Below, piece after piece: positions 1 through 64,000 of a stretch of 64,000 nucleotides of DNA; the first letter of the stretch is position 1; every line of letters starts with the position of its first letter. The notes beneath the pieces were generated by a model, which worked only from the letters and a program-made list of their open reading frames with translations, was not told where the DNA came from and did no database searches. Both the position numbers and the translations under genes were made by a program. Source of the DNA: a virus (taxonomy: Duplodnaviria; Heunggongvirae; Uroviricota; Caudoviricetes); IMG/VR virus record IMGVR_UViG_3300047202_000291, one strand, 5' to 3'.

Positions 1-3000
1 ATTAGTCCAGCCGGTATTTCTCAGGTCTTTGCTCTAGGTGATGAAGTAGCATATTCAGCACAAGTTCCAATAATATCAAATATTACTGAATATGGTGAAA
101 CCGCAAATAGCATAAATATAAGTTGGTTTGTTGATCAGCCAGTAGATAATAGAATGCAGATTGCTAAGAATCCTTGGATACTTGATGCTGCTTGGGCTAG
201 CAGAATTATTAATTATACTGAAACTTTTGAGCACATATATGCTGACACAGATACTTCGGTTCGCCTTTATGTTAGGCCCCCGTATTATGGTGGGATAGTT
301 AGTGTTGTTTGCTCAAATCCAGCATATAGCGCAAATTATTTAATTAATGATAGCGCGAGTCCTGTCGAAATTACTTTCGGGGATGTTAATGAGACAGATT
401 ACTATGATTGGACTATAACTTATATTTTGAATGATACTATACAATGGAATACGGGTAGACCGGCTTTCATGGTAGATAATTTAGATGCGGACACAACTTA
501 TTATTATAGGCTTTGGGCATACGGCCTCGGTGGGCTCAATACAACTCAGGACGGAAGCTTCACTTTAGGAACTCCTCCGGCGACACCTTTATCTGAGATT
601 CACAACTATACTGAGAATAGGCCCGATGAGCAGGTTATAGTCTGTGGTGAACTTACAGATATGAATAGCGAATCTTCAATAGATTGTTCAATTCAATATT
701 GGAACGAGGAATCAACTACCTTCGGGGAAACAACCGCAGATACCATGACCTCAACAGGAACATTCTGTAAGACAATTGATGTTAACTATGGTCACACTTA
801 TGGCTATAGAGCTAAATGTGCTGCCTCAACCACCGGTTATAGTGACGCATACTTTAACGAATTCATGGCAATTCAACCATTCTTTGCCGGCAATCCGATA
901 GAGGATGATCAGGATTATGAAGATAGGCAATATTGTCCTGCGGGTCCTGGAATAGAGCCTTGTTATGAACAGAGAGGATACCGCGAAGGTTCATTGCAGG
1001 AGGAAGATTGGATATGGATAGAGACAAATATTACTGATCAAGGTACTTTAACAGTTCATTGGTGGGATGATGGTTGGTCAACCTATGATATGACAAATGA
1101 CACCGATTCAGATATGAGATATTTGGAATTAACAGGTCTAGATTCTGATTGGCAGACATTTTATATAACGGGATCAGCAGATAATTTGGTTTTGAATTGG
1201 ACAAAGCCATCTATGATTCATTTGGTAAATCAGAATAGGACCGACGAATCAAAATATGTTGCATTCGGAGGAACTCCAACTGCCATTGATTATCAATTAC
1301 TCTATATGGATTCTCAAATATATGATATAAGCGCATATAGGTGGTGCATTGCAGCCGGTGGTTCTCTGTATGATTGCATGGGAGTTCAGTATTGGGGTGG
1401 TGGCTACGAAACTGGGATTCCTCCGTCTTTAAGCGGAACTTCTTATGATAGAGGTCAGCTTTTCAGAGGCGGTGTGATTAATGGTGAAATGTACGACACC
1501 GGGATTCTTACAGAAATTAGGGACACCGGCAAATCTCTTGGGGATGATGTTTATAATCAAAGGTACTGCTTCGCATTCACAGATTACTGGTGGGATTATT
1601 CAATTGTTCCAAGTAACAATATAACTAATTATTATTATCATTATTGGACTGAGAATGAGAAATATTCAGATTATCTTGGTCATAATCAAGATAGGTTATT
1701 TGATTATATATATTTGATGAGATTTGAATATGATGAGTTTAGCATGACGAGGGACTGGAAAGCCATAACTGGAACCACCCAATATGATGAAAATGTGGTT
1801 AAGACTGCGAGTGGTTCTAATTGGGGTACCTCAGCAGATCAAAGTTTGCTTGTTGGCTATGTGGGTGGATTCAATGTAGCAACCGATAAGGATCAGATTT
1901 ACAACTTTGGATTCTATACTGATGGAAGGTGGACAAATCAACAGTTCGGTAAGTATCAGCAGGCCTTCGTTATATTCAACCTGCCGGATAATGCGACTCT
2001 TCAGAGCATGGACAGCGATTCTGATAATTTGACAGATTATGATGAGTTGTATATATATTATACTAACCCGAAGAGCAATGACACTGATGAAGATGGTAGA
2101 GTGGATACATATGAGATTTTATATGATTATGACCCTAATTTGCCAGATTCTTGTGGCGTTGATGATAATGCTTGTGATTATTGTCAGAAATGTGTTTTAG
2201 GAACGTGTACTTTTGAGGCCGCCGATGAGGATGTGAAAGATGATTGTGACTTATATTTTGATGATTGTACAAATGCTTATACCTTGTTAGGGTCTAGTGG
2301 ATTCTGTGATGGTGCCGGAGATTGCGCTTACCATGATTTCGAAGCCAATGTTTCTATAGGAAAGATTTGTGTTGCTGGGCAGAATGTTAGTCCTTCGAAC
2401 AGCGTAAATTGCGGAATTTGGGCTGATTGTGTTGCCGGAACTACAAATACTAGCAGTACATATTTTGTTGGTTATGCCGGCGATGGTACAGCTACTTGTG
2501 ATGATACTGGTTGGGTTTATAGGGGTTGGTCTAATTTCACTATGCCTGCAGGACCAAGAGAATCCTTTGCATCAGCAGTCTTCGATGGAAAAATGTGGCT
2601 TTTTGGTGGAATTGATGCTAATCCGTCATGGAACGCTTATAATGATGTTTGGTCTTCTACTGATGGGATTAATTGGACTCTCGTAACTGATAATGCTAGT
2701 TGGTCTAAGAGAGATAATATGGTGGCAATTGTTTATGACAATAAGATGTGGATCATGGGCGGTTACACTATAACCGGTGTTGAAAATGATGTTTGGTATT
2801 CGACAGATGGTGCTAATTGGATTCTTGCGACCGAACATGCAAATTGGTCTGATAGATATGCTTTTGGGTTAGTTGTATTTAATGGTGCAATGTGGCTCAT
2901 AAGCGGAACTCCAACTGGCTATGCGTGGGATACTGATATTTGGAATTCTACCGATGGAATAAGTTGGAATCACGTAACTGATCAAGCTTGGCCTTATTAT

Positions 3001-4140
3001 GGAAGAGAGTATTTTGAAGTTGTTGTATTTAATAATACAATGTGGTTAATCGGAGGTCATCGGTTAGCTGGTAGTAATTGGTATTCTACGGATGGGGTTT
3101 CTTGGGCCTCTTATGATCCGCCAACAAATTATTGGGGTCAGGGAACTGTGGTGCTTGATGATAAAATATGGGTCACTGGAGGATATGTGTGGGGTGTGGG
3201 AACAAGATCAGATATGTGGTATTCTTCAAATGGATTAAATTGGATTGAATCTGAGTCTAATGCTCCTTGGGGCCCGAGAGTTTATCATGAATCATTAGCA
3301 TATGATGATAAAATATGGCTTTTTGGAGGATCGCCAGACGGTGGGGATTGGGCATATGATGACCTTTGGACTAATGAGCCACCGACATTAGATGTTACTT
3401 CAGGGTATGTCATAAATGTTACCGAGCATGCCGAAGTGTGTCAGGAGATCCTTATTACGGTAAATGTTACTGGGGTTACAACAGATCAGTCAAGCGTAAG
3501 TCCACTAGAAGGATCAACAGTTGATGTATTTTTTAATGTATTTTTAGAGAAGGTTCTTGGGGGGATAACTTCTTACAATATATCCGCAGTGTCTCCTTCA
3601 GGTGCAAGATACGCAGCAACCTGTAACTATACTTTATTTAACATGTCTTGTGTAGTGCCGATGCAGTATTATTATGAGCCGGGATTATGTGATGTGGATG
3701 TATTTGTTAGCGATAATAATGGAAGCGGTGCCCTTTATAAGGATGATTTATTTGATTATGGGTCACTCTTGGCGATGAGAAAAGATAGAGATTATATGGC
3801 TTTGACCGGATCATTTATTGGATTGAATAATGTGTCATTTGATATGCCTATTGATATGACTAATTCTGGGAATGAGAATATTACGGCCATAAAGCTGACG
3901 GCATATGACATTCCTGGGGCCGTTGTTCCTTCAAAGAAGATATTGGCATCTTATTTTAGGGCGGGAATAAGCCTGTCTGATTCAGTGCAGCTTGAGAATA
4001 GTGTCGAGAAGAACATACCCTTTGCATTAACTCCAGGTCCAAATGCAACTGCTGCCTTCGGGATGTGGGTCTCAGTTCCAGCAGATGCTTATCCGCAGGC
4101 TTATGTTTCGGTTATTCCCTGGCAAATAATATTTGAATAA
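1..4140 (+). CDS. Large surface/adhesin-like protein, 5'-partial (frame open from nt 1). Repeated ~47-aa beta-propeller (Kelch/BNR-like) units, Cys-rich module, DxDxDG Ca-binding-like motif, many N-x-S/T sequons
   Basis: No stop in frame from nt 1. About 9 repeats of W.STDG.NW...W..R...VF...MW..GG (nt ~2560-3400). Cys-rich CGVDDNACDYCQKC...; NPKSNDTDEDGRVD. Confidence 0.8.
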   Translation: MSPAGISQVFALGDEVAYSAQVPIISNITEYGETANSINISWFVDQPVDNRMQIAKNPWILDAAWASRIINYTETFEHIYADTDTSVRLYVRPPYYGGIVSVVCSNPAYSANYLINDSASPVEITFGDVNETDYYDWTITYILNDTIQWNTGRPAFMVDNLDADTTYYYRLWAYGLGGLNTTQDGSFTLGTPPATPLSEIHNYTENRPDEQVIVCGELTDMNSESSIDCSIQYWNEESTTFGETTADTMTSTGTFCKTIDVNYGHTYGYRAKCAASTTGYSDAYFNEFMAIQPFFAGNPIEDDQDYEDRQYCPAGPGIEPCYEQRGYREGSLQEEDWIWIETNITDQGTLTVHWWDDGWSTYDMTNDTDSDMRYLELTGLDSDWQTFYITGSADNLVLNWTKPSMIHLVNQNRTDESKYVAFGGTPTAIDYQLLYMDSQIYDISAYRWCIAAGGSLYDCMGVQYWGGGYETGIPPSLSGTSYDRGQLFRGGVINGEMYDTGILTEIRDTGKSLGDDVYNQRYCFAFTDYWWDYSIVPSNNITNYYYHYWTENEKYSDYLGHNQDRLFDYIYLMRFEYDEFSMTRDWKAITGTTQYDENVVKTASGSNWGTSADQSLLVGYVGGFNVATDKDQIYNFGFYTDGRWTNQQFGKYQQAFVIFNLPDNATLQSMDSDSDNLTDYDELYIYYTNPKSNDTDEDGRVDTYEILYDYDPNLPDSCGVDDNACDYCQKCVLGTCTFEAADEDVKDDCDLYFDDCTNAYTLLGSSGFCDGAGDCAYHDFEANVSIGKICVAGQNVSPSNSVNCGIWADCVAGTTNTSSTYFVGYAGDGTATCDDTGWVYRGWSNFTMPAGPRESFASAVFDGKMWLFGGIDANPSWNAYNDVWSSTDGINWTLVTDNASWSKRDNMVAIVYDNKMWIMGGYTITGVENDVWYSTDGANWILATEHANWSDRYAFGLVVFNGAMWLISGTPTGYAWDTDIWNSTDGISWNHVTDQAWPYYGREYFEVVVFNNTMWLIGGHRLAGSNWYSTDGVSWASYDPPTNYWGQGTVVLDDKIWVTGGYVWGVGTRSDMWYSSNGLNWIESESNAPWGPRVYHESLAYDDKIWLFGGSPDGGDWAYDDLWTNEPPTLDVTSGYVINVTEHAEVCQEILITVNVTGVTTDQSSVSPLEGSTVDVFFNVFLEKVLGGITSYNISAVSPSGARYAATCNYTLFNMSCVVPMQYYYEPGLCDVDVFVSDNNGSGALYKDDLFDYGSLLAMRKDRDYMALTGSFIGLNNVSFDMPIDMTNSGNENITAIKLTAYDIPGAVVPSKKILASYFRAGISLSDSVQLENSVEKNIPFALTPGPNATAAFGMWVSVPADAYPQAYVSVIPWQIIFE

Positions 4141-4158
4141 AATTGAATGGGGTGTAAA

Positions 4159-4326
4159 ATGGCAAAATACATTAGGCATACTGTTATGTCTAAGGCGAAG
4201 TTTCAGCCAAAAAGCTTTAAGACCATAGATCCTGGTAGGCCCGGGCATACTAAGCTCGTCATTGGCAGGTTGAAATCAGGTATCCATAAAGGCAAAACTC
4301 GAGTGCATCAGATACTTTGGAAATAA
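4159..4326 (+). CDS. Small basic hypothetical protein (55 aa)
   Basis: ATG with upstream GGGGTG; below the ORF-track length cutoff. Confidence 0.3.
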   Translation: MAKYIRHTVMSKAKFQPKSFKTIDPGRPGHTKLVIGRLKSGIHKGKTRVHQILWK

Positions 4327-4339
4327 AGGGTGAGTTTTT

Positions 4340-5254
4340 ATGAGGGGTTGGCATTATGAATCTCATAGGCATAGTCTTGCAGCCAAAGGCATAAAGACTT
4401 CTCAGCCAAAGCTTGCCAAGGTTCTCAGATCAGAAAATATCATCTTTGAGCCAAAATACGATGGCACGCGCATGATTCTTGAGAAGAAGGGTTCTGAGCT
4501 TACATTCATCAATAGGCGCGGTGTCGTAAAGAATGATACTTATCCTGAATTATATAATATTAATAAGAGCATCAAGGGCGATGTAATTCTCGATGGTGAA
4601 GTTGTCGTTCTAGATAAGGAGCATCCCTTTGGCAATTTTGAAAAGCTCGCAATGAGAGATAGGCTAAAAGATAAAGAGGAAATAGAGAAAAGATCCAAAA
4701 CCCTTCCATTGACTTATGTTGTTTTTGATATTCTGGAAAAAGACAGGCAAAAGGTGGCAGATTTGCCATTGTCCGAGCGGAAGAAGATTCTTGATAATGT
4801 GATTGCACAAGGAAAGAACATCAGAGAAATAGAGTTCTCAAATAAATCAAGCGAGATGTTGTCTAAAGTTAAGCAGGCAAAAGGAGAAGGAATTGTGCAA
4901 AAAGACATCAATTCTAAATATGCACCAGGTTCCACGAGGTCCTGGGAAAAATACAAGCTTCTTAAGACAAATGATGTGGCAATAATTGGTATCACTTTAG
5001 GGACGGGAAGAAGAAAAGGTTATTTTGGTGCATTAAAGATTGCAGTTAATACTCCAAAAGGTTTAAAACCTGTTGGAAAAGTCGGCACCGGATTCTCAGA
5101 CGCTGATTTAAAGGAGATAAAAAGTAGATTGGATCAAGGTGAAAAACTCGTTGCTCGAATTCAATATAGAAAAATAGGTAGTGCTGATCATTATATTGAA
5201 CCTCGTTTTCAGGCAATTCGAACAGATATTTCTCAAAGTGATACGCACGAATGA
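4340..5254 (+). CDS. ATP-dependent DNA ligase (small, viral-type) carrying the shared N-terminal GW.YESYRHSLAAKGIKT module
   Basis: Motif I EPKYDGTRM (KxDGxR), motif III VILDGEVVV, motifs V/VI GIVQKD...WEKYKLLK. SD AGGGTGAG upstream. Confidence 0.85.
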   Translation: MRGWHYESHRHSLAAKGIKTSQPKLAKVLRSENIIFEPKYDGTRMILEKKGSELTFINRRGVVKNDTYPELYNINKSIKGDVILDGEVVVLDKEHPFGNFEKLAMRDRLKDKEEIEKRSKTLPLTYVVFDILEKDRQKVADLPLSERKKILDNVIAQGKNIREIEFSNKSSEMLSKVKQAKGEGIVQKDINSKYAPGSTRSWEKYKLLKTNDVAIIGITLGTGRRKGYFGALKIAVNTPKGLKPVGKVGTGFSDADLKEIKSRLDQGEKLVARIQYRKIGSADHYIEPRFQAIRTDISQSDTHE

Positions 5255-5268
5255 AGGAGGAGATAAAA

Positions 5269-5382
5269 ATGGGAAAATTGGAAAAAGCATTGAATAAATT
5301 TGCAAAATTCACTTTTGTGAAGGCACCAAAGGCAGGTGTTAAGGCAGGGAATGTAGTCAGGAAAGGCTGGAAAAAGAAGTGA
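5269..5382 (+). CDS. Small Lys-rich hypothetical protein (37 aa)
   Basis: Strong SD GAAGGAGG 8 nt upstream of the ATG. Confidence 0.3.
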   Translation: MGKLEKALNKFAKFTFVKAPKAGVKAGNVVRKGWKKK

Positions 5383-5522
5383 TTCAAAAGTAGATTTATG
5401 GCTAAAAAAAAGGAGAAGCCGATACTTGAGGAATGGATTGAAATGATTGAGGATGATATAAAAAATACAGTTAAGGAGATTAAATATTTTATTGAGCATC
5501 CAAAAAACGAGAGGAGATTAAA

Positions 5523-6359
5523 ATGAAGGGTTGGTATTACGAATCTTATCGTCATAGTCTTGCAGCCAAAGGTATAAGGACAAATTGGGTGTTAATCAAT
5601 GAGAATCCGAGCTATAAGCGCATAAGAATCAATCGCGGATATAAAGATGTCGTCCAGGTAGATGCAAAGACTCTTAAAGAGCGTTTTGAGAAGGATAATA
5701 ATACTCCTCTTGCTTGGAAGCAATTAAGATTCGATCTTCTGAAAAACTGTGAGGAGTTTGATCAATATCCTGAGGTTGATATTCTTTCTTCTGGCAAAAT
5801 AGATTTTAATGATGGTCGTCATAGGGTTGCTGTGGCCGCAGCTCGTGGCGAGACAATCGAAATAGCAGTTAAAAATAAAGATAAATTTCTTGAGGCTTTC
5901 AGTAAGCATTCTTTTGCTGCAAAGCAGGATCCTTATGAATTTCAGGATAGCAATCAGGAGAAGATAGTTCATGCTGATTGGTGGGGTGAGCAACAATATG
6001 ATGCGAATCATAGGCCTCTTCCTTTGCTCTGGAAAGATAATGAGCTCAGATTTGTTCTTGAGGGCTCTGGCGATATTTTCAGGGAGTTCTCAATACATAA
6101 AGCGGATAACTGGTGGTTTGCTCAGAATTATATTGATGAGAAGGCAGCCCGCATTAAGAAATATCTGACTGATCCTTCTTTGGCGAATCATTCCGTCGGA
6201 GAGATAAATAAAGCAAAGCTTGCAGAGATTAGAAGGCTTTGGACAATTCAGCCTTACGAAACAGAGTTGCAGAAGAAAGCTATTGATCTGAACCTTGCGA
6301 TAATTGATAAGGACAATGAGAAGGCACTTTCAATCTTAAAGGAGGTTTCGAAAGTATGA
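5523..6359 (+). CDS. ParB-like nuclease domain protein with the shared N-terminal module
   Basis: ParB/Srx motif FNDGRHRVAVAAARGE. N-terminus MKGWYYESYRHSLAAKGIRT. Confidence 0.7.
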   Translation: MKGWYYESYRHSLAAKGIRTNWVLINENPSYKRIRINRGYKDVVQVDAKTLKERFEKDNNTPLAWKQLRFDLLKNCEEFDQYPEVDILSSGKIDFNDGRHRVAVAAARGETIEIAVKNKDKFLEAFSKHSFAAKQDPYEFQDSNQEKIVHADWWGEQQYDANHRPLPLLWKDNELRFVLEGSGDIFREFSIHKADNWWFAQNYIDEKAARIKKYLTDPSLANHSVGEINKAKLAEIRRLWTIQPYETELQKKAIDLNLAIIDKDNEKALSILKEVSKV

Positions 6360-7105
6360 ATCGTTACAAACCCCTTGGTTGGCGTTATGAATCATACAGG
6401 CATTCCTTAGCAGCCAAAGGCATCAAAACAAGGTATAAGGTGCCTCCGGCATGGAGAAATGTTAAGTATTATAAGGATAAGCCGTATGTTGTAACTGGTG
6501 TTGATAAGAAAGGTAGGGTTCAATATATTTATCCTGAATCTTTTTCTTCTGCAAGCAGTGAAAAGAAGTTTAATAGGATTGAGCGCTTTGAGAAGCAAGC
6601 ACCGGCTATAATCGATTCTGTAATGAAGGATGTTAAAAAAGGAGATAATCCCGAGGCCGAAGTTGTTTATACGATGTACAAAACTGGATTTAGGCCAGGT
6701 TCGGAGAATGATACAATGGCGGAGAAGAAGGCGTTTGGTGCATCAACTTTGCTTAAGGATCACGTTTCTGTGCGAAAAGATGATGTTAAGTTTAAATTCA
6801 TTGCTAAGAAAGGCGTTCCTGTTGAAAAAGACGTTAAGGATAAGCTTCTTGCAGATATAATTAAGAGGCGCATGCAAAGTAGACGGCTCTTTGATACCTC
6901 TGAAGGTCGTTTAAGGGCTTATTTTGATAAAAAGACCCAAGGTAGGTTCCAATTAAAGGACCTGAGGACTTTGAAGGCCTATGAGGTCGCTAAGGAGGCT
7001 GGTGGCGATAAGAAGGAGATAGCTGAACGCGTTTCAGAGGAGCTCAGCAATACGCCCGCAGTCGCGATAAGTTCTTATGTTCATCCGAGGCTGATTAATG
7101 AATAG
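6356..7105 (+). CDS. Type IB topoisomerase-like catalytic-domain protein (compact) with the shared N-terminal module
   Basis: YKTGFRPGSENDTMAEKKAFGASTLLKDHVSVRKDDVKFKFIAKKGV resembles the poxvirus-type TopoIB core (GccsLr.eHv...v.F.F.GK). C-terminal LRTLKAY is a possible catalytic Tyr. N-terminus GWRYESYRHSLAAKGIKT. Confidence 0.5.
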   Translation: MNRYKPLGWRYESYRHSLAAKGIKTRYKVPPAWRNVKYYKDKPYVVTGVDKKGRVQYIYPESFSSASSEKKFNRIERFEKQAPAIIDSVMKDVKKGDNPEAEVVYTMYKTGFRPGSENDTMAEKKAFGASTLLKDHVSVRKDDVKFKFIAKKGVPVEKDVKDKLLADIIKRRMQSRRLFDTSEGRLRAYFDKKTQGRFQLKDLRTLKAYEVAKEAGGDKKEIAERVSEELSNTPAVAISSYVHPRLINE

Positions 7106-7760
7106 ATTAAAGCCAATCGGTTGGAAATACGAAGGATATAGGCATAGTTTAGCAGCTCGAGGTATCAAAACTTCTTTTAAATTAAAATATGGAAAAGACA
7201 TTCCCGCGCAGCTTCATACTGGTTCAAAGGAATTTAAGGATATTAGCGAAGTGAAACAGCACCTCCCTTTTAAGCCAAGGGGCGGTTTTTGGACTTCGAG
7301 CTATAGGCATGATGCAGAGCCTGGATCTAAAAGTGATTGGCTTGATTGGGCATCCTCAGAAATGCCTGGGAAAGCCAGTAGTGAACACATGATTCTTAGG
7401 CCAATTCCAAATGCAAAGATATTTGAGATCGATGATGAAGAAGATATGAGATATTTGTTTGATAAATATGGAACACTTGTGAGCGGTATGCCCGATATTG
7501 ACTGGCAGAAACTCTCGCAGGATTATGATGGATTGCGTGTGACTGAGAATGCTGCACGCAAGTTTCATTTGAATTACGTTTCTATGGAGGATTTGATTAA
7601 AAAGAAGGGATTGAAAAGTCCTTTTGGAAAAGATCATTTTTTATCAGGAGTTACCTTAAATGCTTGGGACTCTGAAAGTACAATTTGGTTTAGGGATGTT
7701 TTCAAGAAGAAAACTCCCGTTGATATGAAAATAAATGCTGAAATGGATACCGGATATTGA
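7098..7760 (+). CDS. Hypothetical protein with the shared N-terminal module
   Basis: N-terminus MNRLKPIGWKYEGYRHSLAARGIKT; no other recognisable domain. Confidence 0.65.
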   Translation: MNRLKPIGWKYEGYRHSLAARGIKTSFKLKYGKDIPAQLHTGSKEFKDISEVKQHLPFKPRGGFWTSSYRHDAEPGSKSDWLDWASSEMPGKASSEHMILRPIPNAKIFEIDDEEDMRYLFDKYGTLVSGMPDIDWQKLSQDYDGLRVTENAARKFHLNYVSMEDLIKKKGLKSPFGKDHFLSGVTLNAWDSESTIWFRDVFKKKTPVDMKINAEMDTGY

Positions 7761-8809
7761 TTGTCAATACTGTCATCGACTTACTTGGGCAAGCTGGGAG
7801 AAACTAAATCACCCTCAACCTCTTTTCCTCTAATTCTTTCTCCCAGCTGTTTGATATATAGTTTCCACTTCAACAAATTATATAAACTCCAAAATCAGAT
7901 TGATTCTTATGTCGTGGACCACTAAGCAGGGCGGTCTTCTCGTCGAAGAGGACGATGAGGAGCTCTGAGCAGTAATACCGTGTGCTTAGTGCCGTGAGGC
8001 TCCCAATTTATGGATGAAGAAAAAGTTATGCAAAGGATTGAGCATCTTGTTCTTGATATTTGCGGGTGCACAAGATCCGAAGCAATTCACATACTTAAAA
8101 AAACAAGCAAAAGGTTGAAAAATATGCAGAATAAGAATGGAACCTAAGCCCCATTGTTGATTTTTATAATCAACCGTGGGAGCTATGTTAAAAAACATAA
8201 AAGTCCAATGTGACTCTAAACCCAAATTGTTTATGATTGATGCGTTTTGCATCGATTTTTCAACGACAGTGACGGTATATGTGTTTGATTGCAAGAAAAG
8301 CATCAAGCAGTATTGCCGTGATGTAGAACTTCCTTTCGAAGAGGTATTTGAAAGATGGCTTTTATTTCAATAAGTAAGTGCATAGTTTCACTCAGTCGTT
8401 AAGCCCTAAAGGGCTTCTGTGCTTTGCTTGACAAGTGAAGTGCAGTTTGGACTGAGGTGGAACCTGTGAAGCATAAGGAGAGAAATAAGGGTGCTGGCAA
8501 GGCTGGCAAGTTTTTTCTGGACAGGATTGAATCCGGGAGGATTCGAACTCCTGAAAAATGGCAGAAGTATCAGCGAAAGCATATTAAGAAGGGGAAAAAG
8601 GGCAGGCGTCCTTATCCCTGGAGAAAAAAGAAAAAGAAAACATTTAAATAAGTAAACATCCACATCGATATATTGACGGGTGCGACGGAACACTATCTAT
8701 TGTATCCTCGGGTTGTATTAGTTGTTTTATAGCATATGGATTTATAAACTGGCTATGAAGTGCAGCGAGCTGGGGCGGGGGATAGGGGATTAATGGTTAT
8801 ACATTATGT

Positions 8810-9346
8810 TTGGTTAAGACATTCGGGGTGGTTACCATCGTAACCATCTCGGAAATAGCGACTGATTTTGGTTTCAAGGGCTCGAAATTTCATAAATACG
8901 CTGAAATTACTGGTTCTAGGCAGGTTACAATTGATGAGTCGACAGCTTCTGAAAACAACGTCGATACTTCTGTGGATTGCTATGTTGCAGGTACTTATAT
9001 TGGTCGAGATGGTGCAACCATAGAGGTTCGTCAAAGATATACGATCTATGTTTCTTACAGTCGTTCTACACAGAGGATTGCGATGACTAAAGTGCGTGCA
9101 GCAATTATCAATGACTTTGAGCATAATTTTCCAAATTTTCATATCATAGATGTTTTCCTTCCAGAGGAGAAGTTCATTATTCCTTTGGGTAAAGAAGGTC
9201 TGCGTGAATCAGAGGAGTTTTATTATGGGTCTGAGCTGTTTAAAGTGCTTTCACGTCGTGATGTTGGTCGATTCAGGGTCGGAACCGAAAAGGATATATT
9301 TAAGTCCCGTATTAGCCAGATAAAAAGAAGATTTAATTTGAGGTGA
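8810..9346 (+). CDS. Hypothetical protein (non-ATG start, TTG/GTG)
   Basis: 178-aa ORF. Start uncertain; overlaps a shorter minus-strand ORF. Confidence 0.4.
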   Translation: MVKTFGVVTIVTISEIATDFGFKGSKFHKYAEITGSRQVTIDESTASENNVDTSVDCYVAGTYIGRDGATIEVRQRYTIYVSYSRSTQRIAMTKVRAAIINDFEHNFPNFHIIDVFLPEEKFIIPLGKEGLRESEEFYYGSELFKVLSRRDVGRFRVGTEKDIFKSRISQIKRRFNLR

Positions 9347-9350
9347 TTAT

Positions 9351-9578
9351 ATGGTAAATAATATAAATGAAGATTTGAAGCAAAATCTTGAGACCTTGGC
9401 AAATTCCTACGTGTCTGCAAAAAGCGATCTCGAGCGTAAGACAGTTAAATTTAAGGCGAAGAAATATATTTGGGAAGCAATTATTCAGGTTTATGATTTT
9501 TATTCAGCTTATTTTAATCAAAAAGTTGAGCAAACAAGAAATCAGCATAAGCTGGACTTTAGAGACGGATCAAAGTAG
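9351..9578 (+). CDS. Hypothetical protein
   Basis: SD GAGGTG upstream. Confidence 0.55.
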   Translation: MVNNINEDLKQNLETLANSYVSAKSDLERKTVKFKAKKYIWEAIIQVYDFYSAYFNQKVEQTRNQHKLDFRDGSK

Positions 9579-9635
9579 TGGCACCTCAAGTTTGCTGCTT
9601 GTCCCCTGCTTAATCTGCTAAAAGGGTGATGTATT

Positions 9636-9743
9636 ATGAGAATCGGGTTGCTGTTATTGGCCATCGCTTGCATTGCAGGTTGGGCTTTATATAAAGCATA
9701 TCAAAAAGGATATAGGATTGATTGGTCGTTCTTTAGGAGGTAG
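9636..9743 (+). CDS. Small membrane protein (35 aa)
   Basis: SD AGGGTGATG. Hydrophobic MRIGLLLLAIACIAGWALY. Confidence 0.35.
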   Translation: MRIGLLLLAIACIAGWALYKAYQKGYRIDWSFFRR

Positions 9744-9748
9744 TTGAA

Positions 9749-10042
9749 ATGATGAAATATTATGATAGATGGACATTCATGCGCATTCTTCTTCATCTAT
9801 GGTCCACTGTTAACGGCGTCACTTTATCAGATTTGCGTAGGAAGATTGGTCTTAGGGTGACGATTGAGCACATTGATTGGCTTGAGAAGCACAAGTATGT
9901 GCGCAGAGTTCAGGATATTGATGATTTTCGAAAGCTCAATATTTATTTAACAGCGAAAGCAAAGCCAGTGTGCAAGGCATTAATGGATTTGAAATATTCC
10001 TTGCCAGAGGATTTGGGAAATGAATTTTTTAGGTCGCATTAA
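9749..10042 (+). CDS. Winged-helix DNA-binding protein (MarR/ArsR-like)
   Basis: GVTLSDLRRKIGL...HIDWLEKHKYVRR helix-turn-helix/wing pattern. SD TAGGAGG. Confidence 0.55.
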   Translation: MMKYYDRWTFMRILLHLWSTVNGVTLSDLRRKIGLRVTIEHIDWLEKHKYVRRVQDIDDFRKLNIYLTAKAKPVCKALMDLKYSLPEDLGNEFFRSH

Positions 10043-10547
10043 GCTTCTTTTTGAATATTTTAAAAAGAATGATATGACTCTACGCGAGTTTGCAATAGGT
10101 ATGAACTCAGAGGTCAGCATCAAGAAGGACCTTCATATTCTTTTCTTCGATTATGATGAAGTCTCCCAAGAAGATGTCGAGGAATCTGTATTGGAATGCC
10201 AGGTTTTTTGGAATCTTTCAGACTGTTTTCTCTATAAGACTGGGAATGGGTTTCATGCATATTTTTATTATGATATAATGCCCTACACAAGAGTGCGCAT
10301 GATTATCGACTTTGCTAAATATGTTGATCCAATGTTTAAGTTCATTGGCAGATTTTATGATTATAAAACCATACGCCAGGCAGGAAAATACAAAGTGCAG
10401 GACATTTCTTTCTTGAAAATGATCCCGGGCAAGAGAACGCCCACTCTGGGAGAGGCTGAATTAGGTGATCTGAAGCGCAGGGAACGTGAATATTTATCCC
10501 AGATGCACGGCATTTTGAAGCCAGAAGTATTAAAAGACAAGAAATAA
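10020..10547 (+). CDS. Archaeo-eukaryotic primase (AEP)/primase-polymerase-like small protein
   Basis: AEP motif I ILFFDYDE (hhhDxD) and motif II TGNGFHAYF (sGxGxHxY). Lies directly upstream of the iteron-rich ORF-free region. Confidence 0.55.
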   Translation: MNFLGRIKLLFEYFKKNDMTLREFAIGMNSEVSIKKDLHILFFDYDEVSQEDVEESVLECQVFWNLSDCFLYKTGNGFHAYFYYDIMPYTRVRMIIDFAKYVDPMFKFIGRFYDYKTIRQAGKYKVQDISFLKMIPGKRTPTLGEAELGDLKRREREYLSQMHGILKPEVLKDKK

Positions 10548-10759
10548 TTACTACTAAAAAGTGGGCATAAACATAAGCATTAACATAAACATCGACGATA
10601 ATGCATATGTCTCGTGCTTATGCCAAGAACATATGCTTGTGCTGGCTTAATGCTATATTTCTTGTTTTTGGGTGTCTTGAATTAGTTGATATTTTACTAC
10701 TTTTTAGTTATAAAATATTAAATTAACTACTGATTAGGAATTAAGAAAGGTTTAATAAT

Positions 10760-11035
10760 AGGGGTTGTTTTCTACTCTTGAAATAAGAGAAGGGGGGTTT
10801 TTAGCTATGAGTATTAAAGGGGGTTTATTTTTGTATGAAAGGGGGTTTAATAGGGCGATAAATAAAGGGCTATTTCTTGCGGTAATAAGGGCGATTAATA
10901 AGGGCGATATAAGGCGATATAAAAAGGCGATTTCTTGCGACTATTTAGGGCGACTAATAAGGGCGACTATTAAAGGGTTTTCTAAAAGGTTTTCTCTTGC
11001 GATTAAAGGGGTTTCTCATTATCTAATTTTTTAAT
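10760..11035. repeat. Iteron array (GGGGGTTT, TAATAAGGGCGA[TC], TTCTTGCG families)
   Basis: Direct repeats visible in sequence. The 89-aa ORF the track calls here has a translation that simply mirrors the repeats. Confidence 0.6.
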
Positions 11036-11234
11036 CACCTTTCGGTAATAACCACCACCACCAAAAAGTTTATATACTGAATATGCTTTTCTCCTTCTCA
11101 TATCGCCTATAACGGCGGTTTTGGTATTTAACCAAAAATAAGGTTTTAACCAATTAAAAGGGCAAAACGCAACCTTTAAGGCGAAAGTTTTAAAGGTTTA
11201 GGTTAAAGTTTAGTATCCTACCTTTTTGAATACT

Positions 11235-11256
11235 GCTCACTTACAGGGCTATTCGC
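11235..11256 (+). promoter_or_regulatory. 22-nt element GCTCACTTACAGGGCTATTCGC; reverse complement of the element at 52926-52948
   Basis: Near-exact (single 1-nt indel) inverted copy 41.7 kb away; sits ~120 nt upstream of the gene starting at 11373. Confidence 0.5.
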
Positions 11257-11372
11257 ACAGGAAAAACTACCTTTTCTTTTAAGGACTACGAGCATTAACA
11301 TTAAGTTCTTTTGTTAATTAAAAGGGCTTAATTTCGTTCTCCATTATTAAAACCAAATCGGAGGCGATAATA

Positions 11373-11834
11373 ATGGAAACAATAGAGAAAACAAAAATAG
11401 TAGTTCCAGAGAAAATACCTGCCCAAATCTCTAAAAAATTAGAGATGTTTGGAGAGGTTGTAGATGTAGATTTCGTTTTTGCTGGAGTAGGCAAAAATGG
11501 AACAAGGCATATATCTACAAAGTCATTTGTTCCTTCTAATGAGAAGGAAGCAAAGGCTTTTGTCATAAAGCCGTGTTTGAAGGGCTTTAAGACAGCAGAG
11601 GGATATAGAAATCCTTGGGTATGGTATTTAAACCACAAGGGTATTGTCTTTAATGACGACGGCACAATAGCCATAGTCTTAAAAGACCAAACAGAGCCAA
11701 CTATTTATAAGGTTGAGCATAAGATGATTCTCTATAATGGGGAATTATCGAATAGGAGTGGTATCACCACTTTTAGAAGGGCGGACAACGACAGCGAAAC
11801 CAGCGAACTACCATATTCGCTGGTAGAGGAATAA
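11373..11834 (+). CDS. Hypothetical protein
   Basis: Start context GGAGGCGATAATAATGG (shared with the genes at 18671 and 53187). Confidence 0.65.
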   Translation: METIEKTKIVVPEKIPAQISKKLEMFGEVVDVDFVFAGVGKNGTRHISTKSFVPSNEKEAKAFVIKPCLKGFKTAEGYRNPWVWYLNHKGIVFNDDGTIAIVLKDQTEPTIYKVEHKMILYNGELSNRSGITTFRRADNDSETSELPYSLVEE

Positions 11835-11913
11835 ATTTTTTGATGGAGAACGATTTTAAGCTTTCTATATTTTTTTGAGCAACGACAGATAGGACTTTCT
11901 GCGAGGTGTTTCT

Positions 11914-12099
11914 ATGAATGACACGCATATAGAAGAAGAAACCACAATAGGAGATTTTTTGCGTTCTCCTGATGTGATGTCCAAAGACGCATATTTGAAA
12001 CTGCGTAATTCGGGCAAATTAGACGGTAAGGTTAGTTTCCCATATGGGATAATTAAAGCCAGTAAAAAAGAGGGTGAGATGTATGGAAGAGGACTTTGA
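11914..12099 (+). CDS. Hypothetical protein
   Basis: ATG ORF on the + strand. Confidence 0.4.
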   Translation: MNDTHIEEETTIGDFLRSPDVMSKDAYLKLRNSGKLDGKVSFPYGIIKASKKEGEMYGRGL

Positions 12100-12290
12100 T
12101 GTTAAGTCTCCATTCTGTAATATCCTTTCTCCAAAGGCAGAGCATTTTGATAGATTAGAGGCGAGTTAAAATGCTTTTGCTCGATATAGAGGAGGATATT
12201 AATCAGGACTTACTTGATGGAGATGTTAAACTCATTAAGATAAATAAAAGAAAGGAATTAATCCCATTCCCAGAAGAATAGAGGTGTTCT

Positions 12291-12473
12291 ATGAAGCGAG
12301 GAACAGGATATGTAAATAACGCCAGAGGATTTACCAATACATTTCCCGACGGCGTTAAACTCGGGGCAGAAGATGTCAAAGCCAGATTGGTTTGCTATAA
12401 TTCGGCAAAGATAACTCCTGCGAAAAAAGAGAGTAGTATCGGTAGAATAATTGCCGATAGTCAAGAGCAATAA
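12291..12473 (+). CDS. Hypothetical protein
   Basis: ATG ORF on the + strand. Confidence 0.45.
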   Translation: MKRGTGYVNNARGFTNTFPDGVKLGAEDVKARLVCYNSAKITPAKKESSIGRIIADSQEQ

Positions 12474-12545
12474 AGGAATGGAATAATGTCAGGCAGGCTT
12501 ATTTCATTCCAAACTTTTTTAAATAAGATAAGCGAGGTGATTTAA

Positions 12546-12674
12546 ATGGGAGAACCAGACCAGCAGATAATATGTTCCTGCTGTGGTGAGCCAATTGGAG
12601 ATGCAGGTTTGCACGCATTACAAACAGGACATACTGCTTTTAGGTTCAATAGTTCAGCAATATACGGGGTGTAA
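12546..12674 (+). CDS. Small Cys-rich/zinc-ribbon-like protein (42 aa)
   Basis: SD GAGGTG. CSCCGEP motif. Confidence 0.4.
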   Translation: MGEPDQQIICSCCGEPIGDAGLHALQTGHTAFRFNSSAIYGV

Positions 12675-12678
12675 TCCT

Positions 12679-12792
12679 ATGAGTGACAAATGTAGTATTA
12701 AGCATTGTCGAAAAGAGAAAGAGATTACATTACCAGATGGTAGAGGACTATGTTGGGAACACTGGGAAAAGCATTGTGAGGATAAGGAATGA
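12679..12792 (+). CDS. Small Cys/His-rich protein (37 aa)
   Basis: CSIKHC...CWEHWEKHC. The track's 12583 ORF looks like a composite of this and the preceding gene. Confidence 0.35.
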   Translation: MSDKCSIKHCRKEKEITLPDGRGLCWEHWEKHCEDKE

Positions 12793-13067
12793 ACCAAAGC
12801 GAAGCTTTTAAGGACTTGGAGAATTGGTGTGCTAAATTACAGCAGAACCGATTTAAAGAGGAATTAAGGAACGAGATGAGGCGGGATGTCCATAAGCTCG
12901 TATTTACTAAGATAAATCAAGGGCTTACAATAAGCCAATTATTTGATTGGGTTGTTGAGCATGAAATGTTATTTGCAGGTTCAACTATGCAAGGACCATA
13001 TTGGGCTTACCAAGAATATGTTTCTGTTAGGCAGAAGCTTTGGGGCTTGAAGCAAAAGGTGAAATGA
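12789..13067 (+). CDS. Hypothetical protein
   Basis: ATGA start/stop overlap with the upstream gene. Confidence 0.55.
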   Translation: MNQSEAFKDLENWCAKLQQNRFKEELRNEMRRDVHKLVFTKINQGLTISQLFDWVVEHEMLFAGSTMQGPYWAYQEYVSVRQKLWGLKQKVK

Positions 13068-13203
13068 TGAAATATCTTATTAACCCAACAGATAGAGGAT
13101 GTATCGGTGTCGTGGACGCTGATGATGACGATGAGGCTAAGGAGATAGCTACGAGAAGATTCGGGCTGAGTAAAGTATGGCTTAAACAAATAAGGTGATT
13201 AAT

Positions 13204-13359
13204 ATGGTTGTTCAAAAGAAAGTTAACGCAAGGCACGGCAAAAGCTTTGCTGTATGCTTAAAATGTGGAGCTCAATTTAAACTCCGAAGAAACACCAAGC
13301 ACAGCAAACAGAAAGTGATAAAAGCCATTTGTTCAAAATGTTCAGGTGAGAAAAAATGA
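13204..13359 (+). CDS. Zinc-ribbon mini-protein (51 aa)
   Basis: CLKCG...CSKCSG (2x CxxC). Confidence 0.45.
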   Translation: MVVQKKVNARHGKSFAVCLKCGAQFKLRRNTKHSKQKVIKAICSKCSGEKK

Positions 13360-13535
13360 CTGAATTAACACCAGAGCAGGAAAACTATTTGGAAGAGCAG
13401 GCTCGGGAGAAATATCTTGAGGAGAAGCACAAGAAGGGGCTTGTCGAGTGTAAGTTCTGTGGCTTCGAGCATTCCAAAGATATTTCTTGTCCAGAGTGCG
13501 AAAGGCAATTATTTGAATATAACAAGGAGAAATAA
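13356..13535 (+). CDS. Zinc-ribbon mini-protein (59 aa)
   Basis: CKFCG...CPEC; ATGA overlap with the previous gene. Confidence 0.45.
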   Translation: MTELTPEQENYLEEQAREKYLEEKHKKGLVECKFCGFEHSKDISCPECERQLFEYNKEK

Positions 13536-13632
13536 TTTTATGTTCGACTGCACAAAAGAAAGACGGAGTGAGCGGGTGCAATTCCCGATTAAGTATTAGA
13601 AAACTCTATCAATCTGTGCATGAGGTGAAATA

Positions 13633-13770
13633 ATGAGAAAATATAGGTGCTTTCCTTGCAATAAATACTTTCCGTTAAAGGAATTAATTAAGAGAAATGA
13701 CGGAAGGCATATCGACTATGTTTGTCCGATATGCGAAAAGGTTATCATTTGTAGTGAGGGAACAAAATGA
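13633..13770 (+). CDS. Zinc-ribbon mini-protein (45 aa)
   Basis: CFPC...CPIC. Confidence 0.4.
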   Translation: MRKYRCFPCNKYFPLKELIKRNDGRHIDYVCPICEKVIICSEGTK

Positions 13771-14042
13771 AGAAGCTTGGTTTTAAGATAGGCAAGCAGT
13801 TTCTTGAATCGACCAAGAATCTTGAAGAAGGGCAGATATGGGCTACATTTAGTCCCGTTGGTTATCAGCTTGTGAAGATACGCCACATTGACAATAAAAG
13901 CGTAACTGCGAGCAGTCCATATATTGATGCCAAATTGCTTAATAACAAGCTTGAGTTCGTTAAGGATGTAATCGTCGAAATGTATTCCTTGCGTGAAGTA
14001 AGGATATACACAAAACGAAAACGGAAGAAGGTGAAGAAATGA
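13767..14042 (+). CDS. Hypothetical protein
   Basis: ATGA overlap chain. Confidence 0.55.
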   Translation: MKKLGFKIGKQFLESTKNLEEGQIWATFSPVGYQLVKIRHIDNKSVTASSPYIDAKLLNNKLEFVKDVIVEMYSLREVRIYTKRKRKKVKK

Positions 14043-14263
14043 AACTATTTTTGGCTCTGTTGATATTGTCAGTCATTGTTTTGGCTGGATGTCAAGAGGC
14101 AGATAATGGTAGCCAAAGGGTCGGAACCCATAGTTTAGGCAATGATTTAGTTATTTACACTCTTTGTGTAGATAATGTTATCTGTTATTATCATCCTGGC
14201 GGTTACGCGGGCGGTATGGATTGCTTTAGGGATGATGATTTAGTGACAAAATATTGCGGGTGA
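14039..14263 (+). CDS. Putative lipoprotein/secreted small protein
   Basis: Signal peptide with lipobox-like LAGC. Confidence 0.5.
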   Translation: MKLFLALLILSVIVLAGCQEADNGSQRVGTHSLGNDLVIYTLCVDNVICYYHPGGYAGGMDCFRDDDLVTKYCG

Positions 14264-14481
14264 AAACAATGGAGATTAATGTGAGACAAGGTTTAAATTC
14301 CTTTCTAAGCGATAGAAAGGATAGATTTCCTAATGTGACTGAGAACCAGAAGAATGAATGGGTTAAGGAAATTGAAGAGGCTCTCGTAGAATGTGTGGAT
14401 GACAATGACATTTACTATGACCACAAGCCAGATAATGTAAAGGAGATAGATGAAGAAGTGGAAGACGAGGATGAGTTATAA
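14254..14481 (+). CDS. Acidic hypothetical protein
   Basis: ATG ORF on the + strand. Confidence 0.5.
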   Translation: MRVKTMEINVRQGLNSFLSDRKDRFPNVTENQKNEWVKEIEEALVECVDDNDIYYDHKPDNVKEIDEEVEDEDEL

Positions 14482-14684
14482 TGGAACTCCATGCTTGTTC
14501 TAATTGCGGAATTGTCTTGAGCATAGAGGAGTTTTCATTTAAGGAGATGCCAAAGGATGAATATGATTCTGAGAAAGTCTTGCTTCGTGATTGCAAAGGT
14601 AAATTCGGTGTCGGCGTTAAGACTCATTATGATAGGAGTTTCATTTGTCCAGTTTGTAAAAATATAATTCGATTGGACAATTAA
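14481..14684 (+). CDS. Zinc-ribbon protein
   Basis: CSNCG...CPVC. Confidence 0.5.
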   Translation: MELHACSNCGIVLSIEEFSFKEMPKDEYDSEKVLLRDCKGKFGVGVKTHYDRSFICPVCKNIIRLDN

Positions 14685-14735
14685 TGTTCTTTAGGGGTTG
14701 TTCCCGATTTTTAAGTTAGCTACGAGGTGTTAGCT

Positions 14736-14900
14736 ATGCGAAGAAAAAAATTCTATATTTCGCAAAGGCTACGCAATGGCAATGAGAATGTTCCGATTGT
14801 CATTGGACGTTTCCAGAGCAGAGAGGATAGGAACAGGGCATTTACTGACAATAGGCTCTGGGAAAAGAATTGTTTTTGTGGGATAAGCAAAGAGGAATAA
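14736..14900 (+). CDS. Small basic hypothetical protein (54 aa)
   Basis: SD GAGGTG upstream. Confidence 0.35.
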   Translation: MRRKKFYISQRLRNGNENVPIVIGRFQSREDRNRAFTDNRLWEKNCFCGISKEE

Positions 14901-14901
14901 G

Positions 14902-15129
14902 ATGTCGTATTTTCAGGTTGGGACTGGTAGAGCCACTTGTTGCGAGTGTTATAAAAGGATTTCAAAGGGTGAGCTCGATATAGTGTTTAATTTCTATCAT
15001 GGAGAAAGGCATACTCATTGGAGATGTCTTGTTATCAAGGCAAGGAAATTTATTGATTCAACGCCACTGAATAATTCAACAGCTTTGCACACGGCGGTAG
15101 TTCAGATTCATGGGGAAAAATATGTATGA
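14902..15129 (+). CDS. Cys/His-rich small protein
   Basis: CCECYKRISKGE...HTHWRC. Confidence 0.5.
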   Translation: MSYFQVGTGRATCCECYKRISKGELDIVFNFYHGERHTHWRCLVIKARKFIDSTPLNNSTALHTAVVQIHGEKYV

Positions 15130-15138
15130 GGTGAAAAT

Positions 15139-15507
15139 ATGGAACAAATAAGAGATGCAAAAGATTTGGAGCTTAAAGAGCTTAATCAGTTTATTGGAAC
15201 TGAATGCTATCATCAGGTATATTTCGATAAAAGTATATCTGGGACGGACGGCATAGTTTACATAATGGAAAGTGGTTATAGCTGGCTTGTGACCGATATG
15301 CTTGCGGTGGTTTGCACAAAGCCAGAAATCAGGAAGCAAGAGTTCCTTGCTATTAAGCTGAAGGTTAAAGATAAGGCGGCAATAGCGACCATAGAGGACG
15401 GAAACAATCATGTTCTTTATCAGCAGGATTATAAATATACGGATGCAAAGAAAGACCTGACTTTGTTTTTAACAAACGATGTGCTGATGTTGTCGGGTGA
15501 ATATTGA
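15139..15507 (+). CDS. Hypothetical protein
   Basis: ATG ORF on the + strand. Confidence 0.55.
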   Translation: MEQIRDAKDLELKELNQFIGTECYHQVYFDKSISGTDGIVYIMESGYSWLVTDMLAVVCTKPEIRKQEFLAIKLKVKDKAAIATIEDGNNHVLYQQDYKYTDAKKDLTLFLTNDVLMLSGEY

Positions 15508-15525
15508 AGTAAAGGAGGCGTAAAT

Positions 15526-15963
15526 ATGCCAGAAGATGAAAAGATAGACTTAACTAAATTGAAGAAAGGAGATAGAATTCTCCTGAAGAAAGCCTGTAAT
15601 GTGGCAATAATGAACGAGGGCAAGATGTTTGAAATAGTGAGTAGATGCTCAAATTATTATACTGCTAAATTAGCAGATAATAGTAGTTGTAGTATTATAA
15701 GCATTTACTTTGCCGGTAGCCCGAATGACGAGTTCTGTTTAGCAGACAGAAAAGAACAGGCAAAATATCTTCGCCAGAAGATAGCTGATTTGAAAGTAGA
15801 TATGGCTGAGATGGAGCAAGAGGCTTTCAGGCTTGAAAAGTTCGAGTCAGAAGAGGCTTATGTTGCCTATAAGCTCGATGAGATTATGAAGGCAAATAAG
15901 AAAGGTGGAGCAGAGGCTATGACTAAAGTGTTGAAAACACTTAAGGAAAGCCATATGTTGTAA
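15526..15963 (+). CDS. Hypothetical protein
   Basis: SD AGGAGG upstream. Confidence 0.6.
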   Translation: MPEDEKIDLTKLKKGDRILLKKACNVAIMNEGKMFEIVSRCSNYYTAKLADNSSCSIISIYFAGSPNDEFCLADRKEQAKYLRQKIADLKVDMAEMEQEAFRLEKFESEEAYVAYKLDEIMKANKKGGAEAMTKVLKTLKESHML

Positions 15964-15983
15964 GTAAAGGGTGATTAACCTTG

Positions 15984-16571
15984 ATGAAGAGAATAGAACT
16001 GGAAGGTTTTGGTTCTGTTGTTCTTTGTCCGATAAAGTTCAGAATGCCAGAAGCCCATTGGATTGATAACAAAGGCAAGGAAGCCAAATATACAATTCAA
16101 GGTAAGGGTAAAGGCGTTTATCTGGACTCTGAAGGCAAAGAAGTCAAGAGAGCGGAACTGAAGAGAAAATATTTGATTAACGGGAAGGAAATCCTTACCG
16201 AGAGGCTGAAGCAAACAGATGTTGTTCGTGCCAAGAAGATAAGTCTTATGGATGGGGCGAATGCACCGCTTGCTTTGATTGGCTCAATTGAAGCTGAGAA
16301 ATTTGGGCTTGTGACAGATAACACTAAGATAAAGGAAGCCTTTGATGGTGGCTCTGCAATTCTTGCTAAAGATGTTGTTCTTACAACTGGCGGGATGCCC
16401 TTTAATCTTATAATGTCTAAATTAACTACTCCTTCAGGTAAGGAGAAGTTAGTCGCATATGCAGTCCGTGGCGATTTCTTCGGGACATTAGAGAAATTCC
16501 AAGATGAGCCAATAGACATTCCATTTGAAGAGCAGAATGTTTCTGAACTGAGCGAAGCTCTTGGTGTTTAA
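15984..16571 (+). CDS. Hypothetical protein (immediately upstream of ligase 2)
   Basis: ATG at 15984; the track start at 15981 is TTG. Confidence 0.6.
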   Translation: MKRIELEGFGSVVLCPIKFRMPEAHWIDNKGKEAKYTIQGKGKGVYLDSEGKEVKRAELKRKYLINGKEILTERLKQTDVVRAKKISLMDGANAPLALIGSIEAEKFGLVTDNTKIKEAFDGGSAILAKDVVLTTGGMPFNLIMSKLTTPSGKEKLVAYAVRGDFFGTLEKFQDEPIDIPFEEQNVSELSEALGV

Positions 16572-16598
16572 ATTATTTAGAGCATTTGAGGTGATAAT

Positions 16599-17450
16599 AT
16601 GCCAGAACTAATGCCGATGCTCTTGCAGGAAGTGGAATTCTCAGAGGATGTCTTTGAGAAATATAAAGACTATGTTTGGCAAGAGAAGGAAAATGGCGTG
16701 CGGGTTATGGTTCATATAAAAGACGGGAAGATTTCTGCAGTAAGAAATAGGCGAAATAATCCTGTCTTGCATTTGTATCCAGAACTAACTGCACTTGATT
16801 TTGGGAAAATTAGTGCTATCTTGGACGGCGAACTTGTTGTCTTTAAAAATAACAAGAGTGTTTTCTATGGTGGTATTAATCAAAGGGATAAGCTTTATTC
16901 AAAGGATTCTGTGGAGAAATTTCCAGTTACATTTGTGGCTTTTGATATGATTTTTCTTAATAAGGAAATTCTATTAGGTAAGCCACATAATGAGAGGTAT
17001 GAACTTTTGAATACTGGATTTCTTTCATATACTGGAAAGCACTTTGTAATCTCTGATAATATTGCTGACCCAAAGAAATACTGGGCTGAGCACGTTATTC
17101 CGGAAGGAAGAGAAGGCTTGGTGCTTAAGGATCCCAAAAGCAAATATGAGCCAAGCCAAAGGTCTTGGTCTTGGCTGAAGCTTAAGAATTATAAGGTTGC
17201 TGAAGTGATTGTCGATAGCATTGATGTCAATGTTAAGGGCAATAAGATTACTGGAAAGGCAACTATTAATTCAGAAGTGTGTATTGTTGAGTGCCAATAC
17301 GGCGGCGTGTATAATATTCAGTTAGGCGATAAGCTTCCTGTCGAATATCTTGATATTGTCGGCGGGAAACTTATTCAGCCACATAAGCCAAGAAAATGGA
17401 AGCCAGAGGTGATTCAAAATGCCAGTGAAAATGAAAGTTCCAAAGATTGA
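16599..17450 (+). CDS. ATP-dependent DNA/RNA ligase (second copy; KxNG motif-I variant)
   Basis: Motif I KENGVR, motif III ILDGELVVF, motifs V/VI LVLKDPKSKY...WLKLK. Confidence 0.7.
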   Translation: MPELMPMLLQEVEFSEDVFEKYKDYVWQEKENGVRVMVHIKDGKISAVRNRRNNPVLHLYPELTALDFGKISAILDGELVVFKNNKSVFYGGINQRDKLYSKDSVEKFPVTFVAFDMIFLNKEILLGKPHNERYELLNTGFLSYTGKHFVISDNIADPKKYWAEHVIPEGREGLVLKDPKSKYEPSQRSWSWLKLKNYKVAEVIVDSIDVNVKGNKITGKATINSEVCIVECQYGGVYNIQLGDKLPVEYLDIVGGKLIQPHKPRKWKPEVIQNASENESSKD

Positions 17451-17628
17451 TTTAGAGGATATGCGTGAGTATTATGCAGAGCTCTGTAAGGAAAAACAGG
17501 AGCTTCTAAAGGAGCGGAACTATACAGCAATTCGTATGAATAGTCTTGAAGAGGAAATCGATAAGATTGAAATCCTGCTTGAAAATGAAGAACTCAAGCA
17601 AAATAATAAGGATATTGAGGTGAAATAA
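17419..17628 (+). CDS. Small coiled-coil protein
   Basis: ATG ORF on the + strand. Confidence 0.45.
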   Translation: MPVKMKVPKIDLEDMREYYAELCKEKQELLKERNYTAIRMNSLEEEIDKIEILLENEELKQNNKDIEVK

Positions 17629-17936
17629 TGGGTTTCTTAACTTGGTTTCATTATAGGACTGGAGAGGTGAGTTTTACAAGTTCATTTTGGCGAGCAATTC
17701 ATTTTAGGAAAACAAGGCGTGAGAGGCAGTGTTATATTTGCAAAGGTAAAATTAAGGTCGGCGATAAATATTCTAATACTACTTGGAGCCCTATTTGTTC
17801 CAAATGTTCTATGGTTCATTATGCTAATATTATAAGGTCGTTTTATACGACTATTCAAAGCATTAATGCTGAACGAATCAAATGTGAAGCTTCTAATTTG
17901 AAGCAAGTTGAGATAAGAAAAGAAGTGTATGTATGA
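17628..17936 (+). CDS. Zinc-finger protein
   Basis: CYICKG...CSKCS. Confidence 0.5.
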   Translation: MGFLTWFHYRTGEVSFTSSFWRAIHFRKTRRERQCYICKGKIKVGDKYSNTTWSPICSKCSMVHYANIIRSFYTTIQSINAERIKCEASNLKQVEIRKEVYV

Positions 17937-18583
17937 GGTGGTATCCTAAAATGGATAACGCACAACAGATAGCGCAAGCGCAAAGCAGCGAAAGCAGGAA
18001 GATTGCTCAGAATAGGGCAATCGATTTGCGTTTGAGAAAAGAGAATAGAGCTTTTCTCGAAAAGGCAACTGCGGTAAAGAAGCAAGCCGTGAAAGACCCT
18101 AGAACAAAGGCTCTTTCGAAGACTCTTGTGCAGAAGAAAGCCCTGAATAAAGAGCTTTCTAAAGCCAATGAGCTTCATCAGAAGGAGTATAACAAGCGTT
18201 CTGAGGAATTTCAGAAGAAGATAGCCAAGCTTGAAAAGGAGCATGGAAAGGTAATGGATAAAGTCAGCAAGGACTTTGCCAGGAAACAAGCTCCCAAGCA
18301 AAAGCTGTTTGAGCAGTTAGGGACTAAATGCCAAAAGTTCCAGGACGAGCTCAACAACAAGTATCAGGAATGCTTCATTACCTATAGTGCAGAGGTAAGG
18401 AGAATACTTACTCCATATGTCAGAGTTGACAAAGGGGTAGTATTAAAGGCCTTGCCTGTTGACAAGACAAAGCTTGTCTTGCAGGTGGAGAAGCTCCAGA
18501 ATAGTGTTGATGGGTTTATCATTAACACTGAGACTTTGAACGACGAGGAACTCTCTAAAGCCATAGAAGAGTTTATTGATTAA
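17933..18583 (+). CDS. Lys/Glu-rich coiled-coil protein
   Basis: ATG ORF on the + strand. Confidence 0.55.
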   Translation: MRWYPKMDNAQQIAQAQSSESRKIAQNRAIDLRLRKENRAFLEKATAVKKQAVKDPRTKALSKTLVQKKALNKELSKANELHQKEYNKRSEEFQKKIAKLEKEHGKVMDKVSKDFARKQAPKQKLFEQLGTKCQKFQDELNNKYQECFITYSAEVRRILTPYVRVDKGVVLKALPVDKTKLVLQVEKLQNSVDGFIINTETLNDEELSKAIEEFID

Positions 18584-18670
18584 GAAAAGATAGGGTTGGT
18601 AGCCTGCGGTGTCCCGTGTATGGTGGGCCAGCCCATTCTTTTCTTTTTAAAGAAAATTGGAGGCGATAAG

Positions 18671-19111
18671 ATGCCAGATGTTGAAATGCAACCAGCAGAG
18701 CAACAGACAAAGTTGAAGGAGATGGGAGTTCATCAGATAAAGCTTGAGAAATATCTTTCTGAGGACGGGGAAGAGCTCATATGCAAAATGAGCCTGAATG
18801 ATAGCTTGAAGAACTTGCTTTCTGCTTTTATTGTTAAGGGTCAATATTCGACTGAAGATTATGATGGGCAGAAAATCAAGAGGTTTAAGATAAAATCTGT
18901 CTTGAGGAACTCTCAGAATTGGAACGGCTCGTTTGTTTATTTCTTCACAAAAGAGTGTGTCGAAGACGGCGCATATGAGATGAAATTTACAAATGTAAGT
19001 GCATTCCAGAACTTTGTTTCGGGTCTTAAGTATTTTAAGGATTTGATTAGGATAATGGAAGAGCTCAAGCGAAAGGAAACTATGGTTGTTTCATATAAGC
19101 TTGAAAGGTGA
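18671..19111 (+). CDS. Hypothetical protein
   Basis: Internal ATG with GGAGGCGATAAGATG context; the track start at 18596 is non-ATG. Confidence 0.6.
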   Translation: MPDVEMQPAEQQTKLKEMGVHQIKLEKYLSEDGEELICKMSLNDSLKNLLSAFIVKGQYSTEDYDGQKIKRFKIKSVLRNSQNWNGSFVYFFTKECVEDGAYEMKFTNVSAFQNFVSGLKYFKDLIRIMEELKRKETMVVSYKLER

Positions 19112-20166
19112 TTAGATTGAAGCCATCAATTGTATGTGGGATTGAAATTGAGATGGAGTATGATGCTCACCTGATGAAAATCAAGAAATCCAATTATCAT
19201 GAGGAATATGATGATAAGGAGGATTATTTTTGGGTCGGTGATAGCGAGAAGTTTATTGCCGAACGGGATGGTTCGCTTGGAGTCTACAAGTTTGCTGAGG
19301 GGGATTGTGTTGAGTTGATTAGTATTCCGTTTCTTATTGAAGACGGAATGCATATCGTTAAGGATTTTGCCAAGCAATTTGGAGCAATGATTGGAAATAA
19401 ACTTGACGAGGTAATCTGCTTTAATGATAGCACAGGAGCTCACATTCATCTAAGTTTGCTTAATCCGGAGAAAGAAGGATATACGAATATTGATTTAAGA
19501 GACCACATTAGGCATAAGTTCAAGGGAAAGCCGATGTTCTTTAGGGATATTATTGGTATATCTATTCTTAACAAGATTAAGGAGAGGCTTATTGAACGTG
19601 CGAAAGCGATTCTTTCAGATGATGCATTTGCTAAATGGTCTTCTGCTTTGGTTAGAGGTTTTGCTGCAAAGATTGAGGAAGAAAATCAGATGTACGAGGA
19701 TAGGCGAAGCGAATGGAATTTGACTTTGCATAATAGGATCGAATATCGGGGATTCAATCTGCGTGGGATTACTACTTGGGGGGAATTCTTTAAAATATAT
19801 GAACTCTTATTTTTAATAATTAAGGAAGTCATATATGAAGAGTTCGAAAGCAAAAAACCTTTCTTTAATCAATCGGTATATGAGCTTTTACCAGATGATT
19901 GCGCTGGTTTGTTTCCAAATGCATTACTTAATTATACAATTGTAGGTGGAAAAATACTTTCAGAGAATGCTGCCGTCTTTGATGTAGGGTTGGAACAATC
20001 ACATAAGAGAAGAAGATATGAAATTGAACTTCCTAATGCTCTTGAACCAGAGGTGAATTTTGTGATTGATATGAATTCATCGCCAGAATGGAATGCAGAT
20101 TGGATTGATGACAGGCCATATTGGGATGAAGATAAGGAACCAGATGAGGACGAAGGAGGTAATTAA
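19108..20166 (+). CDS. Amidoligase-like enzyme (Amidoligase_2/GCS2-like)
   Basis: GIEIEMEY, RDGSLG, ELISIP, STGAHIHLSL. Same motif order as the paralog at 21407. Confidence 0.45.
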   Translation: MIRLKPSIVCGIEIEMEYDAHLMKIKKSNYHEEYDDKEDYFWVGDSEKFIAERDGSLGVYKFAEGDCVELISIPFLIEDGMHIVKDFAKQFGAMIGNKLDEVICFNDSTGAHIHLSLLNPEKEGYTNIDLRDHIRHKFKGKPMFFRDIIGISILNKIKERLIERAKAILSDDAFAKWSSALVRGFAAKIEEENQMYEDRRSEWNLTLHNRIEYRGFNLRGITTWGEFFKIYELLFLIIKEVIYEEFESKKPFFNQSVYELLPDDCAGLFPNALLNYTIVGGKILSENAAVFDVGLEQSHKRRRYEIELPNALEPEVNFVIDMNSSPEWNADWIDDRPYWDEDKEPDEDEGGN

Positions 20167-21042
20167 ATGTGTCATATAAATGTAATTTTTAAGAAAGATA
20201 AGGTGCCAGATAAGAAATTAAGTAGGTATATGAATGTAGTGAGTTATTATAGTTATTTGGCTAATGATGACGGCGAAGGGTATGTTGGTATCGACGCTGA
20301 GAAAGGAAAAGAGATTTCTTTTGGGAAGGGATTTAACAAGTTTTACTTTGTGAATCCATATTGGTTTCTTGCAACGCACCAAAGGATTGCTACTTCTGGA
20401 AAAGGGGTCGGTAACACCCATCCGCACGAAACAAAGGACTTTATTTTGATGCACAATGGGATCATAAGTTCTCTTGGTTCAGATGAGAAATCAGATTCAA
20501 AAGTCTTTGCCGATATGTTGCAGGAGGCTTTTGATAAGCAGGAAGAGGATAAGAAGGACTTGACTTTGGCAATAAGGGAAGTCACCAAGCAGGTAAATGG
20601 AACCTATTCTATTCTTATAGTTGAGAAGGCGACTATGCGTGTTCTTTACTTTAAGGAGCGCATTACAGATATGTATAAGATTGAGAACAAGGATTGGTTA
20701 GTCATGAGTACAGATGAGAAGAATGTCAAGTTTGCAAAATTCTGGTTAGGTATAAAAGGGAAAGTAAAATCAGTTGGGGAGCTTTATATTTATGATGTCT
20801 TGGATAATTTCAAAAAGATAAGGAAATTCGAGGAGCAGCCATATGTTTACGCAGAGTCGAAATCTTCCTCAATTTCAGGATATGGGCGAACTTATTATTA
20901 TGATGAGGATTATCATTATACTGGCAAAATCGTTAAGTCAGCATATGATGAGGAATGGATTAAGGACGATAGGGTAAGTGGCATAGAGAAATCTATTGAG
21001 GATGAGCGAAGGGAAAGATTTGAAAAGTATGACTTCTTTTAA
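20167..21042 (+). CDS. Class-II (Ntn) glutamine amidotransferase domain protein
   Basis: N-terminal MC (Cys nucleophile). RIATSGKGVGNTHPH...LMHNGIIS matches GlmS/PurF R.ATHG....N.HPH...HNGII. Confidence 0.7.
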   Translation: MCHINVIFKKDKVPDKKLSRYMNVVSYYSYLANDDGEGYVGIDAEKGKEISFGKGFNKFYFVNPYWFLATHQRIATSGKGVGNTHPHETKDFILMHNGIISSLGSDEKSDSKVFADMLQEAFDKQEEDKKDLTLAIREVTKQVNGTYSILIVEKATMRVLYFKERITDMYKIENKDWLVMSTDEKNVKFAKFWLGIKGKVKSVGELYIYDVLDNFKKIRKFEEQPYVYAESKSSSISGYGRTYYYDEDYHYTGKIVKSAYDEEWIKDDRVSGIEKSIEDERRERFEKYDFF

Positions 21043-21062
21043 GTAAGAGGTCGGGGTAGAAA

Positions 21063-21395
21063 ATGGAGCCGATAATCTTTGATGAGGGTGATGGTTATCG
21101 TACCAAGGCATACAGGCTTGAAGGTTCTTATGCAAAATTCTTTGGTAACGCTTTTGAATTTGTAGTTATCGAATGGTCACATCCAAATTATGGCTATTGG
21201 GCTGATGCTATGTTCTGGTGGCGTTCAATGCACACTGGTAAATGGCAGCCAGTGCCGATTGTTTCTTGGTGTGCTGGATACGATACACCAGAAGAATTTC
21301 TGGAGGATTTTCCTGTCTTTAAGAAACTCTTTAAGGGCATTGAGGAACGAGATTCGAGTGCAATAAAAAGGGCACTCGATAAGATAATTAAGTAA
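21063..21395 (+). CDS. Hypothetical protein within the amidoligase cluster
   Basis: ATG ORF on the + strand. Confidence 0.55.
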   Translation: MEPIIFDEGDGYRTKAYRLEGSYAKFFGNAFEFVVIEWSHPNYGYWADAMFWWRSMHTGKWQPVPIVSWCAGYDTPEEFLEDFPVFKKLFKGIEERDSSAIKRALDKIIK

Positions 21396-21406
21396 GAGGT
21401 TTTGTA

Positions 21407-22129
21407 ATGGATGTATCTGAAATGGCAATCGGGTATGAGCTTGAGGCTGGGTTAAAGGAGAATAGCAGCGTTAGGAATGTTGCGAGGCAACTTGGATTTC
21501 GTATCGGGGACGATGGTAGCGTATGTTGTGATGATATGGATACTTGGGAAGCTGAGCTTAATTCTCCCATTTATCAGGGGCAGAAAGGCAAAAAGCTGTT
21601 ATTTTTTGAGCTAAAGAAGCCAGATGTGGATAATAAGATTTTTTCAGACTTTGAGCAGTTGTCGCATTATGTGAAGGAGATAAATGATTCTATGGGTCTT
21701 CATATTCATGTTTCTTTCAAGAATAAAAAATATTATCAGTATTTATTCTCTTTCGCTTTCGTGAAATTCTTTCAGAAGGAATATATGAGGCATTTTAAGA
21801 AGCCTGTTGAACGAAATCGAGCAAATAATGAATATTGTGAGTTCTATGATGATGGGGATATTTATGAGTTCAAGGATATAAAGGATGAGGCTCTTGGTTC
21901 TCACGATAAATGTGATGCAAGAAATCACTCGGTTAATTTTAATTCTTATCCCGTTCATAAGACAATTGAGTTCAGGATTTTTCCAGCGACTAAGCGGTCG
22001 AAAGACTTTAAGAGATATGTTAATTTTGTGACTGGTTGTGTCACCAGTTTTATTTCTGAGGTCGAGAAGGAAAAAGTCTTTGAGCAGTTGATGGAACAAA
22101 GGATGAAGAAGATTAAAGTGAATATATAA
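21407..22129 (+). CDS. Amidoligase-like enzyme, paralog of the 19108 gene
   Basis: GYELEAG, GDDGSV, AELNSP, MGLHIHVS. Confidence 0.45.
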   Translation: MDVSEMAIGYELEAGLKENSSVRNVARQLGFRIGDDGSVCCDDMDTWEAELNSPIYQGQKGKKLLFFELKKPDVDNKIFSDFEQLSHYVKEINDSMGLHIHVSFKNKKYYQYLFSFAFVKFFQKEYMRHFKKPVERNRANNEYCEFYDDGDIYEFKDIKDEALGSHDKCDARNHSVNFNSYPVHKTIEFRIFPATKRSKDFKRYVNFVTGCVTSFISEVEKEKVFEQLMEQRMKKIKVNI

Positions 22130-22152
22130 GCACTGGACAAAAATAAAAAACT

Positions 22153-22161
22153 TTATAAATC
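22153..22161 (+). promoter_or_regulatory. TATA-box-like TTTATAAAT ~33 nt upstream of the ATG at 22194
   Basis: Spacing matches an archaeal-type promoter. Confidence 0.3.
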
Positions 22162-22193
22162 ACGCTCTTTTCTTTTAGATAGGGGGTTTGCTA

Positions 22194-22472
22194 ATGAAAC
22201 GTATAAAGATTGTTGCTCTGGCAAATGATTTTACAGATAAGAGTTCTGTTAAGCCTTTGTTTTTGGAACTTGAACACTATGAGGAGAAGCCAATCCCAAA
22301 AGAGCAGGATATATTTTCAGCACATTCTTTTGATACTTTACAGCAGTCAGCTAAGGACCTTGTGAATAGTATCTGGACTGCTTTTAATTCATTTCTTAAA
22401 ATGTCTATGTGGGCAATCATTGTTATTGCGGAAGCCTTAAAATGGCTATGGAATAAAGCGTTTAAAAAATAA
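22194..22472 (+). CDS. Hypothetical protein
   Basis: ATG at 22194. Confidence 0.5.
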   Translation: MKRIKIVALANDFTDKSSVKPLFLELEHYEEKPIPKEQDIFSAHSFDTLQQSAKDLVNSIWTAFNSFLKMSMWAIIVIAEALKWLWNKAFKK

Positions 22473-22485
22473 TAGGGGGTGTATT

Positions 22486-22740
22486 ATGGAAACTTGGGAA
22501 TGGATTATGGCTTGTTTGGTTGGATTTTGTTTTCTGTTGATTTTTGGTGTTATTATTGACCAATGTTGTTGTAGTCCAGTTGCAGCAGATAGAGCAAACG
22601 AACATTGCAAAGCTTCAGGTTTTGATCAGTATAAATCTTTTAGTAGGATTGGCTTTTTTTCAGAAACTCCAGTCGCTATTCAATGCGAATATGCTGAGAA
22701 ATATACTGATTTAGGTGTCAGGGCTTCGACAGGAGGCTGA
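22486..22740 (+). CDS. Small membrane protein with a CCC motif
   Basis: TM helix; SD GGGGGTG upstream. Confidence 0.5.
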   Translation: METWEWIMACLVGFCFLLIFGVIIDQCCCSPVAADRANEHCKASGFDQYKSFSRIGFFSETPVAIQCEYAEKYTDLGVRASTGG

Positions 22741-22744
22741 AAAG

Positions 22745-22918
22745 ATGGTATTTAAATGGAAGATGAACGATGCTATTGAAATTGAACTTTTGGAACCGAC
22801 TTTGGAGGCTCTTGAAAAATTGCTTTCTGATAGTGGATTTTCAATTTTCACTGACGAAGAGAGTAAGGAAATTATTAGGGCTAAGTTCAAAAAGGATGTG
22901 CTAAAAAATGGTAAGTGA
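22745..22918 (+). CDS. Hypothetical protein
   Basis: ATG at 22745. Confidence 0.45.
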   Translation: MVFKWKMNDAIEIELLEPTLEALEKLLSDSGFSIFTDEESKEIIRAKFKKDVLKNGK

Positions 22919-23228
22919 TGAGGAAAGGAAAGTCATAGATGCAGAAGCCAATAAATTCAAAGATGAAATTCCAAAAGAAATTGAGTTTGTTGTCTCAGGA
23001 ATGGTTACTGTTATCGGACCCGTATGTGGCTTGATTGCTAAGGCTAGGCAATTAGATCCGAAAATGGGTCGAGAATTGGCTCGCATGATTATGTGTGTCA
23101 TTGATTTGTTTGCTTGTTCTAATCTTGATGATGGCATTACTCTTCTAAAAGAAACCGAGGAGTTCATTCAGAAGACAGACAAGCACATTATGGAGCAACT
23201 GAGAAAGCAGTATGGGGTGGACAAATGA
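22908..23228 (+). CDS. Hypothetical protein
   Basis: ATG ORF on the + strand. Confidence 0.55.
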   Translation: MVSDEERKVIDAEANKFKDEIPKEIEFVVSGMVTVIGPVCGLIAKARQLDPKMGRELARMIMCVIDLFACSNLDDGITLLKETEEFIQKTDKHIMEQLRKQYGVDK

Positions 23229-23512
23229 AAGCAAAAGAAAATCGTGTAAAGATTTCAGATTTTTTTAATCTTGGGACGGTCGCATTGGTATTTGCTTCCG
23301 CCTATTTTGCCAGTAAAGGGAATAACCTTTGGGCATTTATATTTCTTGGAGTTCTTGTCTTTTTTGAGCTGTTGACATTCTTGATTTTGCTTCTTATTGG
23401 TATAGGTGCAAAGATGATTCTGAAAGAAGCTACAAAGGCACTTGTTAAGCTAAGTAAGCTTAGGAAAGGCATTGATGATTCTGAAGAGAAAGACGAGGGA
23501 ACATATTATTGA
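23225..23512 (+). CDS. Membrane protein
   Basis: Two TM helices. Confidence 0.55.
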   Translation: MKAKENRVKISDFFNLGTVALVFASAYFASKGNNLWAFIFLGVLVFFELLTFLILLLIGIGAKMILKEATKALVKLSKLRKGIDDSEEKDEGTYY

Positions 23513-23529
23513 ATTTAGGAGGTGTCTAT

Positions 23530-23640
23530 ATGGCAGAAAAAGCAAAGAAGAGAAATATCATTAAGGAATCAGCTGAAGATGTTATTGGTGCAGTGAAAGA
23601 TGCAGCCAGTATCTTTACGGAAGAAGAAAGCGAGGATTAA
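23530..23640 (+). CDS. Small acidic protein (36 aa)
   Basis: Strong SD TAGGAGGTG upstream. Confidence 0.45.
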   Translation: MAEKAKKRNIIKESAEDVIGAVKDAASIFTEEESED

Positions 23641-23644
23641 GATT

Positions 23645-23785
23645 ATGGATAAAATCCATGTGGAGAAGCTGACAGAGGACGCCTGGGACTGGTGGCTTTC
23701 AAGCGACATATATTTTATGGAGCAGATAATTGTCCGTGAGTATATGCACTTTAAGAGCCTCAAGCAAGAGGATGTGAGCTGGTGA
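23645..23785 (+). CDS. Small Trp-rich protein
   Basis: Internal ATG of the track ORF 23600. Confidence 0.4.
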   Translation: MDKIHVEKLTEDAWDWWLSSDIYFMEQIIVREYMHFKSLKQEDVSW

Positions 23786-23789
23786 TGAA

Positions 23790-24269
23790 ATGGTAATCTG
23801 GTTCATTGCGGACACTCATTTCTCTCACGAGAATATAATCCGTTATTGTAATCGTCCTTTTAAGGATGTCGATGAGATGAATGAGAAAATCATAAAAAAT
23901 TGGAACTCTATTGTTCAGCCAGAGGATACTGTATTTCATATCGGTGATTTTAGTATGCGAAACCTATTTAAGAAATTTAGGGATCGGCTGAGCGGCAATA
24001 TTATTTTAATTTCAGGGAATCACGATGGCGAGAGTCCGATACAAAGCATATTTATAGAGAATTATGGTAAAGTTTGGCACTTGGTTCATAATCCTGAGGA
24101 AGCTGAGCTTGATTTCAATATATGTGGGCACGTTCATGGATTATGGAAACTCAATAAAATAGATGATAAAATTATTTATAATTGTGGTGTGGATGTTAAT
24201 TCATTCACGCCAGTGTCTATGAAGCAGATTGTTAAGGCAATAAGAAAGGAATATGGAGTTATACTTTAA
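23790..24269 (+). CDS. Calcineurin-like metallophosphoesterase
   Basis: IADTHFSH, GDF, GNHD, GHVHG motifs. Confidence 0.8.
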   Translation: MVIWFIADTHFSHENIIRYCNRPFKDVDEMNEKIIKNWNSIVQPEDTVFHIGDFSMRNLFKKFRDRLSGNIILISGNHDGESPIQSIFIENYGKVWHLVHNPEEAELDFNICGHVHGLWKLNKIDDKIIYNCGVDVNSFTPVSMKQIVKAIRKEYGVIL

Positions 24270-24539
24270 ATGGCTAACTATGCTCGAGGCGCAAAGGTAG
24301 AGTATCATGTGCGTGATCTCTATAAATCAAAGGGCTATTTTGTTATGAGGAGTGCAGGATCACGAGGTGCCTTTGACCTCCTCGCCTACAATAGGCTTAA
24401 TATTATTTTTATTCAATGTAAGAATCATAAGCCCACGAAGGAAGAGCTGAATGATTTCCATAGTGCGATGATTCCAATTGGTTGTAAAAAGGAGCTTTGG
24501 TTTAAGCCATGTCGAGGAAAAGTTGAGGTGCATAAATGA
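24270..24539 (+). CDS. hjc: Holliday junction resolvase, archaeal Hjc-like
   Basis: GYFVMRSAGSRGAFDLLAY...IQCK parallels Hjc GFAVVRSAGSKKVDLVA...IEVK (E-D-K nuclease core). Confidence 0.7.
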   Translation: MANYARGAKVEYHVRDLYKSKGYFVMRSAGSRGAFDLLAYNRLNIIFIQCKNHKPTKEELNDFHSAMIPIGCKKELWFKPCRGKVEVHK

Positions 24540-24632
24540 AGAAGTTATTTTATTTTAAGAATCCGGAACTGATATTGGCGTGCTATAAGGAAGCACCATC
24601 TTCCTAATAGATGGCTGTTTTAGAGGGATAAA

Positions 24633-24899
24633 ATGAAAAAGATGAAAATAACTTTGAGTGTTCCTAAGGGCGAAGAGCTATTTTATTCCGAGGAAGTTGA
24701 GGATAGGCTTTCAATTATTCTCGGTATGCTTGGCTTTCATGGAAAAATCGAAAACGAGGTCACTGGAAACTCTACTGGTATTATGGATAAGTTCGATCCT
24801 AAACAGGAATGTTCGGAGTTCAGTTGGGTCGACGGTAATGTGAAAATCAAGCGACAGATTTTTTCAGGTTCGATAAGTCGACCAGTAAAATTACATTGA
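24633..24899 (+). CDS. Hypothetical protein
   Basis: ATG ORF on the + strand. Confidence 0.5.
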   Translation: MKKMKITLSVPKGEELFYSEEVEDRLSIILGMLGFHGKIENEVTGNSTGIMDKFDPKQECSEFSWVDGNVKIKRQIFSGSISRPVKLH

Positions 24900-25004
24900 G
24901 GTGTGGCATGATTTATGGGATGGAATACATTAATATAATTATTTTGGGAATATGTTTTATATTTATTATTTGTTTGATGCTTGATAAAAAGAAGGGTGGT
25001 GCAA

Positions 25005-25169
25005 ATGAGTAAGAAGACTTGCACAAGTTGGATAGTCAGGGCTGAGCTGTCAGATGGGAAAACCTACAATGTGGATGTTCCAGATGACATTGCTCAGCAC
25101 GTGGATGACTTTTTTGCTCTTGTCGAAAAGGAGCAGAATTGGGACGAATGGATTGTGGATGAGGTGTAA
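25005..25169 (+). CDS. Hypothetical protein
   Basis: ATG with GGGTGGTG SD upstream. Confidence 0.45.
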   Translation: MSKKTCTSWIVRAELSDGKTYNVDVPDDIAQHVDDFFALVEKEQNWDEWIVDEV

Positions 25170-25171
25170 AA

Positions 25172-25393
25172 ATGAAAATAAACAAATCGTTTTTTATATT
25201 GTTTTTGTTTGCTTGGTCGATAGGTGTTATAGCGATTAACTATTATAGTTGGATTTGGTTAGCGGATTTGTCTTTCATAGCCCTTTTATTTATTTATGTG
25301 GTTCGAGCAGAGTGTTCTGTTAATAGAGCACTTGATAAGCAAATAAAAAATACGGGAATTAAAAATGAAAAAGAAAAAAGGATTTACAGATAA
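25172..25393 (+). CDS. Membrane protein
   Basis: Two TM segments. Confidence 0.5.
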   Translation: MKINKSFFILFLFAWSIGVIAINYYSWIWLADLSFIALLFIYVVRAECSVNRALDKQIKNTGIKNEKEKRIYR

Positions 25394-25637
25394 GCAGATT
25401 AATCAGATGCGTGAAGAGCTTAGGCAATGGCTCATAAAATGGACTGGTTGCACTGTTCAGGGCGGTTATGATGAGAAAGGTAAGTATCGGGACTATGGCT
25501 GGCCTTGTGGAACTTGCACTTGTTATTTGATCGGTTGCCTCGGGGTGCATGAGAACAAACAACATAATAAGCCAATCGACAAGGTTAATGAGATGTGGCG
25601 TGCGATATTGCAAATTAGGGGAGAAGAAGATGCCTAA
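25365..25637 (+). CDS. Cys-rich hypothetical protein
   Basis: ATG ORF on the + strand. Confidence 0.5.
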   Translation: MKKKKGFTDKQINQMREELRQWLIKWTGCTVQGGYDEKGKYRDYGWPCGTCTCYLIGCLGVHENKQHNKPIDKVNEMWRAILQIRGEEDA

Positions 25638-25827
25638 GAAAAAGAAAATGGTGCTTGTGCCTGAAGAAGAAATCTCGGAGAATGTAGGGACTATGCTTGA
25701 GGCTTTGAATGACTATATTCTTTGGTGGGATCAGAAGAGCGCAAGCGATAAGGAGATAAGAAAAGCGATCGAGAAGGCCATTGTCTTCGCGCAGAGGCTT
25801 GAAGCAAATATATGGGGTGACGCATGA
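25630..25827 (+). CDS. Hypothetical protein
   Basis: ATG with GGGGAG SD upstream. Confidence 0.5.
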   Translation: MPKKKKMVLVPEEEISENVGTMLEALNDYILWWDQKSASDKEIRKAIEKAIVFAQRLEANIWGDA

Positions 25828-26069
25828 ATAATTTAGTTGGACGAAAGATAGTTAATATGAGGCAGTTGACCAAATGGGAGATGGATGATGAGGGTTGGGA
25901 TGAGCAATATGCTGCTGAAGTTGTAGCTCTTGTTTTAGATGATGGGTCTCTTGTTTATGCAAGCCAAGACGAGGAAGGTAATGGGCCTGGCGAGCTGTTT
26001 ACGAGGGAAAAGGACGGTAAGACAGGTATGTTGTTTATTCAGCATAAGAAAGATGGCAAAAGCAACTAA
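25824..26069 (+). CDS. Hypothetical protein
   Basis: ATGA overlap with the upstream gene. Confidence 0.5.
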   Translation: MNNLVGRKIVNMRQLTKWEMDDEGWDEQYAAEVVALVLDDGSLVYASQDEEGNGPGELFTREKDGKTGMLFIQHKKDGKSN

Positions 26070-26181
26070 GATAAAGGGAACTAATCGCTATGTTGATGAA
26101 CATGGCAATATATTTATCTATGTGGATGAATGTGGCTCTAAGAAGAAGAGAAGGCATATTTTAAATGGGAACGAGGTATGA
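26053..26181 (+). CDS. Small hypothetical protein (42 aa)
   Basis: ATG ORF on the + strand. Confidence 0.4.
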   Translation: MAKATKIKGTNRYVDEHGNIFIYVDECGSKKKRRHILNGNEV

Positions 26182-26182
26182 T

Positions 26183-26782
26183 ATGAAACCGAAACTCAGT
26201 ATAAAGTATTATCAGAACGCAGACAAGAATCATCAGGATTCTTTTTGGTATGATGGAGATATTGCATTGCTTAAATATAAGAATCGAGAAGTGCTTGTAG
26301 TCGCTGCAGGCGACATAAGGATTCACAATAAAAGAGGTGAGTTGGTCTATGATTGTAAGCCCCGCAATTCAGGATTTTCATTCAAGCTTGAGCAAGATAA
26401 AGATTTGTATAAGATAGGTAATAATTATGATGATGATTTCTATTGGGAAAATAACAACTGGTTCGAGCTCTTTTATAAGAACAAAGGAGATTCTAATTGG
26501 AATGATATTTTAGGTGATGTTTATTTTGACTATGGTGTTGTAATAAAAGCGGCGAAAGATGCAATTAAGGATGATAAATGGTGGAATGAAACCTGGAATA
26601 AAGCTACCTGTCTTGAGTGTAAGAAGGAGTTTATTCAGGAAAGGGACATTCAGCTTTGTGATGTTTGCATAAAGAAGTTCAATCTTGACAAGCTCTGGAA
26701 AGACCACGACAATAATAAAATTGATGCTCTTGATTTTAATGAGTCTAAAAAGATACGAGAAAAATATAGGGTGAAGAAATAA
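26183..26782 (+). CDS. Hypothetical protein with a C-terminal CxxC...CxxC motif
   Basis: ATG after GAGGT. Confidence 0.55.
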   Translation: MKPKLSIKYYQNADKNHQDSFWYDGDIALLKYKNREVLVVAAGDIRIHNKRGELVYDCKPRNSGFSFKLEQDKDLYKIGNNYDDDFYWENNNWFELFYKNKGDSNWNDILGDVYFDYGVVIKAAKDAIKDDKWWNETWNKATCLECKKEFIQERDIQLCDVCIKKFNLDKLWKDHDNNKIDALDFNESKKIREKYRVKK

Positions 26783-27933
26783 TGGAAGTAACACACGAAC
26801 AGTTGGCTATGCTTATTGAAGAGCACCGAAGGGCAGGGCTTCCTTTGTTTGTTGATGGTGCAACAGGCATCGGTAAATCTGAAGCTGGTATTAAGAGCAG
26901 TAAGATGTATGCTGATAGAATAAGTAGGCAATGGGTTGCTTGGGTTGATCTATCTAATTTAGATAGGCATAAGTTTCTTGATGACAAGGAGATTGTGAAG
27001 GTTCATTTATTCGTTGACATAAGGACGGCTCTTTTGGAACCGACTGACCTTCTTGGTTTGCCGTTTAAGGATGAGCGTGGTTATGTTGCTTGGTTGCCGA
27101 CTCTTCTTTTCAAGATTCTGAGTTTGCCTTCAGTTTCAGCTACTATATTCTTTGACGAATTCAATTTAGGCAGTTTGATGGTCATGAAATCCAGTTATCA
27201 GCTTATTCTTGATAAGGCCATAGGGGAAGTCAAGCTTGGTAAGGATGTTACAATTCTTGCAGCAGGAAACAGGATTGAGGATCGTGCTCACGTTACAGAG
27301 TCTCCAGCTCCATTAAACAATAGGTTTAGCCATTGCACTTTGCTTTGTCCAACTCCAGATGAGTGGATTATGTATAATCTTAAATCAGAATATCCTGAGC
27401 CAAGGCTCGTTTCTTTCATTAAGTTCAAGCCTAAATATATCTTTGACTTTAAGCCTAACCAAAAGGAGAAAGCATTTCCTACTCCGAGGGCGATTCAGCA
27501 GTTGGCTATGTTGCTTAAGGGAAAAGATGAGATGAATGAGCTCGATAATATGACCATGCTCGCCCAGGCGAAATGTGGTGATGCTTTCGGTGCAGAGTTT
27601 CAATCCTTCTTGCGTCTTACGAGGAAGGTTAATGTTGATGAGATTCTAGAGCATCCTGAAAAGGTGCATGAATTTGAAAAACAGCTTGACTTGAAATATT
27701 CATTAATCTCTGGGGTTGCCGTAAGGGTGAAGCAGGACTTCAATAAGATGGAACAGGCCCTCAAAGTTATAGCCGAGCTTGAAGATGAGTATGGTGTCTT
27801 TTTATTGAGAATGATTATTGATATTTGCGGTATGAAGGTGTTGTCCGTCCTTGAGCATAGTAAGACTTGGGAAACCAGGCTCTATGATAAGTTTAAGGAC
27901 ATATTAAGCACGAGATTTGCGCAGGTGAGTTAA
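26782..27933 (+). CDS. MoxR-family AAA+ ATPase
   Basis: Walker A DGATGIGKSE, Walker B IFFDEFN, sensor AAGNR, PLNNRF arginine-finger motif. Confidence 0.8.
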   Translation: MEVTHEQLAMLIEEHRRAGLPLFVDGATGIGKSEAGIKSSKMYADRISRQWVAWVDLSNLDRHKFLDDKEIVKVHLFVDIRTALLEPTDLLGLPFKDERGYVAWLPTLLFKILSLPSVSATIFFDEFNLGSLMVMKSSYQLILDKAIGEVKLGKDVTILAAGNRIEDRAHVTESPAPLNNRFSHCTLLCPTPDEWIMYNLKSEYPEPRLVSFIKFKPKYIFDFKPNQKEKAFPTPRAIQQLAMLLKGKDEMNELDNMTMLAQAKCGDAFGAEFQSFLRLTRKVNVDEILEHPEKVHEFEKQLDLKYSLISGVAVRVKQDFNKMEQALKVIAELEDEYGVFLLRMIIDICGMKVLSVLEHSKTWETRLYDKFKDILSTRFAQVS

Positions 27934-28174
27934 ATGGATAAAAATAAGCAGTATGCTTTGAAGATAAAACGGCGTTATGAAAACATATGTGAAAAGCTCG
28001 AGCAGTTGAATGCAGAAGCATTTGAGCTTGAGCAGGAGATGATGATGTGGTGAGATTAAAATGAAATTTTATAACTTTAAAGTTGAGGGAATAAGCGAAG
28101 AAATGGTGAAATTATTGATGAAACCATGTGATGAAGAAGGATTAGAATTTATAGTGGAGGAGGTGAAATAGAAA

Positions 28175-28906
28175 ATGTCGCACTTTGTAATGGGTGTAGT
28201 TGTGCCTGGAGATGAGCCATTGACTTTTGTTGATGATGCTCTTGCTCCTTTTGACGAGGCTCTTGTTGTAAAGCCTTATAAAAGGAAGTGTTGGTGTATT
28301 GGTAAGGAGGCAGAAGCGGCAATCGCAAAAGAAGGCACCGAAATATATGGATCTTGGGATGACCTGAGGACTAAGTTCCATGCACAGGAACAGATAAGGC
28401 AGGTAAAAAAAGAACAGGAAAAACTTTATAATAAGCCAAAAGAGGCCAAAAGATATTCTGAAATCGAGGCTTCAATTCAGAAGCAATGGGAAGCTTTCAT
28501 TAAGCCAAAATTAGATTTCGAAAAAAAGTGTTTGAGAGACCATCCTGGAAAAAATTCTCCGATGAAAAATTGTGAATCTTGCAAAGGGACAGGTAAGGAG
28601 ACCGTGACCTATAATCCGAAGTCAAAATGGGATTGGTATGAAGTCGGCGGTCGTTGGGATGGCTTCTTAAGTAAGACCAATGTGACGACTGTGAAGGAAC
28701 ACCTTAAGCAGTTGAAGAAAGCCTTTGACGCTAAAGTTTGTTTCGGCTATTTGGTTGATGGTGAATGGATTGAAAAAGGAGATATGGGTTACTGGGGTAT
28801 GGTTGCTAATGAAAAAAGTGAGCAGGTAATTCGTAAGAAATTCCTTTCATTGCTTGAGGGGTTAAATCCAGATGATAGGATAGTGGCAGTTGATTGTCAC
28901 ATATAG
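28175..28906 (+). CDS. Hypothetical protein
   Basis: SD GGAGGAGGTG upstream. Confidence 0.6.
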   Translation: MSHFVMGVVVPGDEPLTFVDDALAPFDEALVVKPYKRKCWCIGKEAEAAIAKEGTEIYGSWDDLRTKFHAQEQIRQVKKEQEKLYNKPKEAKRYSEIEASIQKQWEAFIKPKLDFEKKCLRDHPGKNSPMKNCESCKGTGKETVTYNPKSKWDWYEVGGRWDGFLSKTNVTTVKEHLKQLKKAFDAKVCFGYLVDGEWIEKGDMGYWGMVANEKSEQVIRKKFLSLLEGLNPDDRIVAVDCHI

Positions 28907-28916
28907 AGGTGAAGCT

Positions 28917-29123
28917 ATGCCTAAATTGTTGTTAGTTTTGGAAGCTCCGATAAAAATCTTTAAAGAACGAGATGTCTATCAGGTTTATAGGGTTTGGGCT
29001 AATGGCGTGCTTGCTCGATACGGATACGGTAAGACCAGAAAAGAAGCCATAGAAGTTGCTAAGAAGTTATTCATAGAATCGAAAAGAGGCAAAGCCGTCT
29101 CTTGTAAATATGTGGGTGATTGA
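28917..29123 (+). CDS. Hypothetical protein
   Basis: ATG at 28917. Confidence 0.5.
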   Translation: MPKLLLVLEAPIKIFKERDVYQVYRVWANGVLARYGYGKTRKEAIEVAKKLFIESKRGKAVSCKYVGD

Positions 29124-29276
29124 ATGATAAAGCCAAAGATAAACTATGCGAAGCTGATACTTGAGATACCGATATATTGGGGTATTGATGACGATGGCAA
29201 TATATTTGATGAAGAGGAGATGACAGAGGACTTTCAGCAGTTGCTGAAAAAGTTAAATCCAAAGAAGGTGAAATAG
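29124..29276 (+). CDS. Small acidic protein (50 aa)
   Basis: ATG ORF on the + strand. Confidence 0.35.
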   Translation: MIKPKINYAKLILEIPIYWGIDDDGNIFDEEEMTEDFQQLLKKLNPKKVK

Positions 29277-29419
29277 TGCCGACTTATGTGTATGTTGAGA
29301 AGAATGGAAATGCTTCATTAATACTTAGTGCAGATGCTGAAGAAGAAGCCGAAGCTTATCTTGGGGCTGTTGTTAAGCTTCCTGTTGAGTGGCGGCTCGA
29401 ATCAGTTGAGGTGGAATAG

Positions 29420-29650
29420 ATGTGCAATCGATACGAGACAAATCTTGAATCTTGGGAATCGAGTTTGAGCGATAGGCTCGATAAGCTTCTGGATGAAGAG
29501 ACTTTGGCTTTCATCAAGGCTTGTAAAGCTGACGGTGGAGAATCTGAGCCAGATGCTTTTGTTAATCCAGATATGGAGGCGGCTCAAAAAGATACTCTTG
29601 TAGCCATACAGCGATGGTTCGACGATAAAAAGGATGTCTTGCAAGTGTGA
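29420..29650 (+). CDS. Hypothetical protein
   Basis: ATG ORF on the + strand. Confidence 0.5.
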   Translation: MCNRYETNLESWESSLSDRLDKLLDEETLAFIKACKADGGESEPDAFVNPDMEAAQKDTLVAIQRWFDDKKDVLQV

Positions 29651-29659
29651 GGTGGAAAT

Positions 29660-29932
29660 ATGAACTTTATGAATATAAATGGCTTGGCAATTAAGTTCGA
29701 TGGAGATAGGCTTACTATTGAGGGCTTAAAGAAAGGCTCAGGTAAATCTATTAAGATTGATAAGGATGGGATAATCACTGGTGATGTCACTGGCGATGTT
29801 CAGGTCATAGGTAATAATGTTATTTTGAATATCGAAGGAGATGTGACTGGGAATATTGTCGGAGCGCGTGAAGTGAAGGTTCACGGTGACGTGACTGGGA
29901 ATATCTCTGCTGGAAAAGTTAGCAAATGGTGA
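29660..29932 (+). CDS. Bactofilin-like beta-helix repeat protein
   Basis: Repeated GDVTGDV / GDVTGNI / GDVTGNIS units. Confidence 0.55.
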   Translation: MNFMNINGLAIKFDGDRLTIEGLKKGSGKSIKIDKDGIITGDVTGDVQVIGNNVILNIEGDVTGNIVGAREVKVHGDVTGNISAGKVSKW

Positions 29933-29941
29933 GGCGAAATA

Positions 29942-30208
29942 ATGTGTAAAAGAAGTTCTTGGAAAGAAGTTCGCGGCGTATTAGTAAAGAAAGTAAAGGT
30001 TGCAGGATATGGAATGGTGTTGGTAAAACTTCCTTCCAGATATATGAGCCTCCACATACCTATGGGCGATGGAGAAGACAAAAAGATGTTCGATGAATTA
30101 GTATATTATAATCAAAGACTATATAATGGAAAAGATGAACAAACAATAAAAGGAAATGTTACAAAATTCATAAAAGAATACAAAGCAAGAAAGTGTGAGG
30201 TGGTATGA
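29942..30208 (+). CDS. Hypothetical protein
   Basis: ATG ORF on the + strand. Confidence 0.5.
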   Translation: MCKRSSWKEVRGVLVKKVKVAGYGMVLVKLPSRYMSLHIPMGDGEDKKMFDELVYYNQRLYNGKDEQTIKGNVTKFIKEYKARKCEVV

Positions 30209-30444
30209 TGAGGGAAATAAAATCAAAAGGCGAATTGGCCGTGTTCATTAACACGTCGAACTGCACTCAGCCTACAAGGCTGTTTTGTTGCGATAGGGTT
30301 GAGCTTGCAGGTAACCACTTGTTCTTTTATAGCAAGGAAACTTTATTGATGAAAGTCTGGTTAAAGGATGAGCTTGTTAGGATAGATGATGCTCTTGTGC
30401 GTGTTGGAATATTTGTAAATGATTTTGGTGAGAAGCTTGGATGA
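30205..30444 (+). CDS. Hypothetical protein
   Basis: ATGA overlap with the upstream gene. Confidence 0.5.
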   Translation: MMREIKSKGELAVFINTSNCTQPTRLFCCDRVELAGNHLFFYSKETLLMKVWLKDELVRIDDALVRVGIFVNDFGEKLG

Positions 30445-30610
30445 AGAAAAATATGTCGCAGTTTTGTGGCTGTTTGAGCAAGGAGAACTTAGTGATATAA
30501 AAAAGCATATGGGTAAAACTCCTTCAAGAGAAGATTTAATTACTCTTGTTGAGGATATACTTGAGCGGTATGGTAATATGGAATATTACGATTTAGAGGT
30601 GTTAGATTGA
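30419..30610 (+). CDS. Hypothetical protein
   Basis: ATG ORF on the + strand. Confidence 0.4.
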   Translation: MILVRSLDEEKYVAVLWLFEQGELSDIKKHMGKTPSREDLITLVEDILERYGNMEYYDLEVLD

Positions 30611-30795
30611 ATTGTCCAAAATGCAGAAAGAAGTTGTCTCGGGTTAATGTCATTTCCCAATGCTGGCAGAAGGCTTGGGTTGATGATAAAGGGAAGATAA
30701 CAGAGTATGGTTCTGTCGAGGAAATTACAGACACTCTTTTTATAGAGTGTCCAGATTGCTTTGCAAAACTTGATAAGGTGGTCAAGGAAGATTGA
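30607..30795 (+). CDS. Zinc-ribbon protein
   Basis: CPKC...CPDC; TTG start. Confidence 0.5.
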   Translation: MNCPKCRKKLSRVNVISQCWQKAWVDDKGKITEYGSVEEITDTLFIECPDCFAKLDKVVKED

Positions 30796-30805
30796 GGTGG
30801 TTTTG

Positions 30806-30964
30806 ATGAAAGGAAGGCTGACTTTTGATGATGTTGTTAATAATATTCGTGAAGCATTAACCGGGATGGATGGTGATGAAGTGGCTGATGCGAATAACTA
30901 TATTTCTTCAGAGATTGAGTATGTTGAAGATAATGTTTGGAGATATAAAGTGAGAGAGGAATAA
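30806..30964 (+). CDS. Hypothetical protein
   Basis: ATG after GAGGTGG. Confidence 0.45.
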   Translation: MKGRLTFDDVVNNIREALTGMDGDEVADANNYISSEIEYVEDNVWRYKVREE

Positions 30965-30967
30965 GAA

Positions 30968-32218
30968 ATGGTTGACGAAAATCTCCTTAAAAGCATCAAG
31001 CGTTGTAAGATTGCTTTGCAAAGAGACTATCCTTTTTTCTCAGATCTGCTTTTCTTTATTACTGTGAAAGAGGGTAATGATGAAGTTCCGACAGCTAAGA
31101 TTGATATTCATGGTAACTTGACTTATAATTCGAAGTTTATGGCAGGTCTGAATGATGATGAGAAGAAAGTAGTGATTTGTCATGAAACACTTCATTCGGG
31201 TCTTTTGCATCTCGCAAGGGGTCACAGTATTGTGCAGTCCCCAGAATATTGGGAAATATATAATATTGCCGCAGATGCCGTGACTAATTATATTCTTGCC
31301 GAGAATGGCTTTATGTTTTCTAAGAAGATAACTTCAATCATTCCAGATGTATATGGGAATAATGTTCAGCTCAAGACAGAAAGTGGGACTCTACTCTATA
31401 CTGTTGAAAAGATTAAGGAGAAGACCGTTGAGAAGGTATTTCATGAATTGTGTAAGAATCTCCCGATTACTTATATTAAGGTTCATATAGTCGGTGCTAA
31501 AGGAGATGGATCCGGCATAAAGAGATTCGATATTCATGGCTTTGGCGAAGGCAAAGAGGCTTCTCAAAAAGCAGAAAAGGAATGGAAGCAAAGGCTCATA
31601 AATGCAGTTGCCCGTGCAAAAAGTATAGGTAAGCTTCCTTCAGGAATAGATCGATATGTCGATAAGATTCTTGAGCCGAAAGTTAGATGGCAGGATATTC
31701 TTTATAGGTTCATTACAGAGCAGATGCCTCATGATTATACATATAGGCGCCCTCATAAGCGTTCAGAAGTTCTTGGCTATTATGTTCCGAGTTATGTCAA
31801 GGAGATGCTCAGGGTTGCTTCATTTATAGATACCTCAGGCTCTATTTCACAGCAAGCTATTGCTGAGTTTAAGGCAGAGAATGTCGGCATAGCTCGTGCC
31901 TTTGAGTCCGTCCAGATTCACCTTGGCTATATTGATGTTCAAGTTCACGATGTTCTTGAGGTCACCAATGGCAATACAGATAAGATTGTTGATTTTGTGC
32001 CAAAAGGTGGCGGTGGAACAGACATGCGTAATGTATTTACCTGGCTCGATAGGAATCTTCCAGATGCCGAGCTTGTTGTTATTTTCACAGATGGTTACAC
32101 GCCTTGGCCTAAGCCAGAGCAAATCTGTCAAAGAAAAGTCCTTTGGCTAGTTAATACTAATGAAAAAGTTCCTTCGGGAATCGGTGAGGTGATTCGATAT
32201 GACAGTGAACAGCTTTGA
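30968..32218 (+). CDS. VWA-domain protein with an N-terminal HExxH putative metallopeptidase domain (DUF2201-like); MoxR partner
   Basis: HETLHSGLLH (HExxH). MIDAS DTSGS...GGGTD...TDGY. Confidence 0.75.
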   Translation: MVDENLLKSIKRCKIALQRDYPFFSDLLFFITVKEGNDEVPTAKIDIHGNLTYNSKFMAGLNDDEKKVVICHETLHSGLLHLARGHSIVQSPEYWEIYNIAADAVTNYILAENGFMFSKKITSIIPDVYGNNVQLKTESGTLLYTVEKIKEKTVEKVFHELCKNLPITYIKVHIVGAKGDGSGIKRFDIHGFGEGKEASQKAEKEWKQRLINAVARAKSIGKLPSGIDRYVDKILEPKVRWQDILYRFITEQMPHDYTYRRPHKRSEVLGYYVPSYVKEMLRVASFIDTSGSISQQAIAEFKAENVGIARAFESVQIHLGYIDVQVHDVLEVTNGNTDKIVDFVPKGGGGTDMRNVFTWLDRNLPDAELVVIFTDGYTPWPKPEQICQRKVLWLVNTNEKVPSGIGEVIRYDSEQL

Positions 32219-32348
32219 TGAATTGAAGAAGCATATAGGCCATGCAGTTTGCATTGTCGGTTACGGAAAGAAGGGCAAGCAGCCTTGGCAAAGCGTGTGT
32301 GTTGAATGCGAGACTTGCCAGGAAGTTTTAATGGAGATGAAGAAATGA
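32199..32348 (+). CDS. Small Cys-rich protein (49 aa)
   Basis: SD GAGGTGA upstream. CVEC..C. Confidence 0.45.
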   Translation: MTVNSFDELKKHIGHAVCIVGYGKKGKQPWQSVCVECETCQEVLMEMKK

Positions 32349-32587
32349 AAATACACTTTTTAAGACCAGAAGTTAAAATTGTTAAACGTAAAATCGTTAA
32401 ACTCGACACATATATAAATATGTGTGGACAACCAGTTTCTTATCCCGGAACTAAGAATGAAATGGAAGTGACTTGTAAAATGTGTTTGAAAATGATAGCA
32501 CATAGAGCACGATATAAACCAATTTTTGATTGGGCTATTGTAGAATATGGGTCTATTGAAAATGCTCTTGATGCAGTTATGAGGTGA
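32345..32587 (+). CDS. Zinc-ribbon-like protein
   Basis: ATG at 32345. CGQP...CKMC. Confidence 0.5.
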   Translation: MKIHFLRPEVKIVKRKIVKLDTYINMCGQPVSYPGTKNEMEVTCKMCLKMIAHRARYKPIFDWAIVEYGSIENALDAVMR

Positions 32588-32861
32588 CGAAGATGAGGGT
32601 CTGTGAGATTTGCGGAAAGACACCAGCTCTTATTTATTACAAGAAGAGTGTGTCTCTGGTTCCTTTAAAGCAAGTGTATCGTTGTTGAGGAGCATAATGG
32701 TGGTGATGATTTATGAGTTGTGATGATTGCGAGGAGTTTCAGAAAACGGGCGATGTCTATTACTTTCGTTGGGGTGTTGCTAATATAGGTATAATTTGTT
32801 GCGACAAACATTTTAGGGAAATAAGGGATGTGTTAATTAAAGCACAAAAGAGGGATGGAAG

Positions 32862-33173
32862 ATGCCATTGAAATTATCAGATGAGGATAAGAAGTCAATT
32901 AGGGCTGAGTTTTTGAAGAGTGATTATGCAGTTCGCAAGACCTTTATAGGTAGCGAAGCGACCAAGCTTTATTCATTGGAGCATCAAAGAAACGAGATTA
33001 TTCATGCGTGTGCTAACGAATGGTTGCGTGTGTGTAAGATAGATAAGGCTTTCTTCTGGAAGGTCGGCATTAGCACAGCCTTGTATGACTTGCTTGGTGG
33101 TTATGATCATAATGCAAGTTTGGCTGCGGCAAAGGCTTTCCTTGAGGAATATGGCTTCGAGGTGAAAGGATGA
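32862..33173 (+). CDS. Hypothetical protein
   Basis: ATG ORF on the + strand. Confidence 0.55.
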   Translation: MPLKLSDEDKKSIRAEFLKSDYAVRKTFIGSEATKLYSLEHQRNEIIHACANEWLRVCKIDKAFFWKVGISTALYDLLGGYDHNASLAAAKAFLEEYGFEVKG

Positions 33174-33340
33174 GGCAAGATAAAAAAGGAAATTTTATTA
33201 CTTTGGAAGAAGATATTCAAAGGATATGGGGTTTGCATGCATGGTCTGGTCGTGAAGCAATGGGAAGTTTCGAGCCATAGATTGCTTAGTTCTGATGAAA
33301 CGACTTGGATAATTAAAGCAAAACCAGCAAAGGTGAAGAA

Positions 33341-33670
33341 ATGAGCAAGTTCAATCCGGGGGATGTGCTCGTTGGGCTTCCATCTTCGGACTTTGAGTAT
33401 CAGAAAACCAATAGCCATACGCTTTTGAAAGTGGAGTTTATTCCTTTAATTGTTGATCGTGATAAGGAGATAATAAAGAATAAGATGTTTGTTTCAATCA
33501 TTATGTTTGAGGATCGTGAGCCATCTGGCGAAGAAAAGAAGACTCACTATCCTGTGGACGATTCATTTTTCCGTTTTGCAACTAAATCAGATAGGGCGAG
33601 ATTCTTGATCAGTCAGCTTGTGAGTTCAGAAAGAAGACAGAGTAGCAGGTTCGCTGCTTTATTTGGGTGA
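33341..33670 (+). CDS. Hypothetical protein
   Basis: ATG ORF on the + strand. Confidence 0.55.
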   Translation: MSKFNPGDVLVGLPSSDFEYQKTNSHTLLKVEFIPLIVDRDKEIIKNKMFVSIIMFEDREPSGEEKKTHYPVDDSFFRFATKSDRARFLISQLVSSERRQSSRFAALFG

Positions 33671-33674
33671 TTAA

Positions 33675-34070
33675 ATGAAAGTCGGAAAGCTTGAAAATGT
33701 CAGCAAAGGTGATTTCCTGAAAATAACTTGGCTCGGCCTTGATGAGAAAGTCGGTCCCGGAAAGAAGTCCAGAAAAATGAGCACCTTTTATATTATAGGG
33801 CAAGTCCGCGATATTGGGATTAAAACTGTGCATAGGGCTACGAGTTTTGCAGCCGTGCCGATGCTTTCTTTTGAGATTCTTTTTTCAAGCTACGGATATG
33901 TTAAGAAAGGTGATGAAGTTGAGATGAATATCCTTAAGATAAATCGTGACCTTTTATTGAGGCCACTTCAAAGGCTTCAAAATCTTGTCGGTAGATTTCC
34001 AGATTGGAGGTTTTATTATGTTGATGTTGAGTTAATCTCGAAAAAGCAGGCTCTGATTTATGAATTATAA
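33675..34070 (+). CDS. Hypothetical protein
   Basis: ATG ORF on the + strand. Confidence 0.6.
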   Translation: MKVGKLENVSKGDFLKITWLGLDEKVGPGKKSRKMSTFYIIGQVRDIGIKTVHRATSFAAVPMLSFEILFSSYGYVKKGDEVEMNILKINRDLLLRPLQRLQNLVGRFPDWRFYYVDVELISKKQALIYEL

Positions 34071-34088
34071 AAAAGATAAAAAGCAAAA

Positions 34089-34107
34089 AGCGAAACATTT
34101 ATATATG
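34089..34107 (+). promoter_or_regulatory. Archaeal-type BRE/TATA promoter AGCGAAACATTTATATATG; near-leaderless start at ATG 34132
   Basis: BRE-like GCGAAA plus TATA TTTATATA sit 27 nt before the ATG. The same 17-mer recurs at 52879. Confidence 0.5.
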
Positions 34108-34131
34108 TTATAGCATTTAGTGAGGTTTAAG

Positions 34132-34500
34132 ATGACAAAGATTTTTGAATTTAAAAAAAAGAAGAAGCTGTCGGGAGAAGAAATGAAGACACTCGTTCAA
34201 GAAAATTTGGATAAGATGTCTCGGGACGAAATTGAAAAGATTCTCGTCGAGGATTTTAATTCTATATTTTCAAATTTCAAGGAATTTACCTGCGTTTGGT
34301 CTTTCTTTAATTTCTTGATCGACAAGCGTAAGGAAAAAGTATTTGCTACGACAAGAGATTCTCTTGTCGGAAAGCATAAGGCTAATTTTGAGAAGCAGTA
34401 TGGTATTAAGATTATTTTCATAGAGGTGGATAAAAATGGAAATAAAAAAGAAAATAACTCTAAGCTTGACGAAAAGGAAAGGCCGTTTTATTGCTCATAG
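34132..34500 (+). CDS. Lys-rich hypothetical protein
   Basis: ATG at 34132 downstream of the TATA element. Confidence 0.55.
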   Translation: MTKIFEFKKKKKLSGEEMKTLVQENLDKMSRDEIEKILVEDFNSIFSNFKEFTCVWSFFNFLIDKRKEKVFATTRDSLVGKHKANFEKQYGIKIIFIEVDKNGNKKENNSKLDEKERPFYCS

Positions 34501-34696
34501 TGCGATGGCTTTGTCAATGATGCTTGGTACTTCGGCCGCAGGTGGTAATCAGCATTTATATAAGGTTGAGAAAGTCAAGGGCGGTTGGGCTGTTCCAAAA
34601 GAAATTGTTCAGGACAGGTTGCGTGAGCTTAGGCAAAGGCGTGTGGAAATCAATGATAAAATTGACATCATTGAGCAGATATTGAAAGGTGAATAA
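34436..34696 (+). CDS. Hypothetical protein
   Basis: SD GAGGTGG upstream; overlaps the upstream gene by 65 nt. Confidence 0.5.
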   Translation: MEIKKKITLSLTKRKGRFIAHSAMALSMMLGTSAAGGNQHLYKVEKVKGGWAVPKEIVQDRLRELRQRRVEINDKIDIIEQILKGE

Positions 34697-34705
34697 GGTG
34701 AAATT

Positions 34706-35098
34706 ATGAAAGGGGCTGTTGTTTTGGCGTTGATTGCATTGGTTGTTGCATTATTGGCTTTATGTAATCCTCATTTTGAAAAGCAAAGGCTTTCAGTCAC
34801 AAAGACTTTAGAAGCAGGAGAATATTTGTGTGTATCTGACTGGTGTTCAAGAATAGCTTACAGATATGAAATAGAGTCTTTTGATTGCGTTCAAAATTCA
34901 GTGGTTGGGTATTATTATGATCCCTTGGGTCCTTTAATCCCTAAACATTGTTCTTCTTATTGGGAGAAACAGCATAGTGGTTATTCTCCTCGATACGATC
35001 CAATGATAGCTTGTAATTATGGGAAGCAGTTTAGAGTAGAGTTTGGCGTATGTGTTGTTAAGGCTTATAGAAACTCATATGTGTTAAGGTGGTTCTAA
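34706..35098 (+). CDS. Secreted Cys-rich protein
   Basis: Signal peptide; six Cys. Confidence 0.55.
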   Translation: MKGAVVLALIALVVALLALCNPHFEKQRLSVTKTLEAGEYLCVSDWCSRIAYRYEIESFDCVQNSVVGYYYDPLGPLIPKHCSSYWEKQHSGYSPRYDPMIACNYGKQFRVEFGVCVVKAYRNSYVLRWF

Positions 35099-35296
35099 AA
35101 GTGATACGAGGAAATTTTATAGGGGTCGCAATTGTGGCGGCAGTGAATGTTATTATAATAGATTTGGGCGGATTCAGGAACTTATCTCGAGTGCATTTAA
35201 TAATATTGAATGTAGTCTTGGATTTTTTGATAATCCTATTTATGGCATTAGCATTTAAGTAAAAAAATAATGGGGGTGAACTGAGAGATGGGATTG

Positions 35297-35446
35297 ATGA
35301 AACAGCTTGATGAGCTAAATAAAATCAAGAAAGATATTGGGGATAAATGGTTAACTAACGTCAAGGAAGATTCTGAGAAGCTGAAAAAGCTGAAAGAGAA
35401 GACTAGCGATAAGGCAACAGAAGTAATCATTAAGGTGATAAAATGA
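35297..35446 (+). CDS. Small Lys-rich coiled-coil protein (49 aa)
   Basis: ATGA overlap with the next gene. Confidence 0.45.
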   Translation: MKQLDELNKIKKDIGDKWLTNVKEDSEKLKKLKEKTSDKATEVIIKVIK

Positions 35447-36120
35447 ATAAATTGACTTTGCAGAAAGTCGAACAGATGGCAGTCGAGTGCCTTGAGAAAA
35501 CAGGGAAGCATTCACCGCAGATTATGGTGGAAACTCCGCAGGGCGTGGTGATGGTTGTTCTTTGTTTTCGGACTATTGGCGAGAAAAAGCAGATACACGA
35601 ATCAATTAGGACTTTGGTTCAGAGAAGTGGAGTAAATAACTATTTTTATGTGACGGAGGCCTGGATGACGAAACAGACAAAGGACAATCCCGTAATGAGC
35701 CCATCAAGATCCGTTGATAGAAAAGAAGTCCTTATGATTGCTGAATTCAAACGGGATGGTTTCGGTAAGAGTATAATGCGTGAATTCAAGCGAAAGGACG
35801 ATAAAATAATCTGGCAAGAGCGTGCAGTTCAAAAGAATAATGAGGCATCATCCTTCGTGGATTTCTTTTCAGATCCGGATGCAGTCCGTAGCAAGATGAA
35901 CGAAGGTGCGTTTCAGCATAATAAGGAATATATGGAGAATTTCTCTAAGCAGCTTTTCAAGAAATATGGTGCTGAATTTGAGAAATGTGTAAATAAGGAA
36001 GATGAAGCTGGATTCAAAGAATTAATGAAAAAGATTATGAGTGAAATGGATAAGGAAGTAACGAGAATAAATTTAATGAAATTAGAAGATCCGGAGGTTA
36101 ATCAAGATGATGAGAACTAA
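35443..36120 (+). CDS. Hypothetical protein
   Basis: ATG ORF on the + strand. Confidence 0.6.
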   Translation: MNKLTLQKVEQMAVECLEKTGKHSPQIMVETPQGVVMVVLCFRTIGEKKQIHESIRTLVQRSGVNNYFYVTEAWMTKQTKDNPVMSPSRSVDRKEVLMIAEFKRDGFGKSIMREFKRKDDKIIWQERAVQKNNEASSFVDFFSDPDAVRSKMNEGAFQHNKEYMENFSKQLFKKYGAEFEKCVNKEDEAGFKELMKKIMSEMDKEVTRINLMKLEDPEVNQDDEN

Positions 36121-36331
36121 GATAGAGGTTGATGGAATTATCATCACCAATCGAAAAGATATTCGAAAAGTCTTTAAAGCAATCGAGCAAACAGGAATGG
36201 ATTTTAATTATTCTGCCATCGCCAAGAAGCTTGATAAGTCAGTTAGCACAATTTATGATGTCTTGAAAAAATTCAAAGAAAGAAATGACATTGAGCTCTT
36301 AATAAAAGTCAAGGGCGCATTTGTGAGGTAA
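36107..36331 (+). CDS. HTH DNA-binding protein
   Basis: YSAIAKKLDKSVSTIYDVLKKF helix-turn-helix. Confidence 0.55.
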   Translation: MMRTKIEVDGIIITNRKDIRKVFKAIEQTGMDFNYSAIAKKLDKSVSTIYDVLKKFKERNDIELLIKVKGAFVR

Positions 36332-36335
36332 AACT

Positions 36336-36659
36336 ATGGAAAAGTGCCAAATTTGTGCAGATCGAAGGCATCTTGTAAAAGAGCTTATTAGTCAGGGGAA
36401 GAAGCAATCATATGAAAGGCGCAATGCTGGTAAGGATGCTTTTGATTCGCAAAGGGGTTGTCCGATTCCAGGATCCGGGGTAAGGAGCCAGCTCAAGGAA
36501 TGTTGTGATGGTGTGGTCGGCAGTTTTTCAGATCATTTCCTTGGAGACAGAGTAAAGAAGCACCATCATGTTTGTGTCAAGTGCGGGAAGCGTTTTCCTA
36601 TTCAAGGAAGCTACGATGGTGATTTCGTGAACGATGATTTAACAGGTGAGGCCCAATGA
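36336..36659 (+). CDS. Cys/His-rich zinc-binding protein
   Basis: CQIC...C...CVKCG. Confidence 0.5.
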   Translation: MEKCQICADRRHLVKELISQGKKQSYERRNAGKDAFDSQRGCPIPGSGVRSQLKECCDGVVGSFSDHFLGDRVKKHHHVCVKCGKRFPIQGSYDGDFVNDDLTGEAQ

Positions 36660-36829
36660 AGACAGATTTCAATAAACAGGACTTTGTAGACTGGCTCAGC
36701 AACGAGTGTGACTATTATAAAGATAAGGCAGATGATAGTGAAGAGAGTTTTGAAGAAAGAAAATTTGCGAAGAATGTTCTCTATGGGATAAATAAAGTTC
36801 TTGGTCTAATAGCCAAAGGGAGATTTTGA
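36656..36829 (+). CDS. Small acidic protein (57 aa)
   Basis: ATGA overlap with the upstream gene. Confidence 0.45.
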   Translation: MKTDFNKQDFVDWLSNECDYYKDKADDSEESFEERKFAKNVLYGINKVLGLIAKGRF

Positions 36830-36830
36830 A

Positions 36831-37067
36831 ATGATACCGTTTAAATTGCCAAAGTTGCCAAGGGGCGTTCAGATAATAGAAGTCGAGAGCATGAATCTCA
36901 TTGAGAAGGATGTTATCTTCGTGAAGAATATAGATGACTTTCTTTTCCTGTTAGGGGATAGTATGACCGTGTTTAGGCTCAATAATCTGCTTTATGCTAT
37001 GAGCGCTCATGTCGCATATGTGTATGATGCGGCCGGTAATAAAAAAAATGATAAAAATATGTCCTGA
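36831..37067 (+). CDS. Hypothetical protein
   Basis: ATG ORF on the + strand. Confidence 0.5.
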   Translation: MIPFKLPKLPRGVQIIEVESMNLIEKDVIFVKNIDDFLFLLGDSMTVFRLNNLLYAMSAHVAYVYDAAGNKKNDKNMS

Positions 37068-37075
37068 GGTAGAAG

Positions 37076-37633
37076 ATGACGAAGAGGAAAAATAAAGAAG
37101 ATTGGATCGACCTGAGTTATAAAATAGCAAAGATAGTTGATAGAAAAACAGGCAGAATGTATAATGAATATCAGTTTGCCTTGAAGATGTATAAAGGGGG
37201 TGCGATTCTTTATGCTGATTTGGAGGGAATTTCTCTTTGTACTAATGGGGAATATTATCTCATAGATAAGTGTGGTAATTCAGTTTATATAGATAGGGCC
37301 AAATATAAGCTTTGGATTAATTATGGTGAATGTGCCGAGATGAGTAGGGATGACCTGGCTTTTAGATGTAGGTGTCTTTCTGTTAATGTTGGTGCTCTTG
37401 GAAGTATTAATTTTGATCTGAAAAGTCAGATAAGACTTCTTCAGCGAAAGGTAACTAAATTGGAAGCTAGGAATAATTATCTCGTTCAGCAGTCTGGCCA
37501 TAAGGAGAAACAGGGCTATGAGAAAATGAAGATTCCCGGGAGATTTTCTGCTTCAAAGTCAAGAAGAGATTATGGTGTTAGGAAATATAATGAGCGGGAA
37601 AAAGAAAGAAAAGTAAAGGAAATGGTGGAATGA
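37076..37633 (+). CDS. Hypothetical protein
   Basis: ATG ORF on the + strand. Confidence 0.6.
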   Translation: MTKRKNKEDWIDLSYKIAKIVDRKTGRMYNEYQFALKMYKGGAILYADLEGISLCTNGEYYLIDKCGNSVYIDRAKYKLWINYGECAEMSRDDLAFRCRCLSVNVGALGSINFDLKSQIRLLQRKVTKLEARNNYLVQQSGHKEKQGYEKMKIPGRFSASKSRRDYGVRKYNEREKERKVKEMVE

Positions 37634-37634
37634 T

Positions 37635-38225
37635 ATGGGAACTAGAGGCTTAATTGGATTTAGATCAAAAGATAAAGACTATTTGACCTATAATCACTTT
37701 GATAGCTATCCGGAATCTCTTGGTGTTGCTATCCTCGAAGAGCTTGAAACCATGGATTTTAACAAGCTGAAAAAGGCAATCGAAAAGCTCGTATTAGTTA
37801 ATGAGGATACAAAACCGACTTTTGAGCAGAGGCTTGATGTAGCTAAGGAGTTTTGGGATCTATCTGTTGGCAATCAAACACCAGAGAGTTGGTATTGTCT
37901 ATTGCGTAATGCCCAGGGAAAATTGTATCCTTATTACTCTGGCGAACTGAAATATATGATAGATAGCCATAATTTTATTACAGATAGTTTGTTCTGTGAA
38001 TGGGTATATATAGTTAATCTTGATACGATGAAGCTCGAGGTATGGCGTGGCTTCCAGAAAGCACCGCAGAAGGATAATCGTTACATTAAGGATGTGCCGT
38101 TGATTAAGGGAGAATATAAAAAACCCGAATATTATCCTTGCGCTCTTGTGAAAGAATATTCTTTGAAGAAGTTGCCTTCTAAGGATAAGTTTCTAAAGGA
38201 TTTGGAGGAAAAAGACGATGAATAA
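37635..38225 (+). CDS. Hypothetical protein
   Basis: ATG ORF on the + strand. Confidence 0.6.
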   Translation: MGTRGLIGFRSKDKDYLTYNHFDSYPESLGVAILEELETMDFNKLKKAIEKLVLVNEDTKPTFEQRLDVAKEFWDLSVGNQTPESWYCLLRNAQGKLYPYYSGELKYMIDSHNFITDSLFCEWVYIVNLDTMKLEVWRGFQKAPQKDNRYIKDVPLIKGEYKKPEYYPCALVKEYSLKKLPSKDKFLKDLEEKDDE

Positions 38226-38601
38226 GCAACAGCAAGCACAAAAGAAGAGATCTTATCAGCAAAGTGACCGTGATTTGAGGATTCTTATTAAGCGCGGGGT
38301 TCTTGTTAAGTCAAAGACCTCAAAAGGCTTTCTTCATTTGAGCGACAAGTTTATCCAAAAGCGAGCGAGGGCTATGATTAAGCTTTCCAGAGACAATAAG
38401 TTTAATCTTAATACTTTCAAAGGTTTCAAGGAATGGATTTGCGCAGCAAATTATCTAACTATTTTATCTATATTTGAGAAAGGTCTTCGAGAGGATATTC
38501 TTGATAGGTATTCTGATGTGGTCGAGGTCTTTGATAAGCCGATGATAAAGGAAGCAAAATTGCGTTTATATAAAAGAAAGGTGAACAAAAATGATAAGTG
38601 A
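38218..38601 (+). CDS. Basic hypothetical protein
   Basis: ATG ORF on the + strand. Confidence 0.55.
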   Translation: MNKQQQAQKKRSYQQSDRDLRILIKRGVLVKSKTSKGFLHLSDKFIQKRARAMIKLSRDNKFNLNTFKGFKEWICAANYLTILSIFEKGLREDILDRYSDVVEVFDKPMIKEAKLRLYKRKVNKNDK

Positions 38602-38776
38602 ATTTTTAACCACGGATAATATGGTTAAATTTACTCTCGCCCCTTATGGAGAATTTGGGAGTGTAACTTGGAATATAGCAATGAGTGTTGTGTTGATTAT
38701 AGCGATTATCCTATTGATTTCTGTGATCAAGGACGCGAAATTAAAAAAGAAGAAAGAAAAATTAGGGGTGATGTAA
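38591..38776 (+). CDS. Small membrane protein
   Basis: TM helix. Confidence 0.45.
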   Translation: MISEFLTTDNMVKFTLAPYGEFGSVTWNIAMSVVLIIAIILLISVIKDAKLKKKKEKLGVM

Positions 38777-38778
38777 AA

Positions 38779-38973
38779 ATGACAGATGCAGTATATGTCG
38801 GGCAGGGAGCTTGCAAGAAAGTCTATAGCGTGACTATAAGGGAACGCCAGGTTAATGAGAAAGGTAGGGTTACACAGAAGAGCCTTAACTCCATGAGTTT
38901 CCAGATTAAGGACGTTCTTGGCACAACTTCTCTTGGGGAAATCAAAGAGAAGCTGATGAGGTGCGTGAAGTGA
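38779..38973 (+). CDS. Hypothetical protein
   Basis: ATG with GGGGTGA SD upstream. Confidence 0.5.
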   Translation: MTDAVYVGQGACKKVYSVTIRERQVNEKGRVTQKSLNSMSFQIKDVLGTTSLGEIKEKLMRCVK

Positions 38974-38999
38974 GGCCAATAAAGAAAACTGTGAATCTT

Positions 39000-39113
39000 A
39001 TGCCTGAACTTTTAAAGGAGATTGAAACCTTCTGTCAAAAGGAAGATAGAAATTTCAGTCAATTGGTGCGGTGTGCCATTAGGGAATATTTAGATAAGCG
39101 GGGTGTCAAATGA
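39000..39113 (+). CDS. Ribbon-helix-helix (CopG/Arc-like) mini-protein (37 aa)
   Basis: RNFSQLVRCAIREYL. Confidence 0.45.
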   Translation: MPELLKEIETFCQKEDRNFSQLVRCAIREYLDKRGVK

Positions 39114-39230
39114 GCAATTGGAGTTGTTTTAAATGTGGCTTTGAGGCACAAGAAAACAGGTTGAAGATCACAAATGCCCCGGTCTTATTTTGGTGAAGGA
39201 TAAGCAAGGGAAATTACACAAGGTGATAAG

Positions 39231-39569
39231 ATGAAAATAGTCGAAGAAGATAGCTGGAAGAGAAGCGTATCATTAGATAAGGATTATGATTATTTCACAA
39301 AACATAGGAAGATTATTCGTGATATTGCTTTAAATCATAATTTGAGGTTTAGATGGTTTTGTTCATTTGAGAAGAAGCTGAAGCAAGGAAATAGTGTTTT
39401 TATAGACGAGGCCGTGATTAATTTCACAGATAACCAATTTAAAATATTTGTTCATTATGATATGGTAATATATGATACACCTCGTTTCAAAAGAAGTATT
39501 CTTGGTTTTGCAAAGGATCTTGAGTTAAGGACAAAACGAAAAGTGAATGTAATATTTAGTAATATTTAG
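39231..39569 (+). CDS. Hypothetical protein
   Basis: ATG ORF on the + strand. Confidence 0.55.
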   Translation: MKIVEEDSWKRSVSLDKDYDYFTKHRKIIRDIALNHNLRFRWFCSFEKKLKQGNSVFIDEAVINFTDNQFKIFVHYDMVIYDTPRFKRSILGFAKDLELRTKRKVNVIFSNI

Positions 39570-39581
39570 AAGGTGACTATA

Positions 39582-40100
39582 ATGGCACTTTCAAACTCAA
39601 AAAATAAATCGAGCGAATTTGGTCGTGGTTTATGTATTTGTTTGGTAAAATTCGCAGAGCATTGTGAGAGGGATCAATCTCTTGGTGTTATTTACAAATG
39701 GATGAAGGAAACTCCGGAGAATCAGAAGGCTATGCTCTTAGAAAATCCCCCGGATAAGCTTAATTTTGGATCAATTTTGCATAATCTTAAGTCTTTTGTA
39801 GATATTGCCAATAAGATTTATGAGGGCGATTTCAAAAAAGCCATGTCTCATAGGATTGAGATGGTGATGAATGGCGCATCAGATCATTTATATGAGATTC
39901 AAGTTCCTGGTGAGCCTTTCTGGGATGATATTAGGATTGCAGTTGACTTGTTAAGGACTAAGGCTCTTGCAATGGGTCACGGGTTTACTGGTCAGATTTG
40001 GACAATTGAGGATTTAATTGAAGTGAGGCAGGCAACGAGGGATGTTGCGATGATGATAGATAAGAGGCTTTATTTAGAGCCGGAGGAAGGTGAGTGGTAA
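39582..40100 (+). CDS. Hypothetical protein
   Basis: ATG after AGGTGA. Confidence 0.55.
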   Translation: MALSNSKNKSSEFGRGLCICLVKFAEHCERDQSLGVIYKWMKETPENQKAMLLENPPDKLNFGSILHNLKSFVDIANKIYEGDFKKAMSHRIEMVMNGASDHLYEIQVPGEPFWDDIRIAVDLLRTKALAMGHGFTGQIWTIEDLIEVRQATRDVAMMIDKRLYLEPEEGEW

Positions 40101-40813
40101 TGGCAAATGTGAGGCGAATATTGGCGTGGCTTTATTGGCTGGCTCTTTTTATAGCTGTGTTTAAGGGCATCTGGTGGGCTTTTGGCTTTGCAGTTGGTCT
40201 AAGCTTGGTAATTACAGCTCTGTCCTTATTCTATGAGAGAAAGCCTTTGAAGCATCCTTCTTTTGTTGAGAAGGTTCAGCGTAGGCTTGGTCTTTCATTT
40301 GTTAAGGTGTCTATTGCCCAGGCAAAGCCAAAGAGAATCATAGCTGGGTTTGTTATCCCTATTTTTCCTGCTTTTGTCAAGATTCGTTACCAAAATGAAA
40401 AGATAAAGCTTGAGGCAATCATTCATGAGCTTTGTCATCTGCATTACTTTATTTATGGTTTCCAGATCGCTGGTTTCCTGTTGCTTGTTCAATTAGGTAT
40501 CGGCATTAACCCATTGATCAAATGGTCTATCTTTGTTCTGTTCTTGTTGTTCCAGGAATTTCTTGCATTTAATCATGCTCATAAAATCGGCAAGGAGTTT
40601 GGTATCGATACGAGGAAATTCAATAATAAGATTCTCTTTAAGTATGTTTTAGTTTATTCGACAGTTGCTGCACTCGCCTATATAACTATGTATGTCTTGC
40701 GGTCATCGGTTGGCTTTCTATTTGGGGTTCTATTGTTCTTTATCGCAGTTAAGATTATTGATATGAGTTTTTGGTATTTATTTAAATTCATAGATGGAGT
40801 AATTGGAAAATGA
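40100..40813 (+). CDS. Polytopic membrane protein with an HExxH motif (putative intramembrane metalloprotease)
   Basis: IIHELCHLHY embedded among TM helices. Confidence 0.55.
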   Translation: MANVRRILAWLYWLALFIAVFKGIWWAFGFAVGLSLVITALSLFYERKPLKHPSFVEKVQRRLGLSFVKVSIAQAKPKRIIAGFVIPIFPAFVKIRYQNEKIKLEAIIHELCHLHYFIYGFQIAGFLLLVQLGIGINPLIKWSIFVLFLLFQEFLAFNHAHKIGKEFGIDTRKFNNKILFKYVLVYSTVAALAYITMYVLRSSVGFLFGVLLFFIAVKIIDMSFWYLFKFIDGVIGK

Positions 40814-40983
40814 TGAAGGGGATATGTTACTGTAATGTGAGCGGTTGTCGAAACCTCGTCTTGATTAGAATATTTAGTCAGACTGGGAAAACAATTGTAG
40901 CTCAATATTGTGAGGAGCACACCCTTTGGGCATTGGAGCAAATTGCCCACTCATATCATATAATAAGGAAGGTGAAACCATGA
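40810..40983 (+). CDS. Cys/His small protein (57 aa)
   Basis: CYC..C...CEEH. Confidence 0.4.
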   Translation: MMKGICYCNVSGCRNLVLIRIFSQTGKTIVAQYCEEHTLWALEQIAHSYHIIRKVKP

Positions 40984-41198
40984 AGAGTGAAATGAAGCCA
41001 GGGGATTTTGAGCCGAGAATCGTAAAAAAGGGCATTGAGGAAACTTCTCTTAAAGTTAAGGAAGGCGGGACTTATTGGTATGTTGCGGCAGCAGAGGGCG
41101 GTGGTTATGATGTTAAGGAAGAGATCGATGCTATTATTTTATCTCATCTTATCAGGATAGAGATCATATTGAAGAAGAATTTCAGGAGGCTTTCTTAA
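40980..41198 (+). CDS. Hypothetical protein
   Basis: ATG at 40980. Confidence 0.5.
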   Translation: MKSEMKPGDFEPRIVKKGIEETSLKVKEGGTYWYVAAAEGGGYDVKEEIDAIILSHLIRIEIILKKNFRRLS

Positions 41199-41590
41199 TG
41201 AACATAGATATAGATAAGGTATTTTTGACATTGAAGCTGGAGTTCAGTAATCTTGAAGAAGCTTTATTGGCTAAGCAAAGGCTTGGTGAATACTTTAGAA
41301 ATATCCGGCTTAATGTTGAAAAAGTAAATTATAAGAGGAAGCTTGTAAGGCAAAAGCTAATTTTGGAAAGGCTTAATGCGCATCATGAGCCTGTTTTGAT
41401 AGGCTATCTTTGGAGGCTTGTTCGTCCAGGTATGAATATATCATATAAGCAATTCTCAAGGGACATCAGCGAGCTTCTATTGAAAGGGGATATTTGTGGA
41501 AAGAGGCAGAAAGGCTACGGTGGAAATACAACAATATTGTGGGTGAAAGGCTATGAAAGTGCTACGGATAAATATAAACGGAAATTTTAA
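41198..41590 (+). CDS. Hypothetical protein
   Basis: ATG ORF on the + strand. Confidence 0.55.
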   Translation: MNIDIDKVFLTLKLEFSNLEEALLAKQRLGEYFRNIRLNVEKVNYKRKLVRQKLILERLNAHHEPVLIGYLWRLVRPGMNISYKQFSRDISELLLKGDICGKRQKGYGGNTTILWVKGYESATDKYKRKF

Positions 41591-41674
41591 GTTTGCGCGC
41601 GAAATTGTAGGAGATATCGAAGAATTGGAGATTGCAATTCTTCCGGGTAAGCTGACGAAAAGAGGAGTTAAAAA

Positions 41675-42001
41675 ATGAGATATGAAAATTTATTTGTTAA
41701 ATCAATCGAAGGGGGAAAAAATCACATGGAGCATTTTGGTAAATCTAGGAAAATTAGGACAGATGAGTTTTTGGATTCTGCGGGATATATAAGGAGGCTT
41801 CGGCACGATCCCGGACCATCTTTTTTGTCGATTTTATTCATGGTCTTGGTTGTTGCTTTAGTGTTCCTTATTGTTTCCTTTTGGAAAATTATTCTTATGG
41901 TGCTTATGGGCATTATACTTTTAATCGGTGCAATTTTCCTGCTTGTTCGTTTAGTTAAAAAGAACAAGGAAAAGCGAAGGCAAGTATTGATATGGAGATA
42001 A
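41675..42001 (+). CDS. Membrane protein
   Basis: Two TM helices. Confidence 0.5.
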   Translation: MRYENLFVKSIEGGKNHMEHFGKSRKIRTDEFLDSAGYIRRLRHDPGPSFLSILFMVLVVALVFLIVSFWKIILMVLMGIILLIGAIFLLVRLVKKNKEKRRQVLIWR

Positions 42002-42002
42002 G

Positions 42003-42443
42003 ATGAAGAAAGGAGCTCATCATTCAGAGAAGACAAAAGCCAGATTGGCTGAGGCAACTCATTTGGCTTATAAACGAGGAAAATTAAAGGCCGGTAAGAA
42101 ATATCAGTTTAAGAAAGGCGAAATTCCTTGGAATAAAGGTCTCGAGGGATTCAATCCAAGTCCGGAAACCTGCTTTAAGGAAGGTCAGTTTGTTGGCAAA
42201 GAGCATCCAAGCTGGAAAGGTGGTATTCAGCATATAACTAACGATTGTGTGCATCTCTGGGCTGGTTGCAATAAGCGTGTCCGTCGTCCAAGGATAATTT
42301 ATAAAAAATACTTCGGTAAGATACCGAAAGGTTTTATTGTCTTCCATAAGGATGGCGATAAGGAAAATGATGATCCTAATAATCTCATAGCGATAAGTCG
42401 CGCTGAGCTTTTGGAAATAAATAACAAAAAACGGAGGAAATAA
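42003..42443 (+). CDS. HNH endonuclease with a NUMOD3-like motif
   Basis: HHSEKTKARLAEA (NUMOD3-like). FHKDGDKENDDPNNL (HNH). Confidence 0.65.
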   Translation: MKKGAHHSEKTKARLAEATHLAYKRGKLKAGKKYQFKKGEIPWNKGLEGFNPSPETCFKEGQFVGKEHPSWKGGIQHITNDCVHLWAGCNKRVRRPRIIYKKYFGKIPKGFIVFHKDGDKENDDPNNLIAISRAELLEINNKKRRK

Positions 42444-42445
42444 AA

Positions 42446-42646
42446 ATGGTTGAAGAAACAATATATGTAGAAAGATATCAAGGACAGAACATCGTGGATA
42501 AAGGAACTTTTAAGACGATGGATGAAGTAAAGACAAAAGTTCTTGCTTGGATTATGGCCGGAGCACAGCCAGCAGAGATTGTTTGCTATGCAGTTAGGGA
42601 TATTAAGTTCAATATAGTCCGAAAAGTAGATATTGAATTTATTTGA
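42446..42646 (+). CDS. Hypothetical protein
   Basis: ATG ORF on the + strand. Confidence 0.45.
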   Translation: MVEETIYVERYQGQNIVDKGTFKTMDEVKTKVLAWIMAGAQPAEIVCYAVRDIKFNIVRKVDIEFI

Positions 42647-42654
42647 GGCGCAAT

Positions 42655-42915
42655 ATGCAGTTTAAGACGAAAGCCTGCTTAAGGATAGAGAAATTTTTGA
42701 GGAAGGAATGTGTTGGCTGTTTCTTTTCTACTTGGCGGCCTTATGAGCCTTTTAGTGCTGTGCTTTGTGATATTTCTGGGAAGCAAAAGAAGCCAACCGA
42801 TTCCTGTAAAAAATTTAAGTGTTCTGAGTTTAGGAAAAAGGAGATGCATAGGCTCCTTTTGCAGTGTTCTCCGAGGGAGAAAAAAGAGCTTTCAAAATTC
42901 ATTGGACAAAAATAA
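42655..42915 (+). CDS. Cys-rich hypothetical protein
   Basis: ATG at 42655. Confidence 0.45.
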   Translation: MQFKTKACLRIEKFLRKECVGCFFSTWRPYEPFSAVLCDISGKQKKPTDSCKKFKCSEFRKKEMHRLLLQCSPREKKELSKFIGQK

Positions 42916-42965
42916 CGAAACATTTATAAACTTAATAACTTTAGTGGGTTTGATAAGGTGATAAA

Positions 42966-43292
42966 ATGGCAGCAACTTTGTTTTGGATGGATATGATTCG
43001 GGACAGGTTGATTTCTTATCCTTATAAAAATAAGGAAGAAAAGAAACTTATCAGTAATTTTATGGCTCCGGTTATTTTAATGGGGGTCGAAGCAGAGCGC
43101 GATCTTAACAAAAGCCTCAAACAGTCTTTACGTGAAACCAAGCATGATTGTGGGGCAGCCTCAAAGATTCTGATTAAGGAATTAATGCATGTTGATAAAT
43201 CTATAATTGCTAAAAAGCCTAATTGTATTTTCTGTGGAAAGCCTCTTGATAAGCATAGTGGAAATTGCAAGGTGAAGCCTAGTGACTTATAA
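42966..43292 (+). CDS. Hypothetical protein with a CxxC...C motif
   Basis: ATG ORF on the + strand. Confidence 0.5.
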   Translation: MAATLFWMDMIRDRLISYPYKNKEEKKLISNFMAPVILMGVEAERDLNKSLKQSLRETKHDCGAASKILIKELMHVDKSIIAKKPNCIFCGKPLDKHSGNCKVKPSDL

Positions 43293-43596
43293 ATCTGATT
43301 TGAACTGGGAAGTTATGTTGGCAGCATTTATGTTAGGTTCAGCTTTTATCCAAGGAATTGTAAATGGCTCTTTGACAATATTTATTTTCTTTTTTATGCC
43401 TTCTTTGGCGTTGGTGATTTTACAATATCGAAGAACTGTCATTCTTCCTTCAAGGCAAGCACATCTGGAGTTAAAATCAGCCTTAGATGAAATCGATAAG
43501 ATTAAAAGAAGCCAAAGCGATGCGCCAAAGCATAGCTTAGCCGATATGAAGAAAATAACCAAAAGAGCAAAATCAAAAAGGGTGAAGTCAAAATGA
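43282..43596 (+). CDS. Membrane protein
   Basis: TM helices. Confidence 0.5.
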   Translation: MTYKSDLNWEVMLAAFMLGSAFIQGIVNGSLTIFIFFFMPSLALVILQYRRTVILPSRQAHLELKSALDEIDKIKRSQSDAPKHSLADMKKITKRAKSKRVKSK

Positions 43597-43931
43597 ACAT
43601 CTTATTTTTGGTGGCATTGGCTGTTGTTATAATTGTCTATGTTCTCATTAGTCGAAAGGAGACAAAGGAAGCCATTAAAAAGACAACCCCAAAGGAAGAC
43701 GCCGGAAAATTCTTCCATCATTTTTCTCAAACTTTAATTTATCTATTTATATTAATGATATGGGGTTTGCGTTGGATCTTCGGCATTTTCAAGGTCTTCA
43801 TTAATTGGTATAAGTCTAAACCAAAAAAAGAAGAGGAGAAAAAGCCAAATAAGCAGCCAAAAGGAACTTTATGGTGTCCTCGATGCCAGAAGTTTTTCAA
43901 AAAAGATCATGCTTGTTTCAAAGGGGGATAA
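43593..43931 (+). CDS. Membrane protein with a C-terminal CxxC
   Basis: TM helices. Confidence 0.5.
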   Translation: MNILFLVALAVVIIVYVLISRKETKEAIKKTTPKEDAGKFFHHFSQTLIYLFILMIWGLRWIFGIFKVFINWYKSKPKKEEEKKPNKQPKGTLWCPRCQKFFKKDHACFKGG

Positions 43932-43932
43932 A

Positions 43933-44358
43933 ATGGAAAAAACAAATATTAAGAAAAAAAGAAAAGAACTTGTTGTTCCAAAGCCTCCAGTCATACATTC
44001 AGGGACAACTCCTCTGAGCGTAGCAAATTCTTCGCAAATAAAATCATCTAATCGATTAACCGTGGGTCAATGGGCTTTTGTGTTTTTGATTGCAGCTTGT
44101 ATTCTATTGTTATATTTAGTGGTTACTGGCGGGTTCATTCATATGAAAGAAGCTTCGGCTAATAAGAGGGTGTCTGTTTATGGCGAGAATGGGGCGCTCA
44201 ATGAAATTTCATGTGCAGATATTTGCGATAGCCATAATTATGTTACTATTGGAGTTGCACACGGTGTCGAGACTAATCGTAATCCAGTATGCTTTTGTGT
44301 TGAGAGTATAGCATATGAAAAGAAAACAGAAAATAAAATATGGACATTTACCATATAA
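43933..44358 (+). CDS. Membrane-anchored Cys-containing protein
   Basis: ATG at 43933. Confidence 0.5.
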   Translation: MEKTNIKKKRKELVVPKPPVIHSGTTPLSVANSSQIKSSNRLTVGQWAFVFLIAACILLLYLVVTGGFIHMKEASANKRVSVYGENGALNEISCADICDSHNYVTIGVAHGVETNRNPVCFCVESIAYEKKTENKIWTFTI

Positions 44359-44371
44359 GCGAGGTGGAAAA

Positions 44372-44965
44372 ATGGAAGTAAGCAAAGGTTGGGTTGTTGG
44401 AATAACTATAACGGCCATATTGTTGTTTCTTATATTTACATCAATAGGCTGGGTCGTCGGCTTCTATAATAAGATGGTTGTAGCAAGGCAGGACATTGAT
44501 ACGCAGTTCAGCAACATAAAGACAGAGTATCAGAGAAGGGCAGATCTCTTTGTCAATCTTGTTGAAGTCGCGAAAGGTTATGCAAATTTCGAGCAGGATA
44601 CATTAGTTGAAGTTACCAAGATGCGTAATCTTAATTTCGCAGGGCTTCAAGGAACAAAGGAAGAGCAGATGGCTCAGCTTAATGGCATAGAAGGCACTTT
44701 GTCAAGGTTGTTGGTTGTGCTTGAGAAATATCCCGAATTGAAGACGGTTGAGCTTTATACTAAGCTCCACGACCAAATTCGTTCAACAGAGGATAGGATA
44801 CAGATTGCTCGTTCGGACTACAACGGCATTGTTAGGAGCTATAACATTCAGAGACAAAGATTCCCGAATGTTCTGCTTGCAAATATAATGGGCTTTGCTC
44901 AGGAGAAATACTTTGAGAACCAGCCCGGAACAGAGCAGGCACCCGTAATAAATGCAACAATTTAG
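44372..44965 (+). CDS. lemA: LemA-family protein
   Basis: N-terminal TM then YQRRADLFVNLVEVAKGYANFEQ...R. SD GAGGTGG upstream. Confidence 0.7.
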   Translation: MEVSKGWVVGITITAILLFLIFTSIGWVVGFYNKMVVARQDIDTQFSNIKTEYQRRADLFVNLVEVAKGYANFEQDTLVEVTKMRNLNFAGLQGTKEEQMAQLNGIEGTLSRLLVVLEKYPELKTVELYTKLHDQIRSTEDRIQIARSDYNGIVRSYNIQRQRFPNVLLANIMGFAQEKYFENQPGTEQAPVINATI

Positions 44966-44972
44966 GATTAAA

Positions 44973-45365
44973 ATGAAAGGAACTTACTTTGCAGTTTATT
45001 GTGCAGTATTGGGTTTCATCCTATTTTTAAGCCTGATGTATATGATTTCGAGTTTTAGCGCAACAGGCTATTATGTGGTTGAAACCCATACAACTCCTTT
45101 CGCATTGCCGACAACACAGGTTGTTTCCCAGGTTCCAGAAAAGCCGCAGGAAATCCAGCATTATGAGCAGATGCGTGATGACATTGTGAAGCAAGAGGAA
45201 GGGATTTCTGCAAATATCAGCCAGGAATTTAATGTGACACAGAACATTATTGAGTTTTATAATCAGATGGCTGGGAAATTTTCTGGTTGGATTACTGTAA
45301 CCACGATAATATTATTCATATTGGTCTTTTTCAAAGGTTTTGCGAAAGGAATATGGCGTTGGTGA
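44973..45365 (+). CDS. Small membrane protein, paralog A
   Basis: Shares PEKPQEIQHYEQMRDDIVKQEEGIS with the next gene. Confidence 0.55.
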   Translation: MKGTYFAVYCAVLGFILFLSLMYMISSFSATGYYVVETHTTPFALPTTQVVSQVPEKPQEIQHYEQMRDDIVKQEEGISANISQEFNVTQNIIEFYNQMAGKFSGWITVTTIILFILVFFKGFAKGIWRW

Positions 45366-45369
45366 AATT

Positions 45370-45750
45370 ATGAAAAAGAAAAACTTCATTTTATATTGCA
45401 GTGGCCTTGGAGTCCTTGTTTTAATAGGTTTCATAATGATGTTAGTCGGCCTTAACTCCACTTATTATGTTAAGGGAACTTACACGACAGTTAAATATGT
45501 TCCAGATAAGCCTCAGGACATGCAGCATTATGAGGCTGCGCGTGACAGCATCGTTAAACAGGAAGAGGGCATTAATCAAGATATAAATAATTGGAATACT
45601 TCAAGCGTCACTTCTATGAGTGAGATGTTTAGTGTGACTATGGCGACGGTAGTAACCGGAGTTGGTTCTTTTGCAAGCTTGATAGTCTTGCTGATTGTCC
45701 TTGGATTTATAGTTGGATTATTCATAAAATTATCAACATTGTTTAAATAA
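45370..45750 (+). CDS. Small membrane protein, paralog B
   Basis: PDKPQDMQHYEAARDSIVKQEEGIN. Confidence 0.55.
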   Translation: MKKKNFILYCSGLGVLVLIGFIMMLVGLNSTYYVKGTYTTVKYVPDKPQDMQHYEAARDSIVKQEEGINQDINNWNTSSVTSMSEMFSVTMATVVTGVGSFASLIVLLIVLGFIVGLFIKLSTLFK

Positions 45751-45765
45751 AACGGAGGGTGTAAA

Positions 45766-46734
45766 ATGGAAGAAGATTTAAGGAAAGTAATGAAGATTGT
45801 CCTTACGGGAGGAGTGATTTTGATATTTATAATCCTGTTTTTTGGGACATTCTATACAATACAGTCGGGTCAGGAGGGTATTCTTTTGACTTTCAATAAG
45901 GCAGCGCCAGCAGGTATTCAGCCAGGGCTTCATCTGAAGTTTCCATTGATCCAGAGAATTGTGAAATTCAATGTCAGGACGCAGGCTTACGGCGCTAGCG
46001 GAACTGAAAACACATTGGAAAGTGCAGCATCATCAGATCTTCAGCAAGTGAAGATGCAGTTGGTTGTGAATTACCATTTAACTGCGGGTAGAGTTCCCGA
46101 GTTGTTCACAAACGTAGGGCCTGCTTATGAAGATACTGTTATTAGGCCAACAGTTCATGAAGCAACAAAGGCTTGTACAGCGAAATTTGCGGCAGTGGAG
46201 CTAATTAATAAGAGAGAGGACGTAAGTGTTTGTATGAGCGATTTGTTGAAGGGGAAACTAGGTATATATAATATAGTGGTTGAGCAGGTATCAATCACGG
46301 CCTTTGATTTCAGTGAGCAATTCAACAACGCTATCGAACAAAAAGTAACAGCAGAGCAGGATGCATTGAAAGCAAGGAATAAGCTTGAGCAGATTAAGAT
46401 GGAAGCTGAGCAAGTTCGTGCGGCTGCAGCAGGGCAAAGGGACGCTAAGATAGCTACTGCTGAGGGAGAGGCTCAATATATCAAGCTCATTCAGGAGCAG
46501 CTTATAAGGAGTCCTCAATACATTGAGTATGTGAAAGCAAAGCAGTGGAATGGTGTGTTGCCTCAATTTTATATGAGTGGCAGCAGTAATCCGTTGATCA
46601 TGCAGTTGCCTAGCTTGACATCGAGTAGCTTGACTGCTTCGAGCAGCGGGTATGTGCCGGTGGAGGTTCCATTGACTATGCCTGGTGAGATTATTGCACA
46701 TGGTACGAATGCGACAAATTCAACCAAAGCTTGA
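45766..46734 (+). CDS. SPFH/band-7 (prohibitin/HflK-like) membrane protein
   Basis: N-terminal TM; GQEGILLTFNK...PGLHLKFPLIQ...VQLVVNYHL; C-terminal coiled coil. Confidence 0.75.
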   Translation: MEEDLRKVMKIVLTGGVILIFIILFFGTFYTIQSGQEGILLTFNKAAPAGIQPGLHLKFPLIQRIVKFNVRTQAYGASGTENTLESAASSDLQQVKMQLVVNYHLTAGRVPELFTNVGPAYEDTVIRPTVHEATKACTAKFAAVELINKREDVSVCMSDLLKGKLGIYNIVVEQVSITAFDFSEQFNNAIEQKVTAEQDALKARNKLEQIKMEAEQVRAAAAGQRDAKIATAEGEAQYIKLIQEQLIRSPQYIEYVKAKQWNGVLPQFYMSGSSNPLIMQLPSLTSSSLTASSSGYVPVEVPLTMPGEIIAHGTNATNSTKA

Positions 46735-46819
46735 ACTTAATCAAGAGCAGTCAATATTTGAAACTTTTTTTTCAATTTTTCCAGTTTTTCTTTTATCTGG
46801 GTTGATCGGGGTGATAATT

Positions 46820-47011
46820 ATGGTAGCTGAGCGAGTTAAGAGGAAAGTCAGTCAAGCGACAAATGTAGCTGGGAAAATCTTGGCTGATTGGAAAATTGGA
46901 GAGCCAAAGCAACAGGAGGATTTTGTTGCCTATTTGTTTAAGCAATGGCAATTTTGGGTAATCCTCATAGTCTTGCTTTTGGTATTTGTCCTGGCAATAT
47001 TAAACAGTTAA
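46820..47011 (+). CDS. Small membrane protein
   Basis: ATG after GGGGTGATAATT; the start could lie upstream (TTG/GTG). Confidence 0.4.
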   Translation: MVAERVKRKVSQATNVAGKILADWKIGEPKQQEDFVAYLFKQWQFWVILIVLLLVFVLAILNS

Positions 47012-47024
47012 ACGAGGTGTTTAA

Positions 47025-47570
47025 ATGAAAGCTAGAATAGGAAATGTGGAATTTGAAGTATATAGTGAAGAAGATTTGAAGCTTCTTTCTAAATTTACTG
47101 AAGACAAAAAATTATTCGAAAAGATAGAGAAAACAAAAGAGACAGAAAAAGCAAGAAAAACGCATATCGTCCCTCACTTAATAACAGGAAAGTTGCTTAG
47201 TAGGGATAATAGAATTGCTCAAGCAGTAAAACTTTCAGAGAAAGAAGGCATTGCGCTTGGTCCAGCTTGCCAAAAGCTTGGTTTCTATGCTTGCGGGATA
47301 GACTATAAACGAGCAGTAGAAAAGTTTGGTTATAAAAAAGGACATTATAGGAAAAGGAAACCTAAGCTGGTTATTCTCGATAGTTTGCCTAATATAAAAG
47401 GCAGGCGAAAGAGTAAATGGTGGACTAAAAAGGAAAAGGCTTTTCTTGATAAGGCAAGGCACGATTTGCCCGTAGGTAAGATTGCCAAGCTCTTGAAAAG
47501 GTCTTCAGCAGCAGTAAGGTGTCAGATATGGCTTTTGCAGCATCCAGAAATGCCAAAGAGTAGAAAATGA
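47025..47570 (+). CDS. Basic hypothetical protein
   Basis: ATG ORF on the + strand. Confidence 0.6.
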   Translation: MKARIGNVEFEVYSEEDLKLLSKFTEDKKLFEKIEKTKETEKARKTHIVPHLITGKLLSRDNRIAQAVKLSEKEGIALGPACQKLGFYACGIDYKRAVEKFGYKKGHYRKRKPKLVILDSLPNIKGRRKSKWWTKKEKAFLDKARHDLPVGKIAKLLKRSSAAVRCQIWLLQHPEMPKSRK

Positions 47571-47851
47571 AACAAGGACAGGTAGTTGTTGATTTTTTAG
47601 TTACCTATGGTTGGGCTATTTTAGTGATCCTTATAGCGATAGGGGCCCTGGTTTATTTCGGAGTTTTAGGTCCGCATCCAAAACAACCAGAAAAAACAGG
47701 TTTATTTGACACAAAATTCGGAGTGCTTAACTGCAGTGATTCGTATTACGTTCAGGATTGTGGTGTGTTCCTGAGTAGATGTAGGAACAATGATTCAACC
47801 ATAGATAATTCGACCCATGTGTGTTTGGTTGATGTAAAGATAATCAAATAG
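47567..47851 (+). CDS. Type-IV pilin-like protein with an archaeal class-III signal peptide
   Basis: MKQG|QVVVDFLVTYGWAILVILIAIGALVYF follows the KG|Q...(E/D)FL hydrophobic-stretch pattern. Confidence 0.5.
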   Translation: MKQGQVVVDFLVTYGWAILVILIAIGALVYFGVLGPHPKQPEKTGLFDTKFGVLNCSDSYYVQDCGVFLSRCRNNDSTIDNSTHVCLVDVKIIK

Positions 47852-47888
47852 ATGGTGGTGACTTTATGCAGAGTCTTATGAGGTAAAT

Positions 47889-48134
47889 ATGGCTAAAAAA
47901 AAACAGCAGAGCATCTGGAGATTTTGGTGGGTGGCTTTAATTGTCATTCTGATTCTTGCCGGAATCTCTGAAATATCGAATCGTATGTCTAGGCATACTC
48001 GGTGTGTGCAGGAAGAGAATGTATGCTATAAAACTGAATGCTCTTTTTGGGGCTGTGGAAAAATCAAGGTAGATATTAACTCTTCGGCCTGTGAGATAAA
48101 GGCAAAAGAATGCACACTTTTTGAGGTGAAATAA
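47889..48134 (+). CDS. Membrane-anchored Cys-rich protein
   Basis: TM helix plus six Cys. Confidence 0.5.
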   Translation: MAKKKQQSIWRFWWVALIVILILAGISEISNRMSRHTRCVQEENVCYKTECSFWGCGKIKVDINSSACEIKAKECTLFEVK

Positions 48135-48355
48135 TGGCTATGAAATGCAAAAAATGTAATGGAATAATTCCAGACATTATGCCGCTTGGCGAGGATAGGG
48201 GCGATTGTAAGAATCATAGAAAGCGAAAGCCAGATATTAATTTTTTTAAACCAACTAAGATTGAAAGAGAATGTATTTGGATAGGAACTGGTTTGAGTGC
48301 TTTTATAATATTTTTGTCAATAATTTGTATGATTATATTGACTTCGGGAGGTTGA
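48134..48355 (+). CDS. Small protein with a CxxC and a C-terminal TM
   Basis: ATG ORF on the + strand. Confidence 0.45.
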   Translation: MAMKCKKCNGIIPDIMPLGEDRGDCKNHRKRKPDINFFKPTKIERECIWIGTGLSAFIIFLSIICMIILTSGG

Positions 48356-48359
48356 TTTT

Positions 48360-48719
48360 ATGATAAGGTGGGAAATAATAATATTATTGGGGCTTGTAGT
48401 TATAGATGTTGCGATGACCTATATTTTGATGTATTTCCTTAAGGAAAAGCTTCATGTTAAGGACTATTATAAGTATGAGCGTAACCCGATTGTGAAGAGG
48501 TTTGTCGCAAAACATGGGCTGCATAAAGGCATCAGGCTTTCCTTTGTCTGGTCTATTGTAATGTGGTTTATCGTTATAATATATCTTAGTATTAGGGTCA
48601 ACTGGTTTGACTTTTCGAGGATGATCTTTCTTGCTATTGGTATTTATGTGATGATGAACACAATACATTTTTATACTTTGCAGGAAGTCCTTGCTCAAGT
48701 TAAGAAGAAAAAAAGGTGA
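48360..48719 (+). CDS. Membrane protein
   Basis: Three TM helices. Confidence 0.55.
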   Translation: MIRWEIIILLGLVVIDVAMTYILMYFLKEKLHVKDYYKYERNPIVKRFVAKHGLHKGIRLSFVWSIVMWFIVIIYLSIRVNWFDFSRMIFLAIGIYVMMNTIHFYTLQEVLAQVKKKKR

Positions 48720-48723
48720 ACTT

Positions 48724-48945
48724 ATGTGGGCCTATTGCTTTAAGCATAAGAACATCTCGGTCACTTGTCATTGTCCTCCGGAGGACTTTGAGCTTGAGTG
48801 TGGCTGTAGGATCAAGGCAAAGGACATAGACAAGCATAGGGTAAAGAGAGTTATGATGGTTGGCAATTTTCTTCTAATTAAGAAGAAGTTTCAGCCTCAG
48901 TATGATTTGGTGGAGGTTGACAAAGATGACATCGGAAAGCGTTAA
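48724..48945 (+). CDS. Cys-rich small protein
   Basis: ATG after AGGTGA. Confidence 0.45.
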   Translation: MWAYCFKHKNISVTCHCPPEDFELECGCRIKAKDIDKHRVKRVMMVGNFLLIKKKFQPQYDLVEVDKDDIGKR

Positions 48946-49255
48946 GAGGGCAATGCATCGTTATCTCCAGACGGAAAAGGGAAAGGTAACTAGGAAGAAA
49001 TGGCTTGATGCTAATAAGGAGAAGATGTCTAGTTATTACAGTAAATATAACAAGAGGCTTCGGGAAAGATGCCGTTTTCATGGGCTGTGCATTCGTTGTC
49101 ATAATAATAAGGTTAAGAAAGGCTATGCTCAGTGCGATGAGTGCCTTGTTAGATTTAAGACAAAGCCGAAAGAGACATGCGAGAAGTGTGGTAATCCTTC
49201 TCGGTCTTTGTTCGATGTAGATGGCGTTTGGCTTTGTGGAGCATGCAAAAAATGA
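48926..49255 (+). CDS. Multi-CxxC zinc-finger protein
   Basis: SD GGAGGT upstream. CRFHGLCIRC...CDEC...CEKCG...CGAC. Confidence 0.55.
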   Translation: MTSESVKRAMHRYLQTEKGKVTRKKWLDANKEKMSSYYSKYNKRLRERCRFHGLCIRCHNNKVKKGYAQCDECLVRFKTKPKETCEKCGNPSRSLFDVDGVWLCGACKK

Positions 49256-49524
49256 TCTCGGCTAAAAAGGCAGAAGAAATCTGGAATAGGGTCCTTAACC
49301 ATTGGAAGGATAAATTTAAGCAGGAAGATTCTCTTGATCCCATAACACTCGCAGCAGTAAGATTGTTGATATTCATGTTCCCTCACGAGGACGGCAACCA
49401 AAGAGTTGTCGATATGCGCACTGGATTTACCCATCTTGTTCCTTTAGAGGAGATAATTCTCAATGGTTTGCATGGCACAGACCTCCATAAATTTCCGATA
49501 GAATATAAACCAAAAAAAAGGTGA
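49252..49524 (+). CDS. Hypothetical protein
   Basis: ATG at 49252. Confidence 0.5.
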   Translation: MISAKKAEEIWNRVLNHWKDKFKQEDSLDPITLAAVRLLIFMFPHEDGNQRVVDMRTGFTHLVPLEEIILNGLHGTDLHKFPIEYKPKKR

Positions 49525-49545
49525 ATCAAATGACCTCAGTAGAAG

Positions 49546-49746
49546 GTGATTAAATTGTATTGTGTTGAATGTGAGAAAAGAATTAAAAAAGGGTATAAAT
49601 TTATGGCAGATGTATTCTGTTCAAAAAGGTGTCTGATTAAATCAGTCATGGAAAATATGGATGTGGAATTTGGTAAACAAACTGAAAAAGAACTTTTTGA
49701 GGATGAAGCAATCAGAGATTCCCAAAAAGAATTATTTGGAAAATGA
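49546..49746 (+). CDS. Zinc-ribbon-like small protein (non-ATG start)
   Basis: CVECEK...C..C. Confidence 0.4.
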   Translation: MIKLYCVECEKRIKKGYKFMADVFCSKRCLIKSVMENMDVEFGKQTEKELFEDEAIRDSQKELFGK

Positions 49747-49755
49747 GGCGATTTT

Positions 49756-49989
49756 ATGAGAAAGACAATAACTGTAATTAAAAGGGAGTTTTGGATCGTT
49801 TCAGCAATTCTCGGTGCAATTGCTTTTTTGACTGCTCTTTATTCTGAGCGGTTTTGGCTTAAGCTTTGTCTTATTCCATTGAGCTTACTCCTTATATTTA
49901 TCGGCGCAATGAAACTTAAGGAAAATGAGCATACAATTATAGTGAGATTTTTAGAGGTTAAAAAGCTCCATGGTAGAAAAGATTTATGA
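49756..49989 (+). CDS. Membrane protein
   Basis: Two TM helices. Confidence 0.5.
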   Translation: MRKTITVIKREFWIVSAILGAIAFLTALYSERFWLKLCLIPLSLLLIFIGAMKLKENEHTIIVRFLEVKKLHGRKDL

Positions 49990-50362
49990 ATGGAATCAGA
50001 TACAAGAAGGCGATTTTATCAGAGTCTCTTGGGAAGAGGCAAAATATGTCGAGAACCACTGGACAATCAAGCCACAGTTCCTTGTTGCTAAAATCATTGA
50101 GAAGACGTTTCGTCACTTGGATTGTGAGGTTTATTTCCCAAGTGATAAGGAGTTTTACCGTGACGTCATAGATTTGATGGTTAAAAAAGGCAATGTTGAG
50201 CTTAATATTCGGAATAAGATTGTCATCCCGAGATCAGCTTTTACTCATTTAACGTGGTCAAAGAAGAAGCGCATGGACGCCTTGATCAGGGATAAGGAGC
50301 CCTTGGTCTATACCAAGGTTCAGAAGCTCAAGCCATCAGATGTGCTTATTTATGAAATATAG
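49970..50362 (+). CDS. Hypothetical protein
   Basis: ATG ORF on the + strand. Confidence 0.55.
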   Translation: MVEKIYEWNQIQEGDFIRVSWEEAKYVENHWTIKPQFLVAKIIEKTFRHLDCEVYFPSDKEFYRDVIDLMVKKGNVELNIRNKIVIPRSAFTHLTWSKKKRMDALIRDKEPLVYTKVQKLKPSDVLIYEI

Positions 50363-50370
50363 GTGGGTGA

Positions 50371-50664
50371 ATGATTAATTGTCCGGTTTGTAAAAATCAG
50401 ATTCCAGAAATAATTGTCAATTGTCATTTTTGTGGAAAGGAATTAAATGCTACAGCAAAGATAAGAAAGCTCGTTGCTGAATTAGAAGATTCAAAAGCAA
50501 AAGGTAAGATTTTTCATAAGCGGCTGAATGAGATGAATTTGTTGTTCAGCAAGGTTGTGAAATGGAATTATAATCAGAGATTTCGCTTTAGGAGAAAATC
50601 ATTTAAAGAGCTGAATGATTTGATTCATGAATGGCAGAAGGAGAAGCAACATGGCAAAACATAA
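50371..50664 (+). CDS. Zinc-ribbon protein
   Basis: CPVC...CHFCG. Confidence 0.5.
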   Translation: MINCPVCKNQIPEIIVNCHFCGKELNATAKIRKLVAELEDSKAKGKIFHKRLNEMNLLFSKVVKWNYNQRFRFRRKSFKELNDLIHEWQKEKQHGKT

Positions 50665-50968
50665 ATGTGAAATCTGTGGAAAAGACCACGGAAAGAATGC
50701 GAAGAAAAAACATCTGAAATATTGCGTGAAGCATGATTTCTGGCATGAAGGAGATAAGTGCCCTCGGCACGTTTTGGCTGCTAAACGGGCTTATAATTAT
50801 GATCGAAAGATTGATAAAACGAGGAGGATAATAATGGTGGAAGACAAGAATAAAACAAGTGAGTATGATTTAAGGCAGACGAAAGTAATATGCGCATGGC
50901 TTTTTGGGACAGCAATCTTGATAGCCTTGCTTGTATTTATTTATCAAATTGTTTGTAGATGTCATTAA
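50651..50968 (+). CDS. Zinc-ribbon protein with a C-terminal TM
   Basis: CEICGK...C..H...C. Confidence 0.5.
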   Translation: MAKHKCEICGKDHGKNAKKKHLKYCVKHDFWHEGDKCPRHVLAAKRAYNYDRKIDKTRRIIMVEDKNKTSEYDLRQTKVICAWLFGTAILIALLVFIYQIVCRCH

Positions 50969-50985
50969 ACTATAAAGGTGAAAAA

Positions 50986-51462
50986 ATGAAACTGAATGAA
51001 GTTTTAGGGGAGTTGAAGAAGCTCGATGGGGATTTGAATAAGCTGTATTCGAAGAGAGAGCGTACCTTGAAATCAAATCCTGTGACGCATGTTGATAAGA
51101 TGACCTTGCAGGAAATTAAGGATGCTGAGGCAAAGTTCTCCGCAGAAAGGGCTAAGAAATATATTGAGATTGATGCAGAGATAGAGCGCGTTAAGCAGAG
51201 GATAATTGGTCTTAAGGTCTTGCTTATGGCGCGTAATCATGAGCTTGGCCTGAATGAGAAAATCATCAGGCTCAAGATGATCAGGATTGAGCTCTCTAAA
51301 TTGATGGGCTTAGTTGATACTGATAGGTATTTCCTGTCTTCATCTGCTCTCGATTCGGCTGTTGATGACCTTCAGATCAATGAGAAGATAAAGAATCTTG
51401 AAGCAGAGAAAAGAAAGATTGATGCTGAAATCCAGGCAATTAACTGGAATAATTCAGCTTGA
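50986..51462 (+). CDS. Coiled-coil protein
   Basis: ATG after AGGTGA. Confidence 0.55.
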   Translation: MKLNEVLGELKKLDGDLNKLYSKRERTLKSNPVTHVDKMTLQEIKDAEAKFSAERAKKYIEIDAEIERVKQRIIGLKVLLMARNHELGLNEKIIRLKMIRIELSKLMGLVDTDRYFLSSSALDSAVDDLQINEKIKNLEAEKRKIDAEIQAINWNNSA

Positions 51463-51709
51463 TGCTCCTTACTTGTTGTGACTAACCAGTTAGGAGATTG
51501 TGGATTGTTGAATGAAGCTGTCTCGTAATTAATTATGGACACCACTTCCCTTCGCGGGGAGGACGCGGCTTTTCAATTCGGTGCATCGTTTGCCTCAAGA
51601 ATCAAGCACCTGCGAACTTTCAACTTATCAAGAATCATTATGCTGACTATGCTAATGTTGGCAGCTAATTTAGCAATCCACAATTTTTTAATAATAGGAG
51701 GTAATAAAA

Positions 51710-51901
51710 ATGCCATATGAATATGAGCTTATAATAGATGGAAAAATTAGAAGAAGGGACAACAGCGAGTTTAGGCCGAATGTCATCGCCATTATGGTCG
51801 AGGATATGGTGAAACTATCTAGTAAGAATAGATCATTCGAGATGAAAATAAAGATGGTTGAGCATTGGCAAGACCTGCAGAAGAAAATGCCTTTTAGGTG
51901 A
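51710..51901 (+). CDS. Hypothetical protein
   Basis: SD AGGAGGT upstream. Confidence 0.5.
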   Translation: MPYEYELIIDGKIRRRDNSEFRPNVIAIMVEDMVKLSSKNRSFEMKIKMVEHWQDLQKKMPFR

Positions 51902-51905
51902 GCCG

Positions 51906-52235
51906 ATGAATTTTATTGAATACCAGCATTATAGCAGAAAAACTGCCATATATCCCGAACTCGGTAAAAATTTCTTATATCCGACAATAGGCTTATTCGG
52001 TGAATGTGGCGAAATCGCTGAAAAGATAAAGAAAATAATCAGGGATAAGCATAATAAGGTTTCTAAAGCTGATAAGATGGAAATAAAGAAAGAGCTTGGC
52101 GATGTCCTTTGGTACATCTCAGCATTATGCTCAGAATTAAAATTATCATTGAATGATGTTGCGGAATCAAATATAAGTAAGCTTCAATCAAGAAAGAATA
52201 GAAGTCTTCTGCACGGAGATGGCGATAACAGATGA
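51906..52235 (+). CDS. mazG: MazG-like nucleotide pyrophosphohydrolase
   Basis: FGECGEIAEK...ELGDVLWYISALC...NISKLQSR (EExxE/D metal-binding helices). Confidence 0.7.
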   Translation: MNFIEYQHYSRKTAIYPELGKNFLYPTIGLFGECGEIAEKIKKIIRDKHNKVSKADKMEIKKELGDVLWYISALCSELKLSLNDVAESNISKLQSRKNRSLLHGDGDNR

Positions 52236-52408
52236 TTCCAAATTGTATTGGTTGTAGATGGGAGCTTGACGAAGCTTATCGTGCGCAGGAGCAGGATGGC
52301 TTGTACTTGGCTACTTGCAAAGATTGGCCAAGTTCAGAGAATATTGGTCATCGTGGTCATTTCGCACTTGTGCTTGTAAATGATGATGGCAAAGTGATTA
52401 TGAGGTAA
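52232..52408 (+). CDS. Small Cys-containing protein (58 aa)
   Basis: ATGA overlap with the upstream gene. Confidence 0.45.
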   Translation: MIPNCIGCRWELDEAYRAQEQDGLYLATCKDWPSSENIGHRGHFALVLVNDDGKVIMR

Positions 52409-52410
52409 GC

Positions 52411-52674
52411 ATGGATATTGAAAAATTAAGTGCTAAGCACAAGCTCGAGGAACTTGGGCTTAAGGCTTGGGACGAAAACGGATTGATGCTTTTACCGGAG
52501 AAGCTGTTGAAATTTATTCCCGATAATATGATTATGACATCCATAAATAAACATCGTCGGTACAAGAAACAAATCGATACGGATACGAGGGGCGGAATCC
52601 TAGCTTATGGATTTATAGAAGATCAATATGAGAAGATAGCTAGTTTATTAATGAGGAAAGCGAAGAATGAATGA
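52411..52674 (+). CDS. Hypothetical protein
   Basis: ATG ORF on the + strand. Confidence 0.5.
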   Translation: MDIEKLSAKHKLEELGLKAWDENGLMLLPEKLLKFIPDNMIMTSINKHRRYKKQIDTDTRGGILAYGFIEDQYEKIASLLMRKAKNE

Positions 52675-52879
52675 TTTTAAATTCAAAGTGGATAATGGGG
52701 ACGATCTTATTTTTTTTATTTCCGGTTTATTGATGGCAGGAATGTTCCTTTATAAGAATAATTTTAACTTGTCGTGGCCATTAGGATTTCCACTTATCTT
52801 CCTCTTGATCGTCTCGATTATAATTTTTTATGCCTCTTTTATATCTCTTAAATTGTTGAGGGCTAACAAAATTCTTTAA
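52667..52879 (+). CDS. Small membrane protein
   Basis: Two TM helices. Confidence 0.45.
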   Translation: MNDFKFKVDNGDDLIFFISGLLMAGMFLYKNNFNLSWPLGFPLIFLLIVSIIIFYASFISLKLLRANKIL

Positions 52880-52900
52880 AGCGAAACATTTAAATATATT
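52879..52900 (+). promoter_or_regulatory. BRE/TATA-like promoter AAAGCGAAACATTTAAATATAT
   Basis: Shares AAGCGAAACATTTA.ATAT with the 34087 promoter. Nothing but a 4-codon ORF follows before the terminator. Confidence 0.45.
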
Positions 52901-52911
52901 AAACTTACTTG

Positions 52912-52990
52912 ATTGATTATGTTTGCGAAATAGCCCTGTAAGTGAGCTGTGGCGGGATAATTAAACTTGTCCCGCCTTCATTTTTATAGG
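52912..52990 (+). ncRNA. Candidate ~80-nt small RNA (promoter, 23-nt element, intrinsic terminator), antisense-complementary to 11235-11256
   Basis: TATA at 52889-98. GCGAAATAGCCCTGTAAGTGAGC at 52926-48. Hairpin GGCGGGA-N12-TCCCGCC at 52952-77 followed by TTCATTTTT. Confidence 0.35.
52952..52990 (+). terminator. Hairpin plus T-tract terminator-like element
   Basis: GGCGGGATAATTAAACTTGTCCCGCC then TTCATTTTTA. Confidence 0.5.
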
Positions 52991-53007
52991 TCGGAGGAGG
53001 TTGGGTG

Positions 53008-53166
53008 ATGATGATGGACAAAGACTATCCTATTATGGTTAAGGCGGACACTAAAAAAGCTCTTTCTGATTTCAAGACGAGGAACGAAGTAAAGATCCTT
53101 ATGCATAAGAAGAGGCGGTATGCTTCTTGGGATGATGTCATTAAATTTTTGTTGAGGGATAAATAA
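53008..53166 (+). CDS. Small DNA-binding-like protein (52 aa; RHH/CopG-like?)
   Basis: Strong SD GGAGGAGGTTGGGTG upstream. Confidence 0.5.
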   Translation: MMMDKDYPIMVKADTKKALSDFKTRNEVKILMHKKRRYASWDDVIKFLLRDK

Positions 53167-53186
53167 AGGTTAAGGAGGCGATAGCT

Positions 53187-53648
53187 ATGGCAATTCCGCC
53201 AGTTATGATTTTAGGGATTAGGGCAAAGACAATAGTCTGGTTTTTTATAGCAGTTGTCCTCGGTCTGATCTTTTCAATGGTTATGTGGCCCCAATGGTGG
53301 AGGAAGTATTATCAGAAGAAGAAAGAAGAAGCTTTAAAGAAAGAAGCCCTGAAGAAAGGTACTAAGATAGAGCTTCCGAAGAAGAAATTTAACATATGGT
53401 TTTTAATTGCTATAATTTTGATTTTGTTATGTGGAATTATCATCGGTTCGATGTTGGGCTTTAAGCAGGCAGTTGATCATATACCTCAGCCAGTTTTGGC
53501 AACGAGTTGCATTGAGTATAATCAATGCTCTCAGATTAACTGTTCGGAACTGATGACTGCGGGATGCCCCGGGTGTGTGTGTTCTTATTGCGGTGATCCG
53601 AGCTATAATGGTGCCGTAAGGATCGAAATACCCTATCCGAGGCGATAA
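53187..53648 (+). CDS. Membrane protein with an extracellular Cys-rich domain
   Basis: GGAGGCGATAGCTATGG start context. CIEYNQCSQINCSELMTAGCPGCVCSYCGD. Confidence 0.55.
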   Translation: MAIPPVMILGIRAKTIVWFFIAVVLGLIFSMVMWPQWWRKYYQKKKEEALKKEALKKGTKIELPKKKFNIWFLIAIILILLCGIIIGSMLGFKQAVDHIPQPVLATSCIEYNQCSQINCSELMTAGCPGCVCSYCGDPSYNGAVRIEIPYPRR

Positions 53649-53656
53649 TCATTGTT

Positions 53657-53839
53657 ATGATAGTTGCAATAATCATCACCGTGATGGCTTTTTTAACGCT
53701 GTTCGGTTTTATGTATTGGTTAGCAGATAAGGTGGATAAGGAGCAGGAGCAAATTAACCAATACAACGAATGGTTGCGGCAGCAACAGCAGTATTATTTT
53801 GAAGGACAGGGGCAACATGGATATGGCAGTTGGCTTTAA
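53657..53839 (+). CDS. Small membrane protein
   Basis: TM helix. Confidence 0.45.
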   Translation: MIVAIIITVMAFLTLFGFMYWLADKVDKEQEQINQYNEWLRQQQQYYFEGQGQHGYGSWL

Positions 53840-54065
53840 GCTATCGAATGTCTTGGAAATCGAGATTGATCCTGAGGAGGATAATGCCCTCATTTTCACG
53901 ACAAAGGCAATCAGGTATAGGATTATTTTTGATGATGTTAAAAAAAGGGATAAGATGGTTCAGATGATTGCTGCCTTTAGGGAACCTAAGCAGGGATCAG
54001 TTCCAGAGAAGCCAAAGAAAACTTTTTATATAGAAGAGAGTAAGATGCATGAGAACAAACCTTAG
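53817..54065 (+). CDS. Hypothetical protein
   Basis: ATG at 53817. Confidence 0.45.
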   Translation: MDMAVGFKLSNVLEIEIDPEEDNALIFTTKAIRYRIIFDDVKKRDKMVQMIAAFREPKQGSVPEKPKKTFYIEESKMHENKP

Positions 54066-54142
54066 CAAAGCAGAATATGCTGAAAGACTGCATAAGATGA
54101 AAAAAGATTTATCTGTTCTCGGTTCAGTTATTCTCCAAGAAT

Positions 54143-54817
54143 ATGAGCAGTGGGGTGATGTATTTGAAGAAAAGAGAACCTGTAAGGGTGATAAAGCAAG
54201 AGAACATTAAATATATTTGTACCGAATGTGGCCATATTGAGAAAAGGACTTTATTCGACAGGGTTGTTTTCACAATTTGCCGTTTTGCTGGGATAACCGG
54301 ATTCCTATTCCTTATTTTTCTTATTATTTTTTCACATGGCGAGATTGGTGGGCTTTTGCCAATCTATGTGCAGACTTTAAAATACAATACGGCTTATGAG
54401 AAGAATTTTGATCTTAAGATCGCTGTTGCGCCCCCGGTTAAGTCCTGCATAACTAATGAGGATTGTATCATCATAAAGATGGCTGAGTTTTTGAAGAATG
54501 AAACAACATATGTTCTTCAAGGGGACAACATGGAGCAGGATCCGATGACCACTTTGCAAATCGGTGGAGGTAATTGTGAAGATCTGAGTATCTTGACCGC
54601 GGGAGCTCTCCGTCAATTTGGAATCATGGCCTTCGTGAACTGTAAGATAAAATATCGGCATTGTTTTGCAACAGCTTATCCTGCGGGAAAGGATTATTTT
54701 TATATTATTGATCTGACAAAAGATATTTCCTTTATCGAGAAATTAGATATTGGTGTTGATCCTTGGAGTGTTTATGATAAGCATATAGAATATGAATACA
54801 TCGAGCTTGAGGACTGA
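54143..54817 (+). CDS. Transglutaminase-like Cys-protease-fold protein with an N-terminal zinc ribbon and TM
   Basis: CTECGH; TM helix; GGGNCEDLSILTAGALRQFGI...H...D (Cys-His-Asp core). Confidence 0.55.
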   Translation: MSSGVMYLKKREPVRVIKQENIKYICTECGHIEKRTLFDRVVFTICRFAGITGFLFLIFLIIFSHGEIGGLLPIYVQTLKYNTAYEKNFDLKIAVAPPVKSCITNEDCIIIKMAEFLKNETTYVLQGDNMEQDPMTTLQIGGGNCEDLSILTAGALRQFGIMAFVNCKIKYRHCFATAYPAGKDYFYIIDLTKDISFIEKLDIGVDPWSVYDKHIEYEYIELED

Positions 54818-54920
54818 TGGGTGAATGATGACTTTCCTTTATTATTTAATTCCAATTTGTATGCTTATATTTGTTATTTGGCTGATTGTTAAAGTGCAGG
54901 GTTGGGATCCGGCGGGATAA

Positions 54921-55157
54921 ATGGTATCACTCTTCGCGTCCTTTTCAGGAATTGGAAAAATTATTTTTTATGGGCTGATGCTGTTCGCAGTCTTTTATGT
55001 TTACCTGTTGTTCACCCAGCCGCAGAATGCCTTGCACTATGCTGAGGTTATGTTCACGGCAATCTTTAAAATCATATCCGGAATATTTTATGTGGTTTAT
55101 AAGGTCTTAGAGGCCTTAGTTAAGCTCATAGCAAGATTGTTCAAAAGAAGACGATGA
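54921..55157 (+). CDS. Membrane protein
   Basis: Two TM helices. Confidence 0.5.
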   Translation: MVSLFASFSGIGKIIFYGLMLFAVFYVYLLFTQPQNALHYAEVMFTAIFKIISGIFYVVYKVLEALVKLIARLFKRRR

Positions 55158-55444
55158 TCAAAGCACCTAAGCAAAAAAGAATATCCTCATTGCGGTTCTG
55201 CACAGTCTGTAAGAAGAACACCATTTTTGTTTTCAACAATGTAATTGGTCACAGTGAATGCCAGGGGTGTGGCTTCAGATTTTCAGCCCCAGTCAGGGAT
55301 AATGTAATCGAAGTAATTAATAACAGGATTGTTGAATTGAAAAGGCATCTGGAAACAAATAGCTCGATCGAGAAGCGTCCTGTTGAAGCGAGGATTGATG
55401 AGCTATGTTGGTTAAGAAAAAAGATCACCGAGGTGAAAAAATGA
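55154..55444 (+). CDS. Zinc-ribbon protein
   Basis: CTVC...CQGCG. Confidence 0.55.
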   Translation: MIKAPKQKRISSLRFCTVCKKNTIFVFNNVIGHSECQGCGFRFSAPVRDNVIEVINNRIVELKRHLETNSSIEKRPVEARIDELCWLRKKITEVKK

Positions 55445-55593
55445 TAGATAAAGTTCAGATTACAATCAGCGCATGGAATTTTCAGAGGCTTTGCGAATTG
55501 CACGATAGGTTGCTAAAAGCCAAGGGCTCTGTTATGGTTGAGCAGGATATAAATTACATGATTGGTAGGTTATTAGATGGGGTGAAAAAATGA
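55441..55593 (+). CDS. Small hypothetical protein
   Basis: ATG after GAGGTGA. Confidence 0.5.
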   Translation: MIDKVQITISAWNFQRLCELHDRLLKAKGSVMVEQDINYMIGRLLDGVKK

Positions 55594-55883
55594 GATATAT
55601 CATTCAGACTGAAGACAGTGAAGGTATCATAGGGATGGCTTTGGCAAAATGGAATAAGGAGAAGAAGCTCGAGCTGATTGAGAAAGGAGAGCCAATAATT
55701 GAGCTTCAGGCTCATCTTGAGCGCGTTGCAAAAGCATTAGAGATATTAAAGAAAGCAGGGTACAATAGCGCAGTGATGAAGAACTGGATATATCAGCAGA
55801 CTAAGCTTCCGAAGTCAAAAGTCGATGCTGTGCTGTCAAGCCAGGAAGAGTTTTTCAAGCAAATTGGTATTATGAAAAGATAA
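55590..55883 (+). CDS. Hypothetical protein
   Basis: ATGA overlap with the upstream gene. Confidence 0.55.
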   Translation: MRYIIQTEDSEGIIGMALAKWNKEKKLELIEKGEPIIELQAHLERVAKALEILKKAGYNSAVMKNWIYQQTKLPKSKVDAVLSSQEEFFKQIGIMKR

Positions 55884-55893
55884 GGGTGTCAAA

Positions 55894-56136
55894 ATGGGCT
55901 TAGCATCTATAAATATGAATAGTAGTCCTTGGGGCTTGCCAAAAAGTTGGGATATGAAATTGTGGCTGGCATTTAAGAAACATCATTTAGATGCTGACTT
56001 CAATGAAACTGAAATAGAGGCTAATCTCAAAAAGGAACTTTTAATAATAGATAAATATGGAATAAAAGCAGTAAAGAAAAATTTAGAAAAATCTATTTTG
56101 GGGGAAGATAAAAATGCCAACTATGGAAGAGCTTAA
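55894..56136 (+). CDS. Hypothetical protein
   Basis: ATG ORF on the + strand. Confidence 0.5.
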   Translation: MGLASINMNSSPWGLPKSWDMKLWLAFKKHHLDADFNETEIEANLKKELLIIDKYGIKAVKKNLEKSILGEDKNANYGRA

Positions 56137-56458
56137 TGCGAAATTCAAGAACAATGCCTTTTTCTCTAAGATTAAGGGAGTCACTCAGGGTAATCGGCAG
56201 CAAAATCTTAAGGGTCTGCAGAAGGCCCAGAAGCTTTATCCTAAATTCGAGGACGACAATCCCGTGGATCCAAATGCCATAAAGCTTTTTGCAGATGAAA
56301 CGATGCTTATAGACCTTGGTTACATATCGAGAGATTTGGTTGCTGATCTTAGGGAGTTTAAGAAGCTCGGCATCGATTTTGAGATTCGGGTGACCGATGT
56401 GACTGGCCTCAACAAGCAGACTCAAGGCTGCAATATCCTTATTATGTTGAAAAGGTGA
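56114..56458 (+). CDS. Hypothetical protein
   Basis: ATG ORF on the + strand. Confidence 0.55.
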   Translation: MPTMEELNAKFKNNAFFSKIKGVTQGNRQQNLKGLQKAQKLYPKFEDDNPVDPNAIKLFADETMLIDLGYISRDLVADLREFKKLGIDFEIRVTDVTGLNKQTQGCNILIMLKR

Positions 56459-56462
56459 ACTG

Positions 56463-56951
56463 ATGAATGAAGAGAATGTGTTCCAAATCGTGTTTATGGT
56501 ATGCATAATATTTCTTTTTGGATTTGGGATTTTATATAGGGAGCCGGTAGCATATAGCATCGCAAAGGGCGAATTGCTTTCGGCATCAAAACAATATGAC
56601 GAGCTTGTGGTGCCTTATCTTTCCAATTGTAACCAGTTACAGGATGACGCGCAGGTGAGATGTATGATAGACGAACTTAGGCCGATCATAAAATATAATG
56701 GGACTGAAAAATCCTTAACAATTTTATCTCCGGAAAAATATCTTGAGCGTGGCGGAACCTGCAAAGAGATTGCAGCAATTTATGCTTCTGCATTTAGGCA
56801 GTTGAATTGGACGAGGGTTGATTTTAGGTCTCCGGTTCCAAGGCACATGTCAATTACCATAGCTAAAGCGATTGATAATAGTACCTGGATTTATTGTGAT
56901 GTGGAGATGAACAGAGCAAATTGTATCAACGTCCAAAATACACTATGGTAA
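56463..56951 (+). CDS. Transglutaminase-like protein (second copy) with an N-terminal TM
   Basis: ERGGTCKEIAAIYASAFRQLNW...H...D. Confidence 0.5.
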   Translation: MNEENVFQIVFMVCIIFLFGFGILYREPVAYSIAKGELLSASKQYDELVVPYLSNCNQLQDDAQVRCMIDELRPIIKYNGTEKSLTILSPEKYLERGGTCKEIAAIYASAFRQLNWTRVDFRSPVPRHMSITIAKAIDNSTWIYCDVEMNRANCINVQNTLW

Positions 56952-57832
56952 ATTTATCAAGTATTTCGAAGGTTATCCGTATATTTACTTATCCTATAAT
57001 ACTTTTGTTACTATTCCCTATATTGATTTCGGCGAATTGGGGTTTTTGTGAATTGCCGGATTATATTAATTGTGTTGAGAATAATTTTACTTATCAAGAT
57101 GAAATTATTCATAGCAAGATTGCGTGGACAATGATTGATGATCGTGGCTTGACTTACGAGCAATTTGCTCCGAGCTCTTTTGCAGTCGGCAATGTTTATG
57201 TCCACATATATTATGAAGGTGACGAGCTCTGGTATCTTTATAATCTCACTGATTGGAGCAATGAAACAATAGATAAATATACGACCCTTAGCGGTCCAGG
57301 AATTTTGCTTGATGGCTCTGGTTATTATAAGCTTGCTTCCCTTTTAGATGAATATGTTGGTTGTCCGGTTTTTGTAGCCTTGGCTTATAGCGATCAAACA
57401 TGGCTTGATGAAAATAATACAGAATGGATAACCTATGGCTGGGCCGGAGCAGGTTATTTGAAGCCAAAAAATAATACTTGTAGCCACATAAGAGTTGCGG
57501 AATGCTTGGCCGATGCGGATTGTCTTGAAAATGAATATTGCAATAGACCAGATAATCAGCTCTGGAAAAATTGGTCTTGTCAGCCAATTCCAGATGGCAT
57601 GAAAGTGGATAAGACTCCGATTGTCAAAAATTCTTTCATAGGAACAAATTATTTATCTAGAGCAGGTGGTGGATCTGGTTATACTCCGACCTACGAGAAA
57701 TCAGATGTTCGGAACATATTTATTGATATTGTGGCAACTCCCCTCGTATCTTTTATACAATGGATTGATTTGCTTGCACTCGCTATAATTATTGGAATTA
57801 TCGGGATATTTATTTTGAGGTTCAAAAAATGA
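56921..57832 (+). CDS. Secreted/membrane-anchored protein with N-x-S/T sequons and a C-terminal TM
   Basis: Signal peptide; C-terminal hydrophobic helix. Confidence 0.55.
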   Translation: MYQRPKYTMVNLSSISKVIRIFTYPIILLLLFPILISANWGFCELPDYINCVENNFTYQDEIIHSKIAWTMIDDRGLTYEQFAPSSFAVGNVYVHIYYEGDELWYLYNLTDWSNETIDKYTTLSGPGILLDGSGYYKLASLLDEYVGCPVFVALAYSDQTWLDENNTEWITYGWAGAGYLKPKNNTCSHIRVAECLADADCLENEYCNRPDNQLWKNWSCQPIPDGMKVDKTPIVKNSFIGTNYLSRAGGGSGYTPTYEKSDVRNIFIDIVATPLVSFIQWIDLLALAIIIGIIGIFILRFKK

Positions 57833-58032
57833 GCGCAGAGGATATTTTAGAAGTGCTGAAAAAACATAAGAGAAAATGGTTTACATCAAAGCAGCTTGCC
57901 GAAGAAACCGGATTGAGCCATCAAAGTATAATTAACAGCCTAAGGGGATTGCGGAAAGCCAACAGGCTTTATTATAAGGAGGATAATAGTGGGTATTTTA
58001 AATATCAGCACAAGCCTAACGGACTTTATTAG
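57829..58032 (+). CDS. Winged-helix DNA-binding protein
   Basis: FTSKQLAEETGLSHQSIINSLRGLRKANRLY. Confidence 0.55.
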   Translation: MSAEDILEVLKKHKRKWFTSKQLAEETGLSHQSIINSLRGLRKANRLYYKEDNSGYFKYQHKPNGLY

Positions 58033-58408
58033 GCAAGGAATTTGGTTCTTTGCAATCGGCGTAATTTCAACTTTATTCGATTGGGCTTTTTTTGCAATTG
58101 GCTACAAATGGGTTTATTTGCCATATTGGGTCGCCCTAATCATTTCGTTTTCAATAGGTGCTTTCATCAACTTTAATTTGAATAAGCATCTGACTTTCGG
58201 GAACAAATCAAAGAGCGTCCTTCAGCCAATTACATTTATTATCATTGCTGGCACGATGCTTGCTATAAGCCTCGCTTTGATGGCTTATTTTATAAAGGGC
58301 ATGGATGCGATCATCGCTAGGATGATTACCACCGGAATAGTTTTTATCTGCAATTTCTTTTTGCATAAGATAATTACATTCGGGAGGCTTTTTAAAGATG
58401 GGGGATAG
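57989..58408 (+). CDS. GtrA-like membrane protein (GTG start)
   Basis: Four TM helices; INFNLNKHLTFG motif. Confidence 0.6.
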   Translation: MGILNISTSLTDFIRQGIWFFAIGVISTLFDWAFFAIGYKWVYLPYWVALIISFSIGAFINFNLNKHLTFGNKSKSVLQPITFIIIAGTMLAISLALMAYFIKGMDAIIARMITTGIVFICNFFLHKIITFGRLFKDGG

Positions 58409-58730
58409 ATGTGATTGTAATGAATATAAGCTTTATCATAAGGCTAGTGTGATATGCTTAGTTGCATTGCTCCTTCTTTTAGCCGGATTAGGTGTATTTG
58501 CACACCATGAATTTAGTCAAAAAAAAGCAGATGAGAGTTATGATATTTGTAACGCCACGATGACCGAGCGGCCCGAAATCACCGGGTTGTGGTTTGCAGA
58601 AGGATATTATTGTGTTTGGGCTGCAGGCAGGAACATTAAAAAAATAAATAAAACAGATGTGCACGAGAGTTGTCATGCTTTGATTCATGACGATCCGCAG
58701 CATTTTTGCAAGAGCTATTGTGAAAAATAA
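58398..58730 (+). CDS. Membrane-anchored Cys/His-rich protein
   Basis: TM helix; C..C...C..H..C..C. Confidence 0.5.
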   Translation: MGDRCDCNEYKLYHKASVICLVALLLLLAGLGVFAHHEFSQKKADESYDICNATMTERPEITGLWFAEGYYCVWAAGRNIKKINKTDVHESCHALIHDDPQHFCKSYCEK

Positions 58731-58931
58731 AAATGGAAAATAGAAAAATTTATAAACGTCATTGCATCACTGGTGCTTTATGGTAAGAATTAAGGGACTC
58801 ATACTGTGGTTGAAATCCACGACATCGGCTACCTTAAATAGTTCAGCGACCAGTTGCTGATCCATTTGCCATAGTTTTCTTCAATCATTATTTGCTATGG
58901 ACTTAAGATTTCTATGGCAATTTTTCACATT

Positions 58932-59089
58932 GGTTCCGTAGCTTAGCAGTTAAAGCATCTGGCCGTTAGTGCGTCCGTCACAGACCCCAAATCTGTGCAG
59001 CATCGTGACCTGCGAATAATTGTTTTGACGCGGGACAACGCAAGACAACGGTGACCAGGCGAGCCTCGGTGCAAATCCGAGCGGAACCG
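58932..59089 (+). tRNA. tRNA with an ~85-nt intervening sequence (anticodon possibly GTT/Asn)
   Basis: Acceptor GGTTCCG/CGGAACC; D-arm GCTT-AGCAGTTA-AAGC; T-arm CTCGG-TGCAAAT-CCGAG. Anticodon stem TCTGG/CCAGG flanks an insertion at 37/38. Confidence 0.5.
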
Positions 59090-59109
59090 TTTTGGGTGCG
59101 TAGGTGCGT

Positions 59110-59198
59110 AGGTGCGTAGCTCAACAAAAGAGCACCAGGCCTTTTATCAATGAAAGAAACCTGCGAGGTTGCGAGTGAGAATCTCGTCGCGCCCACCA
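59110..59198 (+). tRNA. tRNA-like element with encoded 3' CCA, preceded by GGTGCGTA x3 (identity unresolved)
   Basis: 3' CGCGCCC-A-CCA; D-arm GCTC-AACAAAA-GAGC; T-arm GCGAG-TGAGAAT-CTCGT. Anticodon region irregular. Confidence 0.3.
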
Positions 59199-59200
59199 TT

Positions 59201-59274
59201 GGGGTTGTGGGGTCTTAACAGAAACCTGTCGGTCTCCAGAACCGAAGATCCGTGTGCGAATCACGGCAATCCCA
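59201..59274 (+). tRNA. tRNA-Trp (CCA)
   Basis: Acceptor GGGGTTG/CAATCCC; anticodon arm TCGGT-CTCCAGA-ACCGA; T-arm CCGTG-TGCGAAT-CACGG. Confidence 0.7.
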
Positions 59275-59284
59275 TTTTTTTAAA

Positions 59285-59356
59285 GGGCTCTGGGTAGGGA
59301 AGCGACACGCCTCGCTTGCAACGAGGAAACAGCGCGAGCATTACGCGCAGAGTCCA
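59285..59356 (+). tRNA. tRNA-Ala (TGC)-like
   Basis: Acceptor GGGCTCT/AGAGTCC; anticodon arm CCTCG-CTTGCAA-CGAGG; T-arm GCGCG-AGCATTA-CGCGC (atypical loop). Confidence 0.35.
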
Positions 59357-59416
59357 TTATTTGTAATCATTACAAAAAATAATGATTAATAATCATATCG
59401 CGAAAAAAAGTTATAT

Positions 59417-59499
59417 GCGCAGTTGGGGAAGCGGTCAAACCCGCTCCGCTTAGGACGGAGTGCCTAGCGCTACCACAGGTTCGAATCCTGTACTGCGCA
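59417..59499 (+). tRNA. tRNA-Leu (TAG), type II
   Basis: Acceptor GCGCAGT/ACTGCGC; anticodon arm CTCCG-CTTAGGA-CGGAG; 14-nt variable arm; T-arm ACAGG-TTCGAAT-CCTGT. Confidence 0.8.
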
Positions 59500-59501
59500 T
59501 C

Positions 59502-59617
59502 GCGGACGTGTCCGAGCGGCCGAAGGAGCCAGATTCAAATAAAGGCTAAACTTAAAGCCATCGGAGAAATCTGGTGCTAAGTGCATAACAACAGCGGTTC
59601 AACTCCGCTCGTCCGCA
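59502..59617 (+). tRNA. tRNA-Leu (CAA) with an ~30-nt intron at 37/38
   Basis: Acceptor GCGGACG/CGTCCGC; anticodon stem CCAGA...TCTGG flanks TTCAAA plus a hairpin-containing insert; long variable arm; T-arm AGCGG-TTCAACT-CCGCT. Confidence 0.7.
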
Positions 59618-59621
59618 GTTT

Positions 59622-59706
59622 GCTGTGGTAGGACAACAGTAGTCCAGCTGGCCTGTAAAAAAAATCAAGTAACCAGCCAATCCCGATGCAACTTCGGGCC
59701 GCAGCT
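59622..59706 (+). tRNA. tRNA with a ~14-nt intron (anticodon probably TGT/Thr)
   Basis: Acceptor GCTGTGG/CCGCAGC; D-arm GGAC-AACAGTA-GTCC; anticodon stem GCTGG/CCAGC flanks 21 nt; T-arm CCCGA-TGCAACT-TCGGG. Confidence 0.5.
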
Positions 59707-59764
59707 TATTAATATTTCAGGCTTAAAATGTTAATCAGAAATTCCTTATTAATATTAGTGATAT

Positions 59765-59836
59765 GGAACAGTGGCCAAGCAGTAAGGCGCGAAGCTGCAA
59801 TCTTCGTATGCGAGAGTGCAATCCTCTCCTGTTCCT
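59765..59836 (+). tRNA. tRNA-Cys (GCA)
   Basis: Acceptor GGAACAG/CTGTTCC; anticodon arm CGAAG-CTGCAAT-CTTCG; T-arm GAGAG-TGCAATC-CTCTC. Confidence 0.7.
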
Positions 59837-59838
59837 TT

Positions 59839-59983
59839 GCCCGGATGATTGGGGAATCTGGTAATCCCGCTGGTCCGCTAATGCCCAGAATCGAATGGCT
59901 TAGCCCAGAATTGAATTTTGGACTTGCCCAGAATGGAACACCAGGATCGAAAGGTCATCTCGGTTCGAATCCGAGTCCGGGCG
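59839..59983 (+). tRNA. tRNA with a ~65-nt intervening sequence containing 3x GCCCAGAAT (identity unresolved)
   Basis: Perfect acceptor GCCCGGA/TCCGGGC; canonical T-arm CTCGG-TTCGAAT-CCGAG; D-arm region with GG. Confidence 0.45.
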
Positions 59984-60506
59984 TATGATTCAGAGTAAAC
60001 CATATGTGAAGACAGTGAATTATCATTGCCTTAGATGTAAATCTTAATAAATCGCATTTTAAGAGAGACTCGACGGTGATCTGTAAGACCTGTGGTTCAG
60101 AGCGTCGATGGAACCAAAAAATTTAAATATAAGTGTATGCTACAACATAAAGGATACTTGGTTTCCTTCATGCTTTCGATGCAAGGCCCGGGGAGAGCCT
60201 CAATCTCCTCATTTATATTCATTGAATAGCGGCTTCGGAAAAGGGGCTGATAACAACAGGCGAGGCTGTTGATAACCCAGTCGCTCAAAAATTCAGGTGA
60301 TTTACTTTCAATGTTAAACATGGAACAGAACGGACTGAGCATCGGAAGAACCGGGCGAACTCAAAGGAGATATATCGCCGGTTGCTTTGGGCATCAAGTA
60401 GACCAGCCCATAGTCCAATAGGCCTCTTCTGTTCCATAACAGCTTCTAAAAATTTGTGGACATTCCATTGGTTGTTTTGGAACAGCCAGAGTTCTATTCG
60501 GATTAT

Positions 60507-60578
60507 ACGGACTTAGTAGAATAGCTAGCACGCAGGGCTCATAACCCTGAGAAGGTGGCGCAATTCCACCAGTCCGTA
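60507..60578 (+). tRNA. tRNA-Met/Ile2 (CAT)
   Basis: Acceptor ACGGACT/AGTCCGT; anticodon arm CAGGG-CTCATAA-CCCTG; T-arm GGTGG-CGCAATT-CCACC; weak D-stem. Confidence 0.55.
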
Positions 60579-60606
60579 GTTATTCACACTTAACTATGAT
60601 ATGTTC

Positions 60607-60679
60607 CTGCGCTTGGTGTAACAGCTTAGCACAATTGGCCGTAGCCCAATTAGAACCGGTGCAATTCCGGTAGCGCAGA
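60607..60679 (+). tRNA. tRNA-Tyr (GTA), short variable arm (archaeal/eukaryal type)
   Basis: Acceptor CTGCGCT/AGCGCAG; anticodon arm ATTGG-CCGTAGC-CCAAT; 4-nt variable region; T-arm ACCGG-TGCAATT-CCGGT. Confidence 0.65.
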
Positions 60680-60681
60680 TT

Positions 60682-60754
60682 GGCCTCATGGTGTAACAAG
60701 TCAACATGTAAGCCTGTCAAGCTTACGCTTCGGATGCAAGATCCGATGAGGCCG
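60682..60754 (+). tRNA. tRNA-Asp (GTC)
   Basis: Acceptor GGCCTCA/TGAGGCC; anticodon arm TAAGC-CTGTCAA-GCTTA; T-arm TCGGA-TGCAAGA-TCCGA. Confidence 0.75.
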
Positions 60755-60823
60755 TTGCAGGCGTAGCTAAGCAGTCACAGCACGCAGATATGCAAAATTA
60801 TTTAAATAAGCATCATATCACAT

Positions 60824-61285
60824 ATGAATATGATGTGGAAAACATGGAAAAGAATTAGTAGGGGAGAATATTGGTTTGCAAAGATTCCAGAGCATCCTAA
60901 TGCAGATAAGAATGGATATGTGCTCGAGCATAGGATTATTATGGAAAATTTGCTAAATAGAGTATTGCAATCATCAGAAATTGTTCATCATGAAAATAAA
61001 AATACAAAAGATAATCGACCTGAAAATTTAAAATTGATGAATAAAGGAATCCATGCTAGAGAACACAATTTAGAAAGGGGGAGGATTTTTGTAAAATTAA
61101 GATGTCCTAATTGTGGAAAACAATTTATAAAGGCAAAAAATCAAACCCATCTAACAGCAAAAAGAAATTCAGCCACTTTTTGTTCATTAAAGTGTTCTGG
61201 AAAGCACAAGCACAATTACGAGCCCAATATTATTGAAGTATTCAAAACAAAAAATTCCGGAACACGAGATAAAGCAAAAATATGA
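60824..61285 (+). CDS. HNH homing endonuclease (HNH_3 family), AT-rich insert within the tRNA array
   Basis: GYVLEHRIIMENLLNR...EIVHHENKNTKDNRPENLKLM...HAREH. Confidence 0.8.
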   Translation: MNMMWKTWKRISRGEYWFAKIPEHPNADKNGYVLEHRIIMENLLNRVLQSSEIVHHENKNTKDNRPENLKLMNKGIHAREHNLERGRIFVKLRCPNCGKQFIKAKNQTHLTAKRNSATFCSLKCSGKHKHNYEPNIIEVFKTKNSGTRDKAKI

Positions 61286-61294
61286 TTCTTTTCT

Positions 61295-61407
61295 GCAGGT
61301 GTGTCCAAGCGGTCAAGGAGCCCGACTGATACGTCAAGTGTCCGGGAATTATATGTCCCCTTGACTAAGAGTTCGGGAAAGCGCAGGTTCGATTCCTGCC
61401 ACCTGCA
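61295..61407 (+). tRNA. tRNA-Ile (GAT) with a 40-nt intron at 37/38
   Basis: Acceptor GCAGGTG/CACCTGC; CCCGA-CTGATA|intron|T-TCGGG; T-arm GCAGG-TTCGATT-CCTGC. Confidence 0.65.
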
Positions 61408-61411
61408 TTTT

Positions 61412-61484
61412 GCTCCTGTAGTTAGCCTGGTTAATCACACCGGACTTTCAATCCGGAGCTCGAGTCCAAATCTCGACAGGAGTA
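61412..61484 (+). tRNA. tRNA-Glu (TTC)
   Basis: Acceptor GCTCCTG/CAGGAGT; anticodon arm CCGGA-CTTTCAA-TCCGG; T-arm TCGAG-TCCAAAT-CTCGA. Confidence 0.6.
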
Positions 61485-61485
61485 T

Positions 61486-61559
61486 GGGGTCGTAGTGTAG
61501 TTTGGTATCATCCTTCGCTTGGGACGAAGTGATCCTGCGTTCGAATCGCAGCGACCCCA
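61486..61559 (+). tRNA. tRNA-Pro (TGG)
   Basis: Acceptor GGGGTCG/CGACCCC; anticodon arm CTTCG-CTTGGGA-CGAAG; T-arm CTGCG-TTCGAAT-CGCAG. Confidence 0.75.
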
Positions 61560-61611
61560 TTCAGTTGATTATAACAACAAATATGATGATTTCGGTTGAG
61601 AATAGAAATGC

Positions 61612-61683
61612 GCGGAGGTAATTTAGTAGTAAAATGCTTCGTTGCCAACGAAGATAGCGTGGGTGCGATCCCCACCTTCCGCA
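61612..61683 (+). tRNA. tRNA-Gly (GCC)
   Basis: Acceptor GCGGAGG/CTTCCGC; D-arm ATTT/AAAT; anticodon arm CTTCG-TTGCCAA-CGAAG; T-arm GTGGG-TGCGATC-CCCAC. Confidence 0.7.
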
Positions 61684-61728
61684 TTAGATAAAAAATATAT
61701 GAAGTATGGAAAAATCTCCATACATTAT

Positions 61729-61801
61729 TGGCGCGTAGTGAAACAGACGATCACGGCAGCCTTCTAAGCTGCAGTTCCGGATGCAACTTCCGGCGTGCCA
61801 A
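61729..61801 (+). tRNA. tRNA-Arg (TCT)
   Basis: D-arm GTGA/TCAC; anticodon arm GCAGC-CTTCTAA-GCTGC; T-arm CCGGA-TGCAACT-TCCGG; acceptor TGGCGCG/CGTGCCA (one GU pair). Confidence 0.65.
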
Positions 61802-61803
61802 TT

Positions 61804-61877
61804 GCGCGCATCGGCTAATCAGGATATGTCGTCCAGCTACGGACTGGAAGGTGTGGATTCAAATTCCACTGCGCGCT
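61804..61877 (+). tRNA. tRNA-Arg (ACG)-like
   Basis: Acceptor GCGCGCA/TGCGCGC; anticodon arm TCCAG-CTACGGA-CTGGA; T-arm GTGGA-TTCAAAT-TCCAC; D-arm irregular. Confidence 0.5.
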
Positions 61878-61878
61878 T

Positions 61879-62121
61879 ATGAAATTTGAACAGCATTGCA
61901 AAAAAAGTAAGAGGCTCTTCAACGAAGATGGAGCTCTCTTTCATAGATGGATTGATATGTTCGCAGCAGAGGAAGGATATGCGCACAGGCATATCTTGCA
62001 TACATTCAAAGGAATGATACTTGGAATAGAGATATTTGGAGAAGCTGCAGGAAAGCACCTTGAGCAGCACATAAGGGATGACTTGCAATTAAAGAAGAAA
62101 GATGAGCTTCCAATATTTTAA
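61879..62121 (+). CDS. Hypothetical protein (His-rich), abutting the tRNA 3' end
   Basis: ATG 2 nt after the tRNA; 80 aa. Confidence 0.4.
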   Translation: MKFEQHCKKSKRLFNEDGALFHRWIDMFAAEEGYAHRHILHTFKGMILGIEIFGEAAGKHLEQHIRDDLQLKKKDELPIF

Positions 62122-62168
62122 ACACCTCTGAACCTGGAAACACCAGCGCGCATCTGGTCGGCGGAATT

Positions 62169-62240
62169 GAGGTCTTAGCTTAGCTAGGAGAGCACATGAC
62201 TGAAGCTCATGCTACCTGGGTGCAATTCCCAGAGACCTCA
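62169..62240 (+). tRNA. tRNA-Phe (GAA)
   Basis: Acceptor GAGGTCT/AGACCTC; D-arm GCTT/GAGC; anticodon arm CATGA-CTGAAGC-TCATG; T-arm CTGGG-TGCAATT-CCCAG. Confidence 0.75.
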
Positions 62241-62244
62241 TCCA

Positions 62245-62736
62245 ATGTACGACAAATATAAAATAATAGCGACCAAGGAAGAGTATTATGCAACTTGGGA
62301 TCGGGAGAACGTAGATATGCTTAGCGAGAGCCTCAAGGAGATGATCTATCAAAAATATTTCCTTAAGTGCATCGTCTTCCAGCGTGACAATTTTAAATGC
62401 CAGAATGAGCATTGCAAGCACGCAGATAACAGATTAACTTTACATCATATCAAGTTCAAGAAGAATAATGGTAAGGATAAGCCAAAAAATGCAGTTACTC
62501 TTTGCAAGTCATGCCATAATGCATATCACCAAGGCAAGACCATGTTGACCTTTTGGGGAATGACTTATCGGATTCAGAAGCAGGAAGGAGAAATAAATTG
62601 GAAGGCCCAGAAGGCAAAAGGCAAAACCATCAGGACTGAAAACAGAGAACATTGTGGCTTCAAAATAAGTTGGAAGCTTTTAGCTATATTGATGAGATTC
62701 CTTGAAAGAGAATATACGGAGTTGGATGATGACTGA
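62245..62736 (+). CDS. HNH endonuclease (start trimmed to the first ATG after the tRNA)
   Basis: CQNEHCKHADNRLTLHHIKFKKNNGKDKPKNAVTLCKSCHNAYH. The track start at 62209 lies inside tRNA-Phe. Confidence 0.65.
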   Translation: MYDKYKIIATKEEYYATWDRENVDMLSESLKEMIYQKYFLKCIVFQRDNFKCQNEHCKHADNRLTLHHIKFKKNNGKDKPKNAVTLCKSCHNAYHQGKTMLTFWGMTYRIQKQEGEINWKAQKAKGKTIRTENREHCGFKISWKLLAILMRFLEREYTELDDD

Positions 62737-62832
62737 GACAATCAATGAGCTGTATGATAGGCTAGGCTTACATAAATGGTGGCAAGAGCCTTTGCCAGAA
62801 AATAGCATCATAAATGATTTACCACTATAGAC

Positions 62833-62903
62833 GCGCTGCAGATGTTGAAGTAGCATACCTGCCTTCCAAGCAGGGTGGATGGGTGCGATTCCCATGCGGC
62901 GCA
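62833..62903 (+). tRNA. tRNA-Gly (TCC)
   Basis: Acceptor GCGCTGC/GCGGCGC; D-arm ATGT/GCAT; anticodon arm CCTGC-CTTCCAA-GCAGG; T-arm ATGGG-TGCGATT-CCCAT. Confidence 0.7.
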
Positions 62904-62904
62904 T

Positions 62905-62978
62905 ATGCGAGTAGTGTAACAGTTTATGCACGACAGACTGTGACTCTGTAAGATTGGGTGCAACTCCCAGCTCGCATA
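62905..62978 (+). tRNA. tRNA-His (GTG)
   Basis: Anticodon arm ACAGA-CTGTGAC-TCTGT; T-arm TTGGG-TGCAACT-CCCAG; acceptor ATGCGAG/CTCGCAT. Confidence 0.55.
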
Positions 62979-62980
62979 TT

Positions 62981-63069
62981 GGGCGAATGGTCCAATCCGG
63001 AACACGACGCCTGGCTAACAAATATTTTTAGAATCCAGGAAGCTCAAGGTTCAAATCCTTGTTCGCCCA
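62981..63069 (+). tRNA. tRNA with a ~13-nt intron (anticodon unresolved, possibly AAC)
   Basis: Acceptor GGGCGAA/TTCGCCC; anticodon stem CCTGG/CCAGG flanks 20 nt; T-arm CAAGG-TTCAAAT-CCTTG. Confidence 0.45.
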
Positions 63070-63202
63070 TAAATAAAAGCAAAGCTTTATATATATGTTC
63101 CAACATACACCCTTTATCCGATAGGCGGTATAAAGCCAAATTCGGAATAAGCGGTAAGCAAAGCTTCGTGCGACGCTAAATCCGCAACAAGGAGAGAGAA
63201 AC

Positions 63203-64000
63203 ATGGATGTGAAATATAAATACCGTGTTGAGAAAAAGATAATTAAAGCAGCAGATCTCAACAACGGCTTCTTTCAGCAGCTGCAAAACAGAAGAAAAAT
63301 AAGGTCAGCGACAGTAAAGGCAATTCTTGAGCGCCTCAATGACGGCAAGCATTTTGGAACGCCATTGCACGTGAACAAGATAGAGCGGAATGCCTATATA
63401 ATAGACGGCAACCATCGTTGGGAAGCCATTAAGAGATTCTTGGCAGAAGACCCAAATAACACAGTAGAGGTTACCTTATTTATTTATGACAACCTCACTG
63501 GAGATGAAGAGAAGGACGTCTATACGACAGTGAACAAAGCCAACAAGCAAAACACCAATGATGTGGTGAAGCAGTATGAGGATGAGATCAACATCCTTAA
63601 GTTCTTCGCCAACGGCTGGCAAGAAGGTGGCACCTTGAAGCAATTCCCTGTGGATGTGACAATATACCCTCAGCCGAACACAGTGTCGTTCTACAGGCTT
63701 GTAGGGGCTTACCTTGCATGCAAGGCACAGAATTGGTACGGAGGCTATATGGGCACGCCTTGGGAGTTTGTTGATGAGGCAAAGGGCCTTAGGCTGCAGG
63801 ATGTAAAGGAGATGTCTGCATTTATGGCTGACTTTATGCAGGCATTCGGTGGCGTAGTGAAGAACAATAACTGGCTCAGAGGCACAGCTCTTACAGCAGT
63901 GATGAAGCTCTGGATTGACAACAGGGCAAACATACCTCCTAATAGGATGGTGTGGCTCTTCGAGAAAAGGCTTTATAACGATGCTAAGGCAGTTGACTTG
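63203..64000 (+). CDS. ParB/DUF262 (DGQHR-like) domain protein, 3'-partial; higher GC than the rest of the window
   Basis: SD AAGGAGAG upstream. TPLHVNKIERNAYIIDGNHRWEAIKRF. No stop before the window end. Confidence 0.6.
   Translation, partial: MDVKYKYRVEKKIIKAADLNNGFFQQLQNRRKIRSATVKAILERLNDGKHFGTPLHVNKIERNAYIIDGNHRWEAIKRFLAEDPNNTVEVTLFIYDNLTGDEEKDVYTTVNKANKQNTNDVVKQYEDEINILKFFANGWQEGGTLKQFPVDVTIYPQPNTVSFYRLVGAYLACKAQNWYGGYMGTPWEFVDEAKGLRLQDVKEMSAFMADFMQAFGGVVKNNNWLRGTALTAVMKLWIDNRANIPPNRMVWLFEKRLYNDAKAVDL

Follow-up and report, generated by a model that had tools for sequence, protein, structure and literature searches.

The origin of the Sulfolobus plasmid pRN1 is a stem-loop in the 166 bp that follow the orf56/orf904 operon (PMC4234260). 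In the oriV of IncQ RSF1010, RepB' primes on the hairpins ssiA and ssiB (PMC8567376), and for one archaeal AEP it has been suggested that a winged-helix domain reads the origin (PMC5862659). We analysed a 64-kb stretch of viral DNA (hereafter the window) in which overlapping winged-helix and AEP-fold genes, sharing one promoter, are followed by a non-coding, repeat-rich gap of ~0.8 kb (10548-11372) that separates their operon from the next. The original prediction, made before this analysis, had proposed the entire gap as a candidate replication origin. We find that the gap is composite, its first two thirds a plausible origin and its last third a promoter and structured RNA leader, and we put the probability that the 5' half (10548 to ~11040) is the replication origin of the adjoining upstream operon at roughly 0.4. 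To our knowledge, hardly any replication origin of an archaeal virus has been mapped, and we know of none for the large viruses of methanogen and methanotroph lineages.

The virus and its upstream operon

The window derives from an uncultured archaeal virus of ~117 kb. We base this assignment on a TFB encoded by relatives of the virus, Hjc, intron-bearing tRNAs, BRE/TATA boxes and the contig of one relative that was binned within a Methanosarcinales MAG. The BRE/TATA motif AAANNTTTAWAWA has nine matches in the window (1.7 expected), every one of them intergenic and on the + strand. Bacterial promoter logic had been tried before the archaeal markers appeared, and a sigma-70 scan found five sites against 6.0 expected, which is no enrichment. 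A CPR-bacterial host, considered on account of MazG homologues, was outweighed by the TFB, Hjc, BRE/TATA boxes, tRNA introns and MAG contig. Nucleotide and protein searches against the GenBank phage collection and IMG/VR returned no match. Among ~130 window ORFs of at least 60 aa, Pfam searches detected no Orc1/Cdc6, MCM, SF3 helicase or replicative polymerase.

The first protein of the upstream operon, p178, gave marginal matches only when its profile was compared with PDB sequences (E of at least 0.59). The winged-helix protein had weak MarR/SarA matches only, and its MarR-like match in PDB was likewise marginal (E of at least 0.16). The AEP motifs ILFFDYDE and TGNGFHAYF, on which the original prediction had relied, are both present in the third protein. 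Its predicted fold matches the AEP superfamily, with the catalytic DxD/E and the motif II histidine, and both the motif I DxD and the motif II G-x-G-x-H are invariant. It matched no profile above a curated threshold: the score against PF24387 was 13.2 bits, below the cut-off of 27, and 8 of 44 relatives matched this family weakly (best E 0.004). A search of the AEP profile against PDB gave no sequence match. The protein has a single AEP-like domain, with no helix-bundle, helicase or accessory domain. Because two ATP-ligases and TopoIB adjoin it, and PolX does so in relatives, the enzyme could serve repair and not priming.

Table 1. Positions in the 64-kb window of the features of the two operons, the gap between them and the distant partner unit.
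Feature	Position	Strand	Remarks
BRE/TATA-type promoter AAACATTTAAATA	8638-8650	+	Drives the p178/winged-helix/AEP operon; one of 9 AAANNTTTAWAWA matches
178-aa conserved protein (p178), unknown fold	8810-9346	+	Always upstream of the AEP gene
97-aa winged-helix (MarR/SarA-like) protein	9749-10042	+	Shares 23 nt with the start of the AEP gene; candidate iteron binder
175-aa minimal AEP-fold protein	10020-10547	+	DxD at 44/46; TGNGFH with H79
Three TWACTACTNNNNAG (TWACTACTN4AG) motifs	10548, 10694 and 10724, within 10548-10737	+	Include the ACTAAAAAGT/ACTTTTTAGT inverted pair
Hexamer repeats CATAAA/CATAAG/CATTAA	10564-10625	+	Imperfect hairpin with GCTTATGCC; RNA fold z
T-rich tract TATTTCTTGTTTTTGGG	10655-10672	+	Same position in all five close lineages and L014
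AT-rich tract with palindrome 10686-10721	10660-10760		17-22% GC (composition profile); inverted repeat I7; candidate unwinding element
Iteron array, ~15 same-orientation units	10790-11015	+	AAAGGGGGTTT type, TAATAAGGGCGAT type, TTCTTGCG spacers; 59-nt super-repeat x2
BRE/TATA promoter CCAAAAAGTTTATATA of the downstream operon	11061-11076	+	Fits the promoter motif; kept in all five lineages
Hairpin ATCGCC-TATAAC-GGCGGT, then T-run	11102-11129	+	Leader start; terminator-like scan
Leader hairpin AACCTTTAAGGC-GAAA-GTTTTAAAGGTT	11171-11198	+	Part of the MFE structure
Ultra-conserved leader block	11207-11270	+	Site A = GCTCACTTACAGGGCTATTCGCACAGG, 11235-11261
Anti-SD TTCGTTCTCC paired with SD GGAGGCGA of gene 11373	11333-11367	+	RNAalifold consensus helix
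First gene of the downstream operon (p153), 153 aa	11373-11834	+	Fast-evolving; no family match
Partner unit 41.7 kb downstream	52884-52987	+	BRE/TATA 52884-52896; site B GCGAAATAGCCCTGTAAGTGAGC 52925-52947; hairpin 52951-52976; T-run

Hairpin, AT-rich tract and iterons

The gap is built of five modules, namely a hexamer hairpin with a T-run, an AT-rich tract with motifs, the iterons, a promoter and a leader, in a layout that is syntenic among relatives. Its non-coding status, as originally proposed, holds, and an Rfam search of the region returned nothing with an E-value below 0.75.

The most widely conserved cis element of the gap is the hexamer-repeat hairpin, to which the original prediction gave no weight. 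Together with the T-run, it lies directly 3' of the AEP operon in the window and has homologues in at least eight lineages (L001, L004 and L009-L014), down to 53% AEP identity. Its sequence has turned over while the pairing was kept, with CATAAA units in most lineages and GCAGAA units in L012. The RNA fold z was -2.7 in the window, -3.3 in L004, which has an 18-bp perfect stem, and -3.4 in L012; in L014 the hairpin has 26-nt arms and is displaced by an inserted gene. The T-rich tract is probably the archaeal terminator of the AEP operon, and hairpin and T-run together could be a terminator and nothing more.

All three window matches to TWACTACTNNNNAG fall between the AEP gene and the array (0.13 expected), and variants of the motif were seen in L001, L004, L009 and L010. 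The flanking dyad-related motifs of the original prediction were also found, TACTACTAAAAAGT at 10549-10562 and TACTACTTTTTAGT at 10695-10708, and they contain a perfect 10-nt inverted repeat (10553-10562 / 10699-10708). The most AT-rich 90 bp adjoin the iteron array; 10660-10750 has 17-22% GC, compared with a window mean of ~38%.

The iteron units are 10-13 nt long, spaced by 11-13 nt and all on the + strand, whose GC skew reaches +0.9 within the array. Two of the three copies claimed for the first repeat family are exact AAGGGGGTTT (10817-10826 and 10839-10848), and the third (10790-10800) carries one extra G; the copies are spaced 27 and 22 nt apart, and degenerate ones occur at 10972 and 11005. 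The second family was located as described, with TAATAAGGGCGAT in tandem (10883-10895 and 10896-10908), TAATAAGGGCGAC at 10955-10967, TATTTAGGGCGAC at 10942 and AAGGCGAT copies at 10909 and 10922. TTCTTGCG, also claimed three times, has exact copies at 10874 and 10932, its third instance being TCTCTTGCG (10993-11001). Between 10740 and 11330 there are 11 copies of AAGGG (1.0 expected from the window density) and five of GGGTTT (0.2 expected). No tandem repeat in the 64 kb scores higher than the array (TRF score 162), which is also the sole large tandem-repeat cluster there, and the motifs of the array are clustered nowhere else in the window. The description of the gap as iteron-rich is borne out by these repeats, which are genuine, non-random and unique within the window. 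Classical iterons, at 17-22 bp, are longer than the units found here. A CRISPR array, with repeats of at least 24 nt and unique spacers, was considered and rejected, as the units are 10-13 nt long and are not accompanied by spacers.

The downstream leader and its distant partner

The original prediction had extended the origin through 'aaagg' repeats on to 11330. The copies past 11040 belong to another module: 11061-11372 (~310 nt) is not origin DNA, being a BRE/TATA promoter followed by a transcribed, structured 5' leader of ~300 nt. The predicted promoter has a purine-rich BRE 5' of TTTAWAWA, is intergenic and gene-oriented, and is one of the set of promoters found in the virus. Folding of the entire leader (11095-11380) gave z = -4.84. 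The stem sequence of the hairpin at the leader start differs in L001, where the pairing is kept, and the position of the second hairpin is occupied by a different hairpin in each lineage. In the modelled consensus structure, the Shine-Dalgarno sequence of the leader is sequestered by an anti-SD hairpin. Identity between lineages in the ultra-conserved block was 78-100%, compared with a neutral third-codon identity of 46-65%; a small ORF within this block was rejected, as lineages differ there by a 1-nt indel that changes the frame. The gene that follows, p153, is 45-48% identical where the AEP of the same lineages is 79-90% identical, and a comparison with PDB sequences gave nothing useful.

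Site A of the leader block has a complement in site B of the partner unit, an 18-nt perfect inverted match for which the expected number was 0.00. The predicted duplex has an energy of -45.8 kcal/mol, where the background is -19.1 +/- 4.2. L019-L022 retain the partner unit, L021 with another hairpin sequence. The one locus from the lineage with a variant site A (L017/L018) has no partner within 3 kb. The complementarity of the two sites suggests RNA-RNA control. Leader block and distant small unit offer a testable case of RNA-RNA regulation in trans in an archaeal virus, irrespective of the question of the origin.

Possible origin function, its rivals and known systems

We propose the following mechanism for the origin. 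The winged-helix protein would bind the ~15 direct iterons and thereby destabilise the adjoining AT-rich tract; the hexamer-repeat hairpin would be extruded or exposed; the AEP-fold enzyme would prime on the exposed DNA, and the primers would be extended by host or other viral proteins. In the leader of the 3' half, the ultra-conserved block would pair with the small transcript made 41.7 kb downstream. We infer protein-iteron binding, DNA melting, hairpin priming and origin function alike. Support for an origin comes from the unique array of clustered, same-orientation direct repeats (~15, where an iteron-type origin has three or more), the abutting AT tract, the conserved hairpin, the winged-helix/AEP operon, the AEP fold, the joint change of iterons and winged helix, the variable distance between array and promoter, and the precedents. 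It is weakened by the missing skew switch, the absence of iterons from distant relatives, the short units, the lack of a helicase, Orc1 or polymerase gene, and a bare AEP with repair neighbours. Of the original candidate origin, the non-coding character, the iteron-like arrays and the flanking AT tract and hairpin stand; its ~310-nt 3' part does not, and the skew, the distant relatives and the missing replication genes count against it.

The cumulative GC-skew check that the original prediction proposed came out negative. Skew was positive on both flanks of the locus (+0.09 to +0.39) and cumulative skew rose monotonically from 1 to 64 kb, with no sign change or inflection at the locus within the window; a polarity switch is expected of an iteron origin if it is bidirectional, but with every gene on the same strand the test is confounded.

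Comparison between lineages bears on the array itself. Its identity to L001 and L010 was 62-90%, whereas in L004 and L009 it is replaced by units of AAAGGGTTT only. The iteron type shifts between lineages alongside divergence of the recognition-helix region of the winged-helix protein, while the AEP is still 79% identical. Among lineages with GGGCGAT iterons the winged-helix protein is 76% identical, and the GGGTTT-only lineage has a divergent homologue (L004:5553-5807) in its place; this co-variation involves two lineage groups only. The AAAGGG iterons are absent in L011-L013 (61-67% AEP identity) and in L016, although a gap of 350-690 nt is kept.

The main rival to an origin is an operator array with a terminator, an account we regard as possible but on the unlikely side. 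In this account the region would be purely transcriptional and no replication would start there: the hairpin and T-run would end the AEP operon, and the array would be a multi-site operator or activating platform through which the winged helix would turn the 11061 promoter on or off and so set the timing of the long downstream operon. The array is indeed flanked by a T-run terminator on one side and a genuine BRE/TATA promoter on the other, proteins of the winged-helix/MarR-like type typically regulate transcription, and the small protein of the pRN1 rep operon is a repressor. Within the gap the leader, and not the iterons, is under the strongest sequence constraint, and neither the skew nor the distant relatives speak for replication. 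However, there would be ~15 sites at one promoter and none at the other eight. The distance from array to promoter varies from ~45 to 130 nt among lineages, which makes the array unlike a fixed promoter-proximal operator, and neither the palindrome of the AT-rich tract nor the hexamer pattern of the hairpin would be needed for termination or an operator.

Alternatively, the repeats could be functionless products of slippage or duplication in a tolerant spacer, with only the terminator, promoter and leader functional. The array turns over fast between lineages and is missing in distant relatives, and its 59-nt super-repeat indicates a recent duplication. We nevertheless consider this distinctly improbable: all five close lineages keep the AAAGGG(G/T)TT core, always on one and the same strand, although their flanks have diverged almost neutrally, the identity of the array to L001 and L010 reaches or exceeds the 64-65% of neutral third-codon positions, and other intergenic gaps have no comparable array.

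A centromere-like partition site of parC/parS type, at which a small DNA-binding protein would bind cooperatively and so segregate a plasmid-like carrier-state genome, seems very improbable. The parC of R1 consists of short same-orientation direct repeats just upstream of a promoter. By analogy the array resembles it in the short single-orientation repeats and their spacing, its uniqueness within the window and its place just 5' of a promoter, but neither the surroundings of the array nor the rest of the window yielded a ParA, ParM or TubZ-type NTPase, and no integrase or other signs of a plasmid lifestyle were found.

That the array encodes a small basic protein rich in I/K/G/R (an ORF of 75-89 aa, 10765/10807-11034) is hardly credible: an ATG ORF of 61-83 codons (69-91 stop to stop) is open on the + strand in all five close lineages with the ATG equivalently placed (MSIKGG, MGIKGG, MSVKGV, MIKGF and MIKGV), but open frames are expected where the stop codons of the repeat units are confined to one frame, the window and L010 differ by two 1-nt indels that shift ~70 nt of conserved DNA between frames (in the window TAGGGCGATAAATAAAGGGC translates as NRAINKG, in L010 as VGRLINS), gene callers give opposite strands for identical DNA in L001 and L002, and a convincing SD of the GGAGGTGA type seen at neighbouring genes is lacking. 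The ORF is not a gene, and the original prediction had likewise held that the 89-aa ORF listed here mirrors the repeats.

If origin function is real, the cis element and its two-gene module (~270 aa in total) would be a candidate minimal replicon for Methanosarcinales genetics, and the very small stand-alone AEP would be a probe of what a bare AEP core can do. We are doubtful of the full combination, in which a Methanosarcinales-associated family of ~117-kb viruses would have a two-gene initiator (97-aa winged helix and 175-aa stand-alone AEP), a tripartite origin of hexamer-repeat hairpin, AT tract and lineage-specific iterons, and leader control by a small RNA acting in trans from 41.7 kb away through a 23-nt block. 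Were it true, an antisense-RNA circuit would sit beside an origin in an archaeal virus.

With the AEP superfamily (PriS, PrimPol, LigD-pol, RepB' and HP0184-like proteins) the enzyme shares its predicted fold and invariant motifs; unlike its members, it is very short, falls below the Pfam threshold and has neither a PDB match nor an accessory domain. Archaeal ORB origins of chromosomes and plasmids resemble the locus in having an AT tract beside repeated G-run elements near a replication gene. In contrast to ORBs, which are inverted and flank the tract, the repeats here have a single orientation, lie on one side of it and include no dyad element, and no orc1/cdc6 gene was detected in the window.

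The oriV of RSF1010 resembles the locus in combining direct iterons, an adjoining AT-rich region and hairpins for an AEP-fold primase. RSF1010 is, however, bacterial and has 3.5 iterons of ~20 bp bound by RepC and two opposed ssi hairpins, whereas there are ~15 units of 10-13 nt and one hairpin here. It also has a dedicated RepA helicase, for which no counterpart was found in the window, and its RepB' has a helix-bundle domain that the AEP here lacks. In pRN1, the small protein is a CopG-type repressor and not a winged helix, the 904-aa prim-pol ORF904 also carries helix-bundle and SF3-helicase domains where the present enzyme has 175 aa and one domain, the stem-loop is ~100 nt long without hexamer repeats, and there is no iteron array. 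The two nevertheless share a small DNA-binding protein and an AEP-family enzyme in one operon, with a terminator and a conserved stem-loop immediately 3' of the AEP gene (PMC4234260). By analogy, the proposed origin would join the logic of pRN1, a stem-loop 3' of a small-repressor/AEP operon, with that of RSF1010, in which iterons, an AT tract and ssi hairpins are combined.

Promoter and leader in the 3' third of the gap

The original prediction took the whole gap between the AEP gene and the next operon (10548-11372) for a candidate replication origin. Its 3' third is instead a promoter followed by a riboregulated leader, not origin DNA, whereas an origin in the 5' two thirds is a reasonable reading with mechanistic precedents, to which we give a probability of about 0.4. 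We compared the gap among relatives' loci (L001/L002, L004/L005/L008, L009, L010 and L011-L016), using identity at third codon positions of the AEP gene as the neutral baseline (0.64-0.65 to L001/L010, 0.46-0.48 to L004/L009). Hairpins of the leader are lineage-specific and their positions fixed, and in the predicted fold an anti-SD element, TTCGTTCTCC, pairs with the SD. One leader block (11207-11270) is 78-100% conserved, against 46-65% at neutral sites. That this block is coding was ruled out by a 1-nt indel.

Site A (11235-11252, + strand) is perfectly complementary over 18 nt to site B (52930-52947, - strand), with 0.00 such matches expected; the match reaches 23 nt if one indel is allowed. 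The unit holding site B lies about 41.7 kb downstream of the leader block, and its layout suggests either a short leader or a small RNA, about 65 nt long. Four relatives' loci (L019-L022) keep site B in sequence and inverted orientation, and the hairpin downstream of it in L021 differs in sequence and has the same form. The RNA duplex is predicted at -45.8 kcal/mol; other segments of the window give -19.1 +/- 4.2. All transcription is from the + strand, so a trans antisense pairing of the two RNAs is possible; alternatively, the sites may be a DNA operator shared in opposite orientation.

Features located in the window and their characteristics
Feature	Position	Strand	Characteristics
1328-aa protein	154-4140		Kelch/beta-propeller repeats
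ATP-dependent DNA ligase genes	4340-5254 and 16599-17450		two separate genes
Topoisomerase IB	6356-7105		eukaryote/poxvirus-type
BRE/TATA promoter	8638	+	heads four-gene operon
Hexamer-repeat hairpin	10564-10625		CATAAA-type hexamers folding back on GCTTATGCC; z = -2.7
T-rich tract	10655-10672		
AT-rich tract	10660-10760		17-22% GC; palindrome; TWACTACT motifs
Iterons	10790-11015	+	all on the G-rich strand; spacings 11-14 and 20-27 nt, one gap of 35
BRE/TATA promoter CCAAAAAGTTTATATA	11061-11076	+	in virus promoter set; kept in all five close lineages
Leader	11095-11372		significant fold, z = -4.84
AAANNTTTAWAWA BRE/TATA copies	8638, 11064, 22147, 34093, 42918, 52884, 58744, 60117, 63081	+	motif match
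Site B unit	52884-52987		BRE/TATA box, complementary site ~30 nt after box, GC hairpin, T-run
tRNA cluster	58931-63070		16-17 genes

An archaeal virus and its genes

Several independent markers identify the element as an archaeal virus: a TFIIB/TFB homologue in relatives (L017/L018, 1-407), an Hjc-type resolvase encoded in the window, tRNA introns, the BRE/TATA set and an AEP relative binned to an uncultured Methanosarcinales archaeon (contig L016, the single match to the AEP family in GTDB species genomes). The introns in the viral tRNA genes are archaeal-type. The tRNA-Ile(GAU) gene (61294-61408) has an anticodon-loop intron of about 40 nt, at 37/38 by Rfam (56.7 bits) or 38/39 by ARAGORN, and ARAGORN -i predicts others in Asn (85 nt), Leu-CAA (29 nt), Ser (70 nt) and Val (13 nt). 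The BRE plus TATA box motif AAANNTTTAWAWA occurs nine times in the window (1.7 expected), every copy intergenic and on the + strand, where all convincing genes also lie; the set traces how the viral genes are grouped into operons. The copies at 34.09 and 52.88 kb have a longer form, GCGAAACATTTAWATAT, in common. GC content is about 38% across the window, which had no match in the GenBank phages or IMG/VR collections searched. A possible caveat for the host, or a case of cross-domain transfer, is MazG (51906-52235), whose nearest named homologues are from Patescibacteria (CPR; 62-67% identity). The whole genome is probably about 117 kb, because an identical (100%) MazG is encoded on a JGI contig of 117,127 bp, and the contig that carries a close relative measures 116,114 bp.

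The operon starting at 8638 encodes p178 (178 aa, fold unknown), a 75-aa protein, a 97-aa winged-helix (wHTH) protein with weak MarR/SarA similarity, and the 175-aa AEP protein. In the family of the latter (at least 70 metagenomic sequences), D44, D46 and H79 are invariant, inside ILFFDYDE and TGNGFH. Its sequence-profile matches were all below threshold; the AEP fold is supported, and primase activity is putative. A repair role is also possible, because two ATP-dependent ligases and TopoIB lie nearby, as does PolX in relatives. Together with the mini-AEP and the PolX-thumb protein that relatives additionally have, these enzymes resemble a split NHEJ or repair toolkit.

Four consecutive proteins within 4340-7760 (ORFs from 4340, 5523, 6356 and 7098: the ATP-ligase, a 278-aa protein, TopoIB and a 220-aa protein) share an N-terminal motif of about 20 aa, GW(x)YES(Y/H)RHSLAAKGIKT. 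Similar repeats, GWRGDSExH(K/R)KAA, stand at the end of the LAGLIDADG endonucleases in L001 and L009, and the motif is possibly a common tag for targeting or DNA binding. The Kelch protein, at whose equivalent position L011 has a 1388-aa propeller/DUF285 protein, may serve host recognition or adhesion.

The repeat array as a candidate origin

All the repeat families of the original prediction were found in the window sequence at the positions it gave, although TTCTTGCG, reported as three copies, has two exact ones and TCTCTTGCG as the third. TWACTACTNNNNAG, a family it had half seen, has three copies in the window, all within 10548-10737 (0.13 expected). AAGGG has 11 occurrences (1.0 expected) and GGGTTT has five (0.2 expected); the array is the top-scoring tandem repeat of the 64 kb (59-nt super-repeat, two copies, score 162). 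These repeats are not chance.

Iteron identity to L001 and L010 is 62-90%, and wHTH is 76% identical among the GGGCGAT-iteron lineages. L004 and L009 have 8-9 AAAGGGTTT-only units in place of the iterons. The wHTH of the L004 lineage is a divergent homologue, with the C-terminal KxVCKAL motif kept and the recognition-helix region different, while AEP is still 79% identical there. Among the module's cis elements, the hexamer-repeat hairpin is conserved most widely. Its positional equivalents have an 18-bp perfect stem in L004 (z = -3.3) and GCAGAA units in L012 (z = -3.4), and are weaker in L009, L011 and L013; in L014 the hairpin (26-nt arms) is 2 kb from the AEP gene owing to an inserted 422-aa gene.

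The junction of AEP stop codon and hairpin is an insertion hot spot. Mobile genes of relatives lie exactly there: a LAGLIDADG homing endonuclease in L001/L002 (L001 6534-7001), L009 (~1750-2240) and also L006, and in L010 (reverse strand) a TnpB-like gene directly upstream of the hairpin.

An origin is favoured by an array found nowhere else in the window, by the adjoining AT tract and hairpin, by a fitting operon context, by an iteron type that changes with wHTH and by a variable distance from array to promoter. Against it, the iterons consist of short, unconventional units, the gap persists in more distant relatives that have lost window-type iterons, the window yielded no helicase, Orc1/Cdc6 or replicative polymerase, and AEP may be a repair enzyme. 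GC skew, proposed as a check, is positive along the entire window and gives no signal, a negative or uninformative outcome. The hairpin and T-run may also be a terminator only, the T-rich tract being a plausible archaeal one; a purely transcriptional operator/terminator region is somewhat less probable than an origin. Functionless repeats are improbable, and a partition site is less probable again; other readings share the remainder.

Less probable still is a coding array. An ATG ORF of 61-83 codons (69-91 stop to stop; 10807-11034 in the window) is open over it in five lineages, but relative to L010 the window has two 1-nt indels that place conserved DNA in different frames, so the ORF was rejected as a gene. 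Its openness probably reflects repeat units that put stop codons in one frame only. The ATG persists in all five lineages (window, L001, L004, L009 and L010).

The evidence is comparative throughout, and the locus is an unsurprising but useful lead. If an origin, it would belong with the known iteron and stem-loop origins as a variant, with an unusually small AEP initiator, in a virus group that has no match in the searched phage and IMG/VR collections. The origin reading has three close mechanistic precedents: pRN1, whose origin stem-loop lies in the 166 bp that follow a small-repressor/AEP operon (PMC4234260); RSF1010, where iterons and an AT tract are combined with hairpins on which the AEP-fold RepB' primes (PMC8567376); and an archaeal plasmid AEP for which a winged-helix domain was proposed as origin reader (PMC5862659).

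Follow-up and report, generated by a model that had tools for sequence, protein, structure and literature searches.

Phage amide-bond cassettes and the locus at 18671-22129

A 'peptide-bond (peptidoglycan modification) cassette' is said to have been recognized in phages by Iyer et al. in 2009 and Hardies et al. in 2013. In its published form it comprises a GGCT, a GATase, two amidoligases and an ATP-grasp protein in phiEco32, LUZ24, tf, PA11 and RIO-1 (PMC5498523, PMC3890496, PMC6256558), and a cassette of this type is also carried by Cronobacter phage A24. Firmicute phages (e.g. Bacillus phage 031MP004) encode pairs of PF12224 and AIG2/GGCT proteins. An organization in which two ATP-dependent amide-bond ligases surround a glutamine-hydrolysing enzyme is already known from many phages; in the locus described here it has a constant small companion, U146.

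This locus, at positions 18671-22129 of the window (i.e. the entire 64-kb stretch of DNA analysed), is an authentic, though highly divergent, version of the gene cassette known from many phages. As in the phiEco32/LUZ24/tf/PA11/RIO-1-type cassettes, two amidoligases of the glutamine synthetase (GS) fold, A and D, and a class-II amidotransferase, B, are encoded among the early/replication genes of a tailed phage, and the GGCT and ATP-grasp members of those cassettes also recur in distant relatives of the window module. In contrast, the 64-kb window lacks the ATP-grasp, the GGCT and the PF14395 (COOH-NH2_lig type 2) ligase of these cassettes: neither A, D nor any member of the A family matches PF14395, and an hhalign comparison of the A family with the COOH.NH2 ligase of phage A24 was not significant. 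Furthermore, A is too divergent to be recognized by Pfam, and B has 291 aa as against 486-660 aa for the GATases of the phiEco32-type cassettes. The amidotransferase of phage A24 is nevertheless homologous to B (tblastn 26% identity, E 2e-4; profile E 2e-11), whereas U146 bears no similarity to the A24 ORF of ~190 aa that occupies the corresponding place. With respect to the Firmicute phage pairs, D belongs to the same amidoligase family, its best matches among cultured phages being these Bacillus phage proteins (profile E 1e-18), and GGACT genes are present in three relatives of the window locus (L001, L018 and L019); however, the partner in those pairs is a cyclotransferase, whereas D is linked to a GAT-II, a divergent second ligase and U146. 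Neither the 50,697 deposited phage genomes searched nor IMG/VR yielded a relative.

Two amidoligases and a class-II amidotransferase

A (19108..20166, + strand, 352 aa) is, by family-HMM, hhalign, AF2 and Foldseek comparisons, a divergent amidoligase with a GS-type catalytic fold and a predicted ligase activity. Its translation may start at a TTG at 19117, giving MKPS... as in its homologs. Residues 1-250 constitute the catalytic core, and residues 254-352 a disordered acidic tail ending in DEGGN. The core carries the motifs GIEIEME (11-17), ERDGS (52-56), VELISIP (68-74) and GAHIHLS (110-116), and the residues E13, E15, E17, E52, D54, S56, E69, H112, H114, R199, N204, E212 and R214 are invariant across the A family. 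D (21407..22129, + strand, 240 aa), the second ligase, is a bona fide amidoligase of the canonical Amidoligase_2 type (PF12224 at 4e-11, 43.7 bits, cut-off 22; phrog_2443 'amidoligase enzyme' at 2.7e-12), likewise with a predicted ligase activity. The counterparts of the A motifs in D follow one another as they do in A: GYELEAG (9-15), GDDGS (34-38), AELNSP (49-54) and GLHIHVS (97-103); nearly all of the 16 homologs of D match PF12224, with E11, E13, D36, S38, E50, H99, H101, N177, E188 and R190 being invariant. The ordered motif sets that the first-pass annotation had read in the two ORFs are thus present in both.

Whereas a Pfam search readily places D above the PF12224 cut-off, A on its own returns no Pfam match even at E<=1, and just 2 of 10 members of its family reach E 0.022 against Amidoligase_2; the homolog of A in L020 does score above the cut-off of that profile (24.3 vs 22). 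Pairwise BLASTP between A and D aligns the HIH motif only (E 0.003). At the level of families the resemblance is beyond chance, in agreement with the earlier suggestion that A and D are paralogs: hhalign aligned the A family (10 sequences) with the D family (17 sequences) over 194 columns (probability 96.6%, E 6.8e-10), and the D-family HMM recovered members of the A family with E-values from 1.4e-12 (the L011 homolog) to 7.6e-4, including A of the window at 2.7e-4. The AF2 model of A (pTM 0.70; core pLDDT 70-95) retrieved in Foldseek searches top viral matches named 'Amidoligase enzyme'. The acidic, His and Arg residues shared by A and D (GxExE, DGS, E..SP, HxH and E.R) are predicted to be metal and ATP ligands, given that their order matches that of the metal and phosphate ligands in GS, a member of the GS/gamma-glutamylcysteine ligase/PafA-Dop carboxylate-amine ligase superfamily. 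A is nevertheless a distant member of this assemblage, with only ~250 ordered residues, no equivalent of the N-terminal beta-grasp domain of GS, identities of 8-17% and no sequence-level PDB matches.

B (20167..21042, + strand, 291 aa) is a stand-alone class-II amidotransferase-like protein, of predicted Ntn type and with an intact predicted glutaminase site, as indicated by profiles, alignment to PDB structures and conserved residues. The MC start and GlmS/PurF-like signature previously noted in it are borne out, its sequence containing QRIATSGKGVGNTHPHETKDFILMHNGII. The GAT core occupies approximately residues 1-215, after which comes a low-complexity tail rich in Tyr, Asp and Glu, with no fused synthase or acceptor domain. 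NCBIfam profiles recovered glmS (E 5e-9, partial, residues 70-163), purF (8e-4) and, weakly, EgtC (0.084); as B has nothing but the GAT part of that profile, its glmS score falls far short of the equivalog cut-off. The match of B to Pfam GATase_6 likewise falls below the cut-off (E 0.0065, 16.9 bits vs 27), but 7 of 8 family members match this profile and the L020 homolog exceeds the cut-off (29.3 vs 27). B aligns to GlmS/GFAT structures across the R..NxHP..HNG motifs, with Cys2, Arg73, Asn97-Gly98 and Asp110, which are conserved in the B family, as the equivalents of Cys1, Arg73, Asn98-Gly99 and Asp123 of GlmS. Full-length homologs conserve MC[HN]IN (7 of 7 aligned), HQR, HNG and SD[ST]; those of L018 and L020 begin with MCNIN, whereas a non-ATG start in L019 gives an ORF beginning with LCNIN. 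The enzymatic assignments made at the outset, A and D as amidoligases and B as a class-II amidotransferase, are correct.

In MurT/GatD, GlmS, PurF and AsnB a stand-alone or modular glutaminase is similarly combined with an ATP-dependent, carboxylate-activating partner. However, GlmS, PurF and AsnB have the acceptor domain in the same chain, which B lacks, and MurT/GatD combines a Mur ligase (MurT) with a glutaminase of the class-I GAT type (GatD), unlike the putative pairing of a class-II enzyme with the GS-fold A. To our knowledge no GS-fold partner has been described for a class-II GAT.

U146 and the conserved unit of the module

A hairpin resembling a terminator, GGTGGGCCAGCCCATT with a T-run after it (18622..18647, + strand; a consensus match only, from a pattern scan), lies in the gap before U146 and probably delimits the transcription unit on its upstream side. 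U146 itself (18671..19111, + strand, 146 aa), recognized by its homologs beside those of A and B, has a GGAGG preceding its ATG. Its stop codon overlaps the GTG start of A (GTGA) and the ATG of B directly abuts the stop codon of A, a packing that fits coupled translation.

The comparison of related loci establishes that the conserved unit is U146 with A and B, rather than A, B and D as the cluster had originally been outlined; the three genes of that outline are real, with U146 having been missed and D and C being restricted to close relatives of the window lineage. Seven independent, divergent metagenomic phage lineages have U146, A and B side by side, in L014 with the order U146-B-A. Indeed, A adjoins B in every lineage examined, and U146 homologs adjoin both in each of them (L001, L004, L008, L010, L011, L014, L018, L019 and L020), making U146 their most tightly linked, obligate partner. 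D, in contrast, is not beside U146-A-B in L010, L011, L012, L014 or L018-L020, and L021 pairs a D-type relative with a B-family GAT-II. The 110-aa, Trp-rich ORF C (21063..21395, + strand), situated between B and D, is lineage-specific: genes of 110-114 aa, likened to it by position and size, occupy the same place in L004, L007 and L008, phmmer found no homolog in L001 or the distant relatives, and there was no match in Pfam, PHROG, NCBIfam or PADLOC. Other enzymes accompany the unit in some relatives: in the distant L018 and L019 a GGACT lies directly beside it and ATP-grasp ligases follow 0.5-2.4 kb downstream, and L001 has a GGACT at a distance of 6 kb. This set of the module, a gamma-glutamyl cyclotransferase and an ATP-grasp enzyme has the composition of the phiEco32/LUZ24/RIO-1-type cassette.

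Searches among 1.84 billion proteins recovered 47 representative homologs of U146 at E<=1e-3. U146 has no match in Pfam, PHROG, PADLOC or PDB sequences; its single-sequence AF2 model (pLDDT 43) was unusable. Arg71 and Phe92 are invariant in the family, with no invariant Lys, Glu or Cys in the alignment to mark an acceptor site. One could conceive of U146-A-B as a protein-tagging or amidating machine with U146 as carrier or substrate, comparable to Pup with its GS-fold ligase PafA and deamidase Dop. Here a carboxylate on or through U146 would be ligated or amidated by A, with glutamine as the nitrogen donor via B. U146 is always present, shows no enzyme-like motifs and usually ends in a few acidic residues, features that would be compatible with such a role, which we nevertheless regard as quite unlikely. 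Were it true, U146-A-B would be the first demonstrated case of a GS-fold ligase cooperating with both a class-II amidotransferase and a protein partner dedicated to it.

Functional implications of the module

The module had initially been placed after a DNA-enzyme-rich region and connected with DNA hypermodification or anti-restriction chemistry. Two DNA ligases and a topoisomerase IB are indeed encoded nearby, but this content is that of ordinary replication and repair. The notion that the enzymes build amide-linked hypermodifications on phage bases or nucleotides to counter restriction draws on this location and on the co-occurrence of amidoligase and amidotransferase Pfam domains with 5-HMUDK and aGPT-Pplase in viral contigs (Lee et al. 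2021; PMC8989533). However, a Pfam scan of essentially all ORFs of >=55 aa in the 64-kb window detected no thymidylate-synthase-like hydroxymethylase (dUMP/dCMP), 5-HMUDK-type kinase, aGPT-Pplase, TET/JBP, DpdA/TGT or QueC domain. Precomputed Pfam annotations of the flanks of the related loci in seven lineages (extending to +/-10 kb on contigs long enough) likewise contain no hypermodification genes. The DNA-modification kinases and DpdA-like enzymes that might have accompanied such a pathway are hence absent from the window and these annotated flanks, as are the enzymes that would supply a base or attach a group to it. The 5-hmdU source, 5-HMUDK and aGPT-Pplase that typify thymidine hypermodification clusters (Lee et al. 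2018/2021) are missing from both, and the window lacks the TGT-like DpdA and the QueC of 7-deazaguanine modification (DpdA with QueC/Gat-QueC), B itself having no QueC domain in Pfam. Moreover, the genes that travel with the module in distant relatives specify peptide and amino-acid enzymes (GGACT, ATP-grasp). A role in DNA modification is consequently unsupported and appears highly improbable, with the proviso that the window covers 64 kb of a genome of >116 kb, so that DNA-modification genes could lie elsewhere in it.

The module is most likely to be involved in ATP- and glutamine-dependent amide formation on a peptide, protein or metabolite. More specifically, we tentatively favor, at somewhat less than even confidence, a divergent and reduced phage amide-bond cassette with U146, A and B at its core, in which a carboxylate activated by A is amidated via B on a target other than DNA. 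A would use ATP and Mg2+ to phosphorylate the substrate carboxylate, which by analogy with every characterised enzyme of the fold would most likely be the gamma-carboxyl of glutamate, whether as the free amino acid or within a peptide or protein. B would hydrolyse glutamine at its N-terminal Cys, and the ammonia, which we infer to be transferred to A within a complex, would convert the activated carboxylate to an amide; were an amine the nucleophile instead, a gamma-glutamyl-type isopeptide would result. U146 could be the obligate third subunit, as an adaptor, specificity factor or substrate, and D might perform a second, independent ligation in the window lineage. The target would be a peptide, protein, cell-wall precursor or small metabolite. 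Observations in keeping with this proposal are the family and fold assignments of A and D, the intact glutaminase site of B without an acceptor domain, the coupled gene packing, the adjacency of U146-A-B in seven lineages together with the L021 pairing, the GGACT and ATP-grasp genes matching the published cassette, and the lack of hypermodification genes in the window and flanks. Counting against it, we know of no characterised GS-fold enzyme that takes ammonia from a class-II amidotransferase, and a search of the literature yielded no biochemical data for any member of the cassette.

The glutamine-binding residues of B do not discriminate between glutaminases and gamma-glutamyl hydrolases of the EgtC kind. 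B could alternatively be a Cys-Ntn amidohydrolase resembling EgtC, removing or trimming gamma-glutamyl groups, with A (and D) joining the gamma-carboxyl of glutamate to an amine carried by a peptide, protein or metabolite. The GGACT of related phages would then also remove the gamma-glutamyl group, by cyclisation to 5-oxoproline, and this group would serve temporarily for protection or activation. Precedents for such transient gamma-glutamylation are the EgtA/EgtC and PuuA/PuuD pathways and the biosynthesis of butirosin (BtrG). The Pfam description of Amidoligase_2, which reportedly names the partner a 'glutamine amidotransferase-like thiol peptidase', would favor a hydrolase, as do the weak EgtC match of B and the GGACT genes that adjoin the triad in L018 and L019 and lie close to it in L001. 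The GATase of the phage cassette has also been listed as a degradative enzyme, and treated as a partner of the GGCT in that capacity (PMC5498523), which speaks against the amidation that we favor. However, A and B are tightly coupled in the window lineage even though it lacks a GGACT, and B aligns better with the glutaminase domains of GlmS/PurF than with EgtC. Furthermore, a coupled ligase and hydrolase of the same bond would be futile without intermediate steps, and no enzymes for these were found in the window. Such a cycle is possible but doubtful.

Either chemistry, amidation or a gamma-glutamyl cycle, could act on the stem peptides of peptidoglycan, thereby blocking superinfection, a role that has been proposed for the phiEco32/RIO-1-type cassette, whose enzyme set the module shares (PMC5498523, PMC6256558, PMC10580990). 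Stem peptides, with their gamma-linked D-Glu and amidated iso-Gln, the latter formed by MurT/GatD (PMC3267633), would be chemically suitable targets. Nonetheless, for every phage this role is a hypothesis in the literature, no Mur-ligase-like or cell-wall-binding domains are present in U146, A, B, C or D, and neither A nor U146 detectably resembles its counterpart in phage A24. We consider a cell-wall substrate unlikely.

In Phage-ZRK32 the same gene set has been interpreted as auxiliary metabolic genes (PMC10945688), and the GS/gamma-glutamylcysteine ligase-like fold of A would be consistent with a contribution to host nitrogen or amino-acid metabolism through synthesis of glutamine, glutamate or a glutathione-like compound. 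This appears very improbable for the window module: A and D are far removed from the housekeeping enzymes, with no NCBIfam match, a size much smaller than that of GS and no counterpart of the domain found at the N terminus of GS. A phage-specific substrate is instead favored by the confinement to phage contigs and by U146 as an obligate partner peculiar to phages.

Two amidoligases flanking a predicted class-II amidotransferase

The two ligases A (19108-20166, 352 aa) and D (21407-22129, 240 aa) and the amidotransferase B between them (20167-21042, 291 aa) lie exactly where the first-pass annotation had placed them. As it had also proposed, A and D share both an ordered set of motifs (G.E.E, DGS, EL.SP and G.HIH.S) and a common ancestry. 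The expected Pfam assignments held in full only for D, which scores 43.7 bits against the Amidoligase_2 cut-off of 22 and additionally matches PHROG 2443 'amidoligase enzyme'; B gives only a weak match to GATase_6, and A on its own has no match in Pfam, PHROG or NCBIfam. Pairwise BLASTP of A with D likewise aligns only the HIH motif. Family alignments were assembled for A (A1, 10 sequences), D (A2, 17 sequences) and B (A3, 8 sequences), and hhalign comparison of A1 with A2 recovered a relationship with a probability of 96.6% (E 6.8e-10 over 194 columns). The D-family HMM directly retrieves members of the A family, including a homolog from the related metagenomic phage locus L011 (1.4e-12) and the A protein of the window itself (2.7e-4), and a distant A homolog from another such locus, L020, by itself exceeds the Amidoligase_2 cut-off. 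An AlphaFold2 model of A (pTM 0.70) has its ordered core over residues 1-250, followed by an acidic tail without order (residues 254-352), and a Foldseek search initiated with it matched viral proteins named 'Amidoligase enzyme'; PDB sequence searches with the A- and D-family profiles yielded only chance-level matches. Thus, the alignment, HMM, model and Foldseek evidence confirms that the resemblance between A and D is beyond chance.

B begins with MC and contains QRIATSGKGVGNTHPHETKDFILMHNGII. Its residues 70-163 match the glutaminase domain of NCBIfam glmS (E 5e-9), the PurF glutaminase domain is also matched, and B aligns with the human and Escherichia coli GlmS/GFAT structures across the R-x-A-T-x-G...N-x-H-P...H-N-G block. 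GATase_6 is also matched by seven of the eight members of the B family. The nucleophile Cys2 is retained in all full-length homologs together with Arg73, Asn97-Gly98 and Asp110, the equivalents of Arg73, Asn98-Gly99 and Asp123 of GlmS. These features bear out the earlier description of B as a GlmS/PurF-type protein with an N-terminal Cys, and on sequence grounds make it a predicted class-II Ntn amidotransferase. B displays no acceptor or synthase domain, and after about residue 215 it continues into a tail rich in Tyr, Asp and Glu.

Long tails predicted to be disordered, and strongly acidic or Tyr-rich in composition, terminate both A (19870-20166, residues 254-352) and B (20810-21042). That of A ends in ...WDEDKEPDEDEGGN, with the EGGN/EGDD elements kept in close relatives, while the L020 homolog ends in DDDDEEEDD. 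These tails could serve as docking or self-modification sites.

A core module with a co-inherited small protein

The A, B and D families are rare, being represented by 9, 7 and 16 clusters respectively in 5.8 billion proteins. Four loci with close relatives of A (L001, L004, L007 and L008; 43-94% identical) are collinear with the window, and show the order DNA ligase, ORFs of 69, 102, 210 and 146 aa, A and B, with D further downstream. Judged by position, L004, L007 and L008 have the 110-aa ORF C between B and D, and in L001 its place is taken by three other small ORFs. On more distant contigs (A 33-36% identical) both D and C are missing, and a homolog of the 146-aa upstream protein, termed U146, is present in every one, in the order U146-A-B in L010 and L011/L012 and U146-B-A in L014. 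When 1.84 billion representatives were searched exhaustively with phmmer, 47 relatives of U146 were recovered, and in the three with long contigs U146, A and B are again consecutive, as confirmed by HMM. In L018 this triad is preceded by a gamma-glutamyl cyclotransferase (GGACT) and a 58-aa ORF, in L019 by a GGACT alone, and in L020 by JAB and ThiF genes and two small ORFs. Since D and C are missing from the distant relatives and U146, A and B occur together in all examined, the core module consists of the latter three, with D being a lineage-specific second ligase and C a lineage-specific ORF. U146, a previously unannotated small protein, is thus co-inherited with the ligase and the amidotransferase in every lineage examined.

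In the window, the U146 gene (18671-19111) begins at an ATG that follows a terminator-like hairpin and GGAGG. The U146 stop overlaps the GTG start of A (GTGA), and the stop of A abuts the ATG of B. U146 has no match in Pfam, PHROG, PADLOC or PDB, and a PDB search with its family profile gave only chance matches. Arg71 and Phe92 are its only invariant residues, and a single-sequence model (pLDDT 43) was of too low quality to be used in searching for its fold. The idea that U146 is a tag comparable to Pup or ubiquitin, with a conserved C-terminal residue, was also considered; its C-terminus is not conserved, which leaves this only as a low-probability case.

As a separate observation, the JAB peptidase, the ThiF/E1-like enzyme and the two small ORFs (81 and 65 aa) directly upstream of U146-A-B in L020 (2692-4371) look like a possible ubiquitin-like conjugation set adjoining the amidoligase module.

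Relationship to published cassettes and potential functions

Cassettes combining amidoligases and amidotransferases range across podoviruses used in therapy (LUZ24-like phages), marine phages and archaeal viruses. To our knowledge, they are among the most widespread phage gene sets still without a tested function. Descriptions of amidoligases paired with amidotransferases in phages go back to Iyer et al. 2009, according to the passages of PMC10580990, PMC11706807 and PMC11318856 that refer to it. The published cassette comprises a gamma-glutamyl cyclotransferase, a glutamine amidotransferase, a gamma-glutamyl amidoligase, a second amidoligase and an ATP-grasp enzyme, and is reported to be conserved in phiEco32, 7-11, PA11, tf, MR299-2, LUZ24, PaP3, CW02 and RIO-1 (PMC5498523), as well as in UFV-P2 (PMC3890496) and PhiM6 (PMC6256558). 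In Cronobacter phage A24 it is laid out as COOH.NH2 ligase, hypothetical protein, Amidoligase_2, GATase and RimK-like protein, and in Bacillus phage 031MP004 an amidoligase is paired with a gamma-glutamyl cyclotransferase (GGCT).

In contrast to the published cassette, the cluster in the window lacks the ATP-grasp enzyme, the GGACT and the PF14395-type ligase (queries from related loci recovered neither ATP-grasp nor GGACT anywhere in the 64 kb); its amidotransferase is much shorter, and its ligase A is too divergent for detection by Pfam. Its relatives carry two of these missing members: a GGACT is present in L001, L018 and L019, and in L018 and L019 the triad is followed after 0.5-2.4 kb by ATP-grasp ligases. 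Hence, the cluster is a reduced, highly divergent form of the known phage cassette, and represents a minimal version of it. Further, in L021 a B-family amidotransferase is paired with a D-type amidoligase, indicating that B-type amidotransferases pair with two different amidoligase subfamilies. Only one feature is new, namely U146 as a strictly co-inherited partner, and no counterpart of it was found in A24; hhalign comparisons of the U146 and A families with the corresponding A24 ORFs were not significant, the A24 side being a single sequence, which limits the comparison. The 50,697 deposited phage genomes gave no DNA-level match to the 3-kb cluster, nor any tblastn match to A, U146 or a distant homolog of A, and in IMG/VR 48 stretches fitted the pattern taken from the alignment of the A family, of which none was confirmed; the cluster was thus found in no cultured phage among these records and in no IMG/VR contig in the A-family scan.

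A literature search found no experimental work on any cassette member. The roles proposed in print are all conjectural: they range from changes to peptidoglycan or superinfection exclusion, through secondary metabolites and nitrogen metabolism (PMC10945688), to a part, not further specified, in clusters for thymidine hypermodification (PMC8989533). A role in DNA hypermodification or anti-restriction had also been suggested for the present cluster. Pfam scans of essentially all window ORFs of at least 55 aa recovered no enzyme for making or decorating hydroxymethyl-pyrimidines or 7-deazaguanines, and none is annotated in the flanks of the related loci. The co-travelling genes are instead amino-acid and peptide enzymes, leaving the DNA-modification inference unsupported. 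PADLOC gave no matches, and thus no tie to known defence systems. The finding by itself overturns nothing and offers no support for a new DNA modification.

Our preferred, though tentative, reading, drawn from the anatomy of the cluster, is that it uses ATP and glutamine for an amidation or a ligation. A would activate a carboxylate, by family precedent most likely the gamma-carboxyl of glutamate, to an acyl-phosphate. B, which has no acceptor domain of its own and is translationally coupled to A, would provide ammonia from glutamine, U146 would be an obligate adaptor or substrate, and D would carry out a second ligation. On the main alternative, which is somewhat less probable, B is an EgtC-like gamma-glutamyl amidohydrolase that, along with the GGACT of related phages, strips gamma-glutamyl groups installed by A or D; the conserved residues of B do not separate an ammonia donor from such a hydrolase. 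With only three proteins, U146, A and B, the core module lends itself to biochemical reconstitution, and its substrate could at last come to light in this way.

Genomic setting

The window has the appearance of a segment from the genome of a large tailed phage: all its sizeable ORFs are on the plus strand, its GC content is about 38% with constantly positive GC skew, and its gene content is phage-like, with two ATP-dependent DNA ligases, a topoisomerase IB, HNH endonucleases, MazG and a MoxR-type ATPase with a DUF2201 VWA/metallopeptidase protein. Twelve tRNA genes (Leu, Cys, Met, Tyr, Asp, Glu, Pro, Gly, two Arg, Phe and His; 59416-62979) form an array in which two HNH endonuclease ORFs (60824-61285 and 62209-62736) are interspersed; here the local GC content rises to 0.42-0.44 and the skew falls.

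The two DNA ligase genes lie within 12 kb of each other, with one (4340-5254) encoding adenylation and C-terminal OB domains and the other (16599-17450) only the adenylation domain. The former is the first of four successive proteins over 4340-7760, followed by 5523-6359, the topoisomerase IB-like protein (6356-7105) and 7098-7760, that open with a shared N-terminal motif of about 20 residues, GW.YE.(Y/H)RHSLAA(K/R)GI(K/R)T. This motif is absent from every other ORF of the window and the related loci examined, and could be a common targeting, packaging or interaction tag. The largest ORF (154-4140) encodes a protein of 1328 aa that carries Kelch repeats and is rich in Cys in its middle region; it may have a structural role or take part in host interaction. 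The MoxR-type AAA ATPase (phrog_1297) and the DUF2201 protein (26782-27933 and 30968-32218) form a frequent phage pair. A LemA-family protein (44315-44965) and an SPFH/Band_7 protein (45766-46734) occur amid several small predicted membrane proteins, in what appears to be a membrane-associated gene block. Further downstream are the MazG pyrophosphohydrolase (51858-52235), a transglutaminase-core-like protein (54143-54817), a weak HIRAN-domain match (56114-56458) and a GtrA-like membrane protein (57989-58408).

Follow-up and report, generated by a model that had tools for sequence, protein, structure and literature searches.

A conserved gene pair of the N4 gp24/gp25 kind, encoding a MoxR-type ATPase and a zincin–VWA protein, in an uncultured large phage

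The window (IMGVR_UViG_3300047202_000291, the whole 64,000-nt stretch of viral DNA that was analysed) encodes on its + strand a MoxR/AAA_5-class AAA+ ATPase and, downstream of it, a protein in which an N-terminal zincin domain is fused to a C-terminal VWA domain. The two ORFs probably constitute one conserved two-gene module, carried by an uncultured large phage and of the same kind as gp24/gp25 of phage N4. The pair is not new; it is a divergent copy of a common gene pair that N4 and many large phages carry. The phage in the window is itself not N4-like, having a large genome of small ORFs and a 12-tRNA array.

The two proteins and the spacer between them

The ATPase gene, a homologue of N4 gp24, lies at 26782..27933 (+) and encodes 383 aa, with an AAA+ core at approximately residues 1-190 and a C-terminal helical lid/extension at approximately 190-383. 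Residue conservation was read from an alignment of 40 homologues. In the Walker A/P-loop GATGIGKS (residues 26-33; 26857..26880, +), G26, G29, G31, and K32 are invariant and S33 is kept in at least 90% of sequences. Walker B, D125-E126 (27154..27159, +) in IFFDEFN (IFFDE, 121-126), and sensor 1, A161-G162-N163 (27262..27270, +) in AAGN, are invariant, and in PLNNRF (residues 177-182; 27310..27327, +) L178 and R181 are invariant, with P177 kept in at least 90%. P235-R236 in the lid domain (27484..27489, +) is also invariant and is sensor-2-like. By their positions, R181 would be the arginine finger and R236 sensor 2. The AlphaFold2 (AF2) model has a helix-2 insert (strands 93-96 and 102-105) after a conserved EPTDLxGxP motif, and a short pre-sensor-1 hairpin at approximately 146-151 ahead of strand 155-163, which ends in sensor 1. 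The window ATPase had no Pfam match at E<0.1 and no match among PDB sequences, and its class was set through its homologues and the structure model, by which it is a divergent MoxR/AAA_5-class protein, with all catalytic motifs intact as judged from the alignment.

The second gene, a homologue of N4 gp25, lies at 30968..32218 (+) and encodes 416 aa. DUF2201_N (PF13203; residues 14-266) scored 90.4 bits against a gathering score of 23.2, and the VWA-like DUF2201 (PF09967; residues 283-410) scored 78.1 bits against 26.4, so that PF13203 followed by PF09967 from N to C terminus, both above their gathering scores, places the protein in the DUF2201 family. In the zincin motif HETLHSGLLH (residues 72-81; 31181..31210, +), H72, H76, and H81 do not vary among 40 homologues of this protein and E73 is kept in at least 90% of them, and all four residues are invariant in a 17-sequence alignment of the N-terminal domain. 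The third zinc ligand is a histidine five residues past the second (HExxHxxxxH). A homologue that is 87% identical over the aligned region carries an intein between H76 and residue 77 (HExxH|xxxxH), and the placement of an intein inside the motif of so close a relative supports a functional active site. Some homologues of the zincin domain have weak M48, SprT-like, or M78 Pfam matches. In the VWA domain, the MIDAS motif DTSGS (residues 288-292; 31829..31843, +) has D288, S290, and S292 invariant, the GGGGT loop with the MIDAS threonine (residues 347-351; 32006..32020, +) has G347, G349, G350, and T351 invariant, and the MIDAS aspartate D375, in the TDG of FTDGY (TDGY, 374-377; 32087..32092, +), is invariant, with T374 kept in at least 90%. 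On these residues, the MIDAS (DxSxS...T...D) is complete, and it is set in a VWA fold of the Rossmann-like type. Literature searches found no experimental report of peptidase activity for any member of the zincin–VWA family.

These results agree with an earlier note made from the DNA, which had placed both ORFs at the same coordinates on the + strand and had described a MoxR-type ATPase (Walker A/B and PLNNRF) and a VWA protein with an N-terminal HExxH domain. The note had named a generic AAA protein without the MoxR sensor motifs as the outcome that would count against it; the sensor residues are invariant, and the AF2 hairpins are present. Chance rates of the motifs were obtained from composition-preserving shuffles, in which HExxH occurred in 2.3%, DxSxS in 6.4%, and Walker A in 0.015% of sequences. 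Because shuffles yield them, the motifs by themselves are weak evidence; it is the profile scores and the residue invariance across homologues that take the result far past chance.

The two genes are separated by 3,034 nt (27934..30967, +) holding about 10 small ORFs. One of these (28175-28906) encodes a 243-aa protein of PHROG 10079. Another (29660-29932; 90 aa), which the earlier note had called bactofilin-like, matched Pfam Bactofilin (PF04519) at E=1.8e-5, with a score of 25.3 bits that is under the 27.9-bit gathering score; its ortholog in one related locus (L001) likewise has a weak Bactofilin match. From the sequence, it may be called a bactofilin-like repeat, but not a member of the Bactofilin family. 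In tblastn against the 83 related loci (L001-L083), homologues of the spacer ORFs were found only in L001, the ATPase of which is 92% identical, and relatives with a 53%-identical ATPase have a single 81-aa ORF between the genes. The earlier note had mentioned the intervening genes alongside the pair; as they are common to one close relative only, they are lineage-specific filler outside it, and the 3-kb run appears to be an insertion specific to this lineage. Promoter and terminator scans gave results at chance level.

Linkage, distribution, and genomic neighbourhood

A VWA gene was found downstream on the same strand in 71 of the 83 related loci, usually after a gap of about 100 bp. Among the remaining 12, 11 run into the end of their contig and one (L041) truly has no VWA gene within 10 kb, giving linkage in 71/72 informative loci, so that the pairing proposed earlier is borne out by co-occurrence. 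The ATPase was present in 757 GenBank phage records and the VWA protein in 755, with matching genus counts. The operon is also found in bacterial chromosomes, on a Pseudomonadota chromosome contig and in Spirillospora. The ATPase and VWA genes thus occur nearly always together, in fixed order and strand, in phages and bacterial chromosomes. Clustered at 50% identity, the VWA family has about 34,000 representatives.

This fixed order and strand dispose of the notion that the genes are unrelated neighbours, for which the 3 kb and about 10 ORFs between them here would speak, and the companion idea that the second gene is an HNH/homing endonuclease, a label carried by PHROG 1314 and by the RefSeq entry for N4 gp25, fails because Pfam detects no HNH domain in the zincin–VWA protein; both were refuted by the co-occurrence and domain analyses. 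The label probably stems from inteins or homing endonucleases inserted into certain members, P0099 with its LAGLIDADG domain being one.

Across 75 loci, recurrent neighbours, named from visible sequence motifs rather than from profile searches, were a flap endonuclease/RNase H-like exonuclease, ThyX, a QueE-like protein, and a glutaredoxin, and no third gene reached beyond 6 of 21 lineages. The neighbours of gp24/gp25 in N4 include dCTP deaminase and rIIA/rIIB, those in Vequintavirus Bas54 (MaxBurger) include rIIA/B, helicase, primase, and DNA polymerase, and among those in the window are a phosphoesterase, ligases, and a topoisomerase IB-like protein. The pair sits amid replication and nucleotide-metabolism genes, not structural ones.

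Candidate functions

We infer that the pair has a non-structural, early or middle function, with a protein of the host or of the phage as its target. As the likeliest role we tentatively put forward counter-defence or host takeover, ahead of virion or complex maturation. In Bas54, the MoxR ATPase bas54_0063 is required against the predicted defence system DS-28, as stated in one preprint sentence, and the second gene needed is bas54_0140, not the VWA partner bas54_0055 (bioRxiv 10.1101/2025.11.20.689424). Bas54_0063 matched the family of the window ATPase at 2e-59, and bas54_0055, the zincin–VWA partner also encoded by this phage, matched at 3e-70. The Bas54 pair lies in the replication/rII region, with about 3.6 kb between its genes and in divergent orientation, unlike the same-strand pair of the window. 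PADLOC-DB protein models gave no match, at E up to 1, to the ATPase, the VWA protein, or two of the spacer ORFs.

If the pair works like CbbQ/CbbO, NorQ/NorD, RavA/ViaA, and Midasin, its ATPase would form a hexameric ring on which the VWA domain docks. The MIDAS metal could then hold a specific target protein by one of its acidic residues, ATP hydrolysis would remodel or partly unfold that protein, and the fused zincin would cut it, making the pair a candidate split, adaptor-guided, ATP-dependent protease or remodeller. A broader reading, to which we give well under an even chance, is that the gp24/gp25-type module is a widespread ATP-powered phage counter-defence protease that takes hold of a host immune or stress protein through the MIDAS, unfolds it with the ring, and cuts it with the zincin, the chromosomal copies acting likewise on cellular clients. 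If so, the window copy, both proteins of which have clade-specific inserts, would differ in the target that it recognises. Since the chromosomal copy adjoins housekeeping genes, the ancestral function cannot be anti-defence as such.

A role in virion morphogenesis, in which the pair assembles and proteolytically processes tail or head proteins, is unlikely but is the best of the alternatives. Iyer et al. 2021 (PMC7824862) suggested it for group 2.2 jumbo phages, reasoning from the Acidianus two-tailed virus, whose tails require a MoxR–VWA system to develop. A fused zincin could process structural proteins; the VWA protein of the archaeal virus, however, has no peptidase domain. [quoted passage not shown] Against morphogenesis also stand the replication and nucleotide-metabolism setting in N4, Bas54, the window, and metagenomic loci, the operons in bacterial chromosomes without phage context, and the recovery of a bas54_0063 transposon/knockout mutant by plating on derivatives of E. 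coli K-12, in which the gene is thus non-essential (bioRxiv 10.1101/2025.11.20.689424).

It is very unlikely that the pair is instead a chaperone for metal-centre or cofactor insertion, like CoxD/CoxE, NorQ/NorD, CobS/CobT, or BchI/BchD, which would activate a metalloenzyme (for instance, a phage nucleotide-metabolism enzyme) and in which the HExxH would bind metal without proteolysis. There is no consistent client enzyme, because no neighbour recurs beyond the 6 of 21 lineages given above, the conservation of the catalytic E73 indicates hydrolysis over mere metal binding, and the domain profile resembles true peptidases (minigluzincins and M48).

Comparison with known systems

The zincin-domain profile matched only minigluzincins (MJ1213/projannalysin and proabylysin) and M48/M56 peptidases among solved structures, with MJ1213 at E=1e-4 over a beta-strand and the HExxH helix; the minigluzincin match spans only about 50 residues, whereas the window domain has approximately 270 and extra helices. 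Eukaryotic CLCA proteins fuse a self-cleaving zincin domain to a VWA/MIDAS domain. The window protein follows the same domain logic, an HExxH zincin and a MIDAS VWA in one polypeptide, and in Foldseek the CLCA1 VWA was among the top matches (E=2e-5), but CLCA proteins are secreted and work without an AAA+ partner, and their peptidase domain has no detectable homology to that of the window protein. The likeness to CLCA is one of architecture only. CbbQ/CbbO and NorQ/NorD pair ATPases of the MoxR CGN subfamily with VWA adaptors, but CbbO and NorD, which are without a peptidase domain, serve known clients (Rubisco and nitric oxide reductase), whereas no client enzyme is linked to the pair in the window; the similarity in sequence is marginal, CbbQ matching at E about 4e-3 and over the P-loop alone.

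The closest counterparts are those of phages. Profiles built around the window proteins matched N4 gp24 at 4e-62 (ATPase) and gp25 at 9e-81 (VWA protein), and the window VWA protein reached gp25 directly by tblastn at 9e-20 over 98% of its length. The pair in N4 (Schitoviridae) has the same two families in the same order and strand, as early/middle genes by nucleotide-metabolism genes, as in the window. The genes adjoin in N4, with 167 bp between them, where those of the window are separated by 3,034 nt. The proteins of the window are only about 24-29% identical to homologues from cultured phages, and they differ from those of N4 by clade-specific inserts at approximately residues 47-75 of the ATPase and, beta-rich, at approximately 115-190 of the zincin domain. 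The best database matches include the jumbo phages Bacillus phage G and PA5oct and jumbo phages of Klebsiella and Erwinia. For group 2.2 jumbo phages, a MoxR–vWA chaperone–cochaperone pair with a fused metallopeptidase has been described (Iyer et al. 2021, Viruses 13:63; PMC7824862), and its exemplars (ASV44729.1 and ASV44728.2), compared by description, have the identical architecture of a MoxR ATPase and a vWA protein with an N-terminal metallopeptidase. That pair was predicted to act in virion assembly, while the gene context found here and the Bas54 data point away from a structural role.

Domains and conserved residues of the two proteins

The ATPase is encoded at 26782-27933 (+ strand, 383 aa) and the VWA protein at 30968-32218 (+ strand, 416 aa). 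The ATPase motifs quoted in an earlier note on this DNA were located at residues 26-33 (GATGIGKS), around D125-E126 (FFDEFN), and at 177-182 (PLNNRF). Direct searches with the ATPase of Pfam, NCBIfam, and PADLOC, and phmmer against PDB, returned nothing useful (no Pfam match at E < 0.1), so its class was determined from homologue alignments and a structure model. The protein matched PHROG 1297 'ATPase' (5e-59), and the distant members of its 97 database homologues carry AAA_5, AAA_3, or AAA domains with the source name 'MoxR-like ATPase'. Pfam matches among the aligned members were to AAA_5 (26/40), AAA_3 (14/40), and bpMoxR (10/40), and the family profile matched the Midasin AAA domains at 2e-11. 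Residues G26, G29, G31, K32, D125, E126, A161, G162, N163, R181, P235, and R236 are invariant, which is the set predicted for an active AAA+ enzyme. The structure model places a helix-2 beta-hairpin insert past the conserved EPTDLxGxP and also contains a pre-sensor-1 hairpin, both expected of the clade. With the sensor residues invariant and both hairpins modelled, the MoxR class proposed in the note was upheld over a generic AAA protein without the MoxR sensor motifs. An insertion at residues ~47-75 is peculiar to the window clade.

The VWA protein matched two Pfam domains, both well over the gathering threshold: DUF2201_N (PF13203, 'putative metallopeptidase domain') at residues 14-266 with 90.4 bits and DUF2201 (PF09967, 'VWA-like domain') at residues 283-410 with 78.1 bits. 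The motifs reported for it were also found (HETLHSGLLH at 72-81, DTSGS at 288-292, and TDGY at 374-377). Shuffled sequences contain short motifs of this type at rates of a few percent (HExxH in 2.3%, DxSxS in 6.4%), so the case rests on profile, conservation, and structure evidence. Across 40 aligned homologues with identity down to 27%, H72, H76, H81, D103, N107, D288, S290, S292, G347, G349, G350, T351, and D375 were invariant and E73 was kept in at least 90%; the zinc site (HExxHxxxxH) and the MIDAS (DxSxS...T...D) are therefore both complete. No solved structure spans the whole VWA protein. The profile of the N-terminal domain matched the minigluzincin MJ1213/projannalysin (E=1e-4, covering a beta-strand and the HExxH helix) and, weakly, an M48 peptidase, and some homologues gave weak M48, SprT-like, or M78 Pfam matches; on these grounds, the domain is predicted to be a zincin-type peptidase module. 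Its beta-rich insertion at ~115-190 is peculiar to the window clade.

A LAGLIDADG_3 intein-like insertion ending ...VVVHN|C interrupts one VWA-protein homologue, P0099 (584 aa; 87% identity across the aligned part). The insertion point is HExxH|xxxxH, exactly between the second histidine (H76) and residue 77, equivalent to 31193-31198 in the window. Insertion at conserved functional sites is typical of inteins, and this position is consistent with the predicted active peptidase site. Similar insertions may be present in several family representatives (P0233, P0246, P0308, and P0327) that are 670-800 aa long and give split matches. The label 'HNH endonuclease' attached to PHROG 1314 and to RefSeq N4 gp25 was rejected, as the Pfam search shows no HNH domain; intein or homing insertions may be the source of this 'HNH/homing endonuclease' mislabel.

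Linkage of the two genes and their setting in the window

In the window, the ATPase and VWA ORFs are 3,034 nt apart, with about ten small ORFs between them. To follow up the co-occurrence analysis suggested in the earlier note, 80 viral contigs and 3 metagenomic loci encoding ATPase relatives were searched with the VWA-protein profile. The VWA gene was found downstream on the same strand in 71 of the 83 loci, typically with a gap of ~100 bp, and it often overlaps the ATPase gene. Of the 12 loci that lack a VWA gene, 11 lie on contigs that stop at the ATPase gene or soon after it. This leaves L041 (IMGVR_UViG_3300048042_000013) as the only informative locus without a DUF2201 partner within 10 kb; there, the ATPase homologue (9920-11158) is followed by unrelated ORFs of 282, 395, and 390 aa, and the VWA partner may have been replaced. 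GenBank phage records contain 757 ATPase and 755 VWA-protein entries with closely matching genus counts. The two-gene operon also lies among GGDEF, NUDIX, PurT, BipA, and deformylase genes on a 741-kb Pseudomonadota contig, and the actinomycete Spirillospora has it as well. The VWA-protein profile retrieved 34,265 relatives from 1.84 billion cluster representatives, 17,027 of them at E<=1e-30. The ATPase and VWA genes are one unit, inherited together. Together with the Pfam domains and invariant residues, this linkage bears out the pairing of a MoxR ATPase with an HExxH–VWA protein.

A conserved third partner or client was sought by clustering the neighbours in 75 loci from 21 lineages, and nothing was common to more than six lineages; the module consists of the two genes alone. 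In scans of 25.5-33 kb, promoters and terminators were no more frequent than expected by chance. Relatives with an ATPase 53% identical to that of the window have one 81-aa ORF between the two genes. A long spacer (3.5 kb) is common only to the closest locus, L001 (ATPase 92% identical), where the only homologues of the spacer ORFs were found and where three of these ORFs are missing. The 3-kb spacer does not belong to the module, and the intervening bactofilin-like gene, which had been presented with the pair, is thus dropped as a component. The ORF itself (29660-29932) encodes a glycine/valine-rich repeat protein that does resemble Bactofilin (25.3 bits), but falls under the Pfam threshold of 27.9 bits. 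A large spacer also occurs in another big phage, Bacillus phage G, where gp566 and gp576 are 4.5 kb apart.

Upstream of the ATPase, a 205-aa ORF (26165-26782), conserved only in L001, ends in a TAA stop that overlaps the ATPase ATG (TAATG), which suggests that the two are translationally coupled. At its C-terminal end, the 205-aa product has a zinc-ribbon/RING-like motif, CxxC...CxxC (Prok-RING_1, E=0.03). The ATPase gene is closely followed by that of a 243-aa protein (28175-28906; PHROG 10079), which is found only in the closest relative and has a single DnaJ-like CxxCxGxG motif (CESCKGTG) and a weak match to TIGR02642 'phage_xxxx'.

The window resembles a piece of a large phage genome in its GC of ~38%, the + strand bias (nearly all ORFs), the many small ORFs, and an array of 12 tRNA genes (Leu, Cys, Met, Tyr, Asp, Glu, Pro, Gly, Arg x2, Phe, and His; 59416-62979, + strand). 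GC skew is strongly positive; it falls after 58 kb, where GC rises from ~0.38 to ~0.43, and the tRNA array coincides with both changes. When 20 kb of the window was searched by megablast against GenBank phages, nothing matched; the phage has no close cultured relative. Two paralogous ATP-dependent DNA ligase genes lie at 4340-5254 and 16599-17450 (DNA_ligase_A_M, E ~1e-31 each), and two ligase genes are also present in the related contigs L002 and L003. Other products are a 249-aa type IB topoisomerase-like protein at 6356-7105 (Pfam Topoisom_I, the eukaryotic-type topoisomerase I catalytic core, E=1.5e-12), a 1,328-aa Kelch-repeat protein at 154-4140 (Kelch_1 and a KLHDC2/KLHL20 Kelch domain), a LemA family protein at 44315-44965 (E=3e-43), and, close to the LemA gene, an SPFH/Band 7 protein at 45766-46734 (E=1e-30). 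The LemA gene of L001 is placed differently, upstream of the ATPase. An Amidoligase_2 protein (21407-22129, E=4e-11) and a transglutaminase-core-like protein (54143-54817, E=1e-4, just under the Pfam cut-off) are of types both linked to peptide ligation or modification.

Proposed mechanism and role

Characterised MoxR–VWA systems include CbbQ/CbbO, NorQ/NorD, RavA/ViaA, and Midasin, and the mechanism proposed here is drawn from them; both window proteins keep every catalytic or ligand residue. By analogy, the ATPase would form a hexameric ring, the MIDAS metal of the VWA adaptor would bind a client protein through an acidic residue, and the client would be remodelled through ATP hydrolysis. 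With cleavage added by the fused zincin, the pair would act as a split ATP-dependent protease. Because bacterial chromosomal copies exist, the basic biochemical function is not phage-specific.

Counter-defence or host modification is tentatively favoured as the role because of phage Bas54, whose ATPase homologue, bas54_0063, is linked in one sentence of a preprint to overcoming a host defence system (bioRxiv 10.1101/2025.11.20.689424). The bas54_0063 knockout was plated on E. coli K-12 derivatives, on which the gene is evidently non-essential, and the second gene named in that preprint is other than the VWA partner, bas54_0055. A role in maturation of the virion or of another complex is less probable. 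Virion assembly with proteolytic processing was proposed by Iyer et al., by analogy with Acidianus two-tailed virus (PMC7824862), but the module lies in replication/early regions and not in morphogenesis regions. The N4 genes are middle transcripts with dCTP deaminase and rIIA/rIIB as neighbours; the neighbours in Bas54 are rIIA/B, helicase, methyltransferases, primase, and DNA polymerase, those in metagenomic loci are a flap-endonuclease-like exonuclease, ThyX, a QueE-like protein, and glutaredoxin (named from visible motifs), and those in the window are the two DNA ligases, the topoisomerase IB-like protein, the amidoligase, and a phosphoesterase. Metal-centre insertion, also listed in the earlier note, is very unlikely.

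The counter-defence hypothesis is directly testable in N4 or Bas54, given the two-gene module, its replication/early setting, the strict conservation of catalytic and MIDAS residues, and a homologue linked to overcoming host defence. Searches of the literature on DUF2201, N4 gp24/gp25, and the Schitoviridae vWFA protein, together with two other phage transposon-mutagenesis preprints, turned up no functional data. Interest in the window copy is modest; the family is worth experiments, which are now feasible in these two phages.

Comparison with known systems

In Bacillus phage 0305phi8-36, deletion of MoxR (ORF66) and vWA (ORF63) is viable and gives smaller plaques (PMC3357382). Neither ORF matched either family profile at E<1, and the result is not transferable, since that MoxR–VWA pair is of a different family.

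N4 gp24 and gp25 belong to the two families (4e-62 and 9e-81 against the family profiles). A 2009 paper (PMC2784036) listed them as an 'AAA ATPase' and a 'vWFA' protein with no known function, and they are two of the 14 N4-like core genes, transcribed in N4 as middle genes (PMC4193335). In Bas54 (MZ501093.1), bas54_0063 is a full-length member of the window ATPase family (2e-59) and bas54_0055 is the zincin–VWA partner (3e-70). The MoxR gene (7235-8419, + strand) and the VWA gene (2122-3582, - strand) are divergent and ~3.6 kb apart there, whereas the pair is in tandem elsewhere, and the Bas54 VWA protein has TWGTT where the window protein has GGGGT.

The family is very abundant: at 50% identity it has ~34,000 representatives, and ~1.5% of the phage genomes in GenBank carry it. 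It is kept across very different phage lineages and is also present in bacteria. Given the earlier descriptions of N4 gp24/gp25 and by Iyer et al., the architecture and the pairing were already known. The window copy, whose identity to cultured-phage homologues does not exceed 29%, is a new and divergent member from a large phage that is uncultured, and an ordinary instance of a module that belongs to the core of N4-like phages and is frequent in jumbo phages.
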